Of a DNA stretch of 64,000 bases, positions 1 to 64,000 are shown one piece after another. Below the pieces are notes generated by a model. The model was not told the origin of the DNA. It made no database searches and saw only the letters and a program-made list of their open reading frames with translations. Each line of letters begins with the position of its first letter. Within the stretch, counting starts at the first letter, position 1. The stretch is from NCBI GenBank assembly GCA_001896555.1, contig MPOS01000011.1:30223-94222 (forward strand), given 5' to 3'. The DNA comes from Candidatus Phosphitivorax anaerolimi. GTDB lineage: Bacteria; Desulfobacterota; Desulfomonilia; UBA1062. Both the position numbers and the translations under genes were made by a program.

Positions 1-1797
1 CAGTATCAGCTCTCGGGCATTCTCCACATCGCCAACATCCTGGCCCATATGACCTCAGCAGGGGCATCCGGGAACCGGTTTCCCCAGAAGCTGACGACTC
101 CTCTCTTGAAAAGGTTCGGCCTGAGCGCCGATGTCCTGGATTCACTGATGGAGAAGGTGTCCGGGCAGATCGATGCCATATGCAAGGAGATCGGCATCGG
201 CAAGCCGGTCGAAGGGCTGTTCGGCATCGTAAACACTGCGAACACGAGGCTCGCAGATATCTCCCTGCAGCTCAAGCAGCGTGCCGACGAGGCCCGGAAG
301 GCCAAGCGGAACGCGGATGTCCTCATCGGGCTCCTGGGCAAGCTCAACGATTCGGCCCGGATATCCGACGCCCTCGAAAAGGCATCGGGCTCACTGCTTG
401 AGGCAGGTCTTATCCGGAGCTTCCTGGGAGGAATCAAGGCGGGCGGATACCACCTGGTCTACGAGGTCACCCCGGAACGCAGCTCCCGTTTCATCCGGGT
501 GAAAGACGAGGAGCTCAAGGCAATAATATTTTCCCGCCAGTCTCTGGTGGGCACGATGCTGCCCAGCGGGGTGTTCGTGTACTTCGAGCCTGCAGACGGC
601 GAGGCGGCTGAGGATCACGCGTTCATATCCGCTGTGGTGGGGGCGATCTCGTCATCGCTCAGGCGCATTTATATGGAGAGCAGCATGGCCGAAGGAGAAG
701 ACAGTTTGCGAAAAGCCCTGAAGGGTGCAGCAGAGGAAAAGCAGAAGGCTATGGATGCCTTGAGCCTCAACCAGGAACTCATGAATGCCTCGCCGTACGG
801 TCTGTGCCTCTTGGATGAGAACAGCCGGGTGAGACTCGAGAACGAGAGCTCCCGCGATATACGCCGTGATCTGGGCATTGCAGGAGACGATCTGCTCGCC
901 GCCCTGCCGGACGATTCCCGCGAGGAATGCCGCCGGCTTCACGCCGCTATCGAGTCCAGGCAGGAGGTCGCCTTTGACTGGCACGAACGCGGCCGGTCTT
1001 TCAGGGTCGAGACAAAACCGGTCAAGGTCAACAACTGGCTGCTCGTCGTGTTCCGTGACATCACGAGCGAGCTTCAGGACCAGCGCCGGAAGGTCGCCTA
1101 TGCCAGGATGACCACTGTGGGCAACCTGGCCGCCTCCATGGCGCACAACATGAAGAGCCCTCTGGGCGCCATCCATGGGTTTGGCAGCATCATCAGAGAC
1201 GATCTGAACCAGGGGAGGCTCAAGGTGCTTCGCAACGGGCAGGAGGACGAGGATTTCGGCGAGATGATCGCCAACATCATCACCGGCTCTGAGAACCTGC
1301 TCAAGATCGTGAATCAGCTGCTGAGCTTCACGCGAAAATGGGAGAGCCCAGAAGGCGAGATCGATGTCGAAGGGTTCGTGGACGGCATCTTCCAGATCGT
1401 CTCGGCCCAGGCCAACTCAGCGGGGGTCAAGCTCGTCCGGGAGATCGAGGTGAGCACTGTCCGCACAAGGGCCGAAGCGCTCGAACAGGTGCTCATCAAC
1501 CTTCTGATCAATGCCGTGAAGGCATCGTCCCAGGGCTCCCAGGTCGTCCTGAGGGTGTCGCGCAAAGACGGCGGGGTCGAGTTCGCCGTGACCGACTTCG
1601 GCATCGGCATGGACCAGGATCAGATCATGAAGATTTTCGACCCGCTCTATACGGCATGGCCCGTAAAGACAGGGATGGGGTTGGGGCTTTCCCTTGCAAA
1701 GGACATCGTCGATTCCATGGGCGGACATATCGACGTCACGTCCTCGCCGGGGAAGGGCTCGACATTTTCGGTGTGGATACCGGAAGGTAAAGGATGA
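1..1797 (+). CDS. Cytoplasmic PAS-domain sensor histidine kinase. It is 5'-truncated: the reading frame is open back to position 1, and the first ATG is at 49.
   Basis: HisKA H-box is MTTVGNLAASMAHNMKSPLGAIHGF. HATPase_c G-boxes are DFGIGMD and GMGLGLSLAKDIVDSMGGHIDVTSSPGKGSTFSVWIP. A PAS-like segment lies upstream. No TM helices seen. Confidence 0.85.
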   Translation, partial: QYQLSGILHIANILAHMTSAGASGNRFPQKLTTPLLKRFGLSADVLDSLMEKVSGQIDAICKEIGIGKPVEGLFGIVNTANTRLADISLQLKQRADEARKAKRNADVLIGLLGKLNDSARISDALEKASGSLLEAGLIRSFLGGIKAGGYHLVYEVTPERSSRFIRVKDEELKAIIFSRQSLVGTMLPSGVFVYFEPADGEAAEDHAFISAVVGAISSSLRRIYMESSMAEGEDSLRKALKGAAEEKQKAMDALSLNQELMNASPYGLCLLDENSRVRLENESSRDIRRDLGIAGDDLLAALPDDSREECRRLHAAIESRQEVAFDWHERGRSFRVETKPVKVNNWLLVVFRDITSELQDQRRKVAYARMTTVGNLAASMAHNMKSPLGAIHGFGSIIRDDLNQGRLKVLRNGQEDEDFGEMIANIITGSENLLKIVNQLLSFTRKWESPEGEIDVEGFVDGIFQIVSAQANSAGVKLVREIEVSTVRTRAEALEQVLINLLINAVKASSQGSQVVLRVSRKDGGVEFAVTDFGIGMDQDQIMKIFDPLYTAWPVKTGMGLGLSLAKDIVDSMGGHIDVTSSPGKGSTFSVWIPEGKG

Positions 1798-4541
1798 CCA
1801 TGACGCAGAAGATATTGGTGGTCGAGGATGACCCGGTTTTCAGGAATTACCTGCACCAGGTGCTCAAATACGACTTTGACGTGGTGACGGCGGAGGGGCC
1901 CCTGGAGGCGTTGAAGGCCCTGGAGAAGGACTCGTTCGCGCTCATGATCACCGATCTGAGGATGCCCGACATGGACGGCAGGGCCCTGGTGGAAAAGGTC
2001 CGTGCGGAGATCGATCCGCACCTCATGGTGATCGTCATCACCGCCTTCGAAGACGACTGGCCCATGGACATGGCCATGTCGTCCGATGTGTTCAGGTATC
2101 TGCGCAAGGGCGCCTTCCTCCCCAGCGAGCTCAAGCAGAACGTGTCCAAGGCACTCGAGATGCGGGGCTCCATCGTGTCTCTCGAAGAATACAAGAGGCG
2201 AGCAGACATATCCGAGACCATCTACAAAGACGTGTTCGAGAAGTCTACCGACGCCCTGTTCATCACCGACATCGACCTGCAGCCCGTGGCCCTGAACCGG
2301 CGCTTTACCGAGCTCAGCGGGTATACCCTGGACGACCTCAAGGGCAAGACACTCTTCGACATCATCGACGAGCGGGACCGCCTGGATGCCAAAAGGGCGT
2401 TCAATGCCCAGATCGACGGGAAGCCGCCGGGAACGATCAGGCTGCATTTCGTGAAAAAGGACGGGAGCATCAGATATGTGCGGGTGTGGGCCCGGGTGAT
2501 CCGGGAGATCCAGGACATGTCCAGCGCGGTGTTCTGCATGGCCCGGGACCTGGGCGATGCACAGGAAGAGCGGAGCGCATCAGGCCCGTCCGTCGAAAAG
2601 CTCCAGCAGAGCCTTGTCGAAAAGGACCGTCAGATCGAGAACCTCCAGAGGCAATTCCAGCGTCTTACCGATCACGCCAAGGATATCGTCATCTGGCTGG
2701 ACAAGGATTTTGCCTGCGAGTACGTGAACCAGGAGGTGAGCAGGACGCTGGGGTACACATCGGACGATCTCCTGGGGAAGCAGATCCCCTGGGAAGAGAT
2801 CGTCCACCATGAGGACCTTCCCCTGGTCGAGGCATGGCGGGATGCGACCGGGAAAAAGACCGCAGATATGGAGGGGGAGATACGGGTCTACACGAAGTCG
2901 CGCTACATGCTCTTTCTCTCATACCGCATATCGTTCCAGTACGATGCCCGCGGGATCTTCAGCGGCCTGGACATCATTGCCGAGGATATCACCCAGCAGA
3001 AGATCGCCGAGCAGGAGCTCCGCAACGCAAACCGGAAGATCCAGGAGTTCAACGCCAGGCTCACCAACGGCGTGAGCAGAAAGATCAGGGCGTTGCGGGA
3101 ATCTGAAGAACGCTACAAGCAGATCGTCGAGGATTCCCGCGACATCATCTTCTCTCTCGATAGCGAGGCGCGCCTGGTGTACATGAACCGGATCGGGCTC
3201 AAGACCCTGGGCGTGACCATGGAAGACATCTTCCAGAGGCCCTGCCGGGAGTTCATGGCCGACGAGGCATCCGAAGACATGCTCCGGAAAATGATCGACC
3301 TCATCGGCAGCGGCAAGGCCCCCGGCCCCTTCGATATCTCCATCGAGACCCCGGAGGGCAGGAAGATCTACCGGACCACCCTTACCCAGATCGGAGACCC
3401 GTCGCGGGTCGAATATGTCTGCATCGCGGGCGATATCAGCGAGGAGATCGCCACGAACAAGAGGCTCCAGCTCCTGGCCACCATCGAACACTACAGCGCC
3501 GATGCCATTGTCGGCCTGGACACCGACCGGAGGGTCATCTCATGGAATCACGGCGCCGCCATGATGTTCGGCTGGTCGGAAGAAGAGGCGATTGGCAAGC
3601 CGGGCCTGTTCGTCGTCCCGGACGAGAGGATAAGGGAAGCGGACGAGATCTTCGAAGAGGTGCGCCGCAACGGGCTGGTGAAAGACCGCGAAACCCAGCG
3701 GAAGACCAAGAGCGGCCGGGTTCTCGATGTGCTGTTGACCATCACCGCGCTCAAGGATGCCTCGGGAAACATCTTCGGCTTCTCGGCCATCATCAAGGAC
3801 CTCACCGAGAAAAAGAAGATGGAAGCGGCCCTCATCCAGTCCGAACGCCTGGCCGCGACCGGCAGGCTCTCCGCGAGCATCGCCCACGAGATCAACAACC
3901 CGCTCTATGGCATCCGCAGCTGCCTGAGCCATGTTCTCAACACCCGGAAGGAGGAGATCGACCACCAGTTCGTGAGGCTCGCCATCAAGGAAACCGACCG
4001 GATAGCCGACCTCATCAGGAACATGAAGACCTTCTACATGCCCAACGAGGGCGGGGTGCAGAAGGTCGATATCAGCGAATCGCTGCGCGAGGTGTTCATC
4101 CTCAACAGAAAATATCTCGAAGAGCACGCGGTGAAGTTGAAGTTCGCACCGGACGATGCATATTATGTTGAGTGTATTCCGGATCAGATCAAGCAGGTTT
4201 TCATCAACATCGTCAACAACGCCGTAGAGGCGATGCCGGACGGGGGAGAGCTCCGGGTGGATATACAACACAATGCAGATGCCGGGACGGTCAGCATCTC
4301 GTTCCAGGACAACGGGGTGGGCATTGCGAGTGACGAGCTGCCCCGGGTGTTCGAGATGTTCTATACCAAGAAGACCATGGTCAAGGGCGTCGGCCTGGGA
4401 CTTTCCGTGAGTTACGGCATTGTCAGGCGCCACGGCGGTACTATCGATGTGAAGAGCGAGGAGAGGAAGGGCTCCACGTTCACCGTCACCCTGCCGGTCA
4501 AGAGCCTGTGGGCACGGCAGATGCACCTCGATCTCGAATGA
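1794..4541 (+). CDS. Hybrid signalling protein: N-terminal receiver domain, multiple PAS domains, HisKA and HATPase_c.
   Basis: Receiver motif KILVVEDDPVFRNYL...MITDLRMPDMDG. About four PAS modules. H-box SASIAHEINNPLYGI. G-box GVGLGLSVSYGIVRRHGGTIDVKSEERKGSTFTVTLP. A 4-bp ATGA overlap with the upstream kinase suggests an operon. Confidence 0.85.
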   Translation: MTMTQKILVVEDDPVFRNYLHQVLKYDFDVVTAEGPLEALKALEKDSFALMITDLRMPDMDGRALVEKVRAEIDPHLMVIVITAFEDDWPMDMAMSSDVFRYLRKGAFLPSELKQNVSKALEMRGSIVSLEEYKRRADISETIYKDVFEKSTDALFITDIDLQPVALNRRFTELSGYTLDDLKGKTLFDIIDERDRLDAKRAFNAQIDGKPPGTIRLHFVKKDGSIRYVRVWARVIREIQDMSSAVFCMARDLGDAQEERSASGPSVEKLQQSLVEKDRQIENLQRQFQRLTDHAKDIVIWLDKDFACEYVNQEVSRTLGYTSDDLLGKQIPWEEIVHHEDLPLVEAWRDATGKKTADMEGEIRVYTKSRYMLFLSYRISFQYDARGIFSGLDIIAEDITQQKIAEQELRNANRKIQEFNARLTNGVSRKIRALRESEERYKQIVEDSRDIIFSLDSEARLVYMNRIGLKTLGVTMEDIFQRPCREFMADEASEDMLRKMIDLIGSGKAPGPFDISIETPEGRKIYRTTLTQIGDPSRVEYVCIAGDISEEIATNKRLQLLATIEHYSADAIVGLDTDRRVISWNHGAAMMFGWSEEEAIGKPGLFVVPDERIREADEIFEEVRRNGLVKDRETQRKTKSGRVLDVLLTITALKDASGNIFGFSAIIKDLTEKKKMEAALIQSERLAATGRLSASIAHEINNPLYGIRSCLSHVLNTRKEEIDHQFVRLAIKETDRIADLIRNMKTFYMPNEGGVQKVDISESLREVFILNRKYLEEHAVKLKFAPDDAYYVECIPDQIKQVFINIVNNAVEAMPDGGELRVDIQHNADAGTVSISFQDNGVGIASDELPRVFEMFYTKKTMVKGVGLGLSVSYGIVRRHGGTIDVKSEERKGSTFTVTLPVKSLWARQMHLDLE

Positions 4542-4542
4542 T

Positions 4543-5430
4543 ATGGAACATGCCTTCACCATCCGATCAGGCTTTGTTGCGATCGTGGGAAGGCCCAATG
4601 TCGGGAAGTCCACCTTCCTGAACAGGGTCATCGGCTCCAAGATCTCCATCACCGCCAGCAGACCCCAGACCACCAGAGACCGTATCTTGGGGATCTACGA
4701 CACCGAGGACACCCAGATCATCTTCCTGGACACCCCGGGCATCCATGAGGCCGGAAAGGCCCTGAACCAGTACATGGTCGACAAGGCGCTGAGCACGCTC
4801 TCCGATGCGGACATCGCCATGGTCATGACAAGCCCTGAGGAGACCGCTGAGAAGCTCTCCCGGGTGATGGACCACGTCGGCACGTCGGGAAAGGATGCAG
4901 TGCTCGTCCTGAACAAGGCCGATCTGATCCCTGAGGCAGAGCGGGAGAAAAGGCTCGATCTGCTCGGATCTGTGGGGGCGTTCAGGGGTGCGTATGCGGT
5001 TTCCTCCCTCACCGGCGAGGGCATTGCTGAGCTGCTGGCCGGGCTTAAAAGCCTGCTGCCGGAAGGTCCCAGGTTCTTTCCCGACGACATGATCACCGAT
5101 GCGAGCCTGCGTTTCCTCTGTCAGGAGCTCATCCGCGAGAAGGTGTTCATGCTGACGGGCAAGGAGATCCCCTATGCAACGGCCGTAGAGGTGGAGAAGT
5201 TCCGGGAGGGAGAGCCCACGTATATCAGTGCCGCCATTCATGTGGAGCGGCCCTCCCAGAAGGGCATCGTGATCGGCGCGGGCGGAAAGATGTTGAAAGA
5301 AATCGGGAAACAGGCGAGAATGGACATCCAGAGGCTTCTGGGCACCCGGGTGTTTCTCGAACTGTTCGTGAAGGTGACCAAAGACTGGACCAAGAAGCCC
5401 GCGCGTCTGAAGGAACTGGGATACAAGTAA
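4543..5430 (+). CDS. era: GTPase Era
   Basis: G1 motif AIVGRPNVGKSTFLN, DTPGIH, NKADL, and a C-terminal KH domain (VERPSQKGIVIGAGGKMLKEIG). Length 295 aa. Confidence 0.9.
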   Translation: MEHAFTIRSGFVAIVGRPNVGKSTFLNRVIGSKISITASRPQTTRDRILGIYDTEDTQIIFLDTPGIHEAGKALNQYMVDKALSTLSDADIAMVMTSPEETAEKLSRVMDHVGTSGKDAVLVLNKADLIPEAEREKRLDLLGSVGAFRGAYAVSSLTGEGIAELLAGLKSLLPEGPRFFPDDMITDASLRFLCQELIREKVFMLTGKEIPYATAVEVEKFREGEPTYISAAIHVERPSQKGIVIGAGGKMLKEIGKQARMDIQRLLGTRVFLELFVKVTKDWTKKPARLKELGYK

Positions 5431-6740
5431 TGCCGGTTGTCGCCATTGTTGGAAGACCCAATGTGGGGAAGTCAACCCTGTTCAACCACCTGGTGGGGCA
5501 GAAACGGGCCATCGTAGGGCCCGAGCGGGGGATCACCCGGGACAGGATCTACGGAAGGCTGTCTCTGGACGGCGGCCTTGAGGCCGATCTCGTGGACACC
5601 GGGGGGTTCGACACCACGGGCGAAGGGGATTTTTCCCGGCACATGTTCGATCAGACCATGATGGCGATCCGTGAATCCGACCTCGTCGTGTGCCTGTTCG
5701 ATGCGCTCTCCGAGCTCACCGCAGACGACCGCGAGCTGGTGCGCATCTTGAGAGAGTCTGCGATACCGGTGATCTATGTCGCCAACAAGGTGGACGACCC
5801 AAACAGGAGCGCGGCTTCGGCCATGCTCTACGAGCTCGGCCTCCAGGACTTTGTCGAGATATCGGCGCGGAAGAAGACCGGGCTCAAGGAGCTGAAAGAA
5901 CGGATCAGACTGGCCGTGCAGGACATGCCCGGCACGGATCTGGAACACGAGACCGATGCCGTCAGGGTGAGCATTCTCGGACGGCCCAATGTTGGCAAGT
6001 CGCTTCTGCTCAACCGGATCATCGGTGAGGAACGGGCCATTGTCTCGCCCGTGGCCGGGACCACCAGGGATTATATCGACATCCGGGTGAGCCACGGGGG
6101 AAAAGACTATGTATTCGTGGACACGGCCGGCATCAGGCGAAAATCGCGCATCCAGGACATGCTGGAGCGGGAGAGCGTGCTGCGTTCGCTCAAGAACGTC
6201 AACCTCTCGCATGTCTGTCTGCTGCTCATCGACCCGGCCGAGGGCGTGACCGAGCAGGACAAGCGCATCAGCAGCATCATGGCCGAGCACGGCAGGGCCT
6301 TCGTGGTGGTGGTGAACAAGAGCGACCTCATTGAGCCCGGCAAGCGCACCGAGATCAGGGAGGCGGTCCACCATTCCCTGAAGTTCATCCCCGATGTCAG
6401 GGTCGTGTTCATCTCCGCACTTACCGGCAAGAATGTGGGGAAGATCTATCCCCTCATCGACGAGCTTTTTGCCAAGACCACCACCCAGGTCACCACCGGG
6501 CGGCTCAACCGGGTTCTCGCGGAGGTCACGGAGTCATACACCCCGCCGGTGGTCAAGGGCAGGCAGGTCAAGTTCTTCTACGCCAACCAGGTGGGGACGG
6601 TGCCTCCGGAGTTCCGGATCGTCACGAACTTTCCGGATTCCATCCAGCCCGGTTATCACCGCTATCTCATCCACTCCTTCAAAAAGGCGCTCTCTCTTCA
6701 GGGCGTGCCCATAAAGCTCAGGTTCGTGCCCAGATCGTGA
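5430..6740 (+). CDS. der: Ribosome-associated GTPase Der/EngA, with two tandem GTPase domains.
   Basis: Two P-loops, VAIVGRPNVGKSTLFN and ILGRPNVGKSLLLN, plus a C-terminal KH-like domain. The start overlaps the era stop (TAATG). Confidence 0.9.
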   Translation: MPVVAIVGRPNVGKSTLFNHLVGQKRAIVGPERGITRDRIYGRLSLDGGLEADLVDTGGFDTTGEGDFSRHMFDQTMMAIRESDLVVCLFDALSELTADDRELVRILRESAIPVIYVANKVDDPNRSAASAMLYELGLQDFVEISARKKTGLKELKERIRLAVQDMPGTDLEHETDAVRVSILGRPNVGKSLLLNRIIGEERAIVSPVAGTTRDYIDIRVSHGGKDYVFVDTAGIRRKSRIQDMLERESVLRSLKNVNLSHVCLLLIDPAEGVTEQDKRISSIMAEHGRAFVVVVNKSDLIEPGKRTEIREAVHHSLKFIPDVRVVFISALTGKNVGKIYPLIDELFAKTTTQVTTGRLNRVLAEVTESYTPPVVKGRQVKFFYANQVGTVPPEFRIVTNFPDSIQPGYHRYLIHSFKKALSLQGVPIKLRFVPRS

Positions 6741-6980
6741 GAGATTGAAGAACATCGCACCCTGCATGAGGGTCTTCCCGGATACGATCCGCCTATGGTC
6801 ATCTACGATCTTTTGCCCGCAAGAGCAAAGGCATCCCAAGGTGCACCGGCATAACCGTTGCTGGCGGAATGGAATCTCACCGAATCGTTACGGCCAAACA
6901 TCCCTCACCCAGGTTCGACAAGGGATTTCCCGAATTTTTGTGCCGTTTTGTAAGGTTGGATAATCTATTTGATTTTGTTG

Positions 6981-7153
6981 TTGACACGGGCGTGACCTTA
7001 TGTTTCTATGCAAAGAAACATAGTGATCGCCTGCAGACAGGGATGCGGCCGACGGTGATACATCACCTTCCTCTCCTCCCGCGGGGAGGGGAGGCCTTAG
7101 GGGGCCGGAAGGTTCTTTCCCTCTGCACACGATAACTGATAAGGAGGTTTACC
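6981..7153 (+). promoter_or_regulatory. Candidate promoter (TTGACA at 6981) and a structured leader upstream of trpB2. The leader has perfect palindrome GGTGATACATCACC (7041-7054) and GC hairpin CCTCTCCTCCC-GCG-GGGAGGGGAGG (7060-7084).
   Basis: Read directly from the sequence. The leader is about 150 nt between the -35-like hexamer and the RBS AAGGAGG. Confidence 0.35.
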
Positions 7154-8542
7154 ATGAGCACCAAGATATTATTGAATGAAGATGAGATCCCGAGGCAGTG
7201 GTACAATCTCGCGGCGGATCTGCCCACTCCCATGCAGCCGCCCCTGGGCCCGGACGGGAATCCCATCAAACCCGAGGATCTCGCTCCGATCTTCCCCATG
7301 AACCTCATCGAGCAGGAAGTGAGCCAGGAGCGCTGGATCGACATCCCGGAGGAGGTACTGGAGATTCTCTACCGGTGGCGTCCTTCACCCTTGCGCCGGG
7401 CAGTGCATCTCGAAAAGTTCCTGGGCACCCCGGCACGGATTTACTACAAGGACGAGGGGGTTTCTCCTCCCGGGAGCCACAAGCCCAACACCGCCGTTGC
7501 CCAGGCATGGTACAACAAGCAGTTCGGCATCAAAAAGATCACCACCGAGACCGGTGCAGGGCAGTGGGGCTGCGCCCTGGCGTTTGCGTGCGCCCTTCTG
7601 GGGCTGGAATGCAAGGTGTACATGGTGCGGATCTCCTTCGACCAGAAGCCGTTTCGGAAGCTGATGATGAACGTATGGGGCGCCACGTGCGTGGCAAGCC
7701 CCAGCCCGGACACCCAGGCCGGCCGGGACATCCTGGCAAAGACGCCTGATACCCCGGGGAGCCTCGGCATCGCCATCAGCGAGGCCATTGAAGAGGCGGT
7801 CTCGGACCCGAGCGGTCAGACCCGCTATGCCCTGGGCAGCGTGCTCAATCACGTGATGCTCCATCAGACTATCATCGGCCTGGAGGCCAAGAAACAGCTG
7901 AGCAAGGCAGGCGAGAAAAAGGTCGATGTAGTCATCGGCTGTGCCGGAGGAGGCAGCAACTTCGCAGGCATCGCCTTCCCCTTCGTGGCCGACAAGATCA
8001 ACGGTGCACAGATCGAGATCTATCCGGTAGAGCCCACCTCCTGTCCCACCCTGACGCGGGCTCCTTTCACGTATGACCACGGCGATGTGGCAAAGATGAC
8101 CCCGATGCTGCCCATGCACACCTTGGGGCACGGCTTTGTTTCTCCTCCTATCCATGCGGGCGGGCTCCGATACCACGGGATGGCCCCGCTGGTGAGCCAG
8201 GCCGTAGTAGAGGGCCTTCTCACACCCAAGGCCTACGACCAGCTCCACTGTTATCGGAGCGCACTCATCTGGGCCAAGACCGAGGGGTTCATCCCTGCCC
8301 CAGAGACCTCCCACGCCATTGCCGCGGTCATCGACGAGGCGAACAAGGCAAAGGAGGAAGGCAAGGAGAAGGTGATACTGTTCAACTGGAGCGGTCACGG
8401 CCTCATGGACCTGGTGGGGTATGCAAATTTCATGGACGGCAAGCTCATAGACTTTCCTCTGCCTGAAGAAGACCTCAAGGCATCGCTCAAGTCGATTGAG
8501 GGGCTACCCAAGGCGCCCATGGTAAAGTCCGGAAGGTGGTAA
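7154..8542 (+). CDS. trpB: TrpB2-type tryptophan synthase beta-subunit-like PLP enzyme.
   Basis: PLP-lysine motif GSHKPN. Long TrpB2-type N-terminus ([18 protein letters not shown]). Length 462 aa. Strong RBS AAGGAGG. Confidence 0.85.
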
Positions 8543-8811
8543 TGCAGCAACGCGCGGTTGAATTCGACGAACTGAGCACCCGATGCCCCATGTTGGGGCA
8601 TCAGGTGCCCTTCTCTTACTGCAGGCAGTGCGGCGGTATGCTTCCCTGCCGGAAGATCGCCGACTGCTGGTCCGGGAGAATCGATATTCTGGGTTTTCTG
8701 AGCAACAGCTTTTCTGAGGAAGAGCTGTTGCAGATAACCGCCCCTCCCAAGCCCAAGCTGCTCCAGATCGTCGAGCTGGCCCGGGCGGCCAGGGACAGGA
8801 ACGGTCAGTAG
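8542..8811 (+). CDS. Small Cys-rich hypothetical protein (about 89 aa, 5 Cys), translationally coupled to trpB2.
   Basis: The ATG overlaps the trpB2 TAA (TAATG), preceded by GGAAGGTGG. Cys spacing CP...YCRQC...PC...DC suggests a zinc ribbon. I recognise no homology. Confidence 0.35.
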   Translation: MQQRAVEFDELSTRCPMLGHQVPFSYCRQCGGMLPCRKIADCWSGRIDILGFLSNSFSEEELLQITAPPKPKLLQIVELARAARDRNGQ

Positions 8812-10082
8812 AGATCAGCCAGCACGTTCAGGTGGCGGTAGACGTTTCTGGGCAGGAAGCCCAGGGCGAGCAGGCTCGACTGGAGGTTCGAGGTGTCTAC
8901 CTTCTCAAGCTCCAGTCCGGGAAGGAGCCTGTTGGTGAGCACATCGGCCACATAGGTGAGGTTGACGATCTCGCTGTTGTCAGGGGCGCTTTCCGGGGCA
9001 TGGTGAAAGGTTATGACGTCCTTGAGAACATCCGGCAGGTTCCATTTTTCCGCGAGCATGAGCCCTGCCTGGCAGTGGTCGATGCCTATGATGTCCTGCT
9101 CGACCTTGCTGGAATTTTCCTTGTTCTCGATGATCATCCGGTAGAAGAGGGGCTGCATCTTACCGATGTACTGGTCGAGCACGACCTTTCCGATGTCGTG
9201 GAGCAGCCCGGCGGTGTAGGCGATATCGGGGTCGATCTTCTTCTGAGCCGTGGCCAGGGCCCTGCACAGCCGGGCCGTTGCCACCGCGTGGTGGAACATC
9301 CCGCCCTGGCAGAGGGAATATCCGCGGTCGGAAGAGTGATAGATGTTTTCGATCTGGGCCGTGACCACCATCTGGAGCAGAACCTTGCTGCCCAGGTAGA
9401 CGATGGCCTGGTCGATCGACGCGATCTTGCGGGGCAACCCGGTATATGACGAATTGCACATCCTGAGCACCTTGGCGCTCAAGACCTGGTCTTTCTTGAT
9501 CTCTGCGGCAACGGTGTTGATGTCGACATTCTCGTCGGAAAGCATCTGGGCGATGTTGAAGGTGATTTGGGGAACCGGGAGAAGCCTTTGGATGGTTTTC
9601 TCGATAGTCTCCTTGTCAACGGACTTTTTCCGGACGACCCCCATGGGCTTCTCCAGCAGAATCGGTTCAATGCTGCACGCCCCGGTATCGAGCCTGAAGG
9701 TCAGGCAGAAAGGGTTTACCCCGCTCGCCTCGAGCGTCTTGATGGCGATGCCCAGCTTTTTCAGAATAGACAGAGTGATCTCGACAGTCTTATAGGCGAA
9801 ATTGATGCTCAGGTCGTGGATGGAGGAGGAATCGACCAGCGCCCCACCGGCAATGAATGCCTCCATGGTCTCGATGCATGCCCCCTGTTCGACCATGGCA
9901 TCGATGAATGTGGGAATCCCGGTGCGCGCATAATACGAGGTGTGATAATCAGGGATGTCGGATACGGGCTCGGGCAGAAGGATGTGGAGCATGCCTCCCA
10001 GCTTGCTCTTGTGATCGTATATGGCAAGGCCTACGCATGAGCTCAGAAAGGCCTTCAGCAGACCGTGCCTGCCGATAACCAT
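8805..10082 (-). CDS. CheD-like chemoreceptor deamidase domain fused to a C-terminal HDOD domain.
   Basis: CheD motif LSSCVGLAIYDHKSKLGGMLHILLPEP. HDOD segment TFNIAQMLSDENVDINTVAAEIKKDQVLSAKVLRMCNSS...AYTAGLLHDIGKVVL. I trimmed the Arg-rich 5' extension of the 583-aa ORF and set the start at the ATG at 10082 (MVIGRHGLLKAF). Confidence 0.7.
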   Translation of the reverse strand: MVIGRHGLLKAFLSSCVGLAIYDHKSKLGGMLHILLPEPVSDIPDYHTSYYARTGIPTFIDAMVEQGACIETMEAFIAGGALVDSSSIHDLSINFAYKTVEITLSILKKLGIAIKTLEASGVNPFCLTFRLDTGACSIEPILLEKPMGVVRKKSVDKETIEKTIQRLLPVPQITFNIAQMLSDENVDINTVAAEIKKDQVLSAKVLRMCNSSYTGLPRKIASIDQAIVYLGSKVLLQMVVTAQIENIYHSSDRGYSLCQGGMFHHAVATARLCRALATAQKKIDPDIAYTAGLLHDIGKVVLDQYIGKMQPLFYRMIIENKENSSKVEQDIIGIDHCQAGLMLAEKWNLPDVLKDVITFHHAPESAPDNSEIVNLTYVADVLTNRLLPGLELEKVDTSNLQSSLLALGFLPRNVYRHLNVLADLY

Positions 10083-10177
10083 ACCCCCGGTGGGAACGAT
10101 CGTTGTCAAGGATGCCCCTCCTGCTCCTTGCAAAGCTGTTTTCCGGTCATTGCCGGATAGCCGGTTGTCTCTCAATA

Positions 10178-10687
10178 TCAGGACGATAACAAGTGCCTCT
10201 GATGCATCTCCATTACATGGATGATCAACATGGCGCAATATCCATTTATCACGCCGGTAACGACCGATACAAGGAGAAACACGGGTATGATATGGGCCAA
10301 TGAGACGTGCGCGACGAGAAACAGGGCGATGGCGAGCTGCGCCGACATGTGTGCGGCAGCACCCGCCACGCTCACCCCGATGGGAGAAAACAGCGACTTG
10401 GGCATGGCCCACATGGTGAATGCCGCGGCAAGCCCGCCGCCCAGAGAAAAGGCGAACATGGGCGAGAAGATGCTGCCCGTGAGGGCCGACCCGATGACGA
10501 CCCTGCCGATGACCACGACGATCGCCCACGAACCCCCGAAGGTATACAGGGCGCACAGGGTAAGGATGTTGGCCAGTCCGAACCTTAAAAACGGGGCGGG
10601 CCGGGGAATGAACGACTCCATCCAGTGCAGGGCCACCGCCATGGCAACGAAGAGGGCCAGGGTCGCGATGCGGGTGTTTCGATTCAT
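10178..10687 (-). CDS. Gx transporter family membrane protein (heptaprenyl diphosphate synthase component I-like).
   Basis: Polytopic membrane protein of 169 aa with the LRFGLANILTL motif typical of the Hpre_diP_synt_I/Gx family. Confidence 0.6.
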   Translation of the reverse strand: MNRNTRIATLALFVAMAVALHWMESFIPRPAPFLRFGLANILTLCALYTFGGSWAIVVVIGRVVIGSALTGSIFSPMFAFSLGGGLAAAFTMWAMPKSLFSPIGVSVAGAAAHMSAQLAIALFLVAHVSLAHIIPVFLLVSVVTGVINGYCAMLIIHVMEMHQRHLLSS

Positions 10688-10831
10688 GGTTCTTTCAAGC
10701 CCCTCCAGAGCTTTACCCTATGCCTTACCACGAGCCGTGCGTTTTTGCCACCCTGGGTGGGGAGAGTGATCAGCTCCTCGCCCGGGAAATGGGAGCAGAA
10801 GTTTACCGCCCAGGATGGAAAGGCGGTCCCA

Positions 10832-11701
10832 TCAGGGCCAGGAGTAGAAGCCGCCCCGGTTCTCACCCTTGCGGCGGTACACGATCACCGTGGGCTCCTC
10901 GACACGGGCAAGCGATTCGATCTTTTTGAGGGCGTCCTCATAATAGCCTACCTCGTCCACCAGGTGCAGGGCCTTGCCCATCGTTGAGGTCATGACCCTC
11001 CCGTCCTGAAACACTGCGATATCCTGCTCGGTCACCGGACGCGACTCTTTCACTCTGGACATGAAGTTGGAATAAAACTCCATGACGATCCCTTTGAGGA
11101 GCTCGTATTCCTCGGGTGTCATATCGCGCAGCGGTGTACCGGCATCCTTGAGGTTGCCCGAGGTGATGGTCTGGTTGTCGATGCCCACCTTTTCCATCAG
11201 GCCTTCAAGGCTGATGGACGGGAGAAGGACGCCCACGTTTCCCACCACGGAGGAGGGCAGGGCGATGATGTGGTCGGCGGCCAGGGCCGCCATGTAAGCC
11301 CCGGAGGTGCCATTGTCCACGATGCAGCACACCACGGGTATTCCCTGCTTTGTCTTGTATTCCCGGATCCTTCTATACACCAGGTCCGATGCCGTGTATG
11401 AACCGCCGGGAGAGTCTACCTTCAGGATCACCCCTTTGATGCTCTTGTCCTTCTCCGCCATCTCGAGCACGTTATCGAGCCTCTCCAGGGTCCCCTGCCT
11501 GTGGATGAAGGTGTCTCGCGAGCCGGTGGTCCGGATGAGCCCCAGGATCTCGATCACCAGGATCTTCTGGTCCGATCCCTCCCGGATGACACGTTCCTCC
11601 AGGGGGGGGAGCTGCGTGAGGCTGGACAGATCGACAGAAACAAAGGCGCAGCCGCTCAAGAGAAAGAGCAGGGCCGCGCATAAGAACAGTCTTTTCTCCA
11701 T
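10832..11701 (-). CDS. sppA: Signal peptide peptidase SppA (36K type).
   Basis: N-terminal lipoprotein-like signal MEKRLFLCAALLFLLSGCA. ClpP/crotonase fold motifs GVILKVDSPGGSYTASD and VVCCIVDNGTSGAYMAALAADHI. Confidence 0.85.
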   Translation of the reverse strand: MEKRLFLCAALLFLLSGCAFVSVDLSSLTQLPPLEERVIREGSDQKILVIEILGLIRTTGSRDTFIHRQGTLERLDNVLEMAEKDKSIKGVILKVDSPGGSYTASDLVYRRIREYKTKQGIPVVCCIVDNGTSGAYMAALAADHIIALPSSVVGNVGVLLPSISLEGLMEKVGIDNQTITSGNLKDAGTPLRDMTPEEYELLKGIVMEFYSNFMSRVKESRPVTEQDIAVFQDGRVMTSTMGKALHLVDEVGYYEDALKKIESLARVEEPTVIVYRRKGENRGGFYSWP

Positions 11702-11740
11702 GATTTCCTCCTCTCTATCTAAAAAGAAGCATCTAATCTA

Positions 11741-11760
11741 GAGAATACACAAATATTCTC
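11741..11760. promoter_or_regulatory. Perfect inverted repeat GAGAATA-cacaaa-TATTCTC, 40 bp upstream of the sppA start codon. Candidate operator.
   Basis: Palindrome read from the sequence. It lies in the 316-bp non-coding gap between tldD and sppA. Confidence 0.3.
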
Positions 11761-12016
11761 CTGATTCAAAGGACGGGCAGCACTATTGGGACGGGTTCAC
11801 ATTTCCTCAAGCTTGTAGCCCCAACCGGGTCCAGAACTTGCCCTAAAAGGCCCATGCCATTGATCAGGGACATTCATTCCTGGCCGGGATAACCGATACA
11901 GGCTCATCGTTCACACTGCATGTCCTGTGGGAGCAACAATGCAAATACACTTCTTATGTGCCTGAACCGGCGTGCAATAGCACGGCCCGGACACGCTGAT
12001 CTTGAGGATGCAGGCG

Positions 12017-13423
12017 TTAGCCTTCGGAAGGGGCGCTTCCGATCTCTCCGCCGACCGTGATCTCGGGGATCAGCAGGGTGGGCTGGGCATCCGCCACTCC
12101 TACACCCTGGCCGTCTTTGCCGCAGGTCCCGATGCCGAAGCCCAGATCGTTGCCCACATGCGTGATGGAGCCCAGGATCTTCGGGCCGTTGCCGATGAGG
12201 GTTGCCCCCCGGATGGGCTCTCCGACCTTTCCGTTCTCGATGAGATAGCCTTCTGCGATGTTGAACACGAAGTCGCCGTTTACCGTGTTGACCTGCCCGC
12301 CGCCCATCTTCTTCACGAATACGCCTTTGTCTACCTTGGTGAGGATCTCCTCGGGTTTGAGCGTTCCGGGCTGGATCATGGTGTTGCTCATGCGGGGGAT
12401 GGGCCGGTTGCGGTATGATTCTCTTCTCCCGTTTCCACTCAAGGGAAGGCCGAACTTCATGGAGGTGATGAAATCGGTGAGATAGGCCTTCAGGATACCG
12501 TTCTCCACCAGCACGGTGCGGGTTGCAGGGTTTCCCTCGTCGTCATAGCCCATGCTGCCCCTCAGACCTTTGATGGTCCCGTCGTCGATGACGGTGATGA
12601 CATCCGAGGCAACCTTTTTGCCGATCTGACCGGAATAAACGGACAATCCCTCGCCTGCAAGGTCGGCCTCGAGCCCGTGGCCGATCGCCTCGTGAACCAT
12701 GGTCCCACCCGCCTCACTGGACAGGACGACCGGCATGGTCCCGGCAGGCGCCCGCCTGGCTTTGAGAGTCTGAAGCGCCCGGGAAAGGGCGCGTTCGGCA
12801 ATGAGCTCAGGGGGGTCTTCTTCGAGGAGCTCGAAGCCCCTGGCGCCGCCCACCGGCTCGTATCCGGTCTCGATGAGGGAATCCCGCGCCACCACTCCCT
12901 GGACCACGAACACGATGGAGTCACGCCGGTCCTCCACGATAAAGCCTTTCGAGTTTGCCACGACAACGCTGCGCACGCCGTCACCGTACATCACCTTCAC
13001 CTGCGCGACGGATGGATCGTATCCCCAGGCCTTTGTCTGTGCCCGGTTGACCATCTCGATCTTTTTATCCGGATCGACACCCGTGGGATCGATCCGGGAG
13101 AGCACCACCTCCCGGACAGGTCTCCTCTCCAGGGAGATGGCCTGCTCGAAGCTGCCTCTCTTTACCGCTGCAGCAACGGTGTCGGCAAGCTCGTCAAGCG
13201 CAGAGAAGTCGTTGGTATATGCATAGGCGCTGCGGTCCCCTACCACGACGCGCAGCCCCAGGCCGCTCTCGGTCGTGCTGACGAACCGCTCGATCCTCCT
13301 GGCTTCGGACACGATGGACGTGCCCTGTTTGTGCTCGAAATAGACTTCGGAGAAGTCGCCTCCGTTTTTCAAGGCCTTTTTCAGCAGTCTTTCGAATGGT
13401 ATACCGCTTAGCGATGTTTCCAT
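12017..13423 (-). CDS. tldD: Metalloprotease TldD
   Basis: HEAIGHGLEAD motif. Length 468 aa. TldD/PmbA-family architecture. Confidence 0.85.
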   Translation of the reverse strand: METSLSGIPFERLLKKALKNGGDFSEVYFEHKQGTSIVSEARRIERFVSTTESGLGLRVVVGDRSAYAYTNDFSALDELADTVAAAVKRGSFEQAISLERRPVREVVLSRIDPTGVDPDKKIEMVNRAQTKAWGYDPSVAQVKVMYGDGVRSVVVANSKGFIVEDRRDSIVFVVQGVVARDSLIETGYEPVGGARGFELLEEDPPELIAERALSRALQTLKARRAPAGTMPVVLSSEAGGTMVHEAIGHGLEADLAGEGLSVYSGQIGKKVASDVITVIDDGTIKGLRGSMGYDDEGNPATRTVLVENGILKAYLTDFITSMKFGLPLSGNGRRESYRNRPIPRMSNTMIQPGTLKPEEILTKVDKGVFVKKMGGGQVNTVNGDFVFNIAEGYLIENGKVGEPIRGATLIGNGPKILGSITHVGNDLGFGIGTCGKDGQGVGVADAQPTLLIPEITVGGEIGSAPSEG

Positions 13424-13845
13424 GATTTCACCTCTCGGGCCATGTCTCTTTTTATGTCCCGCTCCTTGATCACCTCTTTTTTCCGGTATTCCTTTCTGCC
13501 TTTGGCGAGACCCAGCTCCACCTTGATGAGATTCCCCTTCAGGTAGACGCTCAAAGGCACCAGTGTCAGCCCCTTTTCCTTGATTTTGCCCGAGAGTCTG
13601 GTGATCTCTCTTCTGTGCAGCAGGAGTTTCCTTTTGCGCTCGGGGTCCACATTGAATATGGAGGCCTGCACATAGGGGGCGATGTGGAAATTGATGATAT
13701 ACGCCTCCGAGTCTGTTATCTGCGCATAGCTGTCCTTGATGCTGCCTCCGCCTCCCCTCAGCGATTTCACTTCAGGGCCGCTCAGCGCGATGCCGGCTTC
13801 TATGGTTTCCAGGATGTCGTAAGCGCCGCGGGCCTTCTTGTTCAT
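13408..13845 (-). CDS. smpB: SsrA-binding protein SmpB
   Basis: MNKKARGAYDILETIEAGIALSGPEVKSLRGG and the C-terminal basic tail KGRKEYRKKE. I trimmed to the MNKKA start. Confidence 0.85.
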   Translation of the reverse strand: MNKKARGAYDILETIEAGIALSGPEVKSLRGGGGSIKDSYAQITDSEAYIINFHIAPYVQASIFNVDPERKRKLLLHRREITRLSGKIKEKGLTLVPLSVYLKGNLIKVELGLAKGRKEYRKKEVIKERDIKRDMAREVKSWKHR

Positions 13846-13864
13846 GCACAGAACGCGCCTGGCC

Positions 13865-14275
13865 TCACTCTTCATGAATGACCTCGATGATCCTGGGCGC
13901 CTCGATCTTTTTTCCCAGACGTCTGACAACCGCAAGACTCACCGCAAAGGCAAGGACCGCGCCCAAGGCCTGGAGCGTGACGGATGCACCTGCGGCCTGG
14001 GTGAGGAAAAGTGCGGCCAGGATGGCGGCCAGGGGAACCATGAATGCAAAGACCGAGGCCTTGAGCACAGAGGAGCCTTCCATGGCGATGACTACGGTAT
14101 CACCCCTGCGGACATGCTCCGGCGGCCGGGACAGCATCAGGTCCATGCGTTTTTTCGTGAAGCTGTGGCAGACCCCCGCTGCCTGGCAGCCCTCGCAGGA
14201 CGCCTTCCGGTCCACGATCACGCGGACTTCGGAATCGAAAACGTCTTCAATGGTTCCGCACACCGTTTTTATCAT
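13865..14275 (-). CDS. RseC/MucC-family membrane protein (SoxR-reducing / sigma-E regulator family).
   Basis: N-terminal CxxC-containing segment (CEGCQAAGVCHS) followed by two TM helices. Length 136 aa. Confidence 0.6.
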   Translation of the reverse strand: MIKTVCGTIEDVFDSEVRVIVDRKASCEGCQAAGVCHSFTKKRMDLMLSRPPEHVRRGDTVVIAMEGSSVLKASVFAFMVPLAAILAALFLTQAAGASVTLQALGAVLAFAVSLAVVRRLGKKIEAPRIIEVIHEE

Positions 14276-14282
14276 GAGAGAA

Positions 14283-16052
14283 TCAGCTCAGTACAAAGAG
14301 ATCGGGGGATTTGCCCACGATCTCCTGGTTCATGAACTCGTAGATCTCGTCCGCAGTCTTCATATGGAAGACATGCTCGGCGATCCGCCGGCACTGATCG
14401 AGGTCGACCTTTCTGGCCATCTCTTTCACGTGGGAGATAGCGAAGGCATTCGTTGAGAGTATGTCGATTCCCATGCCCAGCAGGATGGGTGTATAGATCT
14501 CCCTGCCCGCCATCTCACCGCACATGGATACCGTGATTCCGGCATCGTGGGCGGCATCGACGGTGAACTTGATCAGCCTCAGCACCGCGGGATGCAGGGG
14601 TTCGTAGAGGTAGTTCACATATTCGTTGCCCCGGTCGATGGCCAGGGAATACTGGATCAGGTCGTTGGTTCCGATGCTGAAGAAATCCACCTCGCTGGCA
14701 AGGATGTCTGCAATGATGGCTGCGGAGGGGACCTCGATCATGATTCCCACCGGGATGTTCTCGTCGAAGGGGATGCCTTCCTTGAGCAGGTTATCTTTTG
14801 TTTCTTCGAGGATTTCCTTTGCCTTCATGAGCTCGTCCATGCCCGAGATCATGGGGAACATGATGGATGTGTTGCCGTAGTGGCTCGCCCTCAGGATTCC
14901 CCTGAGCTGCGTCCTGAAGACGTCCACCTCTTTGAGGCACAGCCGGATGGCCCTCAGGCCCATGACCGGGTTCATCTCATTGCGGAGCTTGCCCAGCGAT
15001 GAATAGAGCTTGTCACCGCCCAGGTCCAGTGTCCTGATCACGGTGTTGTAGGGCGATACGGCCTCCACCACGGTCTTGTACGCCTGGTAGTGGTCCTCCT
15101 CGCTGGGGACGTGGTTTCTGTTGAGATAGAGAAACTCGGTGCGGTAGAGCCCGATGCCCTCGGCCCCGTGGTCGAGGACGGTCTTCACCTCGTCCTTGAA
15201 CTCCAGGTTTCCCTTGACCTTGACATACTTCCCGTCCCGGGTGACGGCCGGGGACTTTGCCTTTTCCTTGAGCTTCAGCTCGAGGGTGATGAACGAGCGT
15301 TCCCGGTGCTCATACTCCAGGATCTGATTCTCGGAGGGGTTGACGATCACTACGCCGGAAATCCCGTCGAGGATCAGGTTGTCCCCCGGATTGATCAGCA
15401 TGGAGGCGTTCTCCAGACCGACCACGGCGGGCATCTCCAGGGAATGGGCGATGATGGAGGTGTGGGATGTCAGACCGCCCACGTCGGTGGCAAAGCCCAG
15501 AATCTTTTCCTTGTTCAGCATGGCGGTGTCAGCGGGAGAGAGATCGTGGGCCACGATGATGCTGTTGTCGAGGAGGTGGCACCTGCTGGTCTTTTTGCCG
15601 ATGAGGTTCCTGAGGAGGCGCTCTCCCACGAAGGTCGTATCCGCGACCCTGCTCTTGATGTATTCATCGCCGATTGACTCAAAACTCTTCTCGATCTCGA
15701 GCAGCGCGGTCTTGAGAGCCCATTCGGCATTGATGTGCTCCGTAGTGATGAGCTCTCTGACCCTGCCGCTGAGCGCGGGATCGGTGAGCATCATCATATG
15801 CGTCTCAAGGATGAAGGAATGCTCTTTCCCCACATTGTGGGCCTCGAGTTCCTTGATCGCCTCCCTGATCTGTTTTTCGGATGTCTTGACCGCGTCGTCG
15901 AAGCGCTTGATCTCGTCTGACAGAAGAGACTCCGTGATCCGGATCTTGGGATAACGCTCGATCTTTCTGGTGTCCATGATCACGGCCTTGCCGATGGCAA
16001 TGCCTGCCGAAGCGGCTACGCCGTGCAGGATGTGGACCTGCCGCTGATCCAT
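14283..16052 (-). CDS. ptsI: Phosphoenolpyruvate-protein phosphotransferase (PTS Enzyme I).
   Basis: MDQRQVHILHGVAASAGIAIGKAVIMD N-terminus, PEP-utilizing domain GGLTSHTSIIAHSLEMPAVVG, and a C-terminal TIM barrel. The start overlaps the ptsH stop (TGATG). Confidence 0.9.
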   Translation of the reverse strand: MDQRQVHILHGVAASAGIAIGKAVIMDTRKIERYPKIRITESLLSDEIKRFDDAVKTSEKQIREAIKELEAHNVGKEHSFILETHMMMLTDPALSGRVRELITTEHINAEWALKTALLEIEKSFESIGDEYIKSRVADTTFVGERLLRNLIGKKTSRCHLLDNSIIVAHDLSPADTAMLNKEKILGFATDVGGLTSHTSIIAHSLEMPAVVGLENASMLINPGDNLILDGISGVVIVNPSENQILEYEHRERSFITLELKLKEKAKSPAVTRDGKYVKVKGNLEFKDEVKTVLDHGAEGIGLYRTEFLYLNRNHVPSEEDHYQAYKTVVEAVSPYNTVIRTLDLGGDKLYSSLGKLRNEMNPVMGLRAIRLCLKEVDVFRTQLRGILRASHYGNTSIMFPMISGMDELMKAKEILEETKDNLLKEGIPFDENIPVGIMIEVPSAAIIADILASEVDFFSIGTNDLIQYSLAIDRGNEYVNYLYEPLHPAVLRLIKFTVDAAHDAGITVSMCGEMAGREIYTPILLGMGIDILSTNAFAISHVKEMARKVDLDQCRRIAEHVFHMKTADEIYEFMNQEIVGKSPDLFVLS

Positions 16053-16318
16053 CAAGCCTCTCCGAACCCCTGTTCGACTAGTCTTGCAAGCGCTTCGACT
16101 GCCTGGCATTCATCATCGCCGGCGGCCTTGATGACAATATGGCTGCCTTTTGTGGCAGCGAGGGTTAGCAGTTCCATGATGCTTTTTCCATTTACCTCCA
16201 TGTGGTCTTTTATTACGATGATATGGGAAGTGAACTCCGACGCCTGACGGGAGAATGCCGCAGCGGCACGGGCGTGCAATCCCAACTTGTTCTGGATGGT
16301 TACTCTTTGCTCCTTCAT
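16052..16318 (-). CDS. ptsH: Phosphocarrier protein HPr
   Basis: His15 region KLGLHARAAAAF. Length 88 aa after trimming the spurious 5' extension of the 181-aa ORF. Confidence 0.85.
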   Translation of the reverse strand: MKEQRVTIQNKLGLHARAAAAFSRQASEFTSHIIVIKDHMEVNGKSIMELLTLAATKGSHIVIKAAGDDECQAVEALARLVEQGFGEA

Positions 16319-17028
16319 TTTATAATAGTCCATACCAAACTGAGAGTAAATACTCCATAGAATATCCATAACACCCCCAGTTTGAGTCTGAATGCAACGG
16401 CTGCGGCGATAAAGACCAGCAGATTCGCTCCCAGCAGGGTCAACCCCGTATCGTTCTTGAGCGACATCACGGCAATGACCATCCCTGCCAGCAGGGGGAT
16501 GGCCAGGGCAATGCGTTTCGTCCTGTCGATCGCCAGGGTCGCGGCCAGCTCCAGGGCCCCTGCCGGCCCGTTTCGATAACCCCGGGCAAACCCCCATGTC
16601 ATGGTCCAGAGATGGATACCGTTGTAGAGCAGGAGCACCAGGATCATGGCCCAGACGTTATCCCCCATGAGAGCAAGGAGCAGGAGGAGCGCGAAGATCG
16701 GCTTGAGCGTGGCCCAGAAAAAGGTGTCGCCCAAGGCGGCCAGCGAACCGGAGATCCCGGGCCTGAGCTTCTCGATCACCGCCTCGTCGCCGCGCTCCTC
16801 GATGTTCAGGAAGACACCGCCGATGGCGGGTGCCATGTAGGGGTGGGTGTTGAAAAAGCGGACGTATTTCTCAGCCGCTTTTTCCGCGTCAGCCGGGCGC
16901 ACCTTCTTCAGGCCGGGCAGCATGGCATACACGAAGCCGATATTCTGCATGCCTCTGAAATTCCACGCACCCTGGACGAAGAAAAAACGCCAGATAATTT
17001 TTGCCATTAGTCTTTTTGACAGTTCCAC
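16315..17028 (-). CDS. PTS mannose/fructose/sorbose-family IID component.
   Basis: IID signature IWRFFFVQGAWNFRGMQNIGFVYAMLPGLKK. Polytopic, 237 aa. Confidence 0.8.
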   Translation of the reverse strand: MELSKRLMAKIIWRFFFVQGAWNFRGMQNIGFVYAMLPGLKKVRPADAEKAAEKYVRFFNTHPYMAPAIGGVFLNIEERGDEAVIEKLRPGISGSLAALGDTFFWATLKPIFALLLLLALMGDNVWAMILVLLLYNGIHLWTMTWGFARGYRNGPAGALELAATLAIDRTKRIALAIPLLAGMVIAVMSLKNDTGLTLLGANLLVFIAAAVAFRLKLGVLWIFYGVFTLSLVWTIIK

Positions 17029-17098
17029 AGCTTGAGAATTACTAGCACAGAAAAAACCGGGAAGGCAATAGCCGCCGGCCAGGAGAGTTCAAGCGGCA

Positions 17099-17752
17099 TT
17101 ACCGCGATTTTTTTACCCCTATTCTCCCGCAGAACCCGGCCAGCCTGCACCGTGAGCAGAAGGGACTTACGGGCACGCAGACGAACTGCCCGTAAGGAAC
17201 GAGATAGTCGTTGATGACGGTCCAGTACTCCACCGGAAGTTTCTCCCTGAGCTTCATTTCCGTTTCGTCGGGATTTCTGGTGGACACATAGCCCCACCGG
17301 TTGGTGATCCGGTGGACATGGGTGTCGACGCAGATGCCCAAGCCGCCAAAGGCGAGGATGATCACGAGGTTGGCTGTCTTTCTCCCCACGCCGGGCAAGG
17401 CCAGGAGCCGGTCCATGTCGTCGGGAACCCGGCCCCCGAAGGTGTCCAGCAGGATCCGGGACACCTCGATGATGTTCCTTGCCTTGGTTTTGTAGAAACC
17501 TACCGGGAATATGGCCTTTTCGATCTCCTCCACAGGGGTGTGCACCATCCGCTCGGGCGTGGGGGCGAGGGCAAAGAGCCTCCGGGACGCCTCTTCCGTG
17601 GTGGCGTCCTTGGTTCTGAGGCTGAGCATGGTCGAGACGAGCACCTGAAAGGCGTCCGACGTCCTGGCCACCTTGCTGACGATGGGTTCGCGCAGCGGTT
17701 TCACATCAGCTTTCAGGATACTGAACACGGTGTCGATCGTCGAGTTGTCCAT
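17099..17752 (-). CDS. nth: Endonuclease III
   Basis: HhH-GPD motif LLALPGVGRKTANLV and a C-terminal 4Fe-4S cluster C-X6-C-X2-C-X5-C (CVPVSPFCSRCRLAGFC). Confidence 0.9.
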   Translation of the reverse strand: MDNSTIDTVFSILKADVKPLREPIVSKVARTSDAFQVLVSTMLSLRTKDATTEEASRRLFALAPTPERMVHTPVEEIEKAIFPVGFYKTKARNIIEVSRILLDTFGGRVPDDMDRLLALPGVGRKTANLVIILAFGGLGICVDTHVHRITNRWGYVSTRNPDETEMKLREKLPVEYWTVINDYLVPYGQFVCVPVSPFCSRCRLAGFCGRIGVKKSR

Positions 17753-17852
17753 GATTTCTTCCTACACGATGAGCGCGAGGAACGGAAGAGAATCGATGCG
17801 CGTCTTTTTCAATCTTGCTTCGACAGATACGGATTCCGGCGGCCTGTTTGAG

Positions 17853-18923
17853 CTAGAAGCCGAACTTGAGCCCGATCACGTATCTCCGGTCATCCATCTG
17901 CCCTGCATACGTCCCTACTTCTTCGGCATAGGTGAGCAGGTCGAGTTGGACATACTTTGCGTCGATCTCGAGGCCGAGCGTGAGATATCCCTGATAAAAG
18001 CCCGCCCGCACGGTGAAGAGGTTTCCGAAATCGTACTCTGCCCCTATACGGAGTCTTTTGCCGGGATCGTCGTCGTCATCGATCATGCCCGCCACATCGA
18101 CATAATCCAGGGCAAAGACCCAGGAGTCGACATAGACTGCGAATCCGATGTCGATGTGCTCCTCGAGGTCGCGAGCGTCTCCCATATCCGACCCGATGAG
18201 ATTGTTTGCGCTCAGGCCGACCTGAAAATCGACGTTCTTCTGGCCAATGGTTACATCTCTGAACCGGTAGATGACCCCCACATCGAGCAGCGTTCCGGAT
18301 CCGTCCTGGACATCGTCGTCCACCATATCGTCAAAATTGTCACTGGTGATGTCGGGGACGGTGTATTCCTCGTTGATACTCTTGCGGACGACATATTTCA
18401 GGCTTGCGCCGATTGAGAGGTCGTCATCGAGAAGGGAATGGGCATATCCTATCGCCGCACCCGCATCCCCCGTGCTGTCGATGATGAGGCTGGGATACTG
18501 GAAATTTCTGGCAATGAAGTTTGTCTTGGCGGAGCTGAAAATCCCGAAGGCGAAGTGAGGCCTGATGTAATAGGGGAAGACGGCTGCAGCGGCGTGGGAA
18601 TAATCGCCGATATACTCCCTCAGGAATTCCGCCACCTCCTGCTCGTTATCGGTATCCACGTCGAGGGCGTCGGTGTAGGCGTCATAGGCTCCCTGTCCGA
18701 GCTCCGCCTCGACGGACAGGAGAATGAGCCTTCTCTGCTCGATAAAGGACAGGCCGGCAGGATTGTAGAAGAGAGCGTTCTGATCGTTCGACACCGCCAC
18801 GAACGCCCCTCCCATGCCCAACGGCCGGATACCCTTGTAAATAGAGGAATATTCGACAGCATGCAGCGCGGATGAAAAAAGGATGAAAGCGAGCACGGGA
18901 AAGCAAAACAGAAGTTTCTTCAT
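17853..18923 (-). CDS. Outer-membrane beta-barrel protein (PorV/TraF-like family).
   Basis: Signal peptide MKKLLFCFPVLAFILFSSALHA. Motif LGMGGAFVAVSNDQNALFYNPAGL. C-terminal LKFGF ending in Phe. Confidence 0.6.
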   Translation of the reverse strand: MKKLLFCFPVLAFILFSSALHAVEYSSIYKGIRPLGMGGAFVAVSNDQNALFYNPAGLSFIEQRRLILLSVEAELGQGAYDAYTDALDVDTDNEQEVAEFLREYIGDYSHAAAAVFPYYIRPHFAFGIFSSAKTNFIARNFQYPSLIIDSTGDAGAAIGYAHSLLDDDLSIGASLKYVVRKSINEEYTVPDITSDNFDDMVDDDVQDGSGTLLDVGVIYRFRDVTIGQKNVDFQVGLSANNLIGSDMGDARDLEEHIDIGFAVYVDSWVFALDYVDVAGMIDDDDDPGKRLRIGAEYDFGNLFTVRAGFYQGYLTLGLEIDAKYVQLDLLTYAEEVGTYAGQMDDRRYVIGLKFGF

Positions 18924-18953
18924 CGTATCCCCCAGTCCATTCTCTTCGGTCAT

Positions 18954-19946
18954 CTACTCGGCTGAGAAACTGTTGACGAGATCATAGACACCGGAAGTGG
19001 TCATGATGGAGACAATGGTGTTCTCGTCGATTCCGGTAGTCGGCATCATAAGTGCAAATGCGAGGAAGTCCTCCAACGTGTCCCTCACGTCGTTCTGCTC
19101 CGGCGCGGCCCTGTCGAATGCCCGGATGGCGTTGAGGACATTGATCAGGTCTTCCTGATAAGGGTTCAGAGATTGCGGATCATACGGCCCGAAATCACTC
19201 TCATCTACGCTGCTCCATCTGTACAGTATTCCCGAGGAGTAATTGATGTAATACTGATAGGCCGTTTTGTTAATGGGCACCGGTATCATTCCAGGATCCC
19301 AGTTCTCGGGATCCTGGGTCAGGGTGTAGTTCATGGCATCGGCAACCCGGTTGCCGGTGAATAAGATGAAGTGGGCCGCGGATGCCACTCCGAGCTGGAT
19401 CTCGTCATCGTCGGAATGGCGGTTCGCTCTGATCAGGATGTCCAGAATATACTGGGCCGACTCGAGGTTTTCGATAAGCTCGCCCGCACAGTATCCGTCG
19501 ATGAACAGCGCGTCCTTGTACAGGTCGTAATTCCTGTCATATTCATCGACAAAGACAAGCACGGTTCTGCTCTCTGCGTCGCACTTGCTCGTATCGTCAT
19601 CCTCGAGCTCTGGCGCGGGATAGAGGTCCAATATTTCCGCGACCATGTCGAAATTCTCTCGCTCTTCCAGCCCGGCAAAAAAGATGAGATTTACGAAATC
19701 GACCCCGGCCTTTCCCATGTACGCGGAGCTCAGAAGCCTCGATACCCGCGGGTCGGGGCTTGTGGTGGTGTAGATTTCCGTCAGCAGGTTGATGGCTGAC
19801 GTATAATCCAGATCATCGAGGGCAATGGCCGCTTCTTCGATAACGGCTTTGCGGCCCGAATCATCGGATATGCCCTCAAACGCACTGTCATTGCTGCACC
19901 CGGACAGCAAAAGGAGCAGCGCCAGTATCGTGGTGAATGCTTTCAT
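18954..19946 (-). CDS. Hypothetical lipoprotein
   Basis: Lipobox LLLLSGCS. Abuts the barrel gene on the same strand (0-bp gap), probably co-transcribed. Confidence 0.55.
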   Translation of the reverse strand: MKAFTTILALLLLLSGCSNDSAFEGISDDSGRKAVIEEAAIALDDLDYTSAINLLTEIYTTTSPDPRVSRLLSSAYMGKAGVDFVNLIFFAGLEERENFDMVAEILDLYPAPELEDDDTSKCDAESRTVLVFVDEYDRNYDLYKDALFIDGYCAGELIENLESAQYILDILIRANRHSDDDEIQLGVASAAHFILFTGNRVADAMNYTLTQDPENWDPGMIPVPINKTAYQYYINYSSGILYRWSSVDESDFGPYDPQSLNPYQEDLINVLNAIRAFDRAAPEQNDVRDTLEDFLAFALMMPTTGIDENTIVSIMTTSGVYDLVNSFSAE

Positions 19947-20488
19947 TCCAAGCCTCCTGCGGAAGAGAACGCCTTAATATTCACGGATTCCCCGGATAGC
20001 CATAAAAAGATTGTGCAAATTACACGCCATTATAACCGGTTCTTTTCTTATGTCAAAAGGATTTCCTGGGAGGGCGGTATGTCTTCCGGGAAAGGAGCAT
20101 ATCTTTGGCGCCGATGCCATTGCCCGATTTTCCTTCAAGGCAATGATTCCTGAGAGGATCTCCAGAGCGGATAACGTGTCGGTCGATGCTCAAAAAAACC
20201 ATACCGTCTCGTTCCGGCAGGCAGATGAGGGCCGGCGGGTGCTTCAGGCCATGTGCCTCATTCGGCAATGGAAAATCTTTTCGGATAATGGGTAAAAATT
20301 TACACACGAACCGGCTCTTCCCACAGGGGAAATGTGTCGCGCCTGCCATAAAGACATTCCTGAAGCGCATGCCAAAGAAGCTTACCGCCGGTTATCGAGC
20401 GGTTGGGAAGTGTACCCCCTGCCAGCATGGAAAACCGAAGATGCAGGAATAGAAATTGCATTTAAATAATTAAAAAGAATACTTACGA

Positions 20489-20509
20489 AGTAATGATGAT
20501 TCATTATTA
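20489..20509. promoter_or_regulatory. Palindromic operator AGTAATGATGATTCATTATTA (Fur-box-like), 110 bp upstream of the large lipoprotein gene.
   Basis: 16 of 19 positions are self-complementary. An identical 21-mer recurs at 23189-23209. It resembles the Fur consensus GATAATGATAATCATTATC. Confidence 0.5.
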
Positions 20510-20620
20510 GACAAGGGTGCAGGATGTATGGATTTGTCAGGGCATTTCGGATTCTTCTGCGGTATAATGATGTGAGAAACACGTGAGATCCGGCCTGTGG
20601 ACGATGCAGGAGATGCGGTG

Positions 20621-23044
20621 ATGAAGATACGTTCTATCTGGACCTTGCCGGCAGTGGGCTGTATGATGCTTTTCATGGCGTCCTGTTCCGGGAGCAGCCA
20701 TACCGATGAAGTGATCGCCGAAGAATCGATATACGACCCCGGCGCTCCCGTCTCGGCCGTGGGCTTTGGCGAGGCCTGCGGCATCCGGCTCTTTCTCCAG
20801 GATGAGAACGGCGGCCTTTCTCCCCTGAACGATGGCGATTATGTGGAACCCGGAAGCAGGAGGTTCGCGGTGGAAACTGCGTGCGACCCCTTGTCGATCG
20901 ACCGGGTGCTTGTTTCTGACGGAGCGGCCTACCAGGAGGAGGCCTTGCCCCAGGACGGCAGGTACACCTGCGAGTTCGCCGTGAGCGCAGACGATCTCTA
21001 CCAGGTCGTGCTCATCCAGGCCGTGCATCCGAGCGGGAGGGCGAGCAAGGAAAAGATCGTTCTTCGGACAGCCCCGCCCCTGCCTGCAGGTTCGTATGCG
21101 AAAAACGCCGTGGGAATACTCGTCGCCCAAGAGCTGCTCGATCTGCAGAAGCAGGATCTCGCGGCGCTTCTCGATGAGAAGATACAGGAGTTTTTCTCCT
21201 CCATCCGCCAAAACGGCCCTTCGTTCATAACCGATCTCCGTTATGGCGACAGCGATCCCTCTACCGTGGATGTCGTGGTCCACTCCATCGATGCGGTCCG
21301 TTTCGATGCTGAGCCGTCGGCGGTCCTTCGTGTTAGATTCACCATCCGGGACGTGACCCTCGCCGCCCTGCCCATGTTCGGCCAGGACTTCCTCTCGACC
21401 TCGGCAAACGATCTCCTGGTGGATGCGTATCTCGCCGTCGATGACTCGGGGGAGGGGGGAGAGGTCCGCCTGGTGCTCGATCTCCTGGATTCAGTGAGTG
21501 CCGCTTTTTCCCAGCCGTTTTTCCTCAGGAGCTCGATCGAGCACATGATCGCATCCGAGCTCAGGAAGATCGAGCTGCCCCCGCTCTCATTCGACTCGGC
21601 GGGCGGCGGATATGATCCTGCGGAATTCCTGCCCGGGCAGGTTGAGGTATTCGGCTCTGTCGTGAATGTCCATGAACTCATCGAAGGGTTCGAGCTCGAT
21701 CCCGGCAGGCGTTTCTTTGCAGACGTCTACAGCATTCCCGGGGCGACCACGCATGAGATGCTCGCGCTGGGTCTCGGGCTCTGCTCACAGACGTCCGAGG
21801 ACGTCTCCTGGAGTTTCCCGGATGAGGTTCCGCCCTCTGAAAGTTTGGATATGGAAAAAGTGGTCTGCGGGCTTTTCGAGGATGCCGTCAACGAGGTGTT
21901 CGAAGGTATCAGGCAGGAATACGTTGGCGTGGTGACGAGCCTTGCCTACGGGGACGGTGACCCGGCAACCGACGATGTTATCATCGACTCCTTCATCCTC
22001 GGCAATACGGACGATCCGGGTGTGAGGACCGCTTCCGTCCGGTTCACCGTGAAGCAGGTCGATCTGGAGGCGGCAACCCTGTTCGGGGTTCCGATCATCT
22101 CCACCCGGGACAACGACCTTGCCGTCGATGCCGTGTTTTTTATAGAGCAGAGGGATGATGATACGGGAAGATGGATGGTCCTCTCTCCCGATTCACGGAC
22201 GGACCCGGTCGTATCGTTTGGAACGTGGTTTCTCGGAAGAGAGCTCGTGGAGGAACTGGTCAGGCAGGATCTGAAGGAGATGGCATCCCGCCCGTACGGC
22301 ATCGACGAGCTGCTTGCAGGGTTCGGGCTCGGGCTCGATCCGGGCTCGGTGTTCACCTCGGAGCCGTACGCCCTGTTCCCCGACGTTTCTCCCTTCTTCC
22401 AGGACCCCGGATGTATTTTGGCACTGCCGGACACCTTCTCTGTGAGCCTCGCCGTATCCCAGAACGCGATCAACAGGCTTCTTGAGGATATCGCAGGGGC
22501 TCAAGCCGAGCGGGACGTCTACGAGCTGATCAAGAAGCTTCTGGGAGAGGACTTTCCGGGCTTCCGGAGAGAGCCTTCCGCGGGAGAGCAGACGGTCATG
22601 CGGCTGAGCGTGCCGCCCGCTGTCGATGTCAGAGACTCCCGGATTCGGCTTTCCATTCCGGATATCGTCTTCCAGTACCGGACATCGGGAGGGCCGCAGT
22701 GGGAGGCGTCCGTGGATGTATGCCTGACCGTCACACCCGCAGCGTATTGGAACCGGCTCGACATCGACCTTTCCTGCGTTTCCGGGAAGAACCGGTTCCA
22801 CGTGATGAGAGACAACCCCAGCAATCTCGGCATCTTCGACCATTCCTCCCTGGTCGAGGATATTCTGGGCGGTCTGCCCAGACTGCTCGGAGGCTCTCCG
22901 GGCTCCGCTTTCCTGTCGCTCGGGCTCGACAGCTGGGAGCCCTCGCTTGTCTTCGAGGACAGGGACGAGCCGGTGCTCATATCGGCAGGAGGCGGCTACC
23001 TATTTGTCGATATGGCGGTGGGCGGCATCGATATCCTGCAATGA
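20621..23044 (+). CDS. Large (about 807 aa) hypothetical lipoprotein with an internal domain duplication.
   Basis: Lipobox LFMASCSG. Repeated module: LRYGDSDPSTVDVVVHSIDAVRFDAEPSAVLRVRFTIRDVTLAALPMFG versus LAYGDGDPATDDVIIDSFILGNTDDPGVRTASVRFTVKQVDLEAATLFG. Confidence 0.6.
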   Translation: MKIRSIWTLPAVGCMMLFMASCSGSSHTDEVIAEESIYDPGAPVSAVGFGEACGIRLFLQDENGGLSPLNDGDYVEPGSRRFAVETACDPLSIDRVLVSDGAAYQEEALPQDGRYTCEFAVSADDLYQVVLIQAVHPSGRASKEKIVLRTAPPLPAGSYAKNAVGILVAQELLDLQKQDLAALLDEKIQEFFSSIRQNGPSFITDLRYGDSDPSTVDVVVHSIDAVRFDAEPSAVLRVRFTIRDVTLAALPMFGQDFLSTSANDLLVDAYLAVDDSGEGGEVRLVLDLLDSVSAAFSQPFFLRSSIEHMIASELRKIELPPLSFDSAGGGYDPAEFLPGQVEVFGSVVNVHELIEGFELDPGRRFFADVYSIPGATTHEMLALGLGLCSQTSEDVSWSFPDEVPPSESLDMEKVVCGLFEDAVNEVFEGIRQEYVGVVTSLAYGDGDPATDDVIIDSFILGNTDDPGVRTASVRFTVKQVDLEAATLFGVPIISTRDNDLAVDAVFFIEQRDDDTGRWMVLSPDSRTDPVVSFGTWFLGRELVEELVRQDLKEMASRPYGIDELLAGFGLGLDPGSVFTSEPYALFPDVSPFFQDPGCILALPDTFSVSLAVSQNAINRLLEDIAGAQAERDVYELIKKLLGEDFPGFRREPSAGEQTVMRLSVPPAVDVRDSRIRLSIPDIVFQYRTSGGPQWEASVDVCLTVTPAAYWNRLDIDLSCVSGKNRFHVMRDNPSNLGIFDHSSLVEDILGGLPRLLGGSPGSAFLSLGLDSWEPSLVFEDRDEPVLISAGGGYLFVDMAVGGIDILQ

Positions 23045-23188
23045 AAATACGCTCCCTGCGATGAAAAGACGAGGATAACCGGGAAATCTCCTGTTTCCGT
23101 GGGGTAGGGTTCTATAAGGGCGTCCAGTCGGGTTTTTTCGGAATGATAAAGGGATAAACAGAGGTTGCGAATAATACAGGATTTATAA

Positions 23189-23209
23189 GAGTAATGATGA
23201 TTCATTATT
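23189..23209. promoter_or_regulatory. Second copy of the palindromic operator AGTAATGATGATTCATTATTA, 130 bp upstream of the MMPL exporter gene.
   Basis: Exact 21/21 identity to 20489-20509, and exactly 2700 bp away. Confidence 0.5.
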
Positions 23210-23340
23210 ATTGATTGGGCTGTGATCTCGGGAACATAAGCCTGATACGCCGTGGCGGGAGAGGTTTCATCGCTGCCGGTGGCGGCTGCATGGGCACGGT
23301 AGGTACCGGGATGAATCCGGCTTGAACAAAGAGGGGGTAT

Positions 23341-25770
23341 ATGAAAAAAATCGTTCGCTTCAGTGTAAATCGCCCTTGGCGGGTGATCGGTGCCGTGCTC
23401 TGCATCACAGTGTTTTTCCTTTTCCAGATTCCCCGGGTGAAGATCGATCCCCGGGTGGAGATCGTCCTGAAACAGAACAACCCGGTGGAAGAGGTGTATA
23501 ACCGCAACAGACAGGAGTTCGAATCGTATGCGGACGTGCTCATCGGGATGCTCCATGACGACGTCTATAACCCCGGCTCGCTGGAAAAGATCCGCAGGAT
23601 CACCGAAGAGGTGGAAAACATCCCGGGGGTGAAGAAGGTCACCAGCATCCTCAACGTGAAGAACATTGCGGGCGGCGAGGAAGGACTCAACGTCTCCCCT
23701 ATGGTCGAAGAAGGAGAGCTGCCCAGATCAGGAGAAGAACTGAAGGAGCTGCGGGAAAAGGCGCGGTCCTGGAGCGTGTACGAGGGTGTTTACATCACTG
23801 AGGACGGCAGCGGCACGGCCCTATCCGTGGTGCTCGATAACACGGTGGAGACCGATGACATCGTACCCATCTATTACACCCTGCTCGACATCGTGAAGAA
23901 ATACGAAGGACCGGAAGAGTTCTTCATCTCCGGGCCCACGGTGGTGGAGGCGCTTCAGGGACACTACATGATCAAGGACCTGAAGCTCCTGGTGCCCCTG
24001 GTCAATATCGTCCTGCTGGGGTTCCTATTTCTGTTCTTCCGGAACTTCAGGGGCACGGTGCTTCCCCTTGTCTCTGTAGGCATAGCATCCATCTGGACCA
24101 TCGGCCTGATGCCCATGTTCGACATCCCGTTGACCATGGTCACGAGCGTGCTTCCCGTGGCCCTGATCGCCGTGGGCTCTGCCTACGGCATCCATGTTCT
24201 GGAAAACGTATTTTCAGACGCGGAAGAGGGGAAGGCGGGCCTGTCCGGCATCATCACCGCGGCCACCCGTGTGAGCCTGCCCGTGATCATGGCGGGGCTC
24301 ACCACCATTGCATCGTTCATATCCCTGTGCACTTCCGCCATCGTCCCCTTAAAGCAGTTCGGCGCCCTGTCGAGCTTCGGGCTCCTCGCCGCGCTCATGA
24401 TATCGCTGACGTTTCTGCCTGCAGTGCTCGCAGTGGCAGACTCCCGGGGATGGAAATACCGGCCCCACCACCATTCGAGCAGGGACTGCATCGGGCCGGT
24501 GCTGGTATTCTTTTCCCGTATCAGCCTGAGAAGGAGCGGGCTCGTTCTGGGAATCAGTGCCGTCCTGCTCGTCCTTTCGGTGGGTGGCGGCCTTCAGGTC
24601 AAGAGCGACCTGAACCTCATCGAGGACTTCCGGAAGGGGAGCCCCATCCGCATCGCGGATGAGGTGCTGAATGAAAAATTCGGAGGAACGTCTCTGTTCA
24701 ATGTGGTGCTGGACGGCATGGAGCCCGACGATATCAAGGACCCCGCCGTCCTGCGCGAGATGGACGCCCTTCAGAACAGGCTCATGGGCATGAACAATAT
24801 CGGAAAGGCAGTGTCGGTGGTGGACTTCATCAAGCGGATGAATCAGGCCATGCACGACGGAGATCCGGCGTTCTATACCATCCCCGAATCAAAGGACCTC
24901 GTGGCCCAGTACCTGCTCCTTTTTTCATTCTCGGGCGGGAGCGGCGAGCTCGACAGCTTCGTGAACTTCGACTGCAAAAGCGGTCAGATCCTGCTGCAGA
25001 TGAAATCCCAGAGCGGGTATCTGGCACAGGATGTGGTGAACCTGGTCAACGGCTATCGGAAGCAGGAGCTGAAGACCTCCCGCGTCGCGGATATATTCAC
25101 CACCGGCCTGGCCATGCTTGCAAAGGAGTTCAACCGCCTGGTGGTGGAAAGCCAGGCCAGCAGCTTCGCTGTTTCCTTTATCCTGGTAATTTTCATCGTC
25201 TCCGCGATGTTCAGGTCCTTCAAGCTGGGGTGCTACAGCGTGGTGCCGCTCGTGGTTCCCATTTTCCTGAACTTCGGGATCATGGGTCTGACGGGCATCA
25301 AGCTCAATGCCGCGACAGCAGTGATCGCCAGCCTTGCTATCGGCATCGGCATTGACTACTCCATCCATTTTCTCAGCCGGTACCGTCACGAGATCACGAT
25401 GCAGGGCAGCGTGGAAAAGGCCATCGAGAGATCGCTGCACACCTCCGGCAGAGCAATTCTGTACAACGCCCTTGCTGTTGCGGCGGGCTTTCTGGTTCTC
25501 GTGCCGTCGAACTTCGTCATCATCAGTCAGCTGGGCATACTCGTGGCCCTGGTCATGATCACCACATCACTTGCATCTCTCACCCTGCTGCCCGCCATAC
25601 TCAAAGTATTTCCCCCCCGGCTGGCTCACAGAACGGCCGAGACGACAATGTCGGTGTTTCCCGCCCGGGTTTTTCCTCAAGGTGTTCATCCCGGAGAGGA
25701 AAATGTGGTAGGATATCAGTACAAAACAACGGACAGACCAACGAACAGGAGGATCGAACATGACATGTAG
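23341..25770 (+). CDS. MMPL/RND-superfamily exporter.
   Basis: Twelve-TM, two-lobe architecture with large periplasmic loops, typical MMPL topology and motifs. Length 809 aa. Confidence 0.8.
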   Translation: MKKIVRFSVNRPWRVIGAVLCITVFFLFQIPRVKIDPRVEIVLKQNNPVEEVYNRNRQEFESYADVLIGMLHDDVYNPGSLEKIRRITEEVENIPGVKKVTSILNVKNIAGGEEGLNVSPMVEEGELPRSGEELKELREKARSWSVYEGVYITEDGSGTALSVVLDNTVETDDIVPIYYTLLDIVKKYEGPEEFFISGPTVVEALQGHYMIKDLKLLVPLVNIVLLGFLFLFFRNFRGTVLPLVSVGIASIWTIGLMPMFDIPLTMVTSVLPVALIAVGSAYGIHVLENVFSDAEEGKAGLSGIITAATRVSLPVIMAGLTTIASFISLCTSAIVPLKQFGALSSFGLLAALMISLTFLPAVLAVADSRGWKYRPHHHSSRDCIGPVLVFFSRISLRRSGLVLGISAVLLVLSVGGGLQVKSDLNLIEDFRKGSPIRIADEVLNEKFGGTSLFNVVLDGMEPDDIKDPAVLREMDALQNRLMGMNNIGKAVSVVDFIKRMNQAMHDGDPAFYTIPESKDLVAQYLLLFSFSGGSGELDSFVNFDCKSGQILLQMKSQSGYLAQDVVNLVNGYRKQELKTSRVADIFTTGLAMLAKEFNRLVVESQASSFAVSFILVIFIVSAMFRSFKLGCYSVVPLVVPIFLNFGIMGLTGIKLNAATAVIASLAIGIGIDYSIHFLSRYRHEITMQGSVEKAIERSLHTSGRAILYNALAVAAGFLVLVPSNFVIISQLGILVALVMITTSLASLTLLPAILKVFPPRLAHRTAETTMSVFPARVFPQGVHPGEENVVGYQYKTTDRPTNRRIEHDM

Positions 25771-26554
25771 AAGCCTGGCAGGATTGTTTCTTGGGCTGAT
25801 GGCGGCCGTCGCCGTGGTTCTGACGGCTCAGGGTCCGGCTGTGGGCGCGGAGATGAGCGCGTATGACATCGTGAAGAAGGCCGAAGACCTTCTCGACCAG
25901 GCCAAGGACAGCAAGGCCGACATGATCATGACCCTCGTGAACGACAAGGGCCAGAAGCGCGAGAGGAAGCTCAGCGCATTTGTAAAGAAATACGGGGAGA
26001 ACAGCTCGAAATCCATCCTGTTCTTCAACTCTCCGGCAGACGTCAAGGGCACAAGCTTTCTGGTGTGGACCGAAAACAAGGAAGACAAGCAGTGGCTCTA
26101 CCTCCCGGCTCTGCAGCGGGTGCGGCAGATCAGCGCGAGCGGCAGGGGAGAGAGCTTCATGGGCACCGAGCTCACCTTCTTCGACATGGGCAGCCACGAC
26201 ATCGACGAATACACCTTCAAAACGATCAAGGAAGAGGATGTCGACGGCGAGATGTGCTACATGATCGAGGCCCTGCCCAGGAAGGTGGAGTTCTACAGCA
26301 AAATCGATCTCTGGATCCGCAAAGACAGCTTCATCCCCGCAAAGGCGGATTTCTACGACCCCAAGGGCCGGTACGAGAAACAGGGCAGGTTCTCTCAGGT
26401 CAAGAACATCCAGAACATCAACACCCCCACACGCATCGAGATGCACAATGTGCAGAACGGCAGGACGACCATCATCGAGCTGAGCGATGTGGTGTATGAC
26501 TCCGGGCTGAAAGATGATATATTCACCGAGAGATACATGAAAAGGGGAAAATGA
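25760..26554 (+). CDS. Outer membrane lipoprotein-sorting (LolA-like) protein associated with MMPL exporters.
   Basis: Signal peptide. Segment KLSAFVKKYGENSSKSILFFNSPADVKGTSFLVWTEN...QWLYLPALQRVRQIS is typical of the LolA-like partner of MMPL/DUF1302 clusters. Confidence 0.7.
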   Translation: MTCRSLAGLFLGLMAAVAVVLTAQGPAVGAEMSAYDIVKKAEDLLDQAKDSKADMIMTLVNDKGQKRERKLSAFVKKYGENSSKSILFFNSPADVKGTSFLVWTENKEDKQWLYLPALQRVRQISASGRGESFMGTELTFFDMGSHDIDEYTFKTIKEEDVDGEMCYMIEALPRKVEFYSKIDLWIRKDSFIPAKADFYDPKGRYEKQGRFSQVKNIQNINTPTRIEMHNVQNGRTTIIELSDVVYDSGLKDDIFTERYMKRGK

Positions 26555-26813
26555 GATCGGAATGCCGGACCGCGAACACAGCAGAACCGTTCATTTCTGC
26601 AAGACTCGATTGCTTGGGCTCCCTCTCCCCTTGCAGGAGATGGATAGGGTGAGGTGGAAATAAAGTCACAGCTTCCACGCCTTCTCTCTGCCCCTCTGGG
26701 TACCCGCTTCAGCGGTTCGTGCGGAGGGGGCCCTGAGGGATTGCATGGTGGAGAATGCAACAGCCCCGAGTTTTGCGGAAGAAGGTGAGAGAACACACAA
26801 GAGCCGCGCACAA

Positions 26814-27164
26814 ATGCCGAAAACTCACGTCAGGCGCACCAGAGACCTCAGGAAGCGCTCCACCGACACAGAGCAGCCTCTCCGGCGGCACCTGCTGGCA
26901 AGGCAGATGTCAGGCCAGAAATTCAGTCGCCGGCAGACAGCCGGCGATTATATTGTCGATTTTCTCTGCTGTGAGAAAAGGGTGATCATCGAGCTCTATG
27001 GAGGCCAGCACGGCATTCACCAGGAAAAGGACATTATGCACGATTCATGGCTCAAAAAGCAGGGCCTTCGAGCTCTCCGGTTCAGGAACAACGAGGTTTT
27101 TTCCAATACTGACGGGGCACTGCAGACTGTCCCGGATGCATGCTCAGGGGGGGACGGGGCTTGA
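26814..27164 (+). CDS. DUF559 (Vsr-like endonuclease fold) protein.
   Basis: Segment LRKRSTDTEQPLRRHLLARQMSGQKFSRRQTAGDYIVDFLCCEKRVIIELYGGQH...LRFRNNEV matches the DUF559 consensus. I trimmed to the MPKTH start. Confidence 0.7.
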   Translation: MPKTHVRRTRDLRKRSTDTEQPLRRHLLARQMSGQKFSRRQTAGDYIVDFLCCEKRVIIELYGGQHGIHQEKDIMHDSWLKKQGLRALRFRNNEVFSNTDGALQTVPDACSGGDGA

Positions 27165-27298
27165 TCTTCAATTTCAACTCCCCCCACCCTGTCCCGCCTC
27201 CACTCAAGGAGGAGGGCGCGTGCACCCGTCGCGCCCAGCAGGGCTTCGCAGTGGGAGAGGGTCGGCGCTCCATTCCCCGGCATGCCGCTCAACTGCTG

Positions 27299-28792
27299 AT
27301 GCTGCTGGCTGCAGCGTTCATCCCGGCCTTCTTTTCCCCGCTCTACGCTTATGAGTACGATGGCGAGAACCTGGACATCTCCCTGAGCGGCTATCTCGAG
27401 GCCGGCGCCGTCTACGTACTGGACGACGAGTCGCCGGACGAGGATCCCACCACCGAGCTTGGCCTCGAGCTCAAGGCGGACTTTTCGACCGTGTCCACGC
27501 TCAAGATTTTTCTCCAGGCGGTGAACGACGGGACAGTCATCGACCCCCAAAACGGTCTGCTGTTCAATGAATTCGACAAGGTCTATCAGGACAAGAACCC
27601 GTACGTCGATATCGACGAGGCCTATGTGGACCTGTACTCGTCCTTCGTTGATCTGCGCATCGGCATCCAGAAGTTCGCCTGGGGCAGACTCGACGAGATC
27701 AACCCCACCGACAACCTCAACCCCGAGGACTTCAGGCATGGCATCACGGCCGACGAGATCGACCGGAAGATCGGCGTGCCCGCTCTCCGGGCCAACACGT
27801 ATTCGGATATCGTCAATGTGGAGCTGGCCTGGATACCCTGGTTTGTCCCCTATCGTCTGCCCACACCCGAGGAACGGTGGTTTCCGGGCGTGCTTCAGCC
27901 TCCTTCGTCTATCGACACCGGCACGTCGGCCGGCGCCATCCCGGTGGCCGCCCGATACAAGGATGTCGACGTCCCCGAGTTCAGCCTCGACGACTCCCAG
28001 GCAGGGATCCGACTGTCGAAATATGTCGGAGGCTGGGATCTCTCCGTAAGCTATTTCAGGGGCTACGATACCGTACCGCTCACCGATGTGGTCTCCGACC
28101 TTACCGTGGACCTTATCGACCCGCTGTCCCTCTCGTACGACCTTGCCCTAGACCTCACCTATCAACCGGCTCTCCATCGGATCCAAGTCTTCGGCTTCGA
28201 CTTCGCCACCACGGTGAGCTCGTTCACCATCCGCGGCGAGTTCGCTTATTTCAAGGGCAGGCATTACAACCGCAAGCTCGAGTCCGTTCTCAGGCAGGAG
28301 ATCACCCCGGCCCGCCAGCAGGCGATCATCGACGAGTTCATGCAGAACTATCTCGACTCCGGGGGGGCGGCGTCGCGGCAGACCTTCCGCATCGACCCGG
28401 AGGTGAACATCCAGATGGATTCCATGAAGTACGGGCTCGGCATCGACTATATCTACGGCGACACGAGCGTAAGCCTGCAGATGATCCAGGAGCTCATACC
28501 GGACTACGACAGGGACAGGCCGGTCTACTTCAACAAGGAGGGCCTGGATACCTTCCTCACCCTTCAGCTCAAGCAGTTCTTCCTCCAGAACACCATGGAG
28601 CTCGACCTGCGCGCCGCGTACGGCATCGAGTTTCAGGAGTATCTCGTGAAGCCCTCGCTGAAGTACAATTTCACCAACACGCTGCAGGGATCTATCGGGG
28701 TCGTGGTCCTGGGCGGCAAATACGACGACTCGCTCCTGGGTCAGTTCGACGACAACGACCAGATCTATGCGTTGCTGAAGTGCTTTTTCTGA
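27299..28792 (+). CDS. Outer-membrane protein, DUF1302-like, partner of the MMPL and LolA-like genes.
   Basis: Signal peptide MLLAAAFIPAFFSPLYA. Alternating beta-strand-like pattern. C-terminal KCFF ending in Phe. Genomic context with the MMPL and LolA-like genes. Confidence 0.5.
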   Translation: MLLAAAFIPAFFSPLYAYEYDGENLDISLSGYLEAGAVYVLDDESPDEDPTTELGLELKADFSTVSTLKIFLQAVNDGTVIDPQNGLLFNEFDKVYQDKNPYVDIDEAYVDLYSSFVDLRIGIQKFAWGRLDEINPTDNLNPEDFRHGITADEIDRKIGVPALRANTYSDIVNVELAWIPWFVPYRLPTPEERWFPGVLQPPSSIDTGTSAGAIPVAARYKDVDVPEFSLDDSQAGIRLSKYVGGWDLSVSYFRGYDTVPLTDVVSDLTVDLIDPLSLSYDLALDLTYQPALHRIQVFGFDFATTVSSFTIRGEFAYFKGRHYNRKLESVLRQEITPARQQAIIDEFMQNYLDSGGAASRQTFRIDPEVNIQMDSMKYGLGIDYIYGDTSVSLQMIQELIPDYDRDRPVYFNKEGLDTFLTLQLKQFFLQNTMELDLRAAYGIEFQEYLVKPSLKYNFTNTLQGSIGVVVLGGKYDDSLLGQFDDNDQIYALLKCFF

Positions 28793-29001
28793 AGCCCCCT
28801 CAACATTTCATTCAGAGGACCCTGCTGCTTTTCCGCGGGGGTTTCTCTTCCTCCTCTCCCCCCCAGGCAGCCGCTCGATCGTGCCAGAGAGATGAGACAG
28901 CAAGAAGGAGAGACAAAAGAGGTTTTTGATATCCCGCTGCTTGGCCTGAGGGGTGCATCATATGCGCAGGTGGTCAGCTCGTAAGGGCCTTCTCTCCCCG
29001 A

Positions 29002-29024
29002 CCCTCTCCCGCAAGGGGAGAGGG
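29002..29024. repeat. GC-rich hairpin CCCTCTCCC-GCAA-GGGGAGAGGG, REP-like. Related copies at 7060-7084, 26620-26650 and 42761-42790.
   Basis: Read from the sequence. It sits between convergent genes, in a bidirectional-terminator position. Confidence 0.4.
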
Positions 29025-29037
29025 AAGAGATTGCGCG

Positions 29038-31851
29038 TCAGCTCAAAGAGAGGAGATACGATCTCAGGTTCGCCTTTTCTTTCTTCAGCCCCAGCTTGTC
29101 TCTGATGTTGTTCCGGTGGAACTCTACGGCACGCTTGGAAATGTTGAGCAACTCCGAGATTTCCTTGGTCGACTTGCCCTCGCGCACCAGGTTCGCCACC
29201 TGGATCTCGGTGGGGGTGAGATTCAGATATTGGGCGGAGAGCTTCTGGAGGAAGGGAGAGATGATGTCGCCCAGGCTCGATTCCAGGAGCTGCACGTAGG
29301 CGGCCTGCCTGTCGTCGAGCGAGCATGCCTTGAGCTTTTCCAGATAGGGCAGGGCCAGCTCCTTGATGTTGGACAGGACCTTTTCCTCGAGCTCCTTCTT
29401 GTCCTGCTCGCCGCGCTTGAGCAGCACCTTGAGCGCGGTGTTGGCCTCCTCGAGATTCAGCGACTTGAGCTGAAGCTCCTCTTCCTTGCGCATGAGCGTC
29501 TGCTCGGCCAGCTTGCGCTCCTCGATCTCCCGCTTCAGCCTGATGTTCGCCCGGACGAGCTCCTCGGTCCGCTCCTCGACCCGTTGCTCGAGGCTCTCGT
29601 AGGCCTTCTGCAGCTTCTGCTCGGTGAGCTTGCGCTCGGTGATGTCCACGAACGAGCACAGCAGGCAGATGGGCCTGCCGTTCTCGTCCTTCACCATGCT
29701 CGCGGAGAGCTGCACCGCGATGGGCGTCCTGTTTTTCTTGACCGCGATGATCTCCCCGAACCAGGTGCCCTTTGCGAGCACGGTCTGGAGAATAGCGTCC
29801 GCGTCTTCCCGGGACTGGGCGAAGGTGAGCGCCGACTTTCCCAGGACCTCGGACGGATCCTTGCCGCCCCACATGCGGAGAAAGGCATCGTTGACATAGG
29901 TGATGTTGCCCTGAAGATCGCCGATAGCGATGCCGTTGATGGATGACGAGATGGCAAAGTCCTTGACCCTGAGCTCCTCTTCCATCTTCTTGCGCTCGGT
30001 GATGTCCACGAACGAGTCCATCACGCAGATGGGCTCGCCCCTGTCGTTGTACACCATGCTTGCCGAGAGGTGGACCGTGATCGGCGAGCCGTCGCTCCGG
30101 AAGCCGGACACCTCCCCTGACCAGCTTCCCTTCTCCACCACGGCCTGGAATATCTCCAGGGCTTCTTCTTCCGACTGCGCCAGATCGAGAACCGACCTGC
30201 CCAGTACCTCGGAGGGGTCTTCAGCACCCCACATGGCCAGCGCCGCGTCGTTGACGTAAGTGATCTTCCCTTCCAGATCACAGAAACCGATGCCGTCGAT
30301 GGACGAGGCGATGGCGTTTTCCCTGACCCTGAGCTCCTCTTCCATCTTCTTGCGCTCGGTGATGTCAACGAACGAGTCCATCATGCAGATGGGCTCGCCT
30401 TTGTCGTTTTTCACCAGGCTTGCCGAGAGCAGGACCGTAATCGGCGAGCCGTCCTTGCGGAAGCCGGACACCTCGCCCGTCCAGCTTCCCTTTTCCACGA
30501 TGGCCTGGAAGATCTCCAGGGCCTCCTGCTCGGATTGCGCGAGGTCCAGCGCAGACCTTCCCAGCACATCGGAGAGATCGCTGTCTCCCCACATCTTCAG
30601 GGCCGCATCGTTCACATAGGTGATTCTGCCTTCCAGATCGGAAATTCCGATGCCGTTGATGGACGAGGCGATGGCGTATTCTTTTATCTGTAGATCCTCC
30701 TCCATCTTCTTGCGCTCAGTGATGTCCACGAACGAGTCCATCATGCAGATGGGCTCGCCTTTGTCGTTTTTCACCAGGCTTGCCGAGAGCAGGACTGTAA
30801 TCGGCGAGCCGTCCTTGCGGAAGCCGGACACCTCGCCGGTCCACCCGCCTTTCTCCAGAACGGCCTGATAGATTTCTATGGCCTCTTCCTCCGACTGGGC
30901 TAGACTGAGCGCCGAGGTGCCGATGACCTCGGACGCATCCGGGGCCCCCCACATCTTCAGGGCCGCGTCGTTGACGTAGATAATGTTGCCCTCCAGGTCC
31001 GATATGCCGATGCCGTTGATGGACGACGCTAGGGCATTGTTCCTGATGCGCAGCTCCTCCTCCATCTTCTTGCGGTCAGTGATGTCCACGAACGAGCACA
31101 TGATGCAGATGGGCTCGCCTTTGTCGTTTTTCACCAGGCTTGCCGAGATGAGCACGGTGAAAGGATCACCGACTTTCCTCTTTGCGTTGACCTCTCCCTC
31201 CCACCTGCCGCTGGTGCGGATGGTGTCGATAATATCGAGGATCTCCTCCTGTGACTGGGCGAAAATCATCGCAGGTTTTCCCAGGACCTCATCGGGCTTT
31301 CCGGCACCCCACATCTTCAGGGCCGAATCGTTTGCATAGGTGATGACGCCGTCGAGGTCGGCGATGACGATGCCGTTGATGGACGAGGCCAGGGCGCTTT
31401 CCTTGACCCGCATCTCTTCTTCCATTTTCTTGCGGTCGGTGATGTCCACGAATGAGCACATCATGCACACGGGCTCGTTCGATTCATTGCGGACCAGGCT
31501 GGCCGAGAGCAGGACGGTGACCGGCGAGCCGTTTTTCCGCCGGCCGTTGATCTCTCCCGTCCAGTCGCCTTTGCACAGCACGGTCTCCATGATCTCCAGG
31601 GCCTCCTGCTCGGACTCGGCGAACACGGTCACCGGCTTGCCGATGATCTCCGCTGGGTCGGTCCCGCCCCACATCATGACGGCTGCCTGGTTCACATAGG
31701 TGATGGTGCCCTGCAGGTCGCCGATCGCAATGCCGTTGATCGACGATGCGATGGCGAACTCCTTGATCCGCAGCTCTTCCTGGATATACCTGAGCTCGTC
31801 GATCTTGTCTTTCAGGGGCTTGACTTCCTCGCTCATGCGGCTCGGCGGCAT
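29038..31851 (-). CDS. LuxR-family transcriptional regulator with eight tandem PAS domains and a C-terminal GerE-type HTH.
   Basis: C-terminal TPTEIQVANLVREGKSTKEISELLNISKRAVEFHRNNIR. Eight repeats of about 120 aa, each ending DITDRKKMEEELR/DITERKKMEE. Confidence 0.85.
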   Translation of the reverse strand: MPPSRMSEEVKPLKDKIDELRYIQEELRIKEFAIASSINGIAIGDLQGTITYVNQAAVMMWGGTDPAEIIGKPVTVFAESEQEALEIMETVLCKGDWTGEINGRRKNGSPVTVLLSASLVRNESNEPVCMMCSFVDITDRKKMEEEMRVKESALASSINGIVIADLDGVITYANDSALKMWGAGKPDEVLGKPAMIFAQSQEEILDIIDTIRTSGRWEGEVNAKRKVGDPFTVLISASLVKNDKGEPICIMCSFVDITDRKKMEEELRIRNNALASSINGIGISDLEGNIIYVNDAALKMWGAPDASEVIGTSALSLAQSEEEAIEIYQAVLEKGGWTGEVSGFRKDGSPITVLLSASLVKNDKGEPICMMDSFVDITERKKMEEDLQIKEYAIASSINGIGISDLEGRITYVNDAALKMWGDSDLSDVLGRSALDLAQSEQEALEIFQAIVEKGSWTGEVSGFRKDGSPITVLLSASLVKNDKGEPICMMDSFVDITERKKMEEELRVRENAIASSIDGIGFCDLEGKITYVNDAALAMWGAEDPSEVLGRSVLDLAQSEEEALEIFQAVVEKGSWSGEVSGFRSDGSPITVHLSASMVYNDRGEPICVMDSFVDITERKKMEEELRVKDFAISSSINGIAIGDLQGNITYVNDAFLRMWGGKDPSEVLGKSALTFAQSREDADAILQTVLAKGTWFGEIIAVKKNRTPIAVQLSASMVKDENGRPICLLCSFVDITERKLTEQKLQKAYESLEQRVEERTEELVRANIRLKREIEERKLAEQTLMRKEEELQLKSLNLEEANTALKVLLKRGEQDKKELEEKVLSNIKELALPYLEKLKACSLDDRQAAYVQLLESSLGDIISPFLQKLSAQYLNLTPTEIQVANLVREGKSTKEISELLNISKRAVEFHRNNIRDKLGLKKEKANLRSYLLSLS
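29560..31720. repeat. Tandem array of about 360-bp direct repeats (about 6-7 units) encoding the PAS modules of the regulator. Units 30360-30720 and 30720-31080 are near-identical.
   Basis: Out-of-frame ORFs recur at 30260, 30620, 30980 and 31340 with near-identical translations. The protein segment GEVSGFRKDGSPITVLLSASLVKNDKGEPICMMDSFVDITERKKMEE is repeated. Confidence 0.8.
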
Positions 31852-31978
31852 GATGATCTCCTCCTGATAACAGTAATCATCGATGTATCGAGAATGACGA
31901 TAGTATCATATCTCCGGTCCAGGTATCAAATAAACTGCTCACATTTGATGCTGCGAAAAGAGGTTTTCTTAAATACTA

Positions 31979-32959
31979 TCAGAACGGGATCACCACGCCG
32001 ATGGAAAAGGTTGATATGATCTCCTGCTCGAACACACCAATCTTGACGGGATCTTCAGGGTTATACGAGGACATGTCGTCGCCCTCGTAATAGTCGGGGT
32101 CTCTGGTTTTGTACGACACCTCCAGCACGGGGTCGAAGTTGTCCAGATCATACATGGCCGCGCCGGCCTCCGCCACGAGTCTGATATTGTTCTTGAACGG
32201 GATATAGATCCCGGCAAAGACCTGCAGGAGCTGCCCGAACACGGTTTCGGAATCATCGAGCCTGATCCGGTATTCAGACCCCTGGTAAGACTGCTCTCTG
32301 ATCGCGTCGCTTTCCACCTCGCGCGTCGCCATGCAGAAACCCAGGCCCCCTCCGATATAGGGGTTGATCCTTTTTTTGTCTCCTCCGTGGTGCTCGTAGA
32401 CGATGTTGAATGAAAGGGGCACGATGTAGAGCGTGGTGTCGAGGTCGACTCTCCGGAGCAGCTCGGCGCTGGTGATGATGGCCTCTCCTTCACCGCGGTA
32501 GCTGCTGCCCAGGTTTTTGTCGTTGATGTCCTCTGCGGTGACGCCCGGCTCGTTGGAGCCGGGGAAGGTCTCTTCCGCCTCCATGATGATCGACTCCCGG
32601 TTGCTGCCCGTGTCCCACTCCCCCCTGAGCATGATCACCTCGAGCGAGGCGAGGAACGAGATCTTTTCCTTGATCTTTTTTTTCGCACCCAGCGAGACGG
32701 ACAGTCCGTAGTCGAGGAAATCACGGAAGTCGCTGTCGTACACCGCGAATGCGCCGCCGGATTTTATCGAGTAGGAGAAGGTCTGGTCGCGGGGAAACTG
32801 CTGTTTTCTGGGCGCCGACACCAGGATCTCTTCGTCCTGGGTGAGGGCTGCCTTCATGGCGGGAGACTCGGGATTTGCCGTGCGTGAGAGGTTTTCGGAA
32901 CTCCAGACAACGAGCGGAAACGCCAGGATAAAAACAGTGTATGCAGCTATACGGCTCAT
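31979..32959 (-). CDS. Hypothetical outer-membrane beta-barrel protein.
   Basis: Signal peptide MSRIAAYTVFILAFPLVVWSS. C-terminal FSIGVVIPF ending in Phe. Alternating hydrophobic pattern. Confidence 0.5.
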   Translation of the reverse strand: MSRIAAYTVFILAFPLVVWSSENLSRTANPESPAMKAALTQDEEILVSAPRKQQFPRDQTFSYSIKSGGAFAVYDSDFRDFLDYGLSVSLGAKKKIKEKISFLASLEVIMLRGEWDTGSNRESIIMEAEETFPGSNEPGVTAEDINDKNLGSSYRGEGEAIITSAELLRRVDLDTTLYIVPLSFNIVYEHHGGDKKRINPYIGGGLGFCMATREVESDAIREQSYQGSEYRIRLDDSETVFGQLLQVFAGIYIPFKNNIRLVAEAGAAMYDLDNFDPVLEVSYKTRDPDYYEGDDMSSYNPEDPVKIGVFEQEIISTFSIGVVIPF

Positions 32960-33382
32960 TATAACGATCCTTAAGGCCCTTTCTTTCATATGTGCTGCCT
33001 GGAAAAAACATCCTCACCCCCGGCTGCCGCAAGGGGATAACATGTGTTCGATTCACGAGTCATGCAAGAATTATTCCCTGCCATCTATTTCGCAGGAAGC
33101 GGATAAGACTTGACATTTTATCCATGAATCTTTCATGATCCGCAGCCTGAAAGAAAATAATTTCTCCTAAAGGGCAAAACCTTGCATATTCACAAGTGAC
33201 TGCCCTTGTGATCATATCTGTTGCAATGGCGGGGCAAAGATGATTAAATAAAACAGCCATAATGAGGTCCGCTCCCGTGATTGCTGCGTTTGTCTGTTAT
33301 GCAATGGATACTGATCCAGGTCTCATCTGCAGTCATCTCTGCCGAGCAGGACGGCGAGAACCTGTGTAGGAGGTTAGAACAT

Positions 33383-34354
33383 ATGAAGGGACACCGGATA
33401 TTCCCTCTTGTCGCGGCAATCTTCTTTCTGGCATGTGCGTGCGTTTCGTGTGAAAGCGGTTCAAGCAGCAGCGACCCCGGAGAGGTCCTGCCTCCGAGAC
33501 CATGGGATAACCCTATGCCCGATCCTTCAGACGATACGACATCCTCTAGCATGGAATTGATAGGGTCTTGGGTTGGGTATTTTCTTGCCGGTGACGACGA
33601 TGTATTTGACGATGTATTTAATTATAGCAACGAAAACGATAATCCCCTGGAATTTGATTTTGATGATGATGATCTTTTTGCAATAGGGATCATTACCCGG
33701 GAAAAAGAAGCAAGATTTATTGGAGATACGTCGCAGTTCGTATGTCCTGAAGGTTCATTGGGAGCAAGTAATATTGCTGGCATTAGAACTATATTCGGAG
33801 GATACTTTGACTATTATACGTGGAACACTCAGGGGCTCGAACCATACACCGCCAATGTGGAGCCTATCTCCATCTATGGAAATGCACTCTTTTCCATATA
33901 CTTTCTTGACGGCTTCTATTGGTATACTGACACACCGGAAGCCGACAGGGATTTCTGGCAATTCCAGTTCTTCAACTACACCACCACCGGGATATCCGCG
34001 GATATTGAAAAGATCGCGGGCCAGTGGAAGATCAGCGATGCGTTCTGGAAGGGCAACACCCTGACTTTCACCATAGAGCCCAACGAAGACCGTAGGAGCG
34101 CTACCATAACCGGCACCGACACTCATACCCCTCAAAATACCTTCGAGGGAACCATCATCGAGATACACTATGACGACACCGACTTGTACGATGTCTCGCT
34201 CAAGCTCAACGAGGAATTCGACCTGGAAGGCCTGGCGACCTATGTGTCCAGCTACGATAACCAGGGTATACACGCCGAGTCTTCCCTCGCCATCGGCGTA
34301 TCCGACGGGCAACGCATGGTCACCGGCCTGGCGGCGCCGGTGCCCGAGGAATGA
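33383..34354 (+). CDS. Hypothetical lipoprotein with an acidic low-complexity segment.
   Basis: RBS TAGGAGG 8 nt upstream. Signal peptide MKGHRIFPLVAAIFFLACACVSC. Acidic run DDDVFDDVFNYSNENDNPLEFDFDDDDLF. Confidence 0.55.
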   Translation: MKGHRIFPLVAAIFFLACACVSCESGSSSSDPGEVLPPRPWDNPMPDPSDDTTSSSMELIGSWVGYFLAGDDDVFDDVFNYSNENDNPLEFDFDDDDLFAIGIITREKEARFIGDTSQFVCPEGSLGASNIAGIRTIFGGYFDYYTWNTQGLEPYTANVEPISIYGNALFSIYFLDGFYWYTDTPEADRDFWQFQFFNYTTTGISADIEKIAGQWKISDAFWKGNTLTFTIEPNEDRRSATITGTDTHTPQNTFEGTIIEIHYDDTDLYDVSLKLNEEFDLEGLATYVSSYDNQGIHAESSLAIGVSDGQRMVTGLAAPVPEE

Positions 34355-34810
34355 CGCGCGGCAAGTGCTTCATTCACCGAGGATGCTTGCTATGTCTTTC
34401 TGTTGGTAATTATTTTAAGATATTGCCGGATGCTCTCTCGATCATGCCTCCGGTAGACCGTTTCGTCCCATCATTCTCTTCTGGGTGATGGATCTTCGCT
34501 CCCATCGACCAGGGAGGTCAGCACACCCCCTTTGAACAGTACGCCATCCGAGCGGCATGCCGGGGCTCCTCTCCTCGATCCGCTCAAGCGGATACCCCGG
34601 AGAGAGGGGCAGGGAGAGTTGTTTGCAAACCAGGGGTCTGCAAACCTGTCCCCCTACCGGAGAAACGGCGTATTTCCCGTGTTTCTGCCAGGAGGTACGA
34701 CCCCGGAATGGATGAAAATCTTTTCATTAATTCATGGAAAAATGTTTCTCTTTTTCCTTTCGTGTTTGAGAGCATAGATTATAACTAATTGAATTATAGA
34801 TAATTTTATA

Positions 34811-34826
34811 TGGCATGCTTATTGCT
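34811..34826 (+). promoter_or_regulatory. Sigma-54 (-24/-12) promoter TGGCAT-N5-TTGCT, upstream of the 34900 gene.
   Basis: TGGCATgcttaTTGCT matches the RpoN consensus TGGCAC-N5-TTGCW with GG to GC spacing of exactly 10 nt. It is preceded by an AT-rich tract. Confidence 0.55.
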
Positions 34827-34899
34827 GAATGGGTAGCCCATGGAGACCAGAGAAAGAGGCGTGCATCCAGAGCATATCTTATTCAATTCGGAGAGATCA

Positions 34900-35478
34900 A
34901 TGCGAGGTCGGATGTTTGTAGCGATTCTTCTTGCCCTGTGTCTGTTCTGTTCCCCCGCCCACGCCTGGATGTGGGAAGTCGGCGACGAGGTTCTGGCCGA
35001 GATAACCGGCGAAGGCTATTCCAGTTTTACCCTCGAAAACGAAGTCGCCCGTGCATACTTCAACATCACCACCACCACCTACACCGAGATCGATTCCCTG
35101 AAAATGGGTTACTACGACAACGGCACCGGATACGGGTGGGACGAAAACTGGGAAGGCGTATCCCTGGGTTCTGCCTCCGAGAGTCTCGTGTGCAAGGGCG
35201 TGTACATCGAGGCGGGTTTTTCCAACATGACAGACCCTGCCACCCGGCAACTCAATTTCGTCAGGGTGGGCACACCGTCCATGACAGGCCCCATCAGCGC
35301 AAACTTTATTTCGTTCAGCGGCCGCATCGAGAACCCCACGGACGGCGTTCTCGTGGACGGCAGCCGGCTGAATCTCGGCCAGAGAACGATCTACTGCAAC
35401 AATTCGGAGTTTTCCGTAACCCTGGACAGGACCTCCGGCTGGTGGTTCCACTGGGACAATGCAACGATTACCCCGTGA
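34900..35478 (+). CDS. Secreted hypothetical protein (193 aa) carrying the cluster-specific mature-N-terminal motif.
   Basis: Signal peptide MRGRMFVAILLALCLFCSPAHA, then WMWEVGDEVLAEITGEGYS. RBS GGAGAG. Confidence 0.6.
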   Translation: MRGRMFVAILLALCLFCSPAHAWMWEVGDEVLAEITGEGYSSFTLENEVARAYFNITTTTYTEIDSLKMGYYDNGTGYGWDENWEGVSLGSASESLVCKGVYIEAGFSNMTDPATRQLNFVRVGTPSMTGPISANFISFSGRIENPTDGVLVDGSRLNLGQRTIYCNNSEFSVTLDRTSGWWFHWDNATITP

Positions 35479-35737
35479 TATGAGCAGAGAGGAAAACTGA
35501 CAGGGAGTATGCATTCGGTTGTTTTGAATTGAAGTAGGGAGATCGAGTTCAAGGAGCATCTCCTTAGCCCCTGTGGTTTTGGTTATACAAAGTACCGTGA
35601 AAAGGGGGTGATGTGCTGGCAAACGTGAAACAGGAGAAATCGAAAAGCGTTACACCGTTAGGCATGAGTAGTTGGGTAAAAAACTAAAAAGCAAGTAACA
35701 GGCACCACAAAAAATAAATTTTTGGAGGCATTAAGTT

Positions 35738-36784
35738 ATGAAGAGAGTATTGACGTTTTTGGCTATCATGTTGCTGCCATTGTCCGTAATGGCAATGACA
35801 CCGGTTTCCGACCAGACCCTCTCCGATGTTACCGGCCAGGCCGGAGTCAACATCAATGCTGACCTTATGATGGACATCGCCATCGGCACCATGGCATGGG
35901 GCGATGCCGACGGTATCACTGCAAGCGGCAGCTGGCCTACCTGGGGCACCACTGCTGACGGCGGCTACGTGGGAGTCACCGGGTTCGACATTGACGGCCT
36001 GAGAATCAAGGCCCGCGAAACCGACACCTATCACGAATATGCGGCACCTGCACAGCTGAAGCCCATCACCATCGACGTTGCCACCGATCCAAACATCTAC
36101 GACGGAGCGACCTTTGTGCGGTTCGGCCTCGGCTCCCTCCAGATCACCATGGGCGCCCTCGACTTCGACGTGAGGCTCGGGACTGACGCGGCAACCCTCG
36201 CGGCTTCCGGCAACCTGCTCGGTGTTGTGAGCATCGGCGCCATGGGCATCTACATCGATCCCAAGAGCTATGTTGACATCTTCTCCGACGGCACCTGCGG
36301 CGTGAACATAGCCATGGACATCGAGATCGATCAGTTCAACATCGGCTACGTGTCCTGGGGCGACACCGACGGCGTGACCAACACAGGCATGGGCGCGATG
36401 CCCTGGATGGCTGCGGCTAGCGCCGGTTATGTCGGACTTGCCAACCTCGAGATCGGCGGCCCGATCACCGTCAGCGGTCAGCTGGCAATCGATGTCAACA
36501 CCGCCTATGCCGGCATCTACTCCCACGGCATAGTCGGGACCGATGCGGGCGCAGCCCCTGTGAGCGTTGTTCACATCCAGTTCGGCTCCGACGTCTACTC
36601 GGATCCCACTCTGGGCGCTGCTGACCTCTTCTCCGTACTCGTCGGCCCGATCACTGCCGAGGTGAAACTCGACGGCGTGGCAGCCCTGGACGGCGCCAAT
36701 GCCGGCACGCTGGGCGACATCTACATCAGCAGCTTCGGCCTCGACATCTATGGCGGCAGCTGGGTGGACATCTGGGCCCACTAA
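35738..36784 (+). CDS. Secreted protein, paralog A (348 aa). It carries the N-terminal LSDVTGQAGV motif, internally duplicated WGDxDG modules and the C-terminal SWVDIWAH.
   Basis: Signal peptide MKRVLTFLAIMLLPLSVMA, mature N-terminus MTPVSDQTLSDVTGQAGVNIN. The duplication WGDADGIT...GGYVGVTGFDIDG versus WGDTDGVT...AGYVGLANLEIGG. Confidence 0.7.
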   Translation: MKRVLTFLAIMLLPLSVMAMTPVSDQTLSDVTGQAGVNINADLMMDIAIGTMAWGDADGITASGSWPTWGTTADGGYVGVTGFDIDGLRIKARETDTYHEYAAPAQLKPITIDVATDPNIYDGATFVRFGLGSLQITMGALDFDVRLGTDAATLAASGNLLGVVSIGAMGIYIDPKSYVDIFSDGTCGVNIAMDIEIDQFNIGYVSWGDTDGVTNTGMGAMPWMAAASAGYVGLANLEIGGPITVSGQLAIDVNTAYAGIYSHGIVGTDAGAAPVSVVHIQFGSDVYSDPTLGAADLFSVLVGPITAEVKLDGVAALDGANAGTLGDIYISSFGLDIYGGSWVDIWAH

Positions 36785-36811
36785 TCAACTGCTGACTCAT
36801 GTGTAATCGAG

Positions 36812-36839
36812 AAAGGAGGGTTGGCTGCAACCCTCCTTT
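36812..36839 (+). terminator. Perfect 12-bp-stem hairpin AAAGGAGGGTTG-GCTG-CAACCCTCCTTT between paralogs A and B. Candidate partial terminator or mRNA stabiliser.
   Basis: Read from the sequence, 28 bp after the paralog A stop. There is no strong U-tract. Confidence 0.45.
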
Positions 36840-36898
36840 CTCTTCCAGGGAACATCATGCAATGCGGTGACAGGTGAGAATCGGAGGAAGAGAATTTT

Positions 36899-37924
36899 AT
36901 GAAGATAATGAAAAGCGCATCACTGGCCGTGCTGATCGTTGCGTTCCCGCTCTCCATGATGGCCATGACGCCGGTGCGGGATCACGATCTCTCCCAGGTG
37001 ATCGGCCAGGCCGGTGTGAGCATCAATACCGACATCATGATGAACATCGCCATCGACACCCTGGCATGGGGTGATTACGACGGCATTTTCGAAGGCGGCC
37101 ATCCCTCCTGGGGCACCACCGCTGACGGCGGCTATGTGGGACTGGCCGGGTTCGACGTCATCGGGCTCAGGATCAAGGCCCGCGAAAACGACACCTTCGG
37201 CGGGTATTCCGCTGCAGCGGACTTCAAGCCGATCACCATCGACGTCGCCTCCGACCCGACCTACAGCCTCTACAGCGGGTTCACCTTCGTGCGGTTCGGC
37301 CTCGGCTCCCTCCAGATCACCGTGGACCAGATGGACTTCGCGGTCTTTCTTGCAGCCCCCGGCGCCCCGGGCCAGGTGCTCGGCACGGTAAATCTCGGCG
37401 CGCTCGCCATGTACGTCAACCCGTGGAGCTACGTAGACATCTATAACAGCAGGCCGGGCAACCAGTGCGGGGTTTTCGTGACCATGAGCGTCGTGATCGA
37501 CCAGCTCGATATCGGCTATCTGTCGTGGGGCGACATTGACGGCGTGGCCAATGAAGGCATCGGCGCGATGAGCTGGATGTCAGATGGCGCGCAGGGAGCC
37601 GGCTATGTCGGGCTCTCCAACCTGCGAGTGTGGGGGCCCATCATCATGCAGGGAACGGTCGCCATCGATGTGACGACCTCGTATGAAGGCATCTACGCCC
37701 ACGGCTCGTTTGGGGACCCGGGCTGGGCCCCTGTGAGCGTTGTGCACATCGGGTTTCCCCAGGTATTCAGCCTGGATGTGGCGGGACCCATCACCGCCGA
37801 TGTGAAGCTGGACAGCTTCGCTTCCCTGAACAGTCCTGATGCCGGCACACTGGGCAACATCTATATCTCGGGACTCGGCATCGATATCCTGAACCGCAGC
37901 TGGGTGGACATCTGGGCGCACTGA
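36899..37924 (+). CDS. Secreted protein, paralog B (341 aa). A tandem duplicate of paralog A.
   Basis: Signal peptide, then MTPVRDHDLSQVIGQAGVSIN. Same WGDxDG modules and the identical C-terminus SWVDIWAH. Confidence 0.7.
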   Translation: MKIMKSASLAVLIVAFPLSMMAMTPVRDHDLSQVIGQAGVSINTDIMMNIAIDTLAWGDYDGIFEGGHPSWGTTADGGYVGLAGFDVIGLRIKARENDTFGGYSAAADFKPITIDVASDPTYSLYSGFTFVRFGLGSLQITVDQMDFAVFLAAPGAPGQVLGTVNLGALAMYVNPWSYVDIYNSRPGNQCGVFVTMSVVIDQLDIGYLSWGDIDGVANEGIGAMSWMSDGAQGAGYVGLSNLRVWGPIIMQGTVAIDVTTSYEGIYAHGSFGDPGWAPVSVVHIGFPQVFSLDVAGPITADVKLDSFASLNSPDAGTLGNIYISGLGIDILNRSWVDIWAH

Positions 37925-38114
37925 GCCCTCTCCGAGAGTCAAGCCCCGAGGCGCGGCACTGGTATAGATTCTTGAGGATGAAGATCAGGCTCTTGAGGCA
38001 GGGAAATTTTTCTTGCCTGTCTCAAGATAATGAGTGAATAGATCGAAGAGACAGTATGTGCAGAAAACAAGTGCAGGTTCGTATGGAGCGGCGGGAATGA
38101 AAGGAGATAAAGGT

Positions 38115-38999
38115 ATGAGCCCTGGCAGGAAAGGATACCGTCTTTTTTCCCGGCATTTCGCACTGTTTGCTCTTTTCGTTTTCTTTCTCCCCATTTCCGC
38201 TCCGGCTCAGATGAGCCGGCTGAGCGATGACGAGCTCTCCGAGGTGAGCGCCCGCTCGGGCATCACCTATGTGATCGGCGATTCACAGCTGCGCGTCTAC
38301 GCCGACTCATACCGGGTCTCCGACACAGATCACACCCCGCGCCACTGGATCGAGCTCAACGATTTCACCGTCGATGACGGCCAGGGCGGCTACTTCTCCA
38401 TGAACACCCCCGCTGACTACGACGACTTCAACACCCTCGACATCGGCACCACCGGCGAGGGGGATACGTATATTTTCATGAATCTTTCCACTCACGTAGA
38501 GCCGAGGACCTACACTGTCGGGAACTTCGTCTTCTGCGACCAGGACCTGGGCGGAATCAGGCTGGAAAACCTCAGGAAGGGGACTTCGGACACGTTTATC
38601 ATAGGCCCCCACGGCGATGGGATGTCCGGCATCGACATCGAGTATCAGACAGAGATCACCATCGACTCTCTGCAGTACACCTACAATACCCAGCCCGAAT
38701 CGCTCAACCTCACCGGCATCCGATTTGCCGGCAGCGCGCTCGGTGCGCCGGAAGATCCGTCATCCTGGATCTTTTCGGGAAAGTTCAAGTTCGGCGATCT
38801 TGCGAACAACAGGCCTGTGACCATTGATGTCGGTACCTATGATGACGGTGCTGTCACGTCGACCTCGGTGTTCTACAACGCACCCATGTCCGGCAGCATC
38901 CGGGTGGAAAACGTGGATTTCGGAGGGAACCAGTTCGGCCCCTGCGCCATCGACGGCATAACCGTTCATCATCTCGGCATCCAGATACCCGGTAATTGA
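38115..38999 (+). CDS. Secreted hypothetical protein with a related mature-N-terminal motif (protein C).
   Basis: Signal peptide MSPGRKGYRLFSRHFALFALFVFFLPISAPA, then QMSRLSDDELSEVSARSGITYVIGD. RBS AAAGGAGATAAAGG. The stop overlaps the next gene. Confidence 0.6.
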   Translation: MSPGRKGYRLFSRHFALFALFVFFLPISAPAQMSRLSDDELSEVSARSGITYVIGDSQLRVYADSYRVSDTDHTPRHWIELNDFTVDDGQGGYFSMNTPADYDDFNTLDIGTTGEGDTYIFMNLSTHVEPRTYTVGNFVFCDQDLGGIRLENLRKGTSDTFIIGPHGDGMSGIDIEYQTEITIDSLQYTYNTQPESLNLTGIRFAGSALGAPEDPSSWIFSGKFKFGDLANNRPVTIDVGTYDDGAVTSTSVFYNAPMSGSIRVENVDFGGNQFGPCAIDGITVHHLGIQIPGN

Positions 39000-39808
39000 C
39001 AGGGGCGGGCAAATCTGGGAGAATCCGGACTATGGAGGTTATCGCGGGCTTCCTCATCGTTCTGGCTATACTTACCACGCTCCATCCCGTCAGTGACGTA
39101 TCGGAAAGCGAACTGACGTTGTACCCGGAAGTGCCTGGAATTCAGCATGTTTTGAGATATGAGGTCAAGCCGTACTCTGTCATGAAGGACGAGAACATCG
39201 TCAAGCAGCAGTTCGACTACAGTTGCGGTTCTGCGGCGCTGGCAACCCTCCTGAACTACTACCTGGGCGAGAACTTCACCGAGGAGCAGGTGATCCAGGG
39301 GCTGATGGAGTATGGCGACATCAAGCAGCTGGAGGAGAGGCGCGCGTTCTCTCTGCTGGATATGAAGCGGTTTGTTACGGTTCTCGGCTACCAGGGCACG
39401 GGCTACACTGCGGAGCTCGAAGATCTGAAGAAGCTCGACAAGCCATGCATCGTTCCGATCGAGTTTTTCGGGTACAGGCACTTCGTGGTTTACCGTGGCA
39501 TATATGGCGATCATGTGTTCTTCGCCGACCCCTTCATGGGCAACATCAGCTTCACCTTATCGGAATTTGAAGAAATGTGGCACAGAAATATCGTGTTTAT
39601 CGTGACCGACGGCGGAGTCACCATGGATGCGCTTCTCCTCAAGGAGGAGGATTTGCGGCTCGTGGAGATCATCAGGACGAGCGATGCTCTTCCCGAGCAT
39701 GCACGTTCGACCATTCTGATCGAGCAGCAGAAGTTCATGGAATCCATCGGGAGGATCGACGAGGACGCGAACAGGAGATACCAGTTCAAGAGCATCAATG
39801 TCTATTGA
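38996..39808 (+). CDS. Membrane-anchored peptidase C39-family cysteine protease, standalone and predicted periplasm-facing.
   Basis: One N-terminal TM helix (EVIAGFLIVLAILTTL). Catalytic Cys in QQFDYSCGSAALATLLNYYLG. His and Asp in GYRHFVVYRGIYGDHVFFADPFMG. The TTG start overlaps the upstream TGA; an alternative ATG at 39032 has RBS GGGAGA. Confidence 0.7.
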   Translation: MTGAGKSGRIRTMEVIAGFLIVLAILTTLHPVSDVSESELTLYPEVPGIQHVLRYEVKPYSVMKDENIVKQQFDYSCGSAALATLLNYYLGENFTEEQVIQGLMEYGDIKQLEERRAFSLLDMKRFVTVLGYQGTGYTAELEDLKKLDKPCIVPIEFFGYRHFVVYRGIYGDHVFFADPFMGNISFTLSEFEEMWHRNIVFIVTDGGVTMDALLLKEEDLRLVEIIRTSDALPEHARSTILIEQQKFMESIGRIDEDANRRYQFKSINVY

Positions 39809-39841
39809 TGTCGCACTGCGTGCTCCGGGCCCAATCATGAA

Positions 39842-40915
39842 TTGACAGGTTACAGCAAGAGGAGACCATACGTGAAGAGACTCGCTGTTTTGATTGCTGT
39901 GTTTTTTTGCTGCCTTGTTTGTGCTGCCGACGGGAGCGCCCAGGAGCAGGAAACAGGAAGAGAGGAGCTTCTGAACCGTATCGAGGAGCTGGAGAAACGG
40001 ATCAATGAATTGACGGAAGAGAGCCGCGCCAGAAGAAGACTGGAGATCACCGAGCAGGAGAAGCAGGAGAAGGAGAAGGAAGTGCTCGAAGCAGTGGGCA
40101 GAGAATACTCTCTCGAACCAAAGCGCACGCTCGGGCTCGACTATACGCTGTCGTACAAGTATACCCCAAGCGAGAGGATTCTCAATCAGCTCCTGATCGA
40201 ACGCCAGATAGATCACGAGATCAAGCACACCATCACTACATCGTACAGCATCCTCGACAATCTGACCTTCAGCGCGGGCATTCCTTTCGTATACCGGTAC
40301 AACGAAGTGGGCACGGACAAAGAGCTGGATGAAACCGACATCGGTGATATTACCCTGGGATTTTTGATCCAGCCCATCAAGTCGAAGGCCGGCGATGTGC
40401 GGACAATTCTGGGCCTGAGCGCCTCATTGCCCACGGGCAGGAGCCCCTTCAAGATCAACCCCGAGACAGAGCTCTCGACCGGCAACGGTGTGTATGACTT
40501 TTCGCTCACCGCAAGCTTCAGCAAGCAGATCGATCCTGTTGTGGCCTTCTGGAACCTCGGCTACACCTACCGCATGGATGCCACTGGTCTGGATTACAGA
40601 GTTATGGAGCAACTAATATTGGAAGAGGTGGAGACAGGGAACTCCATCTCCGCGGGGGCAGGGATCGGCTATGCACTTTCTTACAAAGTATCGGTGAACT
40701 CGTCTTTCAGCTACACCTATCATTTCAGCTCTGCATATAAGTATACGGGTGCAGCTCAGGACGTTGAGTCCGGAGACAGATCTGAGGCCACGTTCGGCGT
40801 GGGCTTGGGCTGGAAAGCAACAAACAAGACCACCCTTTCTTTCAGTCTCGGGTACAGTCTCACGGGGTCGGGCTTCACGTTTACGGTCAGGGCCCCGTTC
40901 AGCTTTGTCCTATGA
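39842..40915 (+). CDS. Outer-membrane beta-barrel protein with an N-terminal coiled-coil segment.
   Basis: Signal peptide LAVLIAVFFCCLVCAADG. Coiled coil EELLNRIEELEKRINELTEESRARRRLEITEQEKQEKEKE. Beta-strand-rich remainder ending FSFVL. Confidence 0.55.
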   Translation: MTGYSKRRPYVKRLAVLIAVFFCCLVCAADGSAQEQETGREELLNRIEELEKRINELTEESRARRRLEITEQEKQEKEKEVLEAVGREYSLEPKRTLGLDYTLSYKYTPSERILNQLLIERQIDHEIKHTITTSYSILDNLTFSAGIPFVYRYNEVGTDKELDETDIGDITLGFLIQPIKSKAGDVRTILGLSASLPTGRSPFKINPETELSTGNGVYDFSLTASFSKQIDPVVAFWNLGYTYRMDATGLDYRVMEQLILEEVETGNSISAGAGIGYALSYKVSVNSSFSYTYHFSSAYKYTGAAQDVESGDRSEATFGVGLGWKATNKTTLSFSLGYSLTGSGFTFTVRAPFSFVL

Positions 40916-40929
40916 GGGGAGAGTGTATT

Positions 40930-42615
40930 ATGCTATTGAGGAGGTTTCCGGCTATTTGCCTGCTGCTGATCGCGGGTTTGATCAGCCCCATGCCGGCGCG
41001 TGCCGGGCTTTTCGAGCAGCTCGCGGTCTGCCCCGCGGCCTCGTCCCTGGGCAGCGCGGTGACCGCCTATCCCGAGGGGTGCGGCGGGCTGGCCGTGCAT
41101 TTCAACCCGGCCCATCTGGCGACCTATGAGGCCAGCCGCTTCGACAATGCGCTGATATTCACCATAAACAAGCGGGAGGCAACGTACACCCAGGGGATCG
41201 ACCCGGAAACCGGCGAGCTCTGGGCGCCATTCGGCGGCTGGTTCAACGACGGCAAAGACCCTCTGGACGGTGCACATGCCGAGCAGCAGAGCGGGTATAT
41301 GGTGATCCCCATCGTCGACTACGAGATCCCCTACCTGGCAGGTGCGGGCATGGGGATCATCTACAAGCCGCCCGAGCCCGAGTCGCGGCTCACCTTCGGA
41401 TTCGGACAGTATGCCCCCTTTGCGGTGGGGCTGAAGAATCACAGCGGAGACCCGTTCAGCTTCATGGGCAGGAAGGCCTTCTTCCTCCGCATGGTCCTGG
41501 CGGCCCCGGCGGTTGCATATAAGCTCACCGACACCATATCCATAGGCGCCTCGGTAGGGATCGGGGTCACCCTGTTCAGCTTCCAGACGAACATGAGAAC
41601 GCCCAACACCATGGTCGCACTGACCGGCGCCCTGGGTGAGGCGACCGAAGGTCTGGAGATCCCGGTGATATCAGAGCTGACTTTCCCGCCGCCCTGGTTC
41701 GGCGGCGGAATGCACCCCTATGAGAAATCGGGCGAGCTTGAGCTCCTGGTGGAGGACTACTTCACCACCTCGTACAACCTGGGCTTTCTGTGGGAGCCCA
41801 CGCCCTGGTTTGCCTTCGGGGCCTGTTACCAGAGCGAGTCCGAGACCACTATGGAAGGCGACTACAAGTTTTCCTACGAACGTAGATTTCAGAACACGGT
41901 CGCCTGGCTGGGGCGTTCTCCCCTGACGATCATAACAGCCGCCATGTTCGACCTGCCCTACCAGGCAGTGCCCCATCAGAAGGGCACCGCCACCGTCAGC
42001 ATGACCTGGCCCGCCCGCCTTCAGCTCGGCGTCAAACTGAAGCCCATAAAACAGCTCGTGCTCACCTGCGACGCCCACTGGACCGACTGGGAGGCATGGC
42101 CTACTCTCGAGATACAGTTCGACCAGAAGATTCAGCTTCTGAGATTCGCCCGGATGCTCGGGTATATGAACAGTCCCAAGGCCATGGTTTTGAATCTGGG
42201 TTTTGAGAACACCTGGCATTTCAGCTACGGAATCGAGATACGCCCCATCAAGCGGCTCGCCCTGCGCTTCGGGTATGAGCCCAGACCCACTTCCGTGCAG
42301 GACGACCTCTTCGGCCCTGTGCCCATGTCGGATATGGATATCTATTCTGTGGGGATCGGGTTTACCATCGAGGACCATCCCAAGCCCAAGCCCGGCAACT
42401 TCCATGAACTGCTCAAACAGATTCAGCATCCGACCGCAATCGACCTCAATGTGACGCTTGTGCAGCTCAAAGACAAGACGGTGGGGTTCAACGAAAGCAC
42501 GAATATGAACTCGATAGATTTCACCGACATTGTCTACAACCCGTATGCGGGCCTTGAGTACGAGCAGGAGATGTCCGTATGGGTGATATCGCTGAATCAG
42601 GTGTTCAAGTGGTGA
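40930..42615 (+). CDS. FadL/TodX-family outer-membrane hydrophobic-compound channel.
   Basis: Signal peptide MLLRRFPAICLLLIAGLISPMPARA. FadL-like N-terminus GLFEQLAVCPAASSLGSAVTAYPEGCGGLAVHFNPAHLA containing the NPA motif. RBS GAGGGGAGAG. Confidence 0.65.
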   Translation: MLLRRFPAICLLLIAGLISPMPARAGLFEQLAVCPAASSLGSAVTAYPEGCGGLAVHFNPAHLATYEASRFDNALIFTINKREATYTQGIDPETGELWAPFGGWFNDGKDPLDGAHAEQQSGYMVIPIVDYEIPYLAGAGMGIIYKPPEPESRLTFGFGQYAPFAVGLKNHSGDPFSFMGRKAFFLRMVLAAPAVAYKLTDTISIGASVGIGVTLFSFQTNMRTPNTMVALTGALGEATEGLEIPVISELTFPPPWFGGGMHPYEKSGELELLVEDYFTTSYNLGFLWEPTPWFAFGACYQSESETTMEGDYKFSYERRFQNTVAWLGRSPLTIITAAMFDLPYQAVPHQKGTATVSMTWPARLQLGVKLKPIKQLVLTCDAHWTDWEAWPTLEIQFDQKIQLLRFARMLGYMNSPKAMVLNLGFENTWHFSYGIEIRPIKRLALRFGYEPRPTSVQDDLFGPVPMSDMDIYSVGIGFTIEDHPKPKPGNFHELLKQIQHPTAIDLNVTLVQLKDKTVGFNESTNMNSIDFTDIVYNPYAGLEYEQEMSVWVISLNQVFKW

Positions 42616-42760
42616 GAGCGCCTATGCGGGCGGCATATCGAGCTTGATGCCGTTATTTTCGGACAATGGCAGGCAAAGGACTGGTACTGCACCTGTGCGG
42701 AAATGCTCCCGGATCTTCTCGCGGACACCTCCGCGCCCAGCTCAATGCGGGATTGCATGC

Positions 42761-42790
42761 CCACTCTCTCCTTGAGGGAGAGGGACTTGG
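42761..42790. repeat. REP-like GC hairpin CTCTCTCC-TTGA-GGGAGAGGG, downstream of the FadL-like gene.
   Basis: Read from the sequence. It belongs to the same CTCTCC/GGAGAG family as the hairpins at 7060, 26620 and 29002. Confidence 0.35.
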
Positions 42791-42929
42791 GAGAGGCGTC
42801 ATAATGAAATACACCCAAAAATCCCGTCCCCAAACCCCGGCGAACCTTGCAACATCCAGTCTGAGGCGGTATAGTGAAGGCATCGGGAAAAACCGGTTAA
42901 TGTTTCTAACATGACAAAGGAGAAGATCT

Positions 42930-44441
42930 GTGAAGAGGAAGGCTGCTTACACCATATTGGTTTCCCTGGTATTCTGCGGACTTGCGCCCATGACGATTAC
43001 TGCGGAGGATAAGGCCGCCCTCAGGGAAGAGATCATTCGGCTGGTGGAGCCGGTCGAGAAGTATCAGATCATATTTGAGTCGTTCGTGCCGAGCCCTGAT
43101 TCCCAGCACGTGGCCTGCGTGGCCCGGTCGGGCAAAAAGTTTGTCGTGATGCATGACGGCAAGGCCCAGAAGGAGTATCACTCAATCGCCAAGGAAACCC
43201 CTGTCTTCAGCCCTGATTCCCAGCACATGGCCTACAAGGCCCAGGAAGGCATCAAGTGGGTCGTCGTGCGCGACGGCAAGGAGGAAGAGCGGTTCGACAA
43301 CGTGAGCGTCCCTGAGTACAGCCCTGATTCGAAGCACCTGGCATATGTCGCCCAGAACGGAAAAAAGCAGCAGGTGGTGTTTGACGGCAAGAAGCACAAG
43401 GCCTACGACGGCATACCCCTGAAGCACAACCTGGTGTTCAGCCCCGATTCGCAGCATTTCGCCTACTCCGTCCTGAAGGGGGGCAAAATGGTGGTGGTGA
43501 TGGACGGCAAGGAGGGAAAGGAATACGACCAGGTTTCGTTCCCGATATTCAGCCCGGACTCGAAGCACATGGTCTACCCTGCCAGGAGAGGGGATAAATG
43601 GTTTGTGGTAAAGGACGGGGAAGAAGGGCCCGAGTATGACCTTGTTGGTGTGTTCAGGTTCAGCCCTGACAGCTCCCGGTTTGCCTACACGGCAAAGATC
43701 GGCGGCAAGGCAGTGATGGTGGATGACGGCAAGGAGGGGCCGAAATTCACAGACATCGCCATGCCCATGTTCAGCCCTGACTCGAAGCACATGGCCTATC
43801 TGGCCATCGACGGCGACAAGATGCTCATGGTCATGGACGGGAATAAGGGCAAAAAGTATGACGAGATCAACGACCTGGCCTTCAGCCCGGACTCCGCCCG
43901 GTATCTCCTCACCGTAAGAAGCGGCAAAGACTGGACGGCCATTGTCGACGGAAAAGAAGCGGGCAGATACACGAACATCTTCCTGCCCGGCTTCAGCCCG
44001 GATTCAAAGCATTATTCGTTCATGGCCAGGAAGGGCGAGAAGTGGCTCCTAGTGTATGACGGGAAAGACGGCACGCTCTACGATTTCGTCACCCTCGCCC
44101 AGTTCAGCAGGGATTCGAACCACTATGCCTTCATGGCGAAAAAAGGCGAAAAGTGGGTGGTGGTGAAGGACGGCAGGGAGTCTCAGGAGTACGACGGGGT
44201 AGCGCTTCCGATGTTCTCGCCTGATTCCAGGCACTTCGCCTTCGCTGCAGTGAGAGACAACGCCTGGTTCGTGGTGGCGGACGGGGTGGAGGGGAACGAG
44301 CGCTTTGCCGGGTTCCTGAAAGGAACCGCTCTGCTGTTCGAAACAGATGATGTCTTTCACATCCTGGGCCTCCAGCTCAACATGGTCAGCCCCACCGAAG
44401 CGAGCATGAATATCGTGAAGCTCAAAGGGGAGATCAAATAA
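42930..44441 (+). CDS. Lipoprotein composed of about 11 tandem PD40/TolB-like repeats.
   Basis: GTG start with RBS AAGGAG. Signal peptide VSLVFCGLAPMTITA. The repeat is FSPDS(K/Q)H(M/L/F)AY.A..G.KW.VV.DGKEG.(E/K)YD. Confidence 0.7.
   Translation: MKRKAAYTILVSLVFCGLAPMTITAEDKAALREEIIRLVEPVEKYQIIFESFVPSPDSQHVACVARSGKKFVVMHDGKAQKEYHSIAKETPVFSPDSQHMAYKAQEGIKWVVVRDGKEEERFDNVSVPEYSPDSKHLAYVAQNGKKQQVVFDGKKHKAYDGIPLKHNLVFSPDSQHFAYSVLKGGKMVVVMDGKEGKEYDQVSFPIFSPDSKHMVYPARRGDKWFVVKDGEEGPEYDLVGVFRFSPDSSRFAYTAKIGGKAVMVDDGKEGPKFTDIAMPMFSPDSKHMAYLAIDGDKMLMVMDGNKGKKYDEINDLAFSPDSARYLLTVRSGKDWTAIVDGKEAGRYTNIFLPGFSPDSKHYSFMARKGEKWLLVYDGKDGTLYDFVTLAQFSRDSNHYAFMAKKGEKWVVVKDGRESQEYDGVALPMFSPDSRHFAFAAVRDNAWFVVADGVEGNERFAGFLKGTALLFETDDVFHILGLQLNMVSPTEASMNIVKLKGEIK
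43060..44300. repeat. About 117-bp tandem DNA periodicity underlying the PD40-like protein repeats.
   Basis: The recurring peptide FSPDSKH-AY at roughly 39-aa spacing implies in-frame DNA repeats. Confidence 0.6.
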
Positions 44442-44629
44442 CCGGCCCGGATAAAGCCGCCGAAACACCGGCATAGCGCCGGTTTGGAAGAGAGATTGGA
44501 GCCCTGCTCCCAGCGGGAAAGCGGAGAGCAGGGCTCCTACTGTACGCATCCTGTGCTTCGAAGGACTGGGATTCCTGGAAACACGCCGCAGGCTCCAGGG
44601 ATACTCTCCAGTGTGGCTCTTTGCGGGCC

Positions 44630-45712
44630 TCAGCCCCGGGTTTCCTGCGGGATGGTCCTCACCAGCTTCACGCCGATGATCATGGCGGACCCGATGCCCA
44701 CGATGATGACCGGGACCATGTGGAAGAAGTGATAGGCAAGAGTAAGCCCTGCGGCCTCTGTCGCCGGGATGCCGAAGATCATGAGCCCGAACACCCCGCC
44801 CGCCTCCCACAGGCCCCAATATCCCGGAACCGATGGGAGCATGATGAAAAAGCAGATGATGAGCTCCACGGCAAATGCCTGAAGGAACGATATCTGCACT
44901 CCAGGGAAACCGAATGTCAGGAGATACAGCGCCAGGCCGAGCATCGCCCAGAGGGCAAAGGAGAGCAGCAGGCACAGTACAAGGTTCAGGGGACTTTTCA
45001 GGATGTCGAACCCTACGGCGAAGTTATCCAGGAGACAGGTTATTTTCGTACACAGACCTGCCCGGAGCTTTTCCCTGAACGGCTGCTGCGCGAAGAACAT
45101 CATGTCGGGCGTCTTGAGGATGATCCGGTTGAAGACACTTCTCGTCGATGAGAAGCTGATGAGTAATGTGACCACCACGAGGACGAGACTGAACTTGAGC
45201 GTGGCCTTCCAGAGGCCGTCAAGCAGCGCCGGGGTGAGATGATAGGTTGCGAAGGTGATGTCCAGAGATGGATCGATAGGAACGGCGGCCAGTATATAAA
45301 TGAAGAATGAGAGCAGGGCCGCTGCATCGAATATTCTGTCTATTCCCGCCGTGGCGAGCACTTTAGAGAACTCGACGTTTTCCTTCTTGTAAAACACGGC
45401 GGGCCTGGCTATCTCCCCCACGCGGCCCGGGAAGACACTGCTCATCATAAAACCGATCATTACCGGGTGAAAAGCACTCCAGAAGCCGGTTTTTTTCACG
45501 GGCAGCAGGATGAGCTGCCAACGCCACACCCTGAGCACATAGCTCAGAAAAGCCACGAGGAGCGAAGGGATGACCCACCAGTAGTTGATGACCTTCAGAT
45601 AGTCGATGAGCTCCCGCAAGGGGATATTGACAAACGTGAGATAGAGAGCGGCTCCGGAGAAGACAATGCCCGCAATCAGTGAAAAGATAGTTTTTTTATT
45701 CAGTGTGATCAT
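44630..45712 (-). CDS. Lysylphosphatidylglycerol-synthase-TM-like (flippase-like, UPF0104) membrane protein.
   Basis: Polytopic. Segment LRVWRWQLILLPVKKTGFWSAFHPVMIGFMMSSVFPGRVGEIARPAVFYKKE is typical of the LPG_synthase_TM family. I trimmed to the MITLNKK start. Confidence 0.6.
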   Translation of the reverse strand: MITLNKKTIFSLIAGIVFSGAALYLTFVNIPLRELIDYLKVINYWWVIPSLLVAFLSYVLRVWRWQLILLPVKKTGFWSAFHPVMIGFMMSSVFPGRVGEIARPAVFYKKENVEFSKVLATAGIDRIFDAAALLSFFIYILAAVPIDPSLDITFATYHLTPALLDGLWKATLKFSLVLVVVTLLISFSSTRSVFNRIILKTPDMMFFAQQPFREKLRAGLCTKITCLLDNFAVGFDILKSPLNLVLCLLLSFALWAMLGLALYLLTFGFPGVQISFLQAFAVELIICFFIMLPSVPGYWGLWEAGGVFGLMIFGIPATEAAGLTLAYHFFHMVPVIIVGIGSAMIIGVKLVRTIPQETRG

Positions 45713-45941
45713 ACTGCTGCTGCACTCTCCGCCCTTTCCTGAAATTTCTGCATGCAGGTTTCGTCTGCCTTTTTGCCGGGTATTTCGAGCAGATGGTGCC
45801 ATTCCTCCAAAGTATTGGCGTGTAGGGTATACGGCATTCGAGAAAAGAAGCAAGATGTAAATGAAGCTCATGACGCCCGATCGTTCATGCTTTCACTGGA
45901 AAAAAATATGGAGATCGGGTAATGTGTTCGAATATTATTCG

Positions 45942-48287
45942 ATGAAAGTCAGAAATGGGGATTTGAAGATGGGGGCGGGAGTCATCCGGTTTGCCGGCAG
46001 GTATCGAAGCATCATCTGCTGTCTCGTTCTGATTCTATCCACGGCGCTTGCCTATTCCCGCATTGCCGGCAACGACTTCGTCAATTATGACGACCCATAT
46101 CAGGTGACGCAGGAAGATCACGTTCTCGGCGGCCTTACCTGGGAAAACATTCTCTGGTCTTTCGGCCCCGAGGCGCGCTGTTCACCGCTCACATGGATGG
46201 CCTACGCAGCGGGCCATAGCTTGTTCGGGCTGAATCCCGGCATGTTTCATATCATGAGCCTCGTTATCCATATCGCAGGCAGTGTGCTGCTTTTCTCTCT
46301 TCTCCGAAGAATGACCGGCAAGTTCTGGGAGAGCGCCTTCGTGGGCGCGTTGTTCGCCCTGCACCCCATCAATGTCGAGTCCGTCGCATGGGTTGCCGAG
46401 CTGAACAATGTCCTGAGCGGCCTCTTTTTTATGCTGACCCTGCTCCTCTATTCCCGGTACGCGGAGCAGCCGATCTTGAGGAGATACGTTGCAGCACTGC
46501 TGGCGTTCGGCCTCGGGCTGCTTGTCAAGCCGGTGCTCATGACCCTTCCCTTCATTCTGCTTCTGATCGATCTGTGGCCGCTCAAGCGCATTCAGCCGGA
46601 AAGGGATGACAGCAGGCACAACATGTGGGGTATGACCATCCGGGGAGTGCCTCTTTCCCGGATTCTCCTGGAAAAGGTCCCCTTCGCCCTTCTGGCGGCG
46701 GCGTCTCTTATAAGCAATATATATGGGGCGGAAAAGCGCATGGGGTTGTATAGTGCCGATATTGTGCCCATGGGCCTCCGGATTTCCAATGCCCTTGTTT
46801 CGTCCATAAAGTATCTGGGGAAGCTGTTCTGGCCGCATGATCTGACCATTTTTTACCCGTACCCGAGCGCGATCCCTCTGTGGCAGGTGGCAGTCGCTGT
46901 TCTCATACTGGCGCTTTTCACCGTATCGGCGGTGCGCATGGTCTTGAAGCGCCCATACATTCTCGTGGGATGGCTGTGGTTTCTGGCCGGTCTCGTTCCG
47001 TTCCTCGGCATCATCCAGGCCGGCATATGGCCCGAGCTGGCGGACCGCTATGCATATCTCACGTTTATCGGGATCTTTATCGTAATATCATGGGGTGCCT
47101 CTGAGCTGCTGGGAAGATTCAGATACCGCCGCGTTGTCATCACTGCGGCAGGTACGGCAGCAGTTCTCATTTTGACGGCAGCGACATGGAATCAGACCGG
47201 ACATTGGAAAAACAGCGAGACCCTGTTTCGCCATGCGCTCGAGGTGACGGAGAACAATCACCTGGCGCACTACAATCTCGGGTTTTTTCTGCTCGAACAG
47301 GGCAATATGCAGGAAGCCATAAGCCATTTTCGCCGGTCGCTCGAAATCTTGCCCAAAAATCCATCGGTGCTGAACAATCTGGGGCTCGCCCTCTTTTTCG
47401 AGGGGGATATGGATGGCGCTATCAGCGCATATCGCGAGGCTCTCGAGGCTAGCCCGGGGTCTCATATAGCACATGTCAATCTGGGCTATGCATATACACG
47501 AAAGGGAGATGAAGAGAAGGCGATCGAGCACTTTATCAGGGGATTGCAGTCTGATCCTCACGACAGCAAGGCCCGGAACTGTTTGAGCGATCTTTTCCTG
47601 CGGTCCGGGAGAATTGATGAAGCTCTCGAGCACTATCATGAGTCACTGCGGCTCAATCCGCACCAGCCGTTCGTTCATAACAGCCTTGGGCATGCCTATA
47701 TGAAAAAAGGCAACATGAGGAAAGCCGTTGAATATTATGAGAATGCGGTCAGGCTCGATCCCCGTGACAGCGAGGCGAAAAACAATCTCATAAACGCCAG
47801 AGCCACCCTGGCAAAAAGCGAAGAACTGATCGCTCAGGTAAAGGCAACGATACAGCAGAGGCCGCAGGATCCCCGGCTGTACATGCACCTGGGAGACCTT
47901 TATTTCCGGCAGGGAGCATACGATGAAGCCATTACAGAGTACCAGAAGTCGCTTTCGATTCAGCACGAATCCGTCAATGCACTATATGGGCTTGCTGTCG
48001 CCTATTCTCAGACAAAGGACTATGGAATGGCGCTGGAGTCGCTGCAGAGCATCCTTCGACTCATGCCGGACAGTCCGGACGTTCACTACAATATCGCCTG
48101 CATCTACGCCAAACAGAGCAAGGTAGACGAATCAATTTATTGGCTCGACAAATCCATTCAAAAGGGTTTTAACAACTGGAACCTGATCAGGACAGACCCG
48201 GATCTGCATTCCATTCGGGGCACGGAAGGCATGCAGAGGCTCGTCCGGGAAAACGAGGCGATCGGCGCAGGGCGGAGGGCACAGTAG
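45942..48287 (+). CDS. TMTC/PMT-like membrane glycosyltransferase-fold protein (DUF1736) with a C-terminal TPR array, paralog 1.
   Basis: N-terminal polytopic domain with FVNYDDPYQVTQ, FGLNPGMFHIMSLVIH and FALHPINVESVAWVAELNNVLSGLFFMLTLLLY. About 9 C-terminal TPR units. The start is uncertain (45861, 45942 or 45969). Confidence 0.75.
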   Translation: MKVRNGDLKMGAGVIRFAGRYRSIICCLVLILSTALAYSRIAGNDFVNYDDPYQVTQEDHVLGGLTWENILWSFGPEARCSPLTWMAYAAGHSLFGLNPGMFHIMSLVIHIAGSVLLFSLLRRMTGKFWESAFVGALFALHPINVESVAWVAELNNVLSGLFFMLTLLLYSRYAEQPILRRYVAALLAFGLGLLVKPVLMTLPFILLLIDLWPLKRIQPERDDSRHNMWGMTIRGVPLSRILLEKVPFALLAAASLISNIYGAEKRMGLYSADIVPMGLRISNALVSSIKYLGKLFWPHDLTIFYPYPSAIPLWQVAVAVLILALFTVSAVRMVLKRPYILVGWLWFLAGLVPFLGIIQAGIWPELADRYAYLTFIGIFIVISWGASELLGRFRYRRVVITAAGTAAVLILTAATWNQTGHWKNSETLFRHALEVTENNHLAHYNLGFFLLEQGNMQEAISHFRRSLEILPKNPSVLNNLGLALFFEGDMDGAISAYREALEASPGSHIAHVNLGYAYTRKGDEEKAIEHFIRGLQSDPHDSKARNCLSDLFLRSGRIDEALEHYHESLRLNPHQPFVHNSLGHAYMKKGNMRKAVEYYENAVRLDPRDSEAKNNLINARATLAKSEELIAQVKATIQQRPQDPRLYMHLGDLYFRQGAYDEAITEYQKSLSIQHESVNALYGLAVAYSQTKDYGMALESLQSILRLMPDSPDVHYNIACIYAKQSKVDESIYWLDKSIQKGFNNWNLIRTDPDLHSIRGTEGMQRLVRENEAIGAGRRAQ

Positions 48288-48392
48288 ACCGAATCGTGGA
48301 GGTACTATGCTGTGGCCCCTCTGTTCACGAATGGCGTTTTCCGATAAGACCGGGGCATATGAAGTGTTCGGCTGCCTACAGGAGAACATGCT

Positions 48393-49511
48393 ATGAAAAA
48401 GGCCCTCATTACGGGTATCACCGGGCAGGACGGGGCATACCTCGCAGAATTTCTGCTGGAGAAGGGTTACACGGTCCACGGGATAAAGAGACGATCCTCG
48501 AGCTTCAACACCTACCGGGTCGATCATCTCTATCACGATCCGCATGAAGAAAACGTCAAGTTCCACATGCATTACGGGGATCTCACCGATGCCACAAATA
48601 TCATCAGGATCATCCAGGACGTCGAGCCCGACGAGATCTACAACCTGGGGGCGCAGAGCCATGTTCAGGTTTCCTTCGAAACCCCGGAATACACCGCCCA
48701 GGCCGACGCCCTGGGCACCCTGAGGATCCTGGAGGCATTGAGAATACTGAACATGGGGGGCAAGGTGCGGTTTTACCAGGCATCCACCAGCGAATTGTTT
48801 GGCAAGGTCCGGCAGATTCCCCAGGATGAGAATACGCCGTTCTATCCCAGGAGCCCTTATGGGGTGGCAAAACTCTATGCCTACTGGATAGCCGTCAATT
48901 ACCGCGAGGCGTACGGCATGTTTGCCTGCAACGGTATTCTCTTCAACCATGAATCCCCGGTTCGAGGCGAGACATTCATAACCAGGAAGGTCACCCGGGC
49001 TGCCAGCCGGATTGCGCTGGGGCTTCAGGATACCCTGTATATCGGCAATCTCGATGCCAGAAGGGACTGGGGGCATGCCAGGGATTATGTTATCGCCCAG
49101 TGGCTTATCCTGCAGCAGGACGTGCCGGATGACTACGTCATTGCTACAGGCATCCAGCATTCGGTACGGGATCTCTGCGCACTCGCCTTCTCCAAGGTCG
49201 GGATCGGGATAGAATGGGAAGGCGCCGGGGTGGAGGAGCAGGGTATCGCAAGCAGTGTCCTTCACCGGGACAGTGATATGGTAGTGAGGCCCGGCGATGT
49301 AGTCGTGAGGATCGATCCGAGATATTTCAGGCCGACCGAGGTGGATACCCTGCTCGGCAACCCCGGGAAGGCAAAGGAAAAACTCGGATGGGAGGCGAGG
49401 ATCAGCTTCGAGGATATGATCAGTGAGATGGTCGAACATGACCTGGCCGATGCCCGCCGTGATATCCTGTGTCTGAACAGCGGGTTCAGGGTGTTGGAAG
49501 GCAGAGAATGA
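48393..49511 (+). CDS. gmd: GDP-mannose 4,6-dehydratase
   Basis: [40 protein letters not shown], YxxxK and extended-SDR motifs. Length 372 aa. Confidence 0.9.
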
Positions 49512-49609
49512 TTCCCGGGTTTCAGGAAAATGTGTTTCAGGAGAGCGAGTTTCTTCTTATCCTGCGGGAATGGTTCTGACATGCCGGCGGCAGCGATTTT
49601 CGGTATGAA

Positions 49610-50590
49610 TTGACCGATACGGGTATGGCGATGGATAGAGATTCAAAGATTTTCATTGCGGGGCACACCGGTCTCGTCGGCGCCGCCGTTCAGCGCAGAC
49701 TGGAGTCGGAAGGTTTCGGCAATCTTCTCGTCCGTGCGCACCCCGAGCTGGATCTGACCAGGCAGAGAGAGGTCGAGGATTTCTTCAGGCAGGAGAAGCC
49801 CGAATATGTCTTCCTCTGTGCTGCCAGGGTGGGTGGAATACTGGCCAACGCAACATATCCGGCGGAATTCATCTATGACAATATCATGATCGCGGCCAAT
49901 GTCATCCATGCCGGATTTCGTTTCGGGGTGAAGAAGCTTTTAAACCTGGGCTCATCCTGCATCTATCCAAAGCTTGCACCGCAGCCGCTGAAAGAGGAGC
50001 ACCTGCTCACCGGCATCCTGGAGTCGACCAACGAGCCGTACGCCATTGCAAAGATAGCCGCCATAAAACTCTGCCGTTACTACAACACGCAATACGGCAC
50101 GAATTTTCTCTCGGTCATGCCGACCAACCTTTACGGCCCGCACGATAACTTCGACCTCGAGACATCTCATGTTCTGCCGGCGCTTATCAGACGATTTTAT
50201 GAGGCAAAGAGGAGCTCGGCGTCACAGGTGACGCTCTGGGGAACAGGGGGCCCCCTGAGGGAGTTTCTTTATGTCGATGATCTGGCGGATGCATGTGTGC
50301 ATCTCATGAAAAACTACGATGCGAAAAGCATCGGGGAATTCATCAACGTTGGAACCGGCAACGATATAGCGATCAGGGACCTTGCGGAGATGGTTTCCCG
50401 GATCGCCGGATACGGCGGCAAAGTTCTCTGGGATTCGGGCAAGCCGGACGGAACCCCGCAGAAGCTCCTGGATATATCGAGGATTCTGGCAACAGGGTGG
50501 TCTCCGAGCACGGGCCTGGCAGAAGGCATCGAGAGGACCTTCCAATGGTATGTTGAAGAAAGGCGGCGCGAGCTGGCCCGGCACGAATAG
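49610..50590 (+). CDS. fcl: GDP-L-fucose synthase (GDP-4-keto-6-deoxymannose 3,5-epimerase/4-reductase).
   Basis: KIFIAGHTGLVGAAVQRRL and PTNLYGPHDNFDLETSHVLPALIRRF. About 320 aa. Confidence 0.85.
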   Translation: MTDTGMAMDRDSKIFIAGHTGLVGAAVQRRLESEGFGNLLVRAHPELDLTRQREVEDFFRQEKPEYVFLCAARVGGILANATYPAEFIYDNIMIAANVIHAGFRFGVKKLLNLGSSCIYPKLAPQPLKEEHLLTGILESTNEPYAIAKIAAIKLCRYYNTQYGTNFLSVMPTNLYGPHDNFDLETSHVLPALIRRFYEAKRSSASQVTLWGTGGPLREFLYVDDLADACVHLMKNYDAKSIGEFINVGTGNDIAIRDLAEMVSRIAGYGGKVLWDSGKPDGTPQKLLDISRILATGWSPSTGLAEGIERTFQWYVEERRRELARHE

Positions 50591-50775
50591 CCGTGCAGGC
50601 TCACTTTCAAAAGAAAAATCCATAACCGGCCGGAAGTTCTTTCTCAGGGTATGATCAGGCGCGATGAGAACAATGGCGAAGCAATTAATATAATGATATA
50701 TATTATTCGATGAGATACGTTGATATGGAGGCGGCGGCTTTCAATGAGAAACAGTGAGATGCGTCAGGAGCGCAC

Positions 50776-51723
50776 ATGGCTATTTCCGTAGTGATACCGG
50801 TGTATAACAGCGGGAAGATTTTGCCCCTGCTGGTTGAGCGGCTGGAGCCCGTGCTGAAGGCCCTCGGTCCGACCTACGAGCTCATACTGGTGAACGATGG
50901 AAGCGCCGACGGCAGCTGGAATGCCATTGAAGACCTTGCCCTGCAGCATACCTGGATCTGCGGTATCAATCTCATGCGCAACTATGGCCAGCACAACGCC
51001 CTGTTGTGCGGAATCAGGGCTTCCCGTTACGACACTATCGTTACCATGGATGACGACTTGCAGAATCCTCCTGAGGAGATCCCGGTAATGATCCGGAAGC
51101 TTCGGGAGGGATACGATGTAGTGTACGGCACACCGATGAGAGAGCGGCACGGGCTGATGAGAGACATCTCCTCGCAGATCACCAAGCTGGCCCTGAAGAC
51201 CGCCATGGGCATCGAGACCGCACGAATGGCGAGCTCTTTCCGTGTTTTCAGGTCGAAGATTGCGGAAGCCTTTGCGGATTACAAGGGGTCGTTCGTATCC
51301 ATCGATGTGCTCCTGACATGGGGAACAACCCGTTTTGCAGCCATACCGGTGAAGCACGATGTCCGGCAGAGCGATGCGTCGAACTATACCTTCAAGAAGC
51401 TCATCACCCATGCGTTCAACATGATGACGGGATTCAGCACATTGCCGCTGCAGTTGGCAAGCATCCTCGGCTTCTTCGTCACTTTTTTCGGAATAGGCAT
51501 TTTCATTTATGTGATCGCCAGCTACATTATCCATGGAGGAAGTGTTCCGGGCTTTGCTTTCCTGGCGTGCATCATCGTCATATTCTCCGGAACCCAGTTG
51601 CTCGTATTGGGAATAATCGGGGAATATCTCGCACGGGTGCATTTCCGGAGCATGGACCGTCCGTCAAGTGTTGTCAGTGAAACAGTCAGGAATTCTTCAG
51701 TAGGAAAACAAGAGCAGAGATGA
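50776..51723 (+). CDS. GT2 polyprenyl-phosphate glycosyltransferase (GtrB/ArnC/DPM1-like) with two C-terminal TM helices.
   Basis: ISVVIPVYNSG...ELILVNDGSADGS...TMDDDLQNPPEEIP and the C-terminal membrane anchor. Confidence 0.8.
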   Translation: MAISVVIPVYNSGKILPLLVERLEPVLKALGPTYELILVNDGSADGSWNAIEDLALQHTWICGINLMRNYGQHNALLCGIRASRYDTIVTMDDDLQNPPEEIPVMIRKLREGYDVVYGTPMRERHGLMRDISSQITKLALKTAMGIETARMASSFRVFRSKIAEAFADYKGSFVSIDVLLTWGTTRFAAIPVKHDVRQSDASNYTFKKLITHAFNMMTGFSTLPLQLASILGFFVTFFGIGIFIYVIASYIIHGGSVPGFAFLACIIVIFSGTQLLVLGIIGEYLARVHFRSMDRPSSVVSETVRNSSVGKQEQR

Positions 51724-52457
51724 GTCCGGATAGTGCCAAAATAAAATTATCCGACATCGACGAGGAAAGGTTCGGAATAAGAACGGCAAAATCTTCCTGC
51801 ACGACAAGGGAAGACATCCCCGAACTATTGGAGTTCTGCGAGGCGCACCAGGTCGAATTGCTCATAGCCCGGTGTCCCGCAGCTGATATCGAGGCCGTTC
51901 AGCGCATGGAAAGGCACGGGTTTTTTATCACCGATACGCTCGTCTACTATTCGTTCTTCCTGAAAAATAAACCTATTCCGGAAGACGCTGCAGGAATCCG
52001 AGTGAGACCGGTCAGCCCGGGAGAAGAGTTCGTGGTGAAGGATATCGCCCAAGGATCATTCCAGGGTTACAGGGGACACTACCATGCAGACCCCAGGCTC
52101 GACAGAAAGAAGTGCGATGATGTCTATACGGATTGGGCATATCGCTCCTGCTTCCGGGGAAGCCTGGCAAACGAGGTCATGGTCGCGGAATATGATTCTA
52201 CGCCTGCCGGTTTCGCTACGCTGAGGATCAACAGCGACTCGGAAGGAGAAGGTGTCCTCTTTGGAGTTGCACCGGTCTTTCAGGGGAAGGGTATTTACCG
52301 CTCTTTGATGATCGGCGGGTTGACATGGTGTGTTTCCCTGGGTCTCGATGTCATGATTGTCTCGACTCAGATCGTCAATACAGCCGTTCAGAAGGTCTGG
52401 ACCAGACTGGGGTTCGAGCCAAGCCATTCTTATTACACTTTTCACAAGTGGTTTTGA
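51720..52457 (+). CDS. GNAT-family N-acetyltransferase, WecD-like (dTDP-4-amino-4,6-dideoxyhexose acetyltransferase-like).
   Basis: About 245 aa with a C-terminal acetyl-CoA-binding-like segment VLFGVAPVFQGKGIYRSLM. Lies immediately upstream of the WecE-like aminotransferase. The assignment is by context and length. Confidence 0.5.
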   Translation: MSPDSAKIKLSDIDEERFGIRTAKSSCTTREDIPELLEFCEAHQVELLIARCPAADIEAVQRMERHGFFITDTLVYYSFFLKNKPIPEDAAGIRVRPVSPGEEFVVKDIAQGSFQGYRGHYHADPRLDRKKCDDVYTDWAYRSCFRGSLANEVMVAEYDSTPAGFATLRINSDSEGEGVLFGVAPVFQGKGIYRSLMIGGLTWCVSLGLDVMIVSTQIVNTAVQKVWTRLGFEPSHSYYTFHKWF

Positions 52458-52628
52458 GAGCTTGGAGCATTTGTATGATTGCGTGGCATGAGACCGGTTC
52501 AGGGCCGTACAGGACACTAGAAAGCCTGAGTCACCGGCAAAGGGTACAAGCATTCATTTTCGTTACGTTACGGTCCGATGTCAGGCAGAAAACCGCCTGA
52601 CATCGGTTCCATAACCGGGAAGAGAAGA

Positions 52629-53507
52629 ATGAAGCAATGTCTCGCATGCAGCAAGCGTTTCATTTCAGAAGACTGGGTTTGCCCCCGATGCGGTAATATC
52701 CCGGAGAGCAGGAACGGTTATCTTTCCTTCACACAGCCGGCAGCGGATACGGGCCGGGGTTTCGACTCCGGCAGTTATCGTCATCTTGCCCGTCTCGAGG
52801 CGAAGAATTTCTGGTTCAGGTCGCGCAACCGATTGTTGATATGGGCCCTTCGAAGATGTTTTCCGGATGCGGAGCGGTTTCTCGAGATCGGCAGCGGCAC
52901 AGGGTTCGTTTTATCCGGTATACGCCGTGAATTCCCGAAAATGAAAATAACCGGCAGTGACATCTATCCCCAGGGGCTCGATTATGCCAGAGAGCGGGTG
53001 TCCGATGCGGCATTTCTGCACATGGACGCCTGCGCGATTCCCTTTGAAGATGAATTCGACGTGATCGGGGCATTTGATATTCTCGAGCATATCCAAGACG
53101 ATGCTTTGGCGCTGCGCGAGATGTACCGTGCGGTTCACAGGGGAGGCGGGATTGTTCTCACCGTCCCCCAGTATATGTGGCTCTGGAGCGCTCAGGACAA
53201 GGCAGCGTTTCACGTTCGGAGATACTCCCGGGGTCGGCTGCTGAAGAGGGTGGAGGAAGCAGGATTCACCGTGGGGTATATGACATCTTTCATCACCTTC
53301 CTGTTTCCTCTCCTGGCGGTTTCCAGACTGTGTTCACGCTGGATGAACCGGCATGACGGGGCACATGACTGGACACGGGAATTGAATCTGAATCCTGCAG
53401 CAAACACTTTATTCGAGGCAATCTGTAATGCAGAGCTGTTTTTTGTGAAAAAAGGAGTGAAAATGCCCGCAGGAGGGTCTCTCCTCTGTATAGGCATAAA
53501 GGAGTAG
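52629..53507 (+). CDS. Class I SAM-dependent methyltransferase with an N-terminal zinc ribbon.
   Basis: CLACSKRFISEDWVCPRCGNIP, then the SAM motif FLEIGSGTGFV. Confidence 0.7.
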   Translation: MKQCLACSKRFISEDWVCPRCGNIPESRNGYLSFTQPAADTGRGFDSGSYRHLARLEAKNFWFRSRNRLLIWALRRCFPDAERFLEIGSGTGFVLSGIRREFPKMKITGSDIYPQGLDYARERVSDAAFLHMDACAIPFEDEFDVIGAFDILEHIQDDALALREMYRAVHRGGGIVLTVPQYMWLWSAQDKAAFHVRRYSRGRLLKRVEEAGFTVGYMTSFITFLFPLLAVSRLCSRWMNRHDGAHDWTRELNLNPAANTLFEAICNAELFFVKKGVKMPAGGSLLCIGIKE

Positions 53508-53510
53508 TCC

Positions 53511-54686
53511 ATGAAAAACGAATCCCTGGTGAGAATGCCTTTCAATAAGCCCTTCATTGCAGGCAAGGAGCTGTACAACATAGCGCAGGCCGTCATAAAC
53601 GGGCATCTTGCCGGAGACGGGCCCTTTACGAAACAGTGCCATGCGTGGCTGGAAAAACGCCTGGGATGCTCCAAGGCGCTGCTTGTCCACTCCTGCACGG
53701 CTGCACTGGAAATGGCCGCCATGCTCTGCGATATAGGCAGCGGAGACGAGGTTATCATGCCCTCGTTCACCTTTGTCTCCACGGCGAATGCCTTTGTCCT
53801 GCGAGGCGCCGTCCCGGTGTTTGTGGATATCCGTCCGGACAATCTCAATCTGGACGATAAAAAGATCGAGCAGGCAATAACATCAAAAACAAAAGCCGTC
53901 GTGCCCGTTCACTATGCCGGCGTTCCCTGCGAAATGGACGCAATCATGCGCATTGCCGATGTGCATGATCTATTTGTGGTGGAAGACGCTGCCCAGGCAC
54001 TGTTCTCGTCATACAAGGGCAGGCTTCTCGGCACCATCGGGCATTTCGGGTGCCTCAGCTTCCACGAGACGAAGAATATCATCAGCGGCGAGGGCGGTGC
54101 TTTGCTGGTGAACGACAAGAGGTTTGTCGAGCGCGCAGAGATCATCAGGGAAAAGGGGACCAATCGATCCCGGTTCTTCCGGGGCGAGGTGGACAAGTAC
54201 ACATGGGTCGATATCGGATCGTCGTATCTTCCGAGCGAGCTGATCGGCGCTTTTCTGTATGCCCAGATGGAGAACGCGAGCACCATCATCTCCGCTAGGA
54301 GGAGGATCTTCGAACGGTACTACAACCTGCTCCGTCCTCTCGAGGATGAGGGCGTCCTCCGCCTTCCGTTTGTAGAAAGCGAATGTGCGGGCAACGGCCA
54401 TATGTTCTATATCGTCATGAGATCGTTGGATGAGCGGACAAGCCTGCTGGAGCATTTGAAGAAAGAAGGGATTCTGGCCGTGTTCCATTATGTGCCGCTC
54501 CACTCGTCACCTGCCGGTCGGAAGTACTGCCGGGCAAGCGGATCCATGGAAGTCACGGACGATCTGAGCGGCAGGGTGCTGAGGCTCCCCATGTATTACG
54601 AGATGGGCGAGGACGATATCCATCGAGTGGTGGAAAGTATCAAGAGATACTTTCGCATCATGCGGGAAAAGAGCCATGTACTTTAA
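53511..54686 (+). CDS. DegT/DnrJ/EryC1-family PLP aminotransferase (WecE-like dTDP-4-keto-6-deoxyhexose 4-aminotransferase).
   Basis: MPFNKPFIAGKELYNIAQAVINGHLAGDGPFTKQCHAWLEKRLG and SFHETKNI (the PLP lysine). Length 391 aa. Confidence 0.85.
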   Translation: MKNESLVRMPFNKPFIAGKELYNIAQAVINGHLAGDGPFTKQCHAWLEKRLGCSKALLVHSCTAALEMAAMLCDIGSGDEVIMPSFTFVSTANAFVLRGAVPVFVDIRPDNLNLDDKKIEQAITSKTKAVVPVHYAGVPCEMDAIMRIADVHDLFVVEDAAQALFSSYKGRLLGTIGHFGCLSFHETKNIISGEGGALLVNDKRFVERAEIIREKGTNRSRFFRGEVDKYTWVDIGSSYLPSELIGAFLYAQMENASTIISARRRIFERYYNLLRPLEDEGVLRLPFVESECAGNGHMFYIVMRSLDERTSLLEHLKKEGILAVFHYVPLHSSPAGRKYCRASGSMEVTDDLSGRVLRLPMYYEMGEDDIHRVVESIKRYFRIMREKSHVL

Positions 54687-54731
54687 CAGCACTTTCGAAG
54701 AGTAGCTCAGTGTTTTCTCACAGGAGATGCA

Positions 54732-56192
54732 ATGGAAGAGGTTAACCGGACGCAGGGGCACATGACGGCATCGGCGCTCCGCTATAGAAAACAGCGGCAG
54801 GAACATTGGTCTTCGCTCGCGCGCAGGATGGATACGTGGAAATCAAGGGGCGTGCATTACCATGAGAGAATTACGGAAGTATATCGGTTTCTCGTGAGCC
54901 CGGGACAGAAGGTCATCGAGATCGGCTGTGGAAAAGGAGATCTCCTCGCATCACTCGAGCCGAGCATCGGTGTGGGCGTAGATTTTTCAGAAGAAATGGT
55001 CGACCGCGCCAGACGGAAATACCCCGAACTTCGTTTCATGGCCTGCGATGCGCACGAGATCGATCTCGATGAAAAATTCGATGTGATCATCCTCTCCGAC
55101 CTGGTGAACGACCTGTGGGACGTCCAGGCTGTTCTGAGCCGGCTCGACCGGCTCTGCTCTCCCAGGACCCGGATCGTCATCAACACCTACAGCCGGGTGT
55201 GGGAGCTTCCGCTGCGGCTCACGCAGAAGCTCGGCCTCTCCACTCCGCTGCTTGCCCAGAACTGGCTCACCGTGGAGGATATCTGCAATCTGCTCCATCT
55301 GGCCGGATATGAAGACATCAGGCACTTCAACGAGATTCTCTGGCCCGTGAAAACGCCCTTTCTGGCGGGATTTTTCAACCGGCACCTCGTGAAAATATGG
55401 CCGTTCTCCTGCTTTTCCCTGTCCAATTTCATCATCGCGAGGAAACGGCCGGAAAAAGATGCGGGGGCAAAGGAACCTCTGGTCTCGGTTATCGTGCCTG
55501 CCCGCAACGAGGCCGGCAATATCGACGAGATCTTTGCCCGCGCCCCGGAGATGGGCGCGGGAACGGAGCTCGTCTTCGTGGAGGGAAATTCCGGGGACAA
55601 CACCTACGAGGCGATCGCCAAAGCCATGGCGAAACATCCTCAGAGGAGGTGCAGGCTGCTCCGGCAGACAGGCACGGGCAAGGGCGACGCCGTCAGGCTG
55701 GGCTTCAGGGAGGCGTCAGGGGATGTTCTCATGATTCTCGACGCCGATATGACCGTGCCTCCGGAAGACCTGCCGCGGTTTTACGAGGCGCTCCGGTCGG
55801 GCGAAGGCGAGTTCATCAACGGCGTGCGCCTTGTCTATCCCATGGAGAAGCAGGCCATGCGCTATGCGAACCTCCTGGGAAACAAGTTTTTCTCCCTGGC
55901 CTTTTCCTGGCTTCTGGGCCAGCCGATCAAGGACACCCTCTGCGGCACCAAGGTGCTTAGCAGGGCAAACTATGAGAAGATCGAGAAGAACAGGGCCTAC
56001 TTCGGCGATTTCGACCCGTTCGGCGATTTCGATCTCCTCTTCGGTGCGGCGAAGCTGAATCTGAAGATCGTGGAAATGCCCATCAGATACCGGGAGCGCA
56101 GATACGGCGAAACGAATATCGACCGGTGGAGGCACGGGATGATCCTGCTCCGGATGGTTCTGTTTGCGATGAGGCGGATCAAGTTTTTCTAA
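54732..56192 (+). CDS. Bifunctional fusion: N-terminal class I SAM methyltransferase plus C-terminal GT2 (DPM1-like) glycosyltransferase.
   Basis: MTase motif VIEIGCGKGDL. GT2 motifs SVIVPARNEAGNI, LVFVEGNSGDNT and ILDADMTVPPEDL. Confidence 0.75.
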   Translation: MEEVNRTQGHMTASALRYRKQRQEHWSSLARRMDTWKSRGVHYHERITEVYRFLVSPGQKVIEIGCGKGDLLASLEPSIGVGVDFSEEMVDRARRKYPELRFMACDAHEIDLDEKFDVIILSDLVNDLWDVQAVLSRLDRLCSPRTRIVINTYSRVWELPLRLTQKLGLSTPLLAQNWLTVEDICNLLHLAGYEDIRHFNEILWPVKTPFLAGFFNRHLVKIWPFSCFSLSNFIIARKRPEKDAGAKEPLVSVIVPARNEAGNIDEIFARAPEMGAGTELVFVEGNSGDNTYEAIAKAMAKHPQRRCRLLRQTGTGKGDAVRLGFREASGDVLMILDADMTVPPEDLPRFYEALRSGEGEFINGVRLVYPMEKQAMRYANLLGNKFFSLAFSWLLGQPIKDTLCGTKVLSRANYEKIEKNRAYFGDFDPFGDFDLLFGAAKLNLKIVEMPIRYRERRYGETNIDRWRHGMILLRMVLFAMRRIKFF

Positions 56193-56956
56193 TGAAGGTC
56201 TTGTGCAGGCAATGGAGAGGAACAGTGGCCAGACCGCAGAATGAAATAGAGCACGGCAGAAAGCTCTCCCGGAATGACCCCGAGCTGATATGGGGCTGGG
56301 GGACGCCGGCGGGCAGGATAAGGGCCCGGCGCCGCGCCGCTCTCATAGCCGAAGGGGCCCGGCTGGGGCCTCATGTCAGGGCCCTGGAGATCGGGTGCGG
56401 CACCGGTGTTTTTACAGAATATTTTGTGAAAAGCGGAGCACACATCGTCGCTGTGGATATTTCGTCCGACCTCCTGGAAGAGGCGAGAGAAAGAGGCCTG
56501 CCGGAAGACAGGGTGCAGTTCATCGAAAAAGCGTTCGAAGAGTGCGAGGTGGACGGCCCCTTCGATGCCGTGATCGGGTCATCGATTCTGCATCACCTCG
56601 ATCTTGCCGGGTCACTTCCCCGGATATTTTCTCTTCTCAGGCCGGGCGGGTGGATGAGCTTCGCCGAGCCGAACATGCTGAACCCCCAGATCTTTTTCCA
56701 GAAGAACATCCCCTGGCTGAAAGAGCGGCTGGGCGACTCTCCCGATGAGACCGCATTCGTGAGGCATTCCCTCAAGAGGAGATTGGAATCGTCCGGGTTC
56801 GACAGGGTGGCAATTACCCCGTTCGACTGGCTGCATCCCCTCACGCCGGCGAGAGTCATTCACATTGTCTCGAAAATCGGGGCATTTCTGGAGGCGGCCC
56901 CTCTGGTGCGGGAGTTCGCCGGATCACTGTACATCCGGTGCAGGAGGCCGGCGTGA
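56192..56956 (+). CDS. Class I SAM-dependent methyltransferase.
   Basis: ALEIGCGTGVFTEYF motif. The ATG overlaps the upstream TAA (TAATG). Confidence 0.7.
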   Translation: MKVLCRQWRGTVARPQNEIEHGRKLSRNDPELIWGWGTPAGRIRARRRAALIAEGARLGPHVRALEIGCGTGVFTEYFVKSGAHIVAVDISSDLLEEARERGLPEDRVQFIEKAFEECEVDGPFDAVIGSSILHHLDLAGSLPRIFSLLRPGGWMSFAEPNMLNPQIFFQKNIPWLKERLGDSPDETAFVRHSLKRRLESSGFDRVAITPFDWLHPLTPARVIHIVSKIGAFLEAAPLVREFAGSLYIRCRRPA

Positions 56957-57636
56957 AAAAGGTTGAGGAGACGGGAATCAGGGAGAAGGGGCGGGCGAAG
57001 CTCCGGCTGCTGCCACTGAGCCACTACCGGGGCATAGACTCGGGAGACCCCATCCGGTTCTACTTCTGGCCTGTCCTCGGTTCCCTTTACCGGCGCAGGG
57101 TCGAGCTCTGTCTGGAAGAGCTCTGCGGGGGAGAAAAGATCCTTGAGGTGGGGTTCGGGTCCGGTATTACCTTTCTCAATCTCGCACAACTCTACGGCAC
57201 TGTTTGCGGAGTCGATCCGAACCCCTTGGTCGGCGACGTTCGTGCCGCGTTTGCGTCTGTCGGAATACACGCACATCTGCTGCGGGGGAGCGTTCTGGAG
57301 ATCCCCTATCAGGACAGCTGCTTCGACGCGGTTCTTCTCATCAGCATTCTCGAGCATCTCAAGCCGAACGAGCTGGACAGGGCCTTCGCCGAGATACGGA
57401 GGGTGCTCAGGCAGGGAGGGCAGGCCGTGTATGGGGTCCCGGTGGAACGGCCTTTCATGGTCATGATGTTTCGTCTCCTTGGATACAATATCAGAAGGCA
57501 CCATTTTTCGACGCAGAAAGATGTGGCCGACGCGGCTGGAAGATTTCTGACAAAGGTCCGCATCACTCCTATGTACGGCATTCACCGCCTTCTGGGGGCT
57601 GTGTACGAGGTCGGGCATTTCAGAAAGGCAGTCTGA
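56953..57636 (+). CDS. Class I SAM-dependent methyltransferase.
   Basis: ILEVGFGSGITFLNL motif. GTG start overlapping the upstream TGA, with RBS CAGGAGG. Confidence 0.65.
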   Translation: MKKVEETGIREKGRAKLRLLPLSHYRGIDSGDPIRFYFWPVLGSLYRRRVELCLEELCGGEKILEVGFGSGITFLNLAQLYGTVCGVDPNPLVGDVRAAFASVGIHAHLLRGSVLEIPYQDSCFDAVLLISILEHLKPNELDRAFAEIRRVLRQGGQAVYGVPVERPFMVMMFRLLGYNIRRHHFSTQKDVADAAGRFLTKVRITPMYGIHRLLGAVYEVGHFRKAV

Positions 57637-57649
57637 AAGGCAGAGGATC

Positions 57650-59869
57650 ATGAAAGCGAATGACCGCCGGAAAATACTGGTAATCCTTCTGCTGGCAGTG
57701 CTGTCGGCAGCGGTCTACTGGCAGGTGGCAGGCCATGGCTTCATCAACATGGACGATGCGATGTACGTTGCGGACAACCCGCACGTGCAGAAAGGCATTA
57801 CGGGGGAGGGGCTGTTCTGGGCCTTCGGGTTCGCCGACAGGGCATACTGGCATCCCGTCAGCTGGCTGTCCCACATGCTGGACTGCGAGCTGTTCGGCCT
57901 GGATCCGGGAATGCACCATCTCGTGAACGTTTTTTATCACATCATCAACGCGACGGTCCTGTTTCTCGCATTGAACATGATGACAGGGGCGTTGTGGCGA
58001 AGCGCCTTCGTCGCCGGAATGTTCGCGATGCACCCTGTCAATGTGGATACCGTTGCCTGGATTGCCGAGCGGAAGAACCTCGTGAGCACCCTGTTCTGGA
58101 TGCTCACGCTCCTGAGCTATGCCTGGTATGTTCGCAGGCAGACCACCTTCAGGTATCTTTCGGCCTTCGGGCTCTTCATTCTGGGCATACTCTCCAAGCC
58201 CATGCTCGTCACGCTCCCCTTTGTCCTTCTGCTTCTCGACTACTGGCCGCTGCAAAGGATGCCGCTCGGGTTCGGTCGCATCCGGGAGGACGGTGGTGGA
58301 GAAGGCCTGTTCTCGAGGCGTGGGCTGTCAGCCATGGCGAGACTCGTGTCCGAGAAGCTTCCCTTTCTCGCCGTGGCCCTGGTTGCCATCCATGTCTCGA
58401 TGATTTCCATGCACGGGCACGTGGACGTCATATCCACCGATGCCGTGAGCATGAAGCTCCGCTTGGAAAACGCCGTGGTTGCATATGTGCACTATCTCTG
58501 GAAAATGCTGTGGCCGTGGAACCTGACCGTCTACTACCCCTACCCCAAAAGCGTGCCGCTTGCCCACGTGATCTTCGCAGGCGCTGCCGTGGCTGCGGTC
58601 ACGGTCATGGTCCTTTCCAAGATCCGGAAATACCCTTATCTGGCGGTAGGCTGGCTCTGGTACCTGGGCGCCCTGGTGCCGGTGAGCGGGATCATCCAGG
58701 CAGGTCTGTGGCCGGCCATTGCCGAGCGGTGGATGTATGTCCCCGGCATCGGGCTGTTCATCATGGCCTCCTGGGGTGTGCGCGATCTTCTCTCGCGGCT
58801 GGAGAGCGGCAGGCAGCTGTACCGGTATGCCTCGCTCGCCGTGATCATGCTGCTTGCATTGCTCACGTTCCGCCAGGCAGGGTTCTGGAAAGATGATTTC
58901 ACGCTGTTCTCTCATGCCGTCTCCGTCAGTGAACGCAACAGCGTGGCTCACGGGAACCTGGCCGACTGGCACCTGGCGCAGGGTTCATACGAGGATGCGC
59001 ACAACCATTATCTCAAGGCCTTGGAGGCGAACCCCCTCGATCCGCTCATACACCGCAACTTTGCCGTAGCCCTGCTCAGGATGGGGAGATACGGCGAGTC
59101 CGTGCATCATTTCCGCATAGCTGCGAAGAAGTTCGCGCATGACGAGGACGTGCTCATCGGCCTGGGAACAGCCCTGGCAAGGCTGGGAGATCTGTCAGGG
59201 GCCATCGGGTCTTTCACCAGGGCACTGGACATAAATCCAGGCAATGCCCAGACCCATTTCAAGCTGGCCGTGGTCCTCGGTGAATCGGGCCGGATCGATG
59301 ATGCGGTGGATCACTATCGGGAGGCTTTGAGGCTGGAGCCGGGGTTCGAACAGGCCGGGAAGAATCTCGATCATCTGCTGGCTTTGTACGGGCAGCTCGA
59401 CTCGGCTGTCGCGCTGCTGCGGGAGAGGCTTCGCGATGAGCCGGGCAATGCGTCCCTCCATTACAGCCTGGGGGGCCTGCACGAGAAGAAAGGAAACTAT
59501 GCCGACGCCTCGGACGCGTACCGGAAATTCCTGTCTCTGAATCCCGACGGCGTTCAGGCCATGGAGCGGCTGGCCTTCATCCATTCCAGGGAAAACGACT
59601 TGCCCAGCGCCCTGTTCTGGCTCAGGGAAATGCTCAAGCGTGACCCGGGCAATCCCGGAATTCACTACAACATCGCCTGCGTGTACGCCAGGCAGGGAAA
59701 GGCGGACGAAGCACTGAAATGGCTCGGCAGCGCCGTGGAAAAAGGCTTTTCCGACCGAGGGCTCCTGGAGAGCGATCAGGATCTCGAGAGCCTCCGCGCC
59801 ACCGCACAATTTCGGGAGCTGGTGAGCAGGCTGGGATCGGAAGCGCCGGACGGCGGAACAGACGAGTAG
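57650..59869 (+). CDS. TMTC/PMT-like membrane protein (DUF1736) with a C-terminal TPR array, paralog 2.
   Basis: FINMDDAMYVADNPHVQ, FGLDPGMHHLVNVFYH and FAMHPVNVDTVAWIAERKNLVSTLFWMLTLLSY are colinear with paralog 1. C-terminal TPRs. Confidence 0.75.
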   Translation: MKANDRRKILVILLLAVLSAAVYWQVAGHGFINMDDAMYVADNPHVQKGITGEGLFWAFGFADRAYWHPVSWLSHMLDCELFGLDPGMHHLVNVFYHIINATVLFLALNMMTGALWRSAFVAGMFAMHPVNVDTVAWIAERKNLVSTLFWMLTLLSYAWYVRRQTTFRYLSAFGLFILGILSKPMLVTLPFVLLLLDYWPLQRMPLGFGRIREDGGGEGLFSRRGLSAMARLVSEKLPFLAVALVAIHVSMISMHGHVDVISTDAVSMKLRLENAVVAYVHYLWKMLWPWNLTVYYPYPKSVPLAHVIFAGAAVAAVTVMVLSKIRKYPYLAVGWLWYLGALVPVSGIIQAGLWPAIAERWMYVPGIGLFIMASWGVRDLLSRLESGRQLYRYASLAVIMLLALLTFRQAGFWKDDFTLFSHAVSVSERNSVAHGNLADWHLAQGSYEDAHNHYLKALEANPLDPLIHRNFAVALLRMGRYGESVHHFRIAAKKFAHDEDVLIGLGTALARLGDLSGAIGSFTRALDINPGNAQTHFKLAVVLGESGRIDDAVDHYREALRLEPGFEQAGKNLDHLLALYGQLDSAVALLRERLRDEPGNASLHYSLGGLHEKKGNYADASDAYRKFLSLNPDGVQAMERLAFIHSRENDLPSALFWLREMLKRDPGNPGIHYNIACVYARQGKADEALKWLGSAVEKGFSDRGLLESDQDLESLRATAQFRELVSRLGSEAPDGGTDE

Positions 59870-59891
59870 GCAAAAGGCCGGACTATACCGG

Positions 59892-60764
59892 CTACCGCCC
59901 GACCATCTCCCAGTAGGGCATATAGCTCTCTTTCAGCCTGAGCCCGCGGGCCTGGAGATAATTCTCGAAGATATCGCCCAGATATATGTGACGGTAGATG
60001 CGGTTCATGCACGCACACAGCGCCGTCACCCGGGGTTTGGCCGCTTCGAGCAGGTTCGCCATGGGCTTCCCTGACTTCTTGTGCCGCAGCACATCGTATT
60101 TGGTGAGCAGCTCTCCGATCCGGAAGTCTTTCTGGAGGTAGAGGACGCCCGTATCCTTGTCGGCAAAGACAGGCACCGCGCCGTAGTGGGTGGCGTGGTG
60201 GCGGATGTCGAGCTGCTTATCGCAGTCGTTGAACATGTTGCTCAGGGTTCTGAAGCTGGGGTGTCTGTTGAGCTTGAGCCAGTAGCGCAGGTCGGAGGGG
60301 CTCATGGCCACAGGCCTCCTCTGATCCACCTTGATGGGGGTGTACTCCGGCCTGTTGAGCAGCATGTAGATTTGGTTTGCGATGGCGCAGGATGCCTGGT
60401 ACATGTCTTCGTTCACCGCATCGAAGGCCTCTTTTGCCTCGAACACGCGCAGATCGAGGCTCGAATCGCTCCCCAGAGGGGAGTTGAACAGGCGCTCCAT
60501 GTGTTCCATCTGGTAGTAGGCGCCGGAGAGCTTTACCTCGACCGTGTAGTGCAGGAGCTGAATATAGGCTACTTCATTCTCCTGCTGCTGGGTGAGTTTT
60601 TCACCTGAGGAGGTCTCATAGTTGTTGATGTCGAAGTCTGCCGCAAGCTCTCGAAGGCCCCACCAGTAGTCCAGTGCGGTGCGGTCCTTATACTTCTCTT
60701 CCTTGTCTTTGCCGTGGCACCTGTGACGGTCTATGGTTTCCGGTTTCGGCATCCGACTCTCCAC
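59892..60764 (-). CDS. Hypothetical protein (290 aa), convergent with the glycosylation island.
   Basis: Long ORF with coding-like codon usage. I recognise no motif. Confidence 0.4.
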   Translation of the reverse strand: MESRMPKPETIDRHRCHGKDKEEKYKDRTALDYWWGLRELAADFDINNYETSSGEKLTQQQENEVAYIQLLHYTVEVKLSGAYYQMEHMERLFNSPLGSDSSLDLRVFEAKEAFDAVNEDMYQASCAIANQIYMLLNRPEYTPIKVDQRRPVAMSPSDLRYWLKLNRHPSFRTLSNMFNDCDKQLDIRHHATHYGAVPVFADKDTGVLYLQKDFRIGELLTKYDVLRHKKSGKPMANLLEAAKPRVTALCACMNRIYRHIYLGDIFENYLQARGLRLKESYMPYWEMVGR

Positions 60765-61043
60765 TGCTTCTCGGGATTCTGTCAGCGATCATCACTCTCT
60801 GATTCGCTCGACTTGTATGCTCGATGACCCTTCCAAAACCCCCTTGCAATAATGCATATCATCTCATGCACAGAAACGATAATTGTAATTACACAAAATC
60901 GGGAGTTCGGGCAACCGCTTTTCATCTAAGCGTGCCGGAGGCTCCTCCGGGGCAATCCCAGGTGCGAGCCGTTCGGCTGAGCCAGGCATGGGTCAATATA
61001 CAGTATTGCTTGACGTAAACCCTGGAAATGCCTTAGCCTGACA

Positions 61044-62426
61044 GTGAATGAAAGGAGAGGCAACGTGAACGATGCATACCGGAGCATACCCAAGGTCGAT
61101 GTCGTGTTGAAGGAGCCCGCGCTGGCGGAGCTGCCATATGCGCCCGAGCTGGTCAAGCGGGCGGTCAAGGACGCCCTGGAAAAGATCCGCGAGGCGATCG
61201 GATCGGGTGAGATCAGCCGGAGCCCGGATGCGTCGCAGGTCGCGGCCGGGGTTTCCGGCGAGCTGGTAAAGGTCTTGGAGACGGGTCTGAAAGAGGTGAT
61301 CAATGCCGCGGGCGTGGTAGTCTATACAAACCTGGGCAGGGCCCCCCTGGCGGATGAGGCCGTGGACGCCCTGGTCTCTGCGGCCCGGGGATACTCAGAC
61401 CTGGAGTTCGACCTGGAAAAGGGCTCGCGCGGGTCGCGGCAGAACCACATCCGGCCTCTCACCCGCTCCTGCTTCGGGGCCGAGGACGCCCTGGTGGTGA
61501 ACAACAACGCCGCCGCCGTGCTGCTGGTTCTGAACACACTTGCACGAGGAAAGGAGGTCATCGTGTCCCGGGGCGAGCTGGTGGAGATCGGGGGCTCATT
61601 CCGCATGCCCGAGGTCATGAGCATGAGCGGGGCCGTGATGCGCGAGGTGGGCGCCACCAACAAGACCAGGCTCTCCGACTACCGCTCAGCCATCACGGAC
61701 AACACCGGGCTCATCGTCAAGGTGCATCGGAGCAACTTCTCCATCGTAGGCTTCACCGACGAGGTTGAGATCCGCGAGCTCTCCGGCCTGGCCAGGGAGT
61801 TCGGCATCCCGCTCTATGTAGACATGGGCTCTGGCATTCCCTTCGATCTTTCCCCCTACGGCATCCCGGACGAGTGGACCATACCGGGCTGCCTTGAATT
61901 TTCCGACGTGCTCTCCTTCAGCGGCGATAAGGTCCTGGGCGGACCGCAGGCAGGCATCATCCTGGGTAAGTCCGGGCTCATCGGGCAGATGGCCGCCAAC
62001 CCCCTGCACCGGGCCATACGTATCGACAAGCTCGGCATCGCATCTCTGGGCGCCACACTCAGGCTCCTCGCAAAGGGAAGGTATCACGACATCCCGGTCC
62101 TGCGGATGATCATGGAGGACATAACCAGCGTGCGCGCACGGGCCGAGGAGCTGAAATCGCTCCTGAACATAGAGCATGCCGAGATAGTTCCCACCCGGGC
62201 CGTAGTGGGCGGCGGTTCCGCCCCGACCAAGAGCTTTCCCTCATATGGACTGATGATCACCTCGCCGCTGGCGGTCGCTGTTCACACGCGGCTGCGCAGA
62301 GGAAAACCCGCCGTGGTGGCCCGGATAGAGGAGGACCGGCTCATCTTCGACATGAAGGCCGTTGATTCCTCTCTCATCCCGGTGCTGGCTGAAAAGATCC
62401 GCGAGGCCTTCGACCATGGGTTTTAA
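61044..62426 (+). CDS. selA: L-seryl-tRNA(Sec) selenium transferase.
   Basis: SelA architecture of 460 aa: VVNNNAAAVLLVLNTLARGKEVIVSRGELVEIGGSFR and the PLP lysine region. Confidence 0.85.
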   Translation: MNERRGNVNDAYRSIPKVDVVLKEPALAELPYAPELVKRAVKDALEKIREAIGSGEISRSPDASQVAAGVSGELVKVLETGLKEVINAAGVVVYTNLGRAPLADEAVDALVSAARGYSDLEFDLEKGSRGSRQNHIRPLTRSCFGAEDALVVNNNAAAVLLVLNTLARGKEVIVSRGELVEIGGSFRMPEVMSMSGAVMREVGATNKTRLSDYRSAITDNTGLIVKVHRSNFSIVGFTDEVEIRELSGLAREFGIPLYVDMGSGIPFDLSPYGIPDEWTIPGCLEFSDVLSFSGDKVLGGPQAGIILGKSGLIGQMAANPLHRAIRIDKLGIASLGATLRLLAKGRYHDIPVLRMIMEDITSVRARAEELKSLLNIEHAEIVPTRAVVGGGSAPTKSFPSYGLMITSPLAVAVHTRLRRGKPAVVARIEEDRLIFDMKAVDSSLIPVLAEKIREAFDHGF

Positions 62427-63330
62427 GCTGGGAGTGGCCCTGGGCGGGGGAGGGGTGCGCGGGCTTGCCAACATCGGGGTCATGCAGGCGCTCTTCGACG
62501 CCGGCATTGTGCCCGACATGGTCGCCGGCACGAGCATGGGCGCCATCGTGGGCGCCCTCTATGCCGACACCCTCGATATCGCAAAAACCCGCGAGATCGT
62601 CTGCGGCGCGCTCTGTTCCGAAGATTTTCAGAAAAAGGCCCGGCGCCTCGCATCATCGCCGGGCGACGAGCAGGGGCTCTTCGATCAGATCTACGGCAAG
62701 GCCCGCAAAGGCTACCTGTTCTACCGGTTCCTGTTCATGAAGTCCATGATTCCCGCCGGGGTCTTCTTTGCCGGGGTGGACGATCTCATCCCTGACAAGG
62801 ATTTCTCCGAGCTCAAACTGCCCTTTGCCTGCATGGCCCTGGACATCGTGTCCGGATATCCCGAGATCCTGCGCTCGGGTTCTGTCCGGCAGGCGGTCCG
62901 TGCATCGAGCTCGGTGCCGGGCATGCTGCCCCCGGTTCAGATCGGCCGGAGCAGATATGTAGACGGCGGCTGGGCTGAGCGGGTCCCGGTGTCAGCGGCC
63001 CGGTTTCTCGGGGCGGACTTCGTGCTGGGTGTCGATGTGTCGCGCGAGACCGCACTGCTCGAGTACGATGAACAGATCCGCAACAGCATGGACGTTCTCT
63101 TCCGCGCGGACGACATTGCCCGGGCGCTGATGAACACGCTGCGCATCCGTCAGGCCGACTTTGTGATCTACCCCGAGGTGGGCGACGCACCGTGGTCGGA
63201 TTTCAGCAACATCGAGGAATACATAACCGCAGGCTACCAGGCCGCGGCCCGGGCCGTGCCCGCCCTGAAGAAGGCGATGCGCACAGCGAGGATCAAGAGG
63301 TTCCTGTGGAAAAGGCGCTCGATGTCATAG
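62416..63330 (+). CDS. Patatin-like phospholipase.
   Basis: GGGVRG oxyanion motif and GTSMG nucleophile elbow. The start overlaps the selA stop. Confidence 0.8.
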   Translation: MGFKLGVALGGGGVRGLANIGVMQALFDAGIVPDMVAGTSMGAIVGALYADTLDIAKTREIVCGALCSEDFQKKARRLASSPGDEQGLFDQIYGKARKGYLFYRFLFMKSMIPAGVFFAGVDDLIPDKDFSELKLPFACMALDIVSGYPEILRSGSVRQAVRASSSVPGMLPPVQIGRSRYVDGGWAERVPVSAARFLGADFVLGVDVSRETALLEYDEQIRNSMDVLFRADDIARALMNTLRIRQADFVIYPEVGDAPWSDFSNIEEYITAGYQAAARAVPALKKAMRTARIKRFLWKRRSMS

Positions 63331-64000
63331 TCGACAGTGGACAGGAAGATGCTCGGCTCGATGTCTTTCTCTCCCGCAGCCTGGGTGTCACCCGCACCTC
63401 GGCGGCGCGAGCCGTCGAAGAAGGGCTGGTCCTGGTGGACGGCAGGCCGAGAAAGCCCTCGTTCAGGCTGAAAGCAGGCATGCGAATCGAGGCGGAAGCC
63501 TTCGGGGAAAAAGAGGCTGATACCAGTCTGGAGGCTGTGGACATCCCCTTGAACATCCTCTATGAGGACCGGGACATCATCGTGCTGGACAAGCCCGCTG
63601 GACTGGTGGTCCATCCTGGGGCCGGAGTGCACAGGGCAACCCTGGTGCACGCGCTCCTGCATCAGTATCCCGAGATCGCAGGTGTGGGGAGCCCGGAGAG
63701 GCCCGGGATCGTGCACCGGCTCGACAGGCTGACCTCAGGCGTCATGGTGATCGCCCGATCGTCCGGGGCGTATGACGTTCTGATCACGGCCTTCAAGGAG
63801 CACCGGCATACCCGCGTCTACCAGGCGATCTGCTATGGCCGCATGGGCGGGCAGAGCGGCCGGATCGAGACCTTTATGGACCGGCACCCGAAGGACCGGA
63901 AAAAGATGAGCTCCAAGGTCGTGCAGGGAAGGCGGGCTGTCACCGACTGGCGGGTGATCAGGCAGTGGGAGCAGTTTTCCTTCCTGGAGCTCACGCTCCA
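63307..64000 (+). CDS. RluA/RluD-family pseudouridine synthase, 3'-truncated by the window end. GTG start.
   Basis: S4-like N-terminus, then VLDKPAGLVVHPGAG and the catalytic HRLDRLTSGVMVIAR. The frame is open to 64000. It is not in the supplied ORF table because it lacks an ATG start. Confidence 0.6.

Follow-up and report, generated by a model that had tools for sequence, protein, structure and literature searches.

Does the 16-nt element at 34811-34826 on the forward strand, in front of a cluster of genes for secreted proteins in Candidatus Phosphitivorax anaerolimi, act as a promoter for sigma-54 (RpoN) RNA polymerase, and if so, what would activate it and how far would its transcript reach? 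From comparison of the 64,000-nt stretch of DNA that was analysed (the window) with related loci, we consider the element to be a functional sigma-54 promoter with a probability of about 85%. The mechanism would be a known one, i.e. that of an ordinary enhancer-dependent sigma-54 promoter, in a new place with respect to both target cluster and lineage.

The -24/-12 element and its conservation

The element (TGGCATGCTTATTGCT) is composed of TGGCAT at -24 (34811-34816), the spacer GCTTA (34817-34821), and TTGCT at -12 (34822-34826). All 11 specified positions of the consensus TGGCAY-N5-TTGCW fit, the sixth base being T, where C is commoner. The gap between the GG (34812-34813) and the GC (34824-34825) is 10 nt, which bears out the near-consensus match with exact spacing, and its exact coordinates, that an initial annotation of this DNA had claimed. 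The element is intergenic, located in the 545-nt gap between a 357-aa ORF (33281-34354) and the start codon at 34900, and it has the same orientation as the genes downstream. In several loci, the coding frames across the motif are closed by stop codons. The distance from the end of the motif to the Shine-Dalgarno (SD)-led ATG at 34900 is 73 nt, and the 37-nt tract directly before the motif (34774-34810) is 89% A+T, in agreement with the initial placement about 75 bp upstream of the first gene and behind an AT-rich tract.

Within the window, TGGCAY-N5-TTGCW without mismatch occurs once (0.14 matches expected), and at least one exact match was present in 13 of 100 shuffled windows. With one mismatch allowed, four matches were detected against 3.5 expected. 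Given the shuffled windows and these near-expectation counts, the lone match is suggestive but not significant, and the case has to be made by comparison. A sigma-54 position weight matrix (PWM), with approximate weights after a published consensus and compilation (Barrios 1999), ranked the element first of about 128,000 positions, with 18.0 bits versus 14.8 bits for the runner-up. By the PWM check proposed in the initial annotation, the site stands out in the window. Uniqueness was found in part: no other exact consensus match occurs and the PWM score of the element is the highest, but two weaker conserved sites are also present in the window.

For the comparison, a profile of homologues of the first gene of the cluster (gene 1) yielded 54 loci (numbered with the prefix L) from species-representative genomes. 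A TGGCATGYTTATTGCT-type site was found at the corresponding position in 16 of these loci (L001, L003-L015, L017, and L018), whose proteins share 48-92% identity, and in each of these 16 syntenic loci it was the single best PWM match of the whole locus. Among the MAGs with the site are GCA_018433085.1 and GCA_018433775.1. L002 was left out of the count, as its contig stops at the gene. In the syntenic locus L016, no sigma-54 site was detected upstream, and a LuxR-type gene is located there instead. In an alignment of 15 upstream regions (A2), TGGCA and TTGC are invariant, and the few substitutions all fall into the spacer. Across the 16 orthologous loci, GG and GC are unchanged and the GG-N10-GC spacing is constant; the 20-nt stretches flanking the conserved blocks of A2 are unrelated between loci. 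Invariant contact bases, a variable spacer, and unrelated flanks constitute the pattern of constraint expected of sigma-54 contacts. Wherever the protein match starts at residue 1, the site lies 82-89 nt from the SD-led start. Chance occurrence of a 16-mer without function, for which the exact matches in shuffled windows leave room, can hardly be upheld, as it is already contradicted by the conservation data, i.e. by a site kept down to 48% protein identity as the best PWM match of each of 16 loci and at a fixed distance both to the gene and to the repeats upstream.

In the much more distant clusters L024, L031, and L043 (37-41% identity), strong sites were likewise found before the gene. Among the 'orphan' homologues of gene 1 in Desulfobacterales, most lack a sigma-54 site. 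According to their source names, the closest database proteins to gene 1 stem from Desulfomonilia-class MAGs. A separate metagenome search with a 330-aa protein returned only contigs of 99-100% identity, which are of no use for judging conservation; Ga0302248_1000749 and UPXM01000689 are contigs that match the window completely at the 18954-19946 gene.

Upstream repeats, further sites, and the presumed activator

Two conserved inverted repeats are arranged in tandem upstream of the element. Site 1 (34713-34726; TGAAAATCTTTTCA) has the core GAAA-N4-TTTC, and site 2 (34736-34749; GGAAAAATGTTTCT) has the consensus GGAAA-N4-TTTCC; their centres are 23 bp apart. In the window, the core of site 1 starts exactly 97 bp before TGGCAT, and the same distance was found in 10 of the 12 loci scanned. 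The exceptions are L004, which is without the exact core there, and L015, in which the core is found at 112 bp. For site 2, the distance is 74 bp in the loci with an exact core, L015 (87 bp) again being the exception. These positions are fixed although the spacer between the repeats and the AT-rich block has diverged. In the window, GAAA-N4-TTTC is present in four copies, two of which are sites 1 and 2, compared with 0.83 expected. We presume the tandem repeats to be the sites of an enhancer-binding protein (bEBP); conserved tandem inverted repeats at a fixed 97 and 74 bp upstream are what would be expected under the enhancer-binding-protein control proposed in the initial annotation. We know of no characterised bEBP to which the repeat motif (GGAAA-N4-TTTCC / GAAAA-N2-TTTTC) could be assigned.

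The AT-rich block between the repeats and the element (34774-34810; ATAGATTATAACTAATTGAATTATAGATAATTTTATA) has many invariant columns in A2. It forms a second conserved island, ATAGATnATAACnnATTGAAnTATAGA, and includes two ATAGAT repeats. An IHF-like core (ATTCAATTAGTTA) on its reverse strand, at 34782-34794, deviates by one mismatch from the IHF consensus WATCAANNNNTTR. With 20 one-mismatch matches in the window versus 23 expected, the IHF pattern is not enriched, and since its matches are no commoner than chance, it is position and conservation that suggest IHF here. Tandem activator sites followed by a bend site and then by -24/-12 are the textbook layout of enhancer-dependent promoters. 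As far as can be read from the DNA, the upstream architecture of the cluster is this classic enhancer/bend/-24/-12 layout.

Two other GG-N10-GC sites in the window are accompanied by repeats of the same type. The second, weaker sigma-54-type site (GGGAATAATTCTTGCA, GGAAT-N5-TTGCA; PWM rank 8) is located on the reverse strand at 33063-33078, at a distance of 74 nt from the start codon (ATG, 32989) of a divergent gene encoding a 336-aa outer-membrane-like protein. Its pattern nGGAAT-N5-TTGCW is kept in nine loci, in most of which tandem upstream boxes are conserved as well, and the third copy of GAAA-N4-TTTC (GAAAATAATTTC, 33153-33164) lies upstream of it. The third site (20445-20460, forward strand; AGGAATAGAAATTGCA, GGAAT-N5-TTGCA; PWM rank 7) precedes an 815-aa gene, which is followed by MMPL, LolA-like, and DUF1302 genes. 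Its tandem upstream repeats are GGAAAATCTTTTC (20270-20282), which is the fourth GAAA-N4-TTTC copy, and GGTAAAAATTTACAC (20291-20305). This site is conserved in L058, L060, and L061; L060 and L061 also show the repeats, which L058 has as a GGAAAATCTTTTTCC match. At the second and third sites, the repeats stand at variable distances of roughly 75-175 bp, which fits activation by DNA looping. The combination of three GG-N10-GC sites with one type of repeat suggests a single activator and a small envelope regulon.

Two other candidates were set aside. The runner-up PWM match (20014-20029, reverse strand) is ambiguous as a second sigma-54 promoter and probably not sigma-54-dependent: it overlaps a perfect TTGACA-17-TATAAT sigma-70 promoter that all five of the compared sequences retain (those of the window and of four loci), and L059, one of these five, has lost the GG-N10-GC. 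This match also shows that a PWM score alone is insufficient evidence. The match TGGCTATCATGTTGCT at 35760, within the region coding for the signal peptide of gene 2, was dismissed as coding sequence; in L008, a similar match occurs just inside the gene 2 homologue.

The activator would act from elsewhere in the genome. Both a signature scan and a Pfam scan confirmed the statement of the initial annotation that the window is without a bEBP gene: the bEBP signatures GAFTGA, Walker-A, and ESELFGH were absent from every frame of the window, and neither a Sigma54_activat domain nor rpoN was found among the 40 window ORFs scanned. A regular-expression search of the related loci returned no RpoN-box. 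In the flanks of the loci (up to 10 kb on each side where the contig allowed), bEBP genes were absent in all but two of the 54 cases. These are (i) L024, where a 469-aa bEBP (Sigma54_activat and HTH_8) is encoded 55 nt upstream of the PD40-C39-FilC-FilD genes; and (ii) L043 (Desulfosarcina alkanivorans), where a bEBP of the response-regulator type, accompanied by a PAS hybrid kinase, is encoded about 7 kb from the cluster. With a bEBP near only two of 54 loci, the neighbourhood could not identify the activator. Only one regulator is syntenic with the cluster (60-87% identity). This protein of 937 aa, encoded on the reverse strand at 29038-31851, combines six PAS domains with a LuxR/GerE helix-turn-helix. 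As it is without an AAA+ domain, this PAS-LuxR protein cannot itself activate sigma-54; it is a possible binder of some conserved element.

We infer the dependence on sigma-54 and a bEBP, as well as the role of IHF, from these elements taken together. In the proposed sequence of events, sigma-54 RNA polymerase would bind the GG at 34812-34813 and the GC at 34824-34825 and form a closed complex that does not open by itself. An enhancer-binding AAA+ ATPase would occupy the repeats at 34713-34726 and 34736-34749, bending of the AT-rich block (34774-34810), probably by IHF, would let the activator meet the polymerase, and ATP hydrolysis by the activator would then open the promoter.

Predicted start and reach of the transcript

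The predicted transcription start region (34836-34842, forward strand) consists of pyrimidines followed by an ATG (ATG1, 34840-34842) in the reading frame of gene 1. ATG1 of the window is found 13 nt after TTGCT. Of 17 loci, 16 have an ATG at a distance of 12-14 nt from TTGCT, and the remaining one (L011) has a GTG at 12 nt and an ATG at 15 nt. ATG1 shares the frame of gene 1 in 17 of 17 loci, and this frame is free of stops up to the SD-led ATG (ATG2) in 16. In the window, the product would begin with METRERG from ATG1 and with MRGRMF from ATG2. The segment between ATG1 and ATG2 varies in length among loci (36-69 nt, in each case divisible by three), and the encoded peptide shows no conservation. 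When the 17 loci are taken together, one in-frame stop was counted in this segment, versus 25 and 19 stops in the other two frames. The exception is L015, where a short upstream frame closes at a stop and the main ATG comes immediately next. The distance from promoter to ATG1 is fixed; that from ATG1 to ATG2 drifts.

The open frame and the fixed promoter-ATG1 distance argue that ATG1 is translated and tied to the start of transcription. With the GC at -13/-12, ATG1 falls at nominal +3 to +5, i.e. slightly past the canonical start. Transcription would accordingly begin around 34836-34840, at or a few bases before ATG1, and the mRNA probably has no leader or one of a few bases. On the same comparative grounds, the reading frame probably opens at the ATG at 34840, not only at 34900, where a second, SD-led start of translation would be located. 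In this case, the secreted protein would gain a variable extension of 12-23 residues before its signal peptide, alongside the product of the SD-led start. In a limited literature search, no description of a conserved sigma-54-driven leaderless transcript was found.

ATG1 also bears on a different reading of the element, in which the 16-mer is an operator or a 5′UTR element, a sigma-70 start lies in the AT-rich block, and the PAS-LuxR protein binds the GAAA-N4-TTTC repeats. Its best argument is that SD-dependent translation from the in-frame ATG 13 nt past the motif would require transcription to begin further upstream than the 16-mer; purine-rich stretches before ATG1, however, are not found consistently among loci. 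A regulator would be at hand in the conserved PAS-LuxR gene (six PAS domains, 60-87% identity) beside the cluster, and LuxR-type genes adjoin related genes in L016 and L059. Moreover, the runner-up PWM match with its perfect sigma-70 promoter demonstrates how PWM scores alone can mislead. Against this, a simple scan for a -35/-10 pair detected no sigma-70-type promoter on the forward strand upstream of gene 1. The invariant bases are exactly those contacted by sigma-54, with a fixed GG-N10-GC and variation in the spacer. Finally, the repeats accompany two more GG-N10-GC sites at other distances, and such differing distances suit a looping enhancer better than a class I/II activator of sigma-70. 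We therefore consider an operator with a sigma-70 start improbable and retain the sigma-54 promoter.

Beyond the promoter itself, the leaderless transcript and the regulon can be joined into one proposal, namely that Desulfomonilia-like bacteria possess an envelope regulon of three promoters run by a bEBP, one of which produces a leaderless or near-leaderless mRNA with a genuine AUG at 34840. This joint proposal is tentative, and we would put its odds clearly short of even. If the regulon part holds, one enhancer-binding protein would act through GGAAA-N4-TTTCC sites on three promoters, and the members would be (i) the Fil/Fap-like cluster described below; (ii) the outer-membrane protein gene, possibly together with the PAS-LuxR gene downstream of it; and (iii) the MMPL/LolA-like/DUF1302 cluster.

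The first gene behind the promoter (192 aa; 34900-35478 from ATG2) is preceded by the SD sequence GGAGAG (34890-34895) and encodes a small secreted protein with a signal peptide. It belongs to an unannotated family, without a match in Pfam or NCBIfam. Its AlphaFold model (pLDDT 88.6) is all-beta and had no match among solved structures. Similarity to DUF6160 proteins is weak and N-terminal, being confined to the signal peptide and an SD-x-x-LS-x-VTG motif. Further genes follow on the same strand. These comprise (i) three genes for DUF6160/FilA-like secreted proteins (35738-36784, 36899-37924, and 38034-38999; Pfam DUF6160, E = 1e-11 to 4e-13, and NCBIfam FilA); and, by Pfam and NCBIfam matches, (ii) a C39 peptidase resembling FilB/FapD (38996-39808); (iii) a FilC/FapF-like outer-membrane protein (39842-40915); and (iv) a barrel of the FilD/FadL family (40912-42615). 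A PD40 (TolB-like) beta-propeller repeat protein (42930-44441) is encoded by the last conserved gene of the cluster. The gene order is conserved in L002-L018 where the contig reaches.

Scores against the Fil families of NCBIfam were all far below the cut-offs (in bits, with the cut-off in brackets): 45 and 38.5 for FilA (220), 207 for FilB (475), 152 for FilC (630), and 279 for FilD (970). The same applied to FapD (114.9; 330) and FapF (71.2; 700), and no cluster protein matched FapC, FapB, or FapE in NCBIfam. The Fil-type co-linear order of subunit(s), C39 peptidase, FilC barrel, and FadL barrel was nevertheless found in the window and in the related loci. With scores so far below the cut-offs, the cluster is a distant relative of Fil and Fap and a member of neither, and the operon is predicted to encode a distant Fil/Fap-like system for the export of a surface fibre.

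A conserved branched stem-loop with a T-run, similar to a terminator or attenuator, is located between gene 1 and gene 2 (35493-35582, forward strand), within a spacer of 259 nt. It consists of an outer stem (AAAACTGACAGGG / CCCCTGTGGTTTT) and an inner hairpin (GGGAGAT..ATCTCC), and it ends in TTTT. The structure is present in all loci compared, and each of the sequences folds in this way singly. RNAalifold recovered only the invariant outer stem of six pairs, without compensatory changes, the folding energy of the intergenic region is not unusual (z = 0.15), and a terminator scan did not call the hairpin. As covariation and unusual energy are lacking, conservation and single-sequence folds are what speaks for the hairpin. 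Downstream of it, an invariant box, AAAGG(G/A)GGTGATGC (35600-35616), resembles a full-length Shine-Dalgarno sequence and is without a suitably spaced start codon. Scanning of the whole window against Rfam at gathering thresholds returned nothing.

These elements raise the question of whether the promoter, though real, serves mainly gene 1, with the hairpin terminating most transcripts and the later genes being expressed by read-through or from a promoter of their own. The conserved stem-loop with its TTTT end, the long gap before gene 2, and the invariant box past the hairpin would all fit, and to speak of the 'promoter of the operon' would then go too far. On the other hand, the terminator scan, the ordinary folding energy, and the missing compensatory pairs speak against a terminator, a conserved promoter consensus was not recognised in the spacer that leads from gene 1 to gene 2, and the downstream gene order with its short gaps fits a single transcription unit. 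We regard such a restriction to gene 1 as rather unlikely, and we infer an operon that extends beyond it. Its transcript would encode the small secreted all-beta protein, and some of it would probably read through the hairpin into the genes for the DUF6160 subunits and the C39, FapF-like, and FadL-like export proteins. The hairpin may attenuate transcription, such that gene 1 is expressed above the subunit and export genes. Expression of the first gene above the later ones is a common arrangement for fibre operons.

Comparison with known systems

IHF-assisted sigma-54 promoters include Pu with XylR in Pseudomonas putida, nifH with NifA in Klebsiella, and glnHp2 with NtrC in E. coli. By analogy, the arrangement described here would correspond to these promoters in having tandem sites about 70-100 bp before -24, an AT-rich bend of the IHF type, and TGGCAY-N5-TTGCW. 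The fixed spacings of 97 and 74 bp may likewise reflect the face-of-helix rigidity of these systems. In contrast to them, no activator gene is located nearby, the target genes are different, and a probable start codon is situated at the transcription start. A second parallel is offered by the pilA promoters of Pseudomonas aeruginosa, Myxococcus xanthus, and Geobacter sulfurreducens, which depend on sigma-54 and PilR. There as here, -24/-12 would stand directly before a small, abundantly needed, fibre-related gene, the target would be a surface appendage, and the bEBP would act in trans. The differences are that the fibre system is Fil/Fap-like (with a C39 peptidase and FapF- and FadL-like barrels) instead of type IV pili, and that neither a PilR-type site nor adjoining PilS/PilR genes are present.

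With regard to the target, the cluster resembles the fil operon of Acinetobacter baumannii (FilA-F) and the fap operon of Pseudomonas (FapA-F) in its DUF6160/FilA-like subunits, a periplasmic C39 peptidase (FilB/FapD), a FilC/FapF-type barrel, and a FadL-family barrel (FilD). Unlike these operons, it starts with an additional gene from a family without annotation and also includes a gene for a PD40 protein. No regulator is encoded in the fap operon, how it is controlled has been named among the open questions (PMC6173800), and fil has been described only as a putative operon (PMC4751259). Hardly anything on the regulation of Fil/Fap-type systems was met in the literature searched, and no report on regulation linked DUF6160, FilA-D, or FapF/FapD with sigma-54.

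A further comparison is with the sigma-54 regulome of Desulfovibrio vulgaris Hildenborough, which belongs to a related deltaproteobacterial-type lineage. According to that work, the sigma-54 consensus in Desulfovibrionales is tGGcacg/tTGCt, many promoters there are within 100 nt of the nearest EBP site, and the D. vulgaris Hildenborough promoters without a predicted EBP site mostly serve cell-exterior functions (PMC4641369). The promoter described here would share the type of consensus and the nearby EBP sites. It differs in belonging to another class (Desulfomonilia-like MAGs), and this operon and its upstream motif were not met in the accessible part of that source.

The novelty here lies in the Fil/Fap-like target, the uncultured Desulfomonilia-like lineage, the repeat motif, and a start that may be leaderless. 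Together with its enhancer, a conserved sigma-54 promoter would provide a testable handle on when Desulfomonilia-like bacteria of sludge and sediment build their fibre, and with the repeat motif defined, complete genomes can be searched for the activator and the rest of the regulon. The fixed ATG at the predicted start lends itself to the question of whether leaderless translation can be fed by sigma-54 promoters. Sigma-54 typically controls components of the cell exterior, including pili and flagella (PMC3162934), and our result fits, and modestly extends, this view of sigma-54 as a governor of the cell exterior.

A possible in-frame start close to the main sigma-54-type site

The main sigma-54-type site (34811-34826, plus strand) is followed, 12-14 nt past its -12 element, by an ATG that lies in frame with gene 1, the 192-aa secreted protein gene at the head of the cluster (34900-35478). 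The frame opened by this upstream ATG (34840-34899) is free of stops in 16 of 17 loci. Across the same 17 loci, a single stop codon was counted between the upstream ATG and the Shine-Dalgarno-led ATG in the frame of gene 1, versus 25 and 19 in the other two frames. Length differences of the segment were multiples of three; the encoded peptide is not conserved. Together, the position of the upstream ATG, its open frame, the bias in stops, and the multiple-of-three lengths suggest a leaderless or very short-leader start, by which the signal peptide of gene 1 would be extended N-terminally.

The only locus with a closed frame is L015, which carries a gene 1 homologue. Here (9770-9835), a 20-codon upstream frame ends with TGA and is directly followed by the main ATG ATG, an arrangement that looks like stop-start coupling rather than lost upstream translation.

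Further sigma-54-type sites

A second conserved site, GGGAATAATTCTTGCA (33063-33078, minus strand), precedes a divergent gene for a 336-aa outer-membrane-like protein (31979-32989, minus strand), and conserved tandem boxes GCAAggTTTTCC...GAGAAAttaTTTTC are located upstream of it (33150-33190). A third conserved site, GGAAT-N5-TTGCA (20445-20460, plus strand), is accompanied by the tandem repeats GGAAAATCTTTTC / GGTAAAAATTTAC (20270-20305) and by a conserved TAATGAnnATTCA element approximately 30 nt downstream. It precedes a cluster (20597-28792) encoding an 815-aa protein as well as MMPL, LolA-like/DUF1329, and DUF1302 proteins.

The runner-up match of the approximate sigma-54 matrix in the window, TGGCGTGTAATTTGCA (within 20014-20056, minus strand), is overlapped by a perfect sigma-70 promoter on the same strand (-35 TTGACA, 20051-20056; -10 TATAAT, 20029-20034; 17-nt spacer). 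The sigma-70 promoter (20029-20056) was conserved in all five sequences compared, and the sigma-54-like motif was kept in four of the five, one of them at 40% protein identity. These may be overlapping promoters or a coincidence.

Regulators in and around the cluster

A gene on the same strand, 127 nt downstream of the 336-aa outer-membrane-like gene, may be co-transcribed with it (29038-31851, minus strand). Its 937-aa product is a regulator that combines six PAS domains with a LuxR/GerE helix-turn-helix. This PAS-LuxR regulator adjoins the cluster, at 60-87% identity, in loci whose contig extends far enough, and in the more distant loci its conservation exceeds that of the structural genes. 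L016, another locus with a gene 1 homologue, and L059, a locus homologous to the region around 20014-20056, carry smaller LuxR-type genes beside related genes.

Enhancer-binding protein (bEBP) genes were detected at two loci with gene 1 homologues. In L024 (Desulfobacteraceae MAG), a bEBP gene (19061-20470, minus strand) stands immediately before PD40-C39-FilC-FilD of the homologous cluster, and repeated TTGCCATTAT boxes take the place of GAAA-N4-TTTC upstream of gene 1. In L043 (Desulfosarcina alkanivorans), the region about 7 kb upstream (1330-5172, minus strand) encodes a PAS hybrid kinase together with a bEBP of the response-regulator type. Two kinase genes occupy the window edge (1-4541), one for a histidine kinase (49-1797) and the other for a hybrid receiver-PAS-kinase (1794-4541); no partner response regulator for them is visible in the window.

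Downstream of gene 1 and the shared leader-like motif

After gene 1, a branched hairpin and its T-run are conserved (35493-35582); the inner hairpin GGGAGAT/ATCTCC becomes GGAAGAC/GTCTTC in the homologous locus L009 (compared by eye). Downstream lies an invariant AAAGG(G/A)GGTGATGC box (35600-35616), near-complementary to the 3′ end of 16S rRNA, which stands without a properly spaced start codon.

The gene 1 protein belongs to an unannotated family; its predicted model is confident and all-beta, and matched none of the solved structures. Behind the signal peptide, it has a motif in common with the three DUF6160 proteins (M-x-x-x-SD-E/Q-x-LS-x-VTG-E/Q-G/A; proteins of 34900-35478 and 35738-38999). 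This shared motif resembles a double-glycine leader and could be what the periplasmic C39 peptidase encoded in the cluster acts on.

What the first reader, a model, noticed from the sequence alone, without database searches (positions are those of the whole stretch)
35738..37924. Tandem paralogs with internally duplicated WGDxDG modules, an identical C-terminus, and a strong hairpin between them
Proteins A and B each contain two copies of a module WGD(A/T/I/Y)DG(I/V)T...GYVG(L/V).(G/N).(D/E)I.G, so a duplicated gene with a duplicated domain. Both end in SWVDIWAH. The Asp/Gly-rich WGDxDG motifs look like calcium-binding turns of a beta-helix or beta-roll. A perfect 12-bp-stem hairpin (36812-36839) separates the genes. 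That is the arrangement seen for highly expressed major structural subunits (pilin-like), where a partial terminator raises the stoichiometry of the first gene. Both the calcium-binding and the major-subunit readings are inference.
Basis: partly seen in the sequence, partly recalled or inferred. Interest (0 to 1): 0.6.

Follow-up and report, generated by a model that had tools for sequence, protein, structure and literature searches.

The report
Fil-type surface fibre subunit genes
The two tandem genes encode paralogous, internally duplicated subunits of a poorly studied "Fil" surface-fibre system in an uncultured sulfate-reducer relative; they are exported by machinery related to the Pseudomonas amyloid (Fap) secretion system, and a terminator hairpin follows the first gene.

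Summary
A (35738-36784) and B (36899-37924) are 57% identical secreted proteins. Each is a tandem duplication of a ~160-aa module (z 15 and 8.4). Both end in SWVDIWAH. The hairpin between them has a perfect 15-bp stem, not 12.

- **What they are:** Pfam DUF6160 proteins, the family of Acinetobacter FilA. They head a conserved cassette: U212, A, B, C, then a FilB-like C39 peptidase, a FapF-like FilC channel, a FadL-like FilD and a PD40 protein.
- **Calcium beta-roll or solenoid reading:** not supported. AlphaFold models (pLDDT 87 and 86) have 14-27-residue antiparallel strands. No solved structure is close, and there is no RTX motif.
- **Major-subunit-plus-attenuator reading:** supported by comparison only. 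A GC-rich hairpin with a T-rich tail follows the first subunit gene in most related loci, with different sequences, and also follows A. baumannii filA.
- **Conservation pattern:** the termini are near-invariant, the middle is variable, and a recombination mosaic spans the A-B junction.
- **New lead:** behind the Sec signal, U212, A, B, C and Acinetobacter FilA share a 15-residue motif. It is in register with double-glycine leaders and may be the FilB recognition or cleavage element.

Verdict: a new variant of a known but uncharacterised system, of moderate interest.

The parts
35738..36784 (+). Gene A: secreted two-module DUF6160 (FilA-like) subunit, 348 aa. Sec signal is aa 1-19. The leader-like 15-mer MTPVSDQTLSDVTGQ is aa 20-34 (35795-35839). 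WGDxDG turns lie at 35897-35914 and 36356-36373. The C-terminal SWVDIWAH is at 36758-36781.
   Evidence: PF19657 47.8 bits, cut-off 27; FilA HMM 9e-12, below cut-off
36809..36850 (+). Intrinsic-terminator-like hairpin after gene A. It has a perfect 15-bp stem (36809-36823 / 36828-36842) and loop GCTG. The GC core GGAGGGTTG/CAACCCTCC is followed by TTTCTCTT (6 T of 8) and preceded by the A-tract GAGAAA.
   Evidence: The same position holds a hairpin with a different sequence in related loci. A canonical terminator follows A. baumannii filA. The consensus scanner did not list it.
36899..37924 (+). Gene B: paralogous two-module DUF6160 subunit, 341 aa. Signal is aa 1-22 and the leader-like motif is MTPVRDHDLSQVIGQ. 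It has a strong SD (GGAGGA) upstream and a weak promoter-like match at 36867-36895.
   Evidence: The exact sequence is seen on 74 contigs.
37991..38027 (+). Second hairpin, after gene B (dG -22.7), without a T-rich tail.
38034..38999 (+). Gene C: third DUF6160 protein with a different body. Its probable start is the ATG at 38097. The leader-like motif is MSRLSDDELSEVSAR and the conserved C-terminus is ...GITVHHLGIQIPGN. Its stop overlaps the start of the peptidase ORF.
   Evidence: (PF19657 49.8 bits)
38996..39808 (+). FilB/FapD-like stand-alone periplasmic C39 cysteine peptidase. Its probable start is at 39032. Cys (YSCGSAAL), His (RHFVVYRG) and Asp (ADP) are all present.
   Evidence: Peptidase_C39 1.8e-17; FilB 3e-61, FapD 3e-33, both below curated cut-offs; LahT protease 6mpz, 3e-8; 47% identity to the A. 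baumannii fil locus
39842..40915 (+). FilC/FapF-like outer-membrane channel. The N-terminal heptad-like, Glu/Lys-rich segment is read by eye as a coiled coil. It is followed by a COG4313-type barrel.
   Evidence: FilC 2.5e-44, FapF 7e-20; FapF PDB 5o68, 6e-14
40912..42615 (+). FilD-like FadL/TodX-family outer-membrane protein. Its start overlaps the stop of FilC.
   Evidence: Toluene_X 3.7e-36; FilD 5e-83; 30.5% identity to A. baumannii FilD, 3e-73
42930..44441 (+). PD40/TolB-like beta-propeller protein (503 aa). It is conserved at the end of the cassette and has no counterpart in Acinetobacter.
34840..35478 (+). U212: small secreted protein (probable start at 34900). It carries the same leader-like motif (WMWEVGDEVLAEITGE) and the conserved C-terminus WxNATITP. 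It lies directly upstream of A in all cassette loci.
   Evidence: It has no Pfam or NCBIfam family, and hhalign to the A family is not significant.
33281..34354 (+). LP357: probable lipoprotein (probable start at 33383, MKGHRIFPLVAAIFFLACACVSC), conserved upstream in the cassette.
31979..32989 (-). R336: conserved divergent gene of unknown family next to the cassette.
29038..31851 (-). One-component regulator with six PAS domains and a LuxR/GerE HTH. It is syntenic with the cassette and is a candidate regulator.
   Evidence: GerE regulators also flank the distant locus L005.

Best explanation
A and B are paralogous structural subunits of a Fil-type cell-surface fibre. This is the DUF6160/FilA family, first named in Acinetobacter. 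The host is an uncultured Desulfomonilia-like bacterium.

Proposed route, step by step:
1. Each protein is exported by Sec. Shown: a typical signal peptide.
2. A 15-residue motif then lies at the new N-terminus. It has double-glycine-leader spacing (M-15, V/I-12, S/T-11, D/E-8, L-7, V-4, G-2, Q-1). The periplasmic C39 peptidase FilB recognises it and probably removes it. This step is inferred.
3. The subunit crosses the outer membrane through the FapF-like FilC channel, with the FadL-like FilD as partner. This is inferred from homology and conserved gene order.
4. Subunits assemble outside the cell. The near-invariant N-terminal segment and the C-terminal strand ending in Ala-His would form the contacts, and the variable loops would be exposed. 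This is inferred from the conservation pattern.

Each subunit is a covalent tandem of two ~160-aa all-beta modules. Every module has a long beta-hairpin tipped by the invariant WGDxDG...GYVG turn. Relatives carry 2, 3 or 4 modules.

The hairpin after gene A is an intrinsic terminator or attenuator. It lets A, the fast-evolving and presumably major subunit, be made in excess over B, C and the machinery.
For: Family and machinery:
- A, B and C pass the Pfam DUF6160 threshold. Acinetobacter FilA is DUF6160 and is named 'putative pilus system protein FilA'.
- The three genes after C match NCBIfam FilB, FilC and FilD (3e-61, 2.5e-44, 5e-83) as well as FapD and FapF.
- FilC matches the solved FapF structure (6e-14). 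FilB matches a double-glycine protease with Cys, His and Asp aligned.
- The FilB-FilC-FilD order is the same in A. baumannii, at 47%, 30% and 30.5% identity.
- FilA was recovered from fibre preparations of Acinetobacter sp. Tol 5, and Fil proteins rise in A. baumannii pellicles and biofilms (PMC3498257, PMC3203104, PMC8792954).

Cassette: the order R336, LP357, U212, A, (B), C, FilB, FilC, FilD, P503 is kept in about 20 related MAG loci.

Conservation:
- In 78 homologues, residues 31-40 score 0.98 and residues 341-348 score 0.99. Loop regions fall to 0.25-0.37 and collect the insertions.
- Between close relatives A is the most diverged cassette protein. Against L004 it is 69% identical, compared with 80-99% for five of the other eight and 72-73% for LP357, C and FilC.
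- A 300-nt tract across the A end, the hairpin and the B start is 98-100% identical to L004. The flanks are 25-80% identical.

Module number: relatives carry 2-4 modules.

Hairpin:
- The stem dG is -27.
- Hairpins of different sequence with T-rich tails sit 10-35 nt after the first subunit gene in most loci. This includes loci without B.
- 7 of 13 consensus pairs show compensatory changes.
- A canonical terminator follows A. baumannii filA.

Leader-like motif:
- Its logo comes from 112 cluster representatives.
- The motif is present in U212, A, B, C and A. baumannii FilA.
- A PSSM of double-glycine leaders picks the same register as the top position in all five.
Against: - There is no experimental evidence for this clade. 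All carriers are uncultured MAGs.
- Even in Acinetobacter the Fil fibre is only 'deduced', and its assembly has not been studied.
- A and B score far below the curated FilA cut-off (45 and 38.5 bits against 220). Profile comparison with A. baumannii FilA is significant only over residues 11-64 (E 1.4e-4). tblastn finds nothing.
- FilE and FilF are absent.
- Position -1 of the leader-like motif is an invariant Gln, not Gly, Ala or Ser. A Sec signal precedes the motif and no ABC transporter is present. Cleavage is therefore unproven.
- The hairpin lacks an uninterrupted U-tract, and the consensus scanner did not list it. A weak promoter-like site lies between it and B.
- Model coordinates could not be inspected, so how the modules pack and polymerise is unknown.
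Confidence: 0.62

Rival explanations
1. A and B leave the cell by the same FapD/FapF-like route but do not form a pilus. Instead they act as an amphipathic surface coat or as a capture protein for hydrophobic substrates. The COG4313-type (FilC) and FadL-type (FilD) channels would then take up hydrophobic compounds.
For: - FilC belongs to the Phenol_MetA_deg/COG4313 family and FilD to FadL/TodX. Both are families of hydrophobic-substrate uptake channels (PMC6173800).
- Mature A and B are acidic (pI 4.05) yet hydrophobic (GRAVY +0.3).
- Fil fimbriae in Acinetobacter Tol 5 appeared on triacylglycerol-grown cells. FilF rose in air-liquid pellicles together with a lipase and a fatty-acid transporter (PMC3498257, PMC3203104).
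- An MMPL/LolA-like/DUF1302 cluster is syntenic with the cassette.
Against: - FapF, the solved relative of FilC, exports polypeptides (PMC6173800).
- The flagellin- or pilin-like pattern (invariant termini, variable middle, orphan extra copies, 2-4 modules) suits a polymer better than a monomeric coat.
- FilA was recovered from fibre preparations.
Confidence: 0.2
2. A and B are integral outer-membrane beta-barrel proteins (porin-like). The neighbouring genes would be unrelated outer-membrane functions.
For: - Both have a signal peptide and long amphipathic strands.
Against: - The C-terminus ends in His, not the aromatic beta-signal (established knowledge).
- GRAVY is positive.
- The genes are tightly and widely syntenic with a FapD/FapF-type export set.
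- Module number varies from 2 to 4.
Confidence: 0.07
3. A and B are calcium-binding beta-helix or beta-roll (RTX-like) adhesins in which the WGDxDG motifs are calcium turns.
For: - The Asp/Gly-rich WGDxDG turns are invariant.
- The proteins are very acidic.
- DxDG resembles part of the DxDxDG calcium loop (own knowledge).
Against: - There is no GGxGxDxUx motif and no complete DxDxDG motif, and no Pfam calcium-binding family at E <= 1.
- There are only two motifs per protein, ~150 residues apart.
Confidence: 0.03
4. A and B are functional amyloid subunits like FapC. They would be exported unfolded and would polymerise as cross-beta fibrils.
For: FapD-like and FapF-like genes lie in the same operon. 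The proteins carry an internal repeat.
Against: - The repeats are ~160-aa modules predicted with high confidence as a defined fold (pLDDT 86-87). They are not short Gln/Asn-rich amyloid repeats.
- There is no match to any Fap subunit model in NCBIfam or Pfam.
Confidence: 0.05

Closest known systems
Acinetobacter Fil fimbriae / 'type III pilus' locus filABCDEF (NCBIfam NF050077-NF050080; Pfam DUF6160)
   Same: - The subunit is a DUF6160 protein with the same signal peptide, a ...L..(V/A)TGQ(A/D)G(V/I)NI motif and a C-terminal small residue plus His.
- The subunit gene is followed by a terminator hairpin.
- The C39 peptidase, FapF-like channel and FadL-like protein follow in the same order.
   Different: - The body of the subunit is not detectably similar beyond the first ~55-130 residues.
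- Here the subunit is a two-module tandem with WGDxDG turns. There are three or four leader-bearing proteins (U212, A, B, C) instead of one FilA.
- FilE and FilF are absent. A lipoprotein, U212 and a PD40 propeller take their place.
- All scores are below NCBI's curated cut-offs.
- The host is an anaerobic Desulfomonilia-like MAG.
Pseudomonas Fap functional-amyloid secretion (FapD C39 peptidase plus FapF trimeric channel)
   Same: Both have a stand-alone periplasmic C39 peptidase next to a FapF-type barrel. The N-terminal segment of that barrel looks like a coiled coil (read by eye). Cargo is Sec-dependent and encoded upstream. The review PMC6173800 already notes fapD-fapF pairs in five other phyla.
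   Different: The cargo is a folded two-module beta protein, not FapB/FapC amyloid repeats. An extra FadL-like protein is present. There are no FapA or FapE homologues.
Double-glycine leader peptides cut by C39 peptidases (colicin V, class II bacteriocins, LahT)
   Same: - The segment is 15 residues long and starts with Met.
- Hydrophobic residues lie at -4, -7, -12 and -15, an acidic residue at -8, Ser/Thr at -11 and Gly at -2.
- Compare the ColV leader MRTLTLNELDSVSGG (recalled from memory) with MTPVSDSDLSDVTGQ.
- A catalytically intact C39 peptidase lies in the operon.
   Different: - Position -1 is an invariant Gln (Glu, Ala or Arg in U212 and C).
- The motif lies behind a Sec signal peptide.
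- The peptidase is not fused to an ABC transporter.
- The cargo is a 34-kDa protein.
- No HMM for leader families matches significantly (best is Lactococcin at E 0.086 for C).
Major-subunit genes of chaperone-usher fimbrial operons (papA, fimA) followed by a stem-loop
   Same: A strong hairpin directly after the first, most variable subunit gene would give excess subunit over machinery. The comparison rests on established knowledge of those operons.
   Different: There is no PapD-like chaperone or usher family in the cassette. The export route is different.

Membership tests
Pfam DUF6160 (PF19657) | HMM score above the gathering threshold (27 bits) | tested here: met
   A scores 47.8, B 45.4 and C 49.8 bits. 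The model covers the signal peptide, the leader-like motif and the first strand.
Fil putative pilus system (NCBIfam FilA-FilD) | Subunit reaches the FilA curated cut-off (220 bits) | tested here: not met
   A scores 45 bits (9e-12) and B 38.5 bits. hhalign to A. baumannii FilA gives E 1.4e-4 over aa 11-64 only. tblastn finds nothing. They are homologous at the N-terminus but not equivalogs.
Fil putative pilus system (NCBIfam FilA-FilD) | FilB (C39), FilC and FilD homologues directly downstream in that order | tested here: met
   E-values are 3e-61, 2.5e-44 and 5e-83, all below the curated 'exception' cut-offs. The genes are collinear with the A. baumannii locus at 47%, 30% and 30.5% identity.
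Fil putative pilus system (NCBIfam FilA-FilD) | FilE and FilF present | tested here: not met
   tblastn of A. baumannii FilE and FilF against the window finds no match.
Fil putative pilus system (NCBIfam FilA-FilD) | Subunit forms extracellular fibres | not testable with these tools
   There is only indirect literature evidence, and only for Acinetobacter (PMC3498257).
Fap functional amyloid system | FapF-type channel and FapD-type C39 peptidase | tested here: met
   FapF PDB 5o68 matches at 6e-14. The NCBIfam FapF model gives 7e-20 and FapD 3e-33, both below the equivalog cut-offs.
Fap functional amyloid system | FapB/FapC-type amyloid repeat subunits | tested here: not met
   A and B give no NCBIfam or Pfam match other than DUF6160/FilA at E <= 1. 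The models are confidently folded.
RTX / beta-roll calcium-binding repeats | Tandem GGxGxDxUx nonapeptides forming a parallel beta-roll | tested here: not met
   The regular expression finds none. There is no Pfam hit. The models have 14-27-residue antiparallel strands.
Double-glycine (C39-processed) leader | Amphipathic spacing with hydrophobic residues at -4, -7, -12, -15 and an acidic residue at -8 | tested here: met
   The logo of 112 representatives shows the spacing. A PSSM picks this register as the best position in A, B, C, U212 and A. baumannii FilA, at 5.2-13.9 bits against a background of -13.4 +/- 6.2. The PSSM was built from leaders recalled from memory.
Double-glycine (C39-processed) leader | Gly-Gly, Gly-Ala or Gly-Ser at -2/-1 | tested here: not met
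   Gly-Gln is found in 110 of 112 sequences in that register. An Ala/Ser-Gly pair lies two residues further on.
Double-glycine (C39-processed) leader | Leader is actually cleaved by the peptidase | not testable with these tools
   The Edman data for Tol 5 FilA (Hori et al. 2011) are not in the library.
Chaperone-usher pili | PapD-like chaperone and usher genes | tested here: not met
   No cassette protein matches such Pfam or NCBIfam families.
Outer-membrane beta-barrel proteins | Closed barrel and a C-terminal aromatic beta-signal | tested here: not met

The most novel reading that the evidence does not exclude
DUF6160/Fil subunits would define a widespread, structurally new class of surface fibre exported in two steps. 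A Sec signal is removed first. A bacteriocin-type double-glycine-like propeptide then lies at the new N-terminus and is recognised and cut by a periplasmic FapD/FilB-type C39 peptidase. This licenses passage through the FapF-type channel. The invariant C-terminal His and the N-terminal segment would then form the subunit-subunit joint. If so, the substrate-recognition rule would be established for FilB-type periplasmic C39 peptidases, and it would suggest where to look for the still-unknown FapD substrate. It would also suggest that a cytoplasmic bacteriocin leader, relic initiator Met included, was captured behind a Sec signal.
Probability: 0.3. Interest if true: 0.65.

Novelty: new variant of a known kind. 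Interest (0 to 1): 0.45.

Why it matters
Fil systems are named in annotation pipelines and turn up in Acinetobacter biofilm proteomes, yet they have no structure and no assembly mechanism. Only one paper in the library even mentions DUF6160.

This locus and its relatives supply three things:
- A comparative picture of a conserved ten-gene cassette.
- A subunit with a confidently predicted fold that has no close solved relative.
- A concrete, testable hypothesis for what periplasmic FapD/FilB-type C39 peptidases recognise.

The last point bears on an open question in the Fap amyloid field, where the FapD substrate is unknown (PMC6173800).

In the host clade the subunit shows features of an exposed surface antigen. 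These are a variable middle, recombination mosaics and orphan extra copies. They are relevant to phage and predator interactions in anaerobic digesters and sediments.

Tried and rejected
- **AlphaFold database search:** the afdb50 library was not available.
- **Profile against PDB sequences:** the A family gave no hit at E <= 1. FilD gave no PDB sequence hit.
- **Rfam and tRNA scans of the window:** nothing found.
- **Consensus terminator scan:** it did not list the hairpin. I read the T-rich tail directly from the sequence.
- **Leader-family HMMs on the 30-aa N-termini:** only DUF6160/FilA matched, plus a non-significant Lactococcin hit for C (E 0.086).
- **U212 against the A-family profile:** not significant (probability 1.9%). 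U212 is linked only by its leader-like motif and by synteny.
- **C against A by BLASTP:** not significant.
- **Recent gene conversion between A and B:** rejected. DNA identity is ~75% with no long identical tracts. A neighbour-joining tree does suggest lineage-specific duplication or homogenisation in other lineages.
- **Cluster counts as a measure of A hypervariability:** rejected as unreliable. I used per-gene identities between the same locus pairs instead.
- **Hori et al. 2011 (Edman sequence of FilA):** not held in the library.
- **Literature:** nothing was found on Fil assembly, on FilC/FilD function or on DUF6160.
Full report

Yes. The window holds two + strand ORFs, A (35738-36784, 348 aa) and B (36899-37924, 341 aa). 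They are 57% identical (E 1e-129).

Each has two WGDxDG...GYVG motifs. These four are the only WGDxDG matches in the six-frame translation of all 64 kb. WVDIWAH occurs only at the two C-termini.

In A, residues ~35-185 align end to end with ~187-348 (score 137 against 39 +/- 6.5 for shuffles, z 15). For B, z is 8.4. The mature protein is therefore a tandem of two ~160-aa modules. Module 1 ends in KSYVDIFS, the counterpart of SWVDIWAH.

The hairpin has 15 perfect pairs (36809-36823 with 36828-36842) and the loop GCTG. Its dG is about -27 kcal/mol.

**2. What are the genes?**

A, B and a third ORF, C (38034-38999), pass the Pfam DUF6160 threshold. They give weak, sub-threshold matches to NCBIfam 'putative pilus system protein FilA'.

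The next three genes are as follows.
- *Peptidase:* a stand-alone C39 cysteine peptidase matching FilB at 3e-61 and FapD at 3e-33.
- *Channel:* a COG4313-type barrel matching FilC at 2.5e-44 and FapF at 7e-20, with an N-terminal segment that looks like a coiled coil (read by eye).
- *FadL-like protein:* a FadL/TodX-type protein matching FilD at 5e-83.

All of these scores are below NCBI's curated cut-offs. The genes are family-level homologues, not equivalogs.

By sequence, FilC matches the solved FapF channel (5o68, 6e-14). FilB matches a double-glycine protease domain (6mpz, 3e-8) with the catalytic Cys, His and Asp aligned.

I fetched an annotated A. baumannii fil locus (L034). Its order is FilA, FilB, FilC, FilD. 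The last three are collinear with the window genes at 47%, 30% and 30.5% identity. FilE and FilF have no counterpart here.

Acinetobacter FilA is itself DUF6160. The literature on it is thin:
- FilA was identified by Edman degradation in fibre preparations of Acinetobacter sp. Tol 5 grown on triacylglycerol (PMC3498257).
- Fil proteins rise in A. baumannii pellicles and biofilms (PMC3203104, PMC8792954).
- I found nothing on assembly.
- A Fap review already notes co-located fapD-fapF pairs in five other phyla and states that the FapD substrate is unknown (PMC6173800).

**3. Relatives and context**

- *Close homologues:* A has 343 hits in the 5.8-billion-protein set, all from metagenomes or MAGs labelled Deltaproteobacteria or Desulfomonilia.
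- *Family size:* a profile search of 1.84 billion cluster representatives finds 490 clusters (139 at E <= 1e-30). Lengths run from 320 to 770 aa, with 2, 3 or 4 modules.
- *Host range:* a scan of GTDB species genomes returned 28 loci, all in uncultured MAGs. One is labelled archaeal and is probably mis-binned. Some genomes carry three or four loci.
- *Cassette:* mapping the window proteins onto 33 loci shows a conserved order: R336 (-), LP357, U212, A, (B), C, FilB, FilC, FilD, P503.
- *Copy number:* several lineages have A but no B. 'Orphan' subunit genes occur away from the machinery.
- *Tree:* window B groups with the B copies of L001 and L009. In other lineages A and B pair within the lineage. 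Duplication is therefore recurrent, or the copies are being homogenised.

**4. Structure**

AlphaFold2 with a 78-sequence alignment gives confident models for A (pLDDT 87.4, pTM 0.76) and B (86.1, 0.75). Both are all-beta, with strands of 14-27 residues. The WGDxDG...GYVG segment lies at the turn of the long first hairpin of each module.

Calcium binding at the invariant Asp/Gly turn remains untested. I could not inspect coordinates, so the packing of the two modules is unknown.

**5. Conservation pattern**

Across 78 homologues, the segment VTGQAGVNIN (residues 31-40) scores 0.98 and the last eight residues score 0.99. Loop regions at 61-70, 151-160 and 281-300 fall to 0.25-0.37 and collect the insertions.

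The terminal dipeptide is Ala-His in 120 of 146 cluster representatives. A. baumannii FilA ends in ITISGH in 116 of 120 clusters. The other cassette proteins end differently (C in ...IPGN, U212 in ...NATITP). SWVDIW is therefore the last strand of the module, and the terminal small residue plus His is a subunit-specific feature kept across phyla.

Between close relatives A is the most diverged cassette protein. Against L004 it is 69% identical, compared with 80% for B, 82% for FilB, 89% for FilD and 99% for P503 (C, FilC and LP357 are 72-73%). A 300-nt tract (36757-37056) spans the end of A, the hairpin and the start of B. It is 98-100% identical to L004 while the flanks are 25-80%. The exact B protein occurs on 74 contigs and exact A on 4.

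This is the pattern of flagellins and pilins: conserved joints, exposed variable loops and recombination.

**6. The hairpin**

In most related loci a strong GC-rich hairpin (-18 to -36 kcal/mol) lies 10-35 nt after the stop of the first subunit gene. This includes loci where the next gene is C rather than B. The stems differ in sequence and the tails are T-rich. In an RNAalifold alignment, 7 of 13 pairs show compensatory changes.

In the window the GC core GGAGGGTTG/CAACCCTCC is followed by TTTCTCTT and preceded by GAGAAA. That is a terminator with an A-tract pairing to an interrupted U-tract. A. baumannii filA is followed by a textbook terminator.

A and B have their own strong Shine-Dalgarno sites and long flanking spacers, whereas C-FilB and FilC-FilD overlap. 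The attenuator reading is well supported by comparison but not by expression data.

**7. A leader-like motif**

In 112 representatives the signal-peptidase site (Ala at -16) is followed by this sequence: M(-15) T P V/I(-12) S/T(-11) D S D/E(-8) L(-7) S x V(-4) T G(-2) Q(-1), then A G V S/N I N.

This is in register with the classical double-glycine leader LSxxELxxIxGG. Compare the ColV leader MRTLTLNELDSVSGG, which I recalled from memory. The exception is Gln at -1.

U212, B, C and A. baumannii FilA carry the same motif. It picks this register as the best position in all five proteins, at 5.2-13.9 bits against a background of -13.4 +/- 6.2. These proteins are homologous, so they are not independent tests, and leader HMMs do not match significantly.

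With a catalytically intact periplasmic C39 peptidase in the operon, I infer that this motif is the FilB recognition element and probably a propeptide. The cut site, after GQ or after the following A/S-G, cannot be assigned.

**8. Verdict**

The genes are paralogous, internally duplicated subunits of a Fil-type system, which is FapD/FapF-dependent. The system is carried by an uncultured Desulfomonilia-like bacterium, and a terminator-like hairpin follows the first subunit gene.

The calcium beta-roll part does not.

It is a new variant of a known but essentially uncharacterised kind. The subunit fold has no close solved relative, and the leader-like motif gives a testable handle on FapD/FilB function.

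Noticed in passing
window 36757-37056, against L004 11010-11310: A ~300-nt tract covers the 3' end of A, the hairpin and the 5' end of B. It is 98-100% identical to a relative whose A and B bodies are otherwise only 25-80% identical in DNA. This is a recombination mosaic with breakpoints in the conserved gene ends.
   Followed up: partly
window ~35600-35615 and 35690-35737: The block AAAGGGGGTGATG lies ~130 nt upstream of the A start codon and is conserved in seven loci. The A-rich 5' UTR is conserved as well. The block could be a promoter element or the start of a tiny leader ORF (MCWQT* here). It is unexplained.
   Followed up: partly
window 34840-35478 (U212) and 38034-38999 (C): Two further secreted proteins of unrelated body carry the same leader-like 15-mer behind their signal peptides. 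Each has its own conserved C-terminus (WxNATITP and GITVHHLGIQIPGN). They may be minor, tip or nucleator components.
   Followed up: partly
window 37991-38027: A second strong hairpin (dG -22.7) follows gene B but lacks a T-rich tail. A similar element follows B in L001, L004 and L021.
   Followed up: partly
window 23341-28792: An MMPL transporter, a LolA-like/DUF1329 protein and a DUF1302 outer-membrane protein form a cluster. It is syntenic with the fibre cassette in L001-L004 and may be a lipid or hydrophobic-compound export or uptake set.
   Followed up: no
window 29038-31851 (-): A 936-aa one-component regulator with six PAS domains and a LuxR/GerE HTH is conserved next to the cassette. 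GerE-type regulators also flank the distant locus L005.
   Followed up: no
L012, L017, L018, L020, L022, L024, L029: Related genomes carry extra 'orphan' subunit genes away from any FilB/C/D machinery, up to four loci in one MAG. Several have their own downstream terminator hairpin.
   Followed up: partly
L013 (JAKPZB010000043.1): A contig labelled 'Methanobacteriota archaeon' carries the whole bacterial cassette with outer-membrane proteins. It is almost certainly mis-binned.
   Followed up: no
window 35684-36781 (-): A 365-aa antisense ORF overlaps almost all of gene A. It has no support as a gene and is probably a by-product of the GC3-rich coding strand (GC3 0.78).
   Followed up: no
window 48393-50590 and L003 15816-17891: GDP-mannose 4,6-dehydratase and GDP-fucose synthase genes lie a few kb downstream. 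In L003, glycosyltransferase and epimerase genes directly follow FilD. Glycosylation of the fibre is conceivable but untested.
   Followed up: no

Follow-up and report, generated by a model that had tools for sequence, protein, structure and literature searches.

A predicted stand-alone C39 peptidase of the FilB/FapD class in a conserved Desulfobacterota operon, with four neighbouring candidate substrates that carry a leader-like motif

Stand-alone C39 peptidases that work outside the cytoplasm, beside an outer-membrane secretion channel, form an already described and very large class; clustering at 50% identity gives at least 2,069 clusters, and most of the representatives have Sec or lipoprotein signals. 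In the Fap system of Pseudomonas (fapABCDEF), FapD is such a peptidase and its gene adjoins that of FapF, a transporter made of a coiled coil and a beta-barrel. The periplasmic action of FapD was shown experimentally in 2017, its catalytic Cys is required for secretion, and FapD exported with the OmpA signal still complements (Rouse et al., PMC5557850). Among the Fap proteins, loss of the N-terminus has been reported for FapE alone (PMC5557850). The second described system is the fil locus of Acinetobacter (filABCDEF), in which FilB is the C39 peptidase; a literature search found almost nothing on DUF6160 and the Fil pilus. The C39 family itself is best known from bacteriocin export, where PCAT/AMS exporters carry the peptidase domain. 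In the present study, we compared with these systems a C39 peptidase gene in the window, that is, the whole 64-kb stretch of DNA analysed. A previous sequence-only reading had called its arrangement unusual; in fact it belongs to the FapD/FilB class, which has thousands of members.

That reading had assigned a single C39 domain to the open reading frame at 38996..39808 (+), which has 270 aa, and the comparison with PF03412 (Peptidase_C39; MEROPS C39) that it proposed gave one domain above the cut-off (63.8 bits, cut-off 22; E=1.8e-17), aligned over profile positions 2-128 of 133 and over residues 66-202 of this frame. The motifs that it quoted (DYSCGSAAL, HFVVYRG and ADPFMG) are all found in the translation. 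The catalytic triad, which it took to be intact, holds up as well: Gln59, Cys65, His150 and Asp166 (numbered on the 258-aa protein discussed below) align with the catalytic residues of LahT150, a solved double-glycine protease with 28-29% identity, and the oxyanion-hole Gln59 lies six residues N-terminal of Cys65. The earlier reading had also asked whether orthologs conserve the catalytic Cys; all four residues, Cys65 included, are invariant across 13 close homologues, and of about 148-150 representatives of the family that were aligned, 145-147 keep the set (about 97%). The AF2 model has a mean pLDDT of 85, with the core above 90, and its best Foldseek matches are the peptidase domains of PCAT1 (4ry2), ComA (3k8u and 5xe8) and LahT150 (6mpz), with E from 4e-8 to 5e-7; the TM-score against 5xe8 is 0.83 at an rmsd of 2.3 A, so that the fold as well as the Gln/Cys/His/Asp set is shared with the exporter peptidases. 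In contrast to these, the window peptidase is not cytoplasmic in our reading and, as had been claimed, is not fused to an ABC transporter: the Pfam scan of its 258 aa returned no transporter domain, and no ABC transporter was seen among the larger open reading frames read or scanned within about 10 kb on either side. Overall, the gene is, judged from its sequence and modelled fold, a real and intact stand-alone C39 cysteine peptidase.

Its best curated matches in NCBIfam are FilB (3.3e-61) and FapD (3.1e-33). With FilB (NF050078, 'putative pilus system C39 family peptidase FilB') the score was 207.1 bits over profile positions 46-220 of 277, against a cut-off of 475, and identity over the core is about 47%; hence the protein is classed by profile score as a FilB homologue that stays below an NCBI-level FilB assignment. 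With FapD (NF058616, 'fibril amyloid maturation endopeptidase FapD'), with which it has the catalytic Cys and His in common, it scored 114.9 bits against a cut-off of 330, where Aeromonas FapD, for comparison, reaches 249 bits.

The true start of the peptidase is almost certainly the ATG at 39032, which gives a protein of 258 aa. The TTG at 38996, with which the long frame opens, is merely the earliest start codon downstream of a stop. The Met equivalent to the ATG is the start in all homologues, gene callers also gave 258 aa on four near-identical metagenome contigs, a Shine-Dalgarno sequence (GGGAGAA) lies 8 nt 5' of this codon, and 40 of the 76 related loci have an in-frame stop at most 12 codons upstream of the conserved Met. 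Therefore, the segment KSGRIR is probably untranslated. The protein has, as the sequence-only reading had said, one N-terminal hydrophobic helix ahead of the C39 domain; it carries no charge, and the C39 core follows at about residues 55-195 (its end lies near 192-195 of 258).

The surrounding genes are collected in Table 1. Their order, FilA-like, C39, FilC-like and FilD-like, is that of the Acinetobacter fil genes. The genes are closely packed: the peptidase begins 32 nt after the end of the gene for candidate substrate 4, the FilC/FapF-like gene starts about 33 nt past the peptidase gene, and the FilD-like frame overlaps the FilC-like gene end by 4 nt. The upstream neighbours match FilA at 9e-12 and 8.7e-10, and these scores, like the FilC and FilD scores in the table, all lie below the curated NCBIfam cut-offs; likewise the barrel scores 71 bits on the FapF profile, whose cut-off is 700. 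This barrel, presumed to be the secretion channel, carries a signal peptide as well as a periplasmic coiled coil at its N-terminus. Among loci of species-representative genomes, a FilC-like gene stands downstream in 61 of 68, FilC-like and FilD-like genes are both present in 46 of 53, and 45 of 57 have a substrate homologue upstream, and the Fil/Fap-like gene order as a whole is kept in about 90% of loci. On this gene order, the peptidase gene sits in a conserved predicted operon of Desulfobacterota. The promoter and terminator scan of 33-45 kb gave counts at or below chance and is thus uninformative on operon structure; the two genes upstream of the locus had no Pfam match.

Table 1. Features of the peptidase locus, with positions in the 64-kb window; bits are scores on the substrate position-specific scoring matrix (PSSM)
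Feature	Position (nt)	Strand	Basis	Signal peptide and propeptide	Motif window, -12 to +3, 15 residues (nt)
Candidate substrate 1, 'p212' family, without Pfam or NCBIfam match	34900..35478	+	18.8 bits	...CSPAHA, then WMWEVGDEVLAEITGE, followed by GYS	34978-35022
Candidate substrate 2, DUF6160/FilA-like, 348 aa	35738..36784	+	43.4 bits	...LSVMA, then MTPVSDQTLSDVTGQ, followed by AGV	35804-35848
Candidate substrate 3, DUF6160/FilA-like paralogue, 341 aa	36899..37924	+	27.3 bits	MTPVRDHDLSQVIGQ, followed by AGV	36974-37018
Candidate substrate 4, distant DUF6160 protein, 294 aa	38115..38999	+	30.3 bits	...ISAPA, then QMSRLSDDELSEVSAR, followed by SGI	38220-38264
FilB/FapD-type stand-alone C39 cysteine peptidase, 258 aa	39032..39808	+	ORF reading, Pfam, homologue starts		
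Peptidase hydrophobic helix, residues 2-17	39035-39082	+			
Peptidase catalytic codons Gln59, Cys65, His150, Asp166	39206, 39224, 39479, 39527	+			
FilC/FapF-like outer-membrane beta-barrel (Phenol_MetA_deg family)	39842..40915	+	FilC 2.5e-44; FapF 7e-20		
FilD-like OmpP1/FadL/TodX outer-membrane protein	40912..42615	+	FilD 5.4e-83		
Exported PD40/TolB-like beta-propeller protein, FSPDSxH repeats	42930..44441	+	Profile match; in 21 of 41 related loci		

Whereas the fil locus has one filA, the window has four candidate substrate genes from three families, and in place of FilE/FilF, for which NCBIfam gave no match in the downstream PD40 gene, it encodes the propeller protein; its host belongs to the Desulfobacterota and that of FilB to the Gammaproteobacteria. 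Compared with the Fap system, the locus has a second, FadL-like barrel, and its presumed DUF6160 cargo is all-beta, unlike the N/Q-rich amyloid repeat proteins FapB and FapC. The body of candidate substrate 2 is all-beta, and the fold search with this FilA-like protein found no PDB match (best E 0.17).

In all four upstream proteins, a propeptide of 15-16 residues stands directly after the signal peptide. Apart from position -1, these propeptides follow the consensus of double-glycine leaders, with hydrophobic residues at -12, -7 and -4, Ser or Thr at -11, an acidic residue at both -10 and -8, and Gly or Ala at -2 (Phi-[ST]-D-x-[ED]-L-x-x-[VI]-x-[GA]-x), and position -1 is mostly Gln, otherwise Arg, Glu or others, rather than Gly. 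PCAT leaders share the hydrophobic -12/-7/-4, the acidic -8 and the Gly at -2 but occupy the precursor N-terminus, whereas the proposed window leaders lie behind a Sec signal and lack Gly at -1. Since canonical C39 S1 pockets are narrow, the non-Gly residue at -1 makes the scissile bond uncertain. Peptides that span the motif are MTPVSDQTLSDVTGQAGVNINADL, QMSRLSDDELSEVSARSGITYV and WMWEVGDEVLAEITGEGYSSFTL.

A substrate PSSM trained on other loci was run over the six frames of the window with a threshold of 12 bits. It gave exactly four matches above this value, each just past the signal peptide of one upstream gene, and on 20 shuffles no match exceeded 12 bits (maximum 11.0). A PSSM made from 21 known double-glycine leaders agreed on this register for 138 of 144 substrates, although this leader set and our regular expression are not fully independent as detectors. 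On this canonical matrix the four window sequences score 4.8-8.0 bits against 16-33 for true leaders, and in the six-frame scan of the window the best value is 11.0 bits, where shuffles give 8.4-14.3. What makes the leader resemblance significant is solely that its position and its register are fixed. With TIGR01847, the curated double-glycine leader model, two post-signal segments matched in register but stayed below the cut-off of 15.7 bits, with 15.3 and 13.9.

The motif also occurs in related systems. The bona fide FilA of A. baumannii carries it after the signal peptide (MDDAALSAATGQ, followed by DG). In the Fap system, the co-encoded exported protein FapE of Aeromonas has it as an invariant block (the FapE homologues reached were Aeromonas-like sequences only). 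In a distant amyloid-like locus, it is present in two proteins adjoining a C39 relative that has a classical signal peptide.

Taken together, we consider it reasonably probable that the gene product is an inner-membrane-anchored C39 endopeptidase of the FilB/FapD class with its domain in the periplasm, and that a Fil/Fap-like system for fibre secretion uses it as its maturation peptidase. The four upstream proteins would be exported by Sec and cleaved by signal peptidase I after AxA, which would leave the propeptide of double-glycine leader pattern at the N-terminus. The C39 domain would then bind this amphipathic leader and cut at or just past the G/A-x position, and the neighbouring trimeric channel of FapF/FilC type would let the processed subunit out for assembly on the cell surface; transport would thus cross the outer membrane, and not the inner one as in PCAT export. 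The domain with its catalytic residues and fold, the conserved gene order, and the motif with its position are seen in the data; we infer the side of the membrane, the role of the motif-bearing neighbours as substrates, the bond that is cut and the link between cleavage and secretion. A wider form of this reading is tentative, with chances that we put a little short of even: FilB, FapD and the Desulfobacterota clade may all recognise a 'second leader', a double-glycine-type propeptide right behind the Sec signal, so that the tandem signal defines FapF/FilC-type cargo and leader removal is coupled to outer-membrane translocation. Under such a rule the cargo set would comprise DUF6160/FilA, the 'p212' family, N/Q-rich amyloid-like proteins and FapE.

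It is unlikely, but the most serious of the alternatives, that the active periplasmic peptidase instead cuts some other accessory protein, or the FilC/FapF-like channel itself within the linker that joins its coiled coil to the barrel, and in this way gates the channel open or shut, the DUF6160 motif being an uncleaved targeting or assembly element. Cleavage of the FapF linker by FapD was raised as a possibility by Rouse et al. (PMC5557850), and besides the residue at -1 not being Gly, the motif runs on into a conserved block from +1 to +8, which means that the motif could belong to the mature fold and the block to the mature protein. Nevertheless, the leader PSSM has no match in the FilC-like, FilD-like and PD40 proteins, while the motif is common to three otherwise unrelated cargo families and to FapE, whose N-terminus is lost in vivo. 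Moreover, AF2 models the leader of the FilA-like protein as a short helix (residues 25-31) that stands apart; a disordered VTGQ linker (pLDDT <50) comes next and only then the beta body, which places the motif outside the fold.

The earlier reading placed the peptidase domain in the periplasm with Sec-exported substrates, on the ground of the positive residues KSGRIR; the placement is most likely right, but the reason is unsound, as this segment lies in the probably untranslated 5' extension. Our own assignment comes from relatives and locus context: classical signal peptides are present in 78 of 150 representative relatives (64 Sec, 14 lipoprotein), FapD is periplasmic, and every conserved neighbour of the peptidase gene encodes an exported or outer-membrane protein. 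The window peptidase has an uncharged anchor-like helix where FapD has a cleavable Sec signal, and in this it resembles FilB, whose N-terminus is likewise Met followed directly by a hydrophobic helix. The charges on either side of the helix at the real N-terminus give only weak information, and the positive-inside analysis was dropped as proof of topology because close homologues are ambiguous: 114 of 116 have no K/R before the helix, and most have 1-2 K/R within 15 residues after it. This pattern is compatible, under the positive-inside rule, with an N-out/C-in helix, a cytoplasmic C39 domain and precursors cut before export as in PCAT transporters. We hold that arrangement to be very improbable. 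The window peptidase has a net charge of -4 over the 15 residues following the helix, and the signal-bearing relatives have the same domain, one of them in an equivalent locus. FapD also complements when the OmpA signal exports it (PMC5557850), a cytoplasmic cut past the motif would strip the Sec signal off every substrate, and the larger frames read or scanned within about 10 kb include no ABC exporter.

Finally, pseudo-peptidases with a C39-like domain are known, 3zua is one of the weaker matches in the fold search and the family is associated with bacteriocins, yet a non-catalytic chaperone or adaptor like the C39-like domain of HlyB, or an orphan peptidase that processes bacteriocins and has no tie to the genes around it, has hardly any probability left: a pseudo-peptidase was rejected on the conserved catalytic set, and a split PCAT or orphan bacteriocin system on the lack of an ABC transporter among the larger frames read or scanned nearby and of any canonical double-glycine peptide in the window (the best score being inside the shuffled range), and the conserved gene order also speaks against it.

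By itself, the gene extends the FapD/FilB class by a branch in the Desulfobacterota. What is new is the likely substrates, four neighbouring genes each with a bacteriocin-like leader right after the export signal. A leader-like motif at a fixed position links FilA pilins, FapE, an unannotated family and amyloid-like repeat proteins, and it offers a concrete test peptide and a sequence rule for the cargo search of these outer-membrane secretion systems in genomes. If the tandem signal is true, it would be a periplasmic analogue of PCAT export, and the second leader would name the long-missing substrate motif of FapD. Since pathogens form biofilm fibres by means of these systems (Pseudomonas Fap and Acinetobacter Fil), a defined protease-substrate pair may be a possible anti-biofilm target. 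Dedicated extracytoplasmic proteases are also known elsewhere, as type V pili are cut by gingipain and LapG acts on LapA; in both, a cysteine protease trims an N-terminal segment and so controls assembly or release, but neither their protease families nor their recognition motifs are related to those described here, and the likeness is an analogy that does not imply homology.

The C-terminal extension, for which about 90 aa had been given, measures about 65 residues past the C39 core. Its 'LKEEDLRLV' was considered as an autoinhibitory pseudo-leader and rejected, as the substrate PSSM gives it -0.5 bits, and the best matches in peptidase homologues have a median of 0.9 against a 95th percentile of 6.9 for shuffles. 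The extension carries a conserved ALxLKEEDLRxV motif at about residues 198-209, and its LxLK..D[LM]R core is common to the window peptidase and FilB.

The best explanation as a whole, which we consider fairly probable, is that a periplasmic C39 peptidase processes Sec-exported, leader-bearing subunits for a FapF/FilC-like channel. The best NCBIfam matches of the peptidase were FilB of the Acinetobacter Fil pilus, "putative pilus system C39 family peptidase" (3.3e-61, 207 bits, cut-off 475), and then FapD of the Pseudomonas amyloid (fap) system, "fibril amyloid maturation endopeptidase" (3.1e-33). The gene order around it is conserved. A relative was encoded at no fewer than 557 loci among the 599 matched stretches listed from species-representative genomes; the best 80 of these loci were nearly all labelled Deltaproteobacteria/Desulfobacterota (Desulfomonilia, Smithella/Syntrophia, Desulfobacterales, Geobacter), and the closest relative among the matches listed shared 93% identity and came from a "Deltaproteobacteria bacterium" MAG. 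A substrate homologue was located upstream in 45 of 57 loci, a FilC-like gene downstream in 61 of 68, and FilC-like and FilD-like genes together in 46 of 53. The PD40 protein, with at least 11 FSPDSxH repeats (PD40/TolB-like) and a match to the TmcD family at 8.4e-46, under its cut-off, accompanies the locus in about half (21/41). The p212 gene is conserved as the first gene of the locus in numerous Desulfobacterota, and its product has no Pfam or NCBIfam family match. The flanks contain the PAS-LuxR regulator, which could control the locus, the DUF1302 protein, an LPG_synthase_TM protein, a TPR protein and GDP-fucose pathway genes; among the larger ORFs read or scanned within about 10 kb on each side there was no ABC transporter.

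Coordinates of the peptidase gene and its neighbours in the window
Feature	Position	Strand	Place
DUF1302 outer-membrane protein	27140-28792	+	beyond the PAS-LuxR regulator
Regulator, six PAS domains and LuxR-type helix-turn-helix, 937 aa	29038-31851	-	about 3 kb upstream of the locus
p212, unannotated	34900-35478	+	further upstream than the DUF6160 genes
DUF6160/FilA-like	35738-36784	+	upstream of the peptidase
DUF6160/FilA-like	36899-37924	+	upstream of the peptidase
DUF6160/FilA-like	38115-38999	+	upstream of the peptidase
C39 peptidase, 258 aa	39032-39808	+	
FilC/FapF-like barrel with N-terminal coiled coil	from 39842		downstream
FilD/FadL-like barrel	from 40912		downstream
PD40 propeller protein, exported, 503 aa	42930-44441		downstream

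Every homologue of the four upstream genes, which belong to three otherwise different families, shows one N-terminal pattern: a normal Sec signal peptide with AxA at its end, directly after it [VLIM]-[ST]-D-x-[ED]-L-[SA]-x-[VI]-[TS]-[GA]-[Q/R/E], then x-G-[VIF] and a body that differs between the families; in p212 the motif after the signal is followed by G[FY]SxFT. With the presumed cut written as a slash, the propeptides predicted to remain after signal peptidase in the window are MTPVSDQTLSDVTGQ/AGV, MTPVRDHDLSQVIGQ/AGV, QMSRLSDDELSEVSAR/SGI and WMWEVGDEVLAEITGE/GYS. These are 15-16 residues long, as is the colicin V leader. In 160 non-redundant instances, some columns of which were fixed by the search regex, D was present at -10 in 79%, L at -7 in 81%, V/I at -4 in 94%, G or A at -2 in 72% and 28%, and Q at -1 in 64%. 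Over all six frames of the whole window, a PSSM trained on other loci gave exactly four matches scoring more than 12 bits (34978, 35804, 36974 and 38220), while 20 shuffles of the window gave none, with a top score of 11.0. Apart from position -1, the pattern agrees with the consensus of double-glycine leaders (L-12, S-11, E-8, L-7, I-4, G-2, G-1). A second PSSM, made from 21 known double-glycine leaders and not fully independent of the regex as a detector, agreed on the register for 138 of 144 substrates (135 without the two Gly columns) and placed 82% of substrates above the 95th percentile of shuffled maxima. Of ten post-signal segments, two matched the curated model TIGR01847 (15 positions), with 15.3 and 13.9 bits against a cut-off of 15.7, over model positions 2-14 and ending on the -2 Gly. 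Absolute scores were modest, 4.8-8.0 bits for the window proteins versus 16-33 for true leaders, and too low to be noticed if the window were scanned blindly. In the AF2 model of the first FilA-like protein (pLDDT 84), the leader forms a short helix detached from the rest (residues 25-31); the VTGQ after it is disordered (pLDDT <50), and an all-beta body of long antiparallel strands comes next. This body had no significant PDB fold match (Foldseek, best E 0.17), and the subunits of Fil-type fibres appear to have a fold that is not yet structurally characterised.

The motif was also seen in other systems. A true FilA, from A. baumannii (NCBIfam 333 bits), has the sequence ISANAMA/MQSMDDAALSAATGQ/DGINI, and FapE of the Aeromonas fap operon carries [LM]-x-D-x-[ED]-L-x-x-L-R-G-R/Y-V, with D40, L43, R47, G48 and R49 invariant in ten homologues of 44-86% identity. 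In L086, a distant amyloid-like locus, two proteins, one of 828 aa with N/Q-rich repeats and one of 162 aa, carry LTESELDGVSAQ/GL and LSDEALDDVHAK/GL, respectively. The 828-aa protein (L086 426-2912) is exported, is built of NNNNSVQL..AQ repeats and looks amyloid-like; it adjoins a C39 peptidase and a FapF-like barrel, and the locus may represent an amyloid system of the Fap kind whose subunit is very large. Among Fap proteins, loss of the N-terminus has been reported for FapE only (Rouse et al., PMC5557850), and the papers of 2024 and 2025 consulted still describe FapD just as a protease. The leader-like motif is undescribed in the literature found by a search of incomplete coverage. In the mechanism proposed here, Sec would export the subunits, signal peptidase I would cut them after AxA, the membrane-anchored peptidase would recognise the leader-like propeptide and cut at or just after G/A-x, and the FapF/FilC-like channel would then receive the subunit. 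Of these elements, the domain with its catalytic residues and fold, the gene order and the motif are observed here; the topology, which proteins are the substrates, the scissile bond and the link to secretion are predicted. The channel or another accessory protein could itself be the substrate, which we regard as unlikely.

The C39 domain is very probably periplasmic and held by an uncleaved signal-anchor, as many relatives carry export signals, FapD acts after export and the conserved partners are all exported or outer-membrane proteins. The N-termini of 150 representatives included 64 classical Sec signals, 14 lipoprotein signals and 30 of the window/FilB type, and one relative with a classical signal peptide lies in an equivalent locus. 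FapD has a Sec signal and complements if exported by the OmpA signal, and FapC secretion requires its catalytic Cys (Rouse et al., PMC5557850). In the window protein, Met-Glu precedes the helix and the next 15 residues after it have a net charge of -4, which favours an N-in/C-out arrangement by sequence. Across 116 close homologues this charge signal is weak, with no K/R before the helix and mostly one or two after; the uncharged N-terminus is common to Acinetobacter FilB and the window protein. A cytoplasmic domain would fit such weak charges, and we judge it highly improbable given the relatives and partners. The sequence-only reading had also placed the domain in the periplasm, by the residues KSGRIR before the helix; its location is most likely right, on comparative grounds, and its argument is not sound. 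The 270-aa ORF (38996-39808) in the ORF listing begins at a TTG that is merely the first start codon past a stop at 38993. The closest homologues are 258 aa long with M-E/P/V leading straight into the hydrophobic helix, gene callers gave 258 aa in four near-identical metagenome contigs, GGGAGAA lies 8 nt 5' of ATG 39032, and in 40 of 76 related loci a stop in the same frame lies no more than 12 codons 5' of the conserved Met. Hence KSGRIR is probably untranslated and outside the protein. The same TTG is the first base of a promoter-like match, TTGACA-17-GAGAAT (38996-39024), probably a coincidence, as such matches are no commoner here than in shuffled sequence.

As that reading had proposed, the ORF encodes a C39 domain (Pfam Peptidase_C39, 63.8 bits, cut-off 22, residues 66-202 of 270), and the motifs it had quoted are confirmed by the translations QQFDYSCGS (39206-39232) and HFVVYRGIYGDHVFFADP (39479-39532). 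The Cys, His and Asp regions aligned with the double-glycine protease LahT150 (6mpz, E=3e-8) and with PCAT1 (phmmer against PDB sequences), and Gln59, Cys65, His150 and Asp166 (258-aa numbering) are invariant across 13 homologues that are 51-86% identical. Searched exhaustively, 1.84 billion representatives at 50% identity yielded 2,069 clusters with E<=1e-3, of which 1,052 reached E<=1e-10. The majority of the top 150 were stand-alone proteins of 200-300 aa, and their alignment retained Gln in 145/148, the catalytic Cys in 147/148, His in 146/149 and Asp in 146/150. The AF2 model, built from 77 sequences (mean pLDDT 85.4), shows a helix at 2-17, a core above 90 and a poorly defined tail at 210-258; Foldseek matched it to the PCAT1, ComA and LahT150 peptidase domains (target TM-score about 0.8, rmsd 2.3 A). 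These residues and this fold indicate an intact C39 peptidase rather than a pseudo-enzyme; a pseudo-peptidase or an orphan bacteriocin peptidase is the least probable reading of all.

The window protein is homologous to FapD and FilB and would work like both, scores below the NCBI cut-off of either family, and differs from FapD in N-terminus and cargo type. From the peptidase domains of PCATs, the peptidase-fused bacteriocin ABC exporters, it differs in its probable location, in not being fused to a transporter and in the residue that its presumed leaders have at -1. Stand-alone periplasmic C39 peptidases, first taken here as unusual, are thus a known and abundant class of which this gene is another member. 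The part worth pursuing is the proposed tandem cargo rule of a Sec signal plus a double-glycine-like leader, which makes the question of FapD/FilB substrates directly testable by peptide cleavage.

The C-terminal extension is about 65 aa past the C39 core, instead of the roughly 90 aa first read. It includes ALxLK[ED]EDLRx[VI], conserved in Desulfobacterota proteins (39626-39664, residues 199-211), whose likeness to the substrate leader has no statistical support; the counterpart in Acinetobacter FilB (7310-7702 of L085, the A. baumannii DETAB-P16 fil locus) is LLALKDADMRHVE. In DETAB-P16 (NZ_CP077849.1), an in-frame stop at 7301-7303 divides filB (L085 6863-7702) into one ORF of 145 aa and another of 130 aa, possibly a pseudogene or a sequencing error. 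This record is 3.66 Mb and chromosome-sized, yet is filed as "plasmid" in PLSDB.
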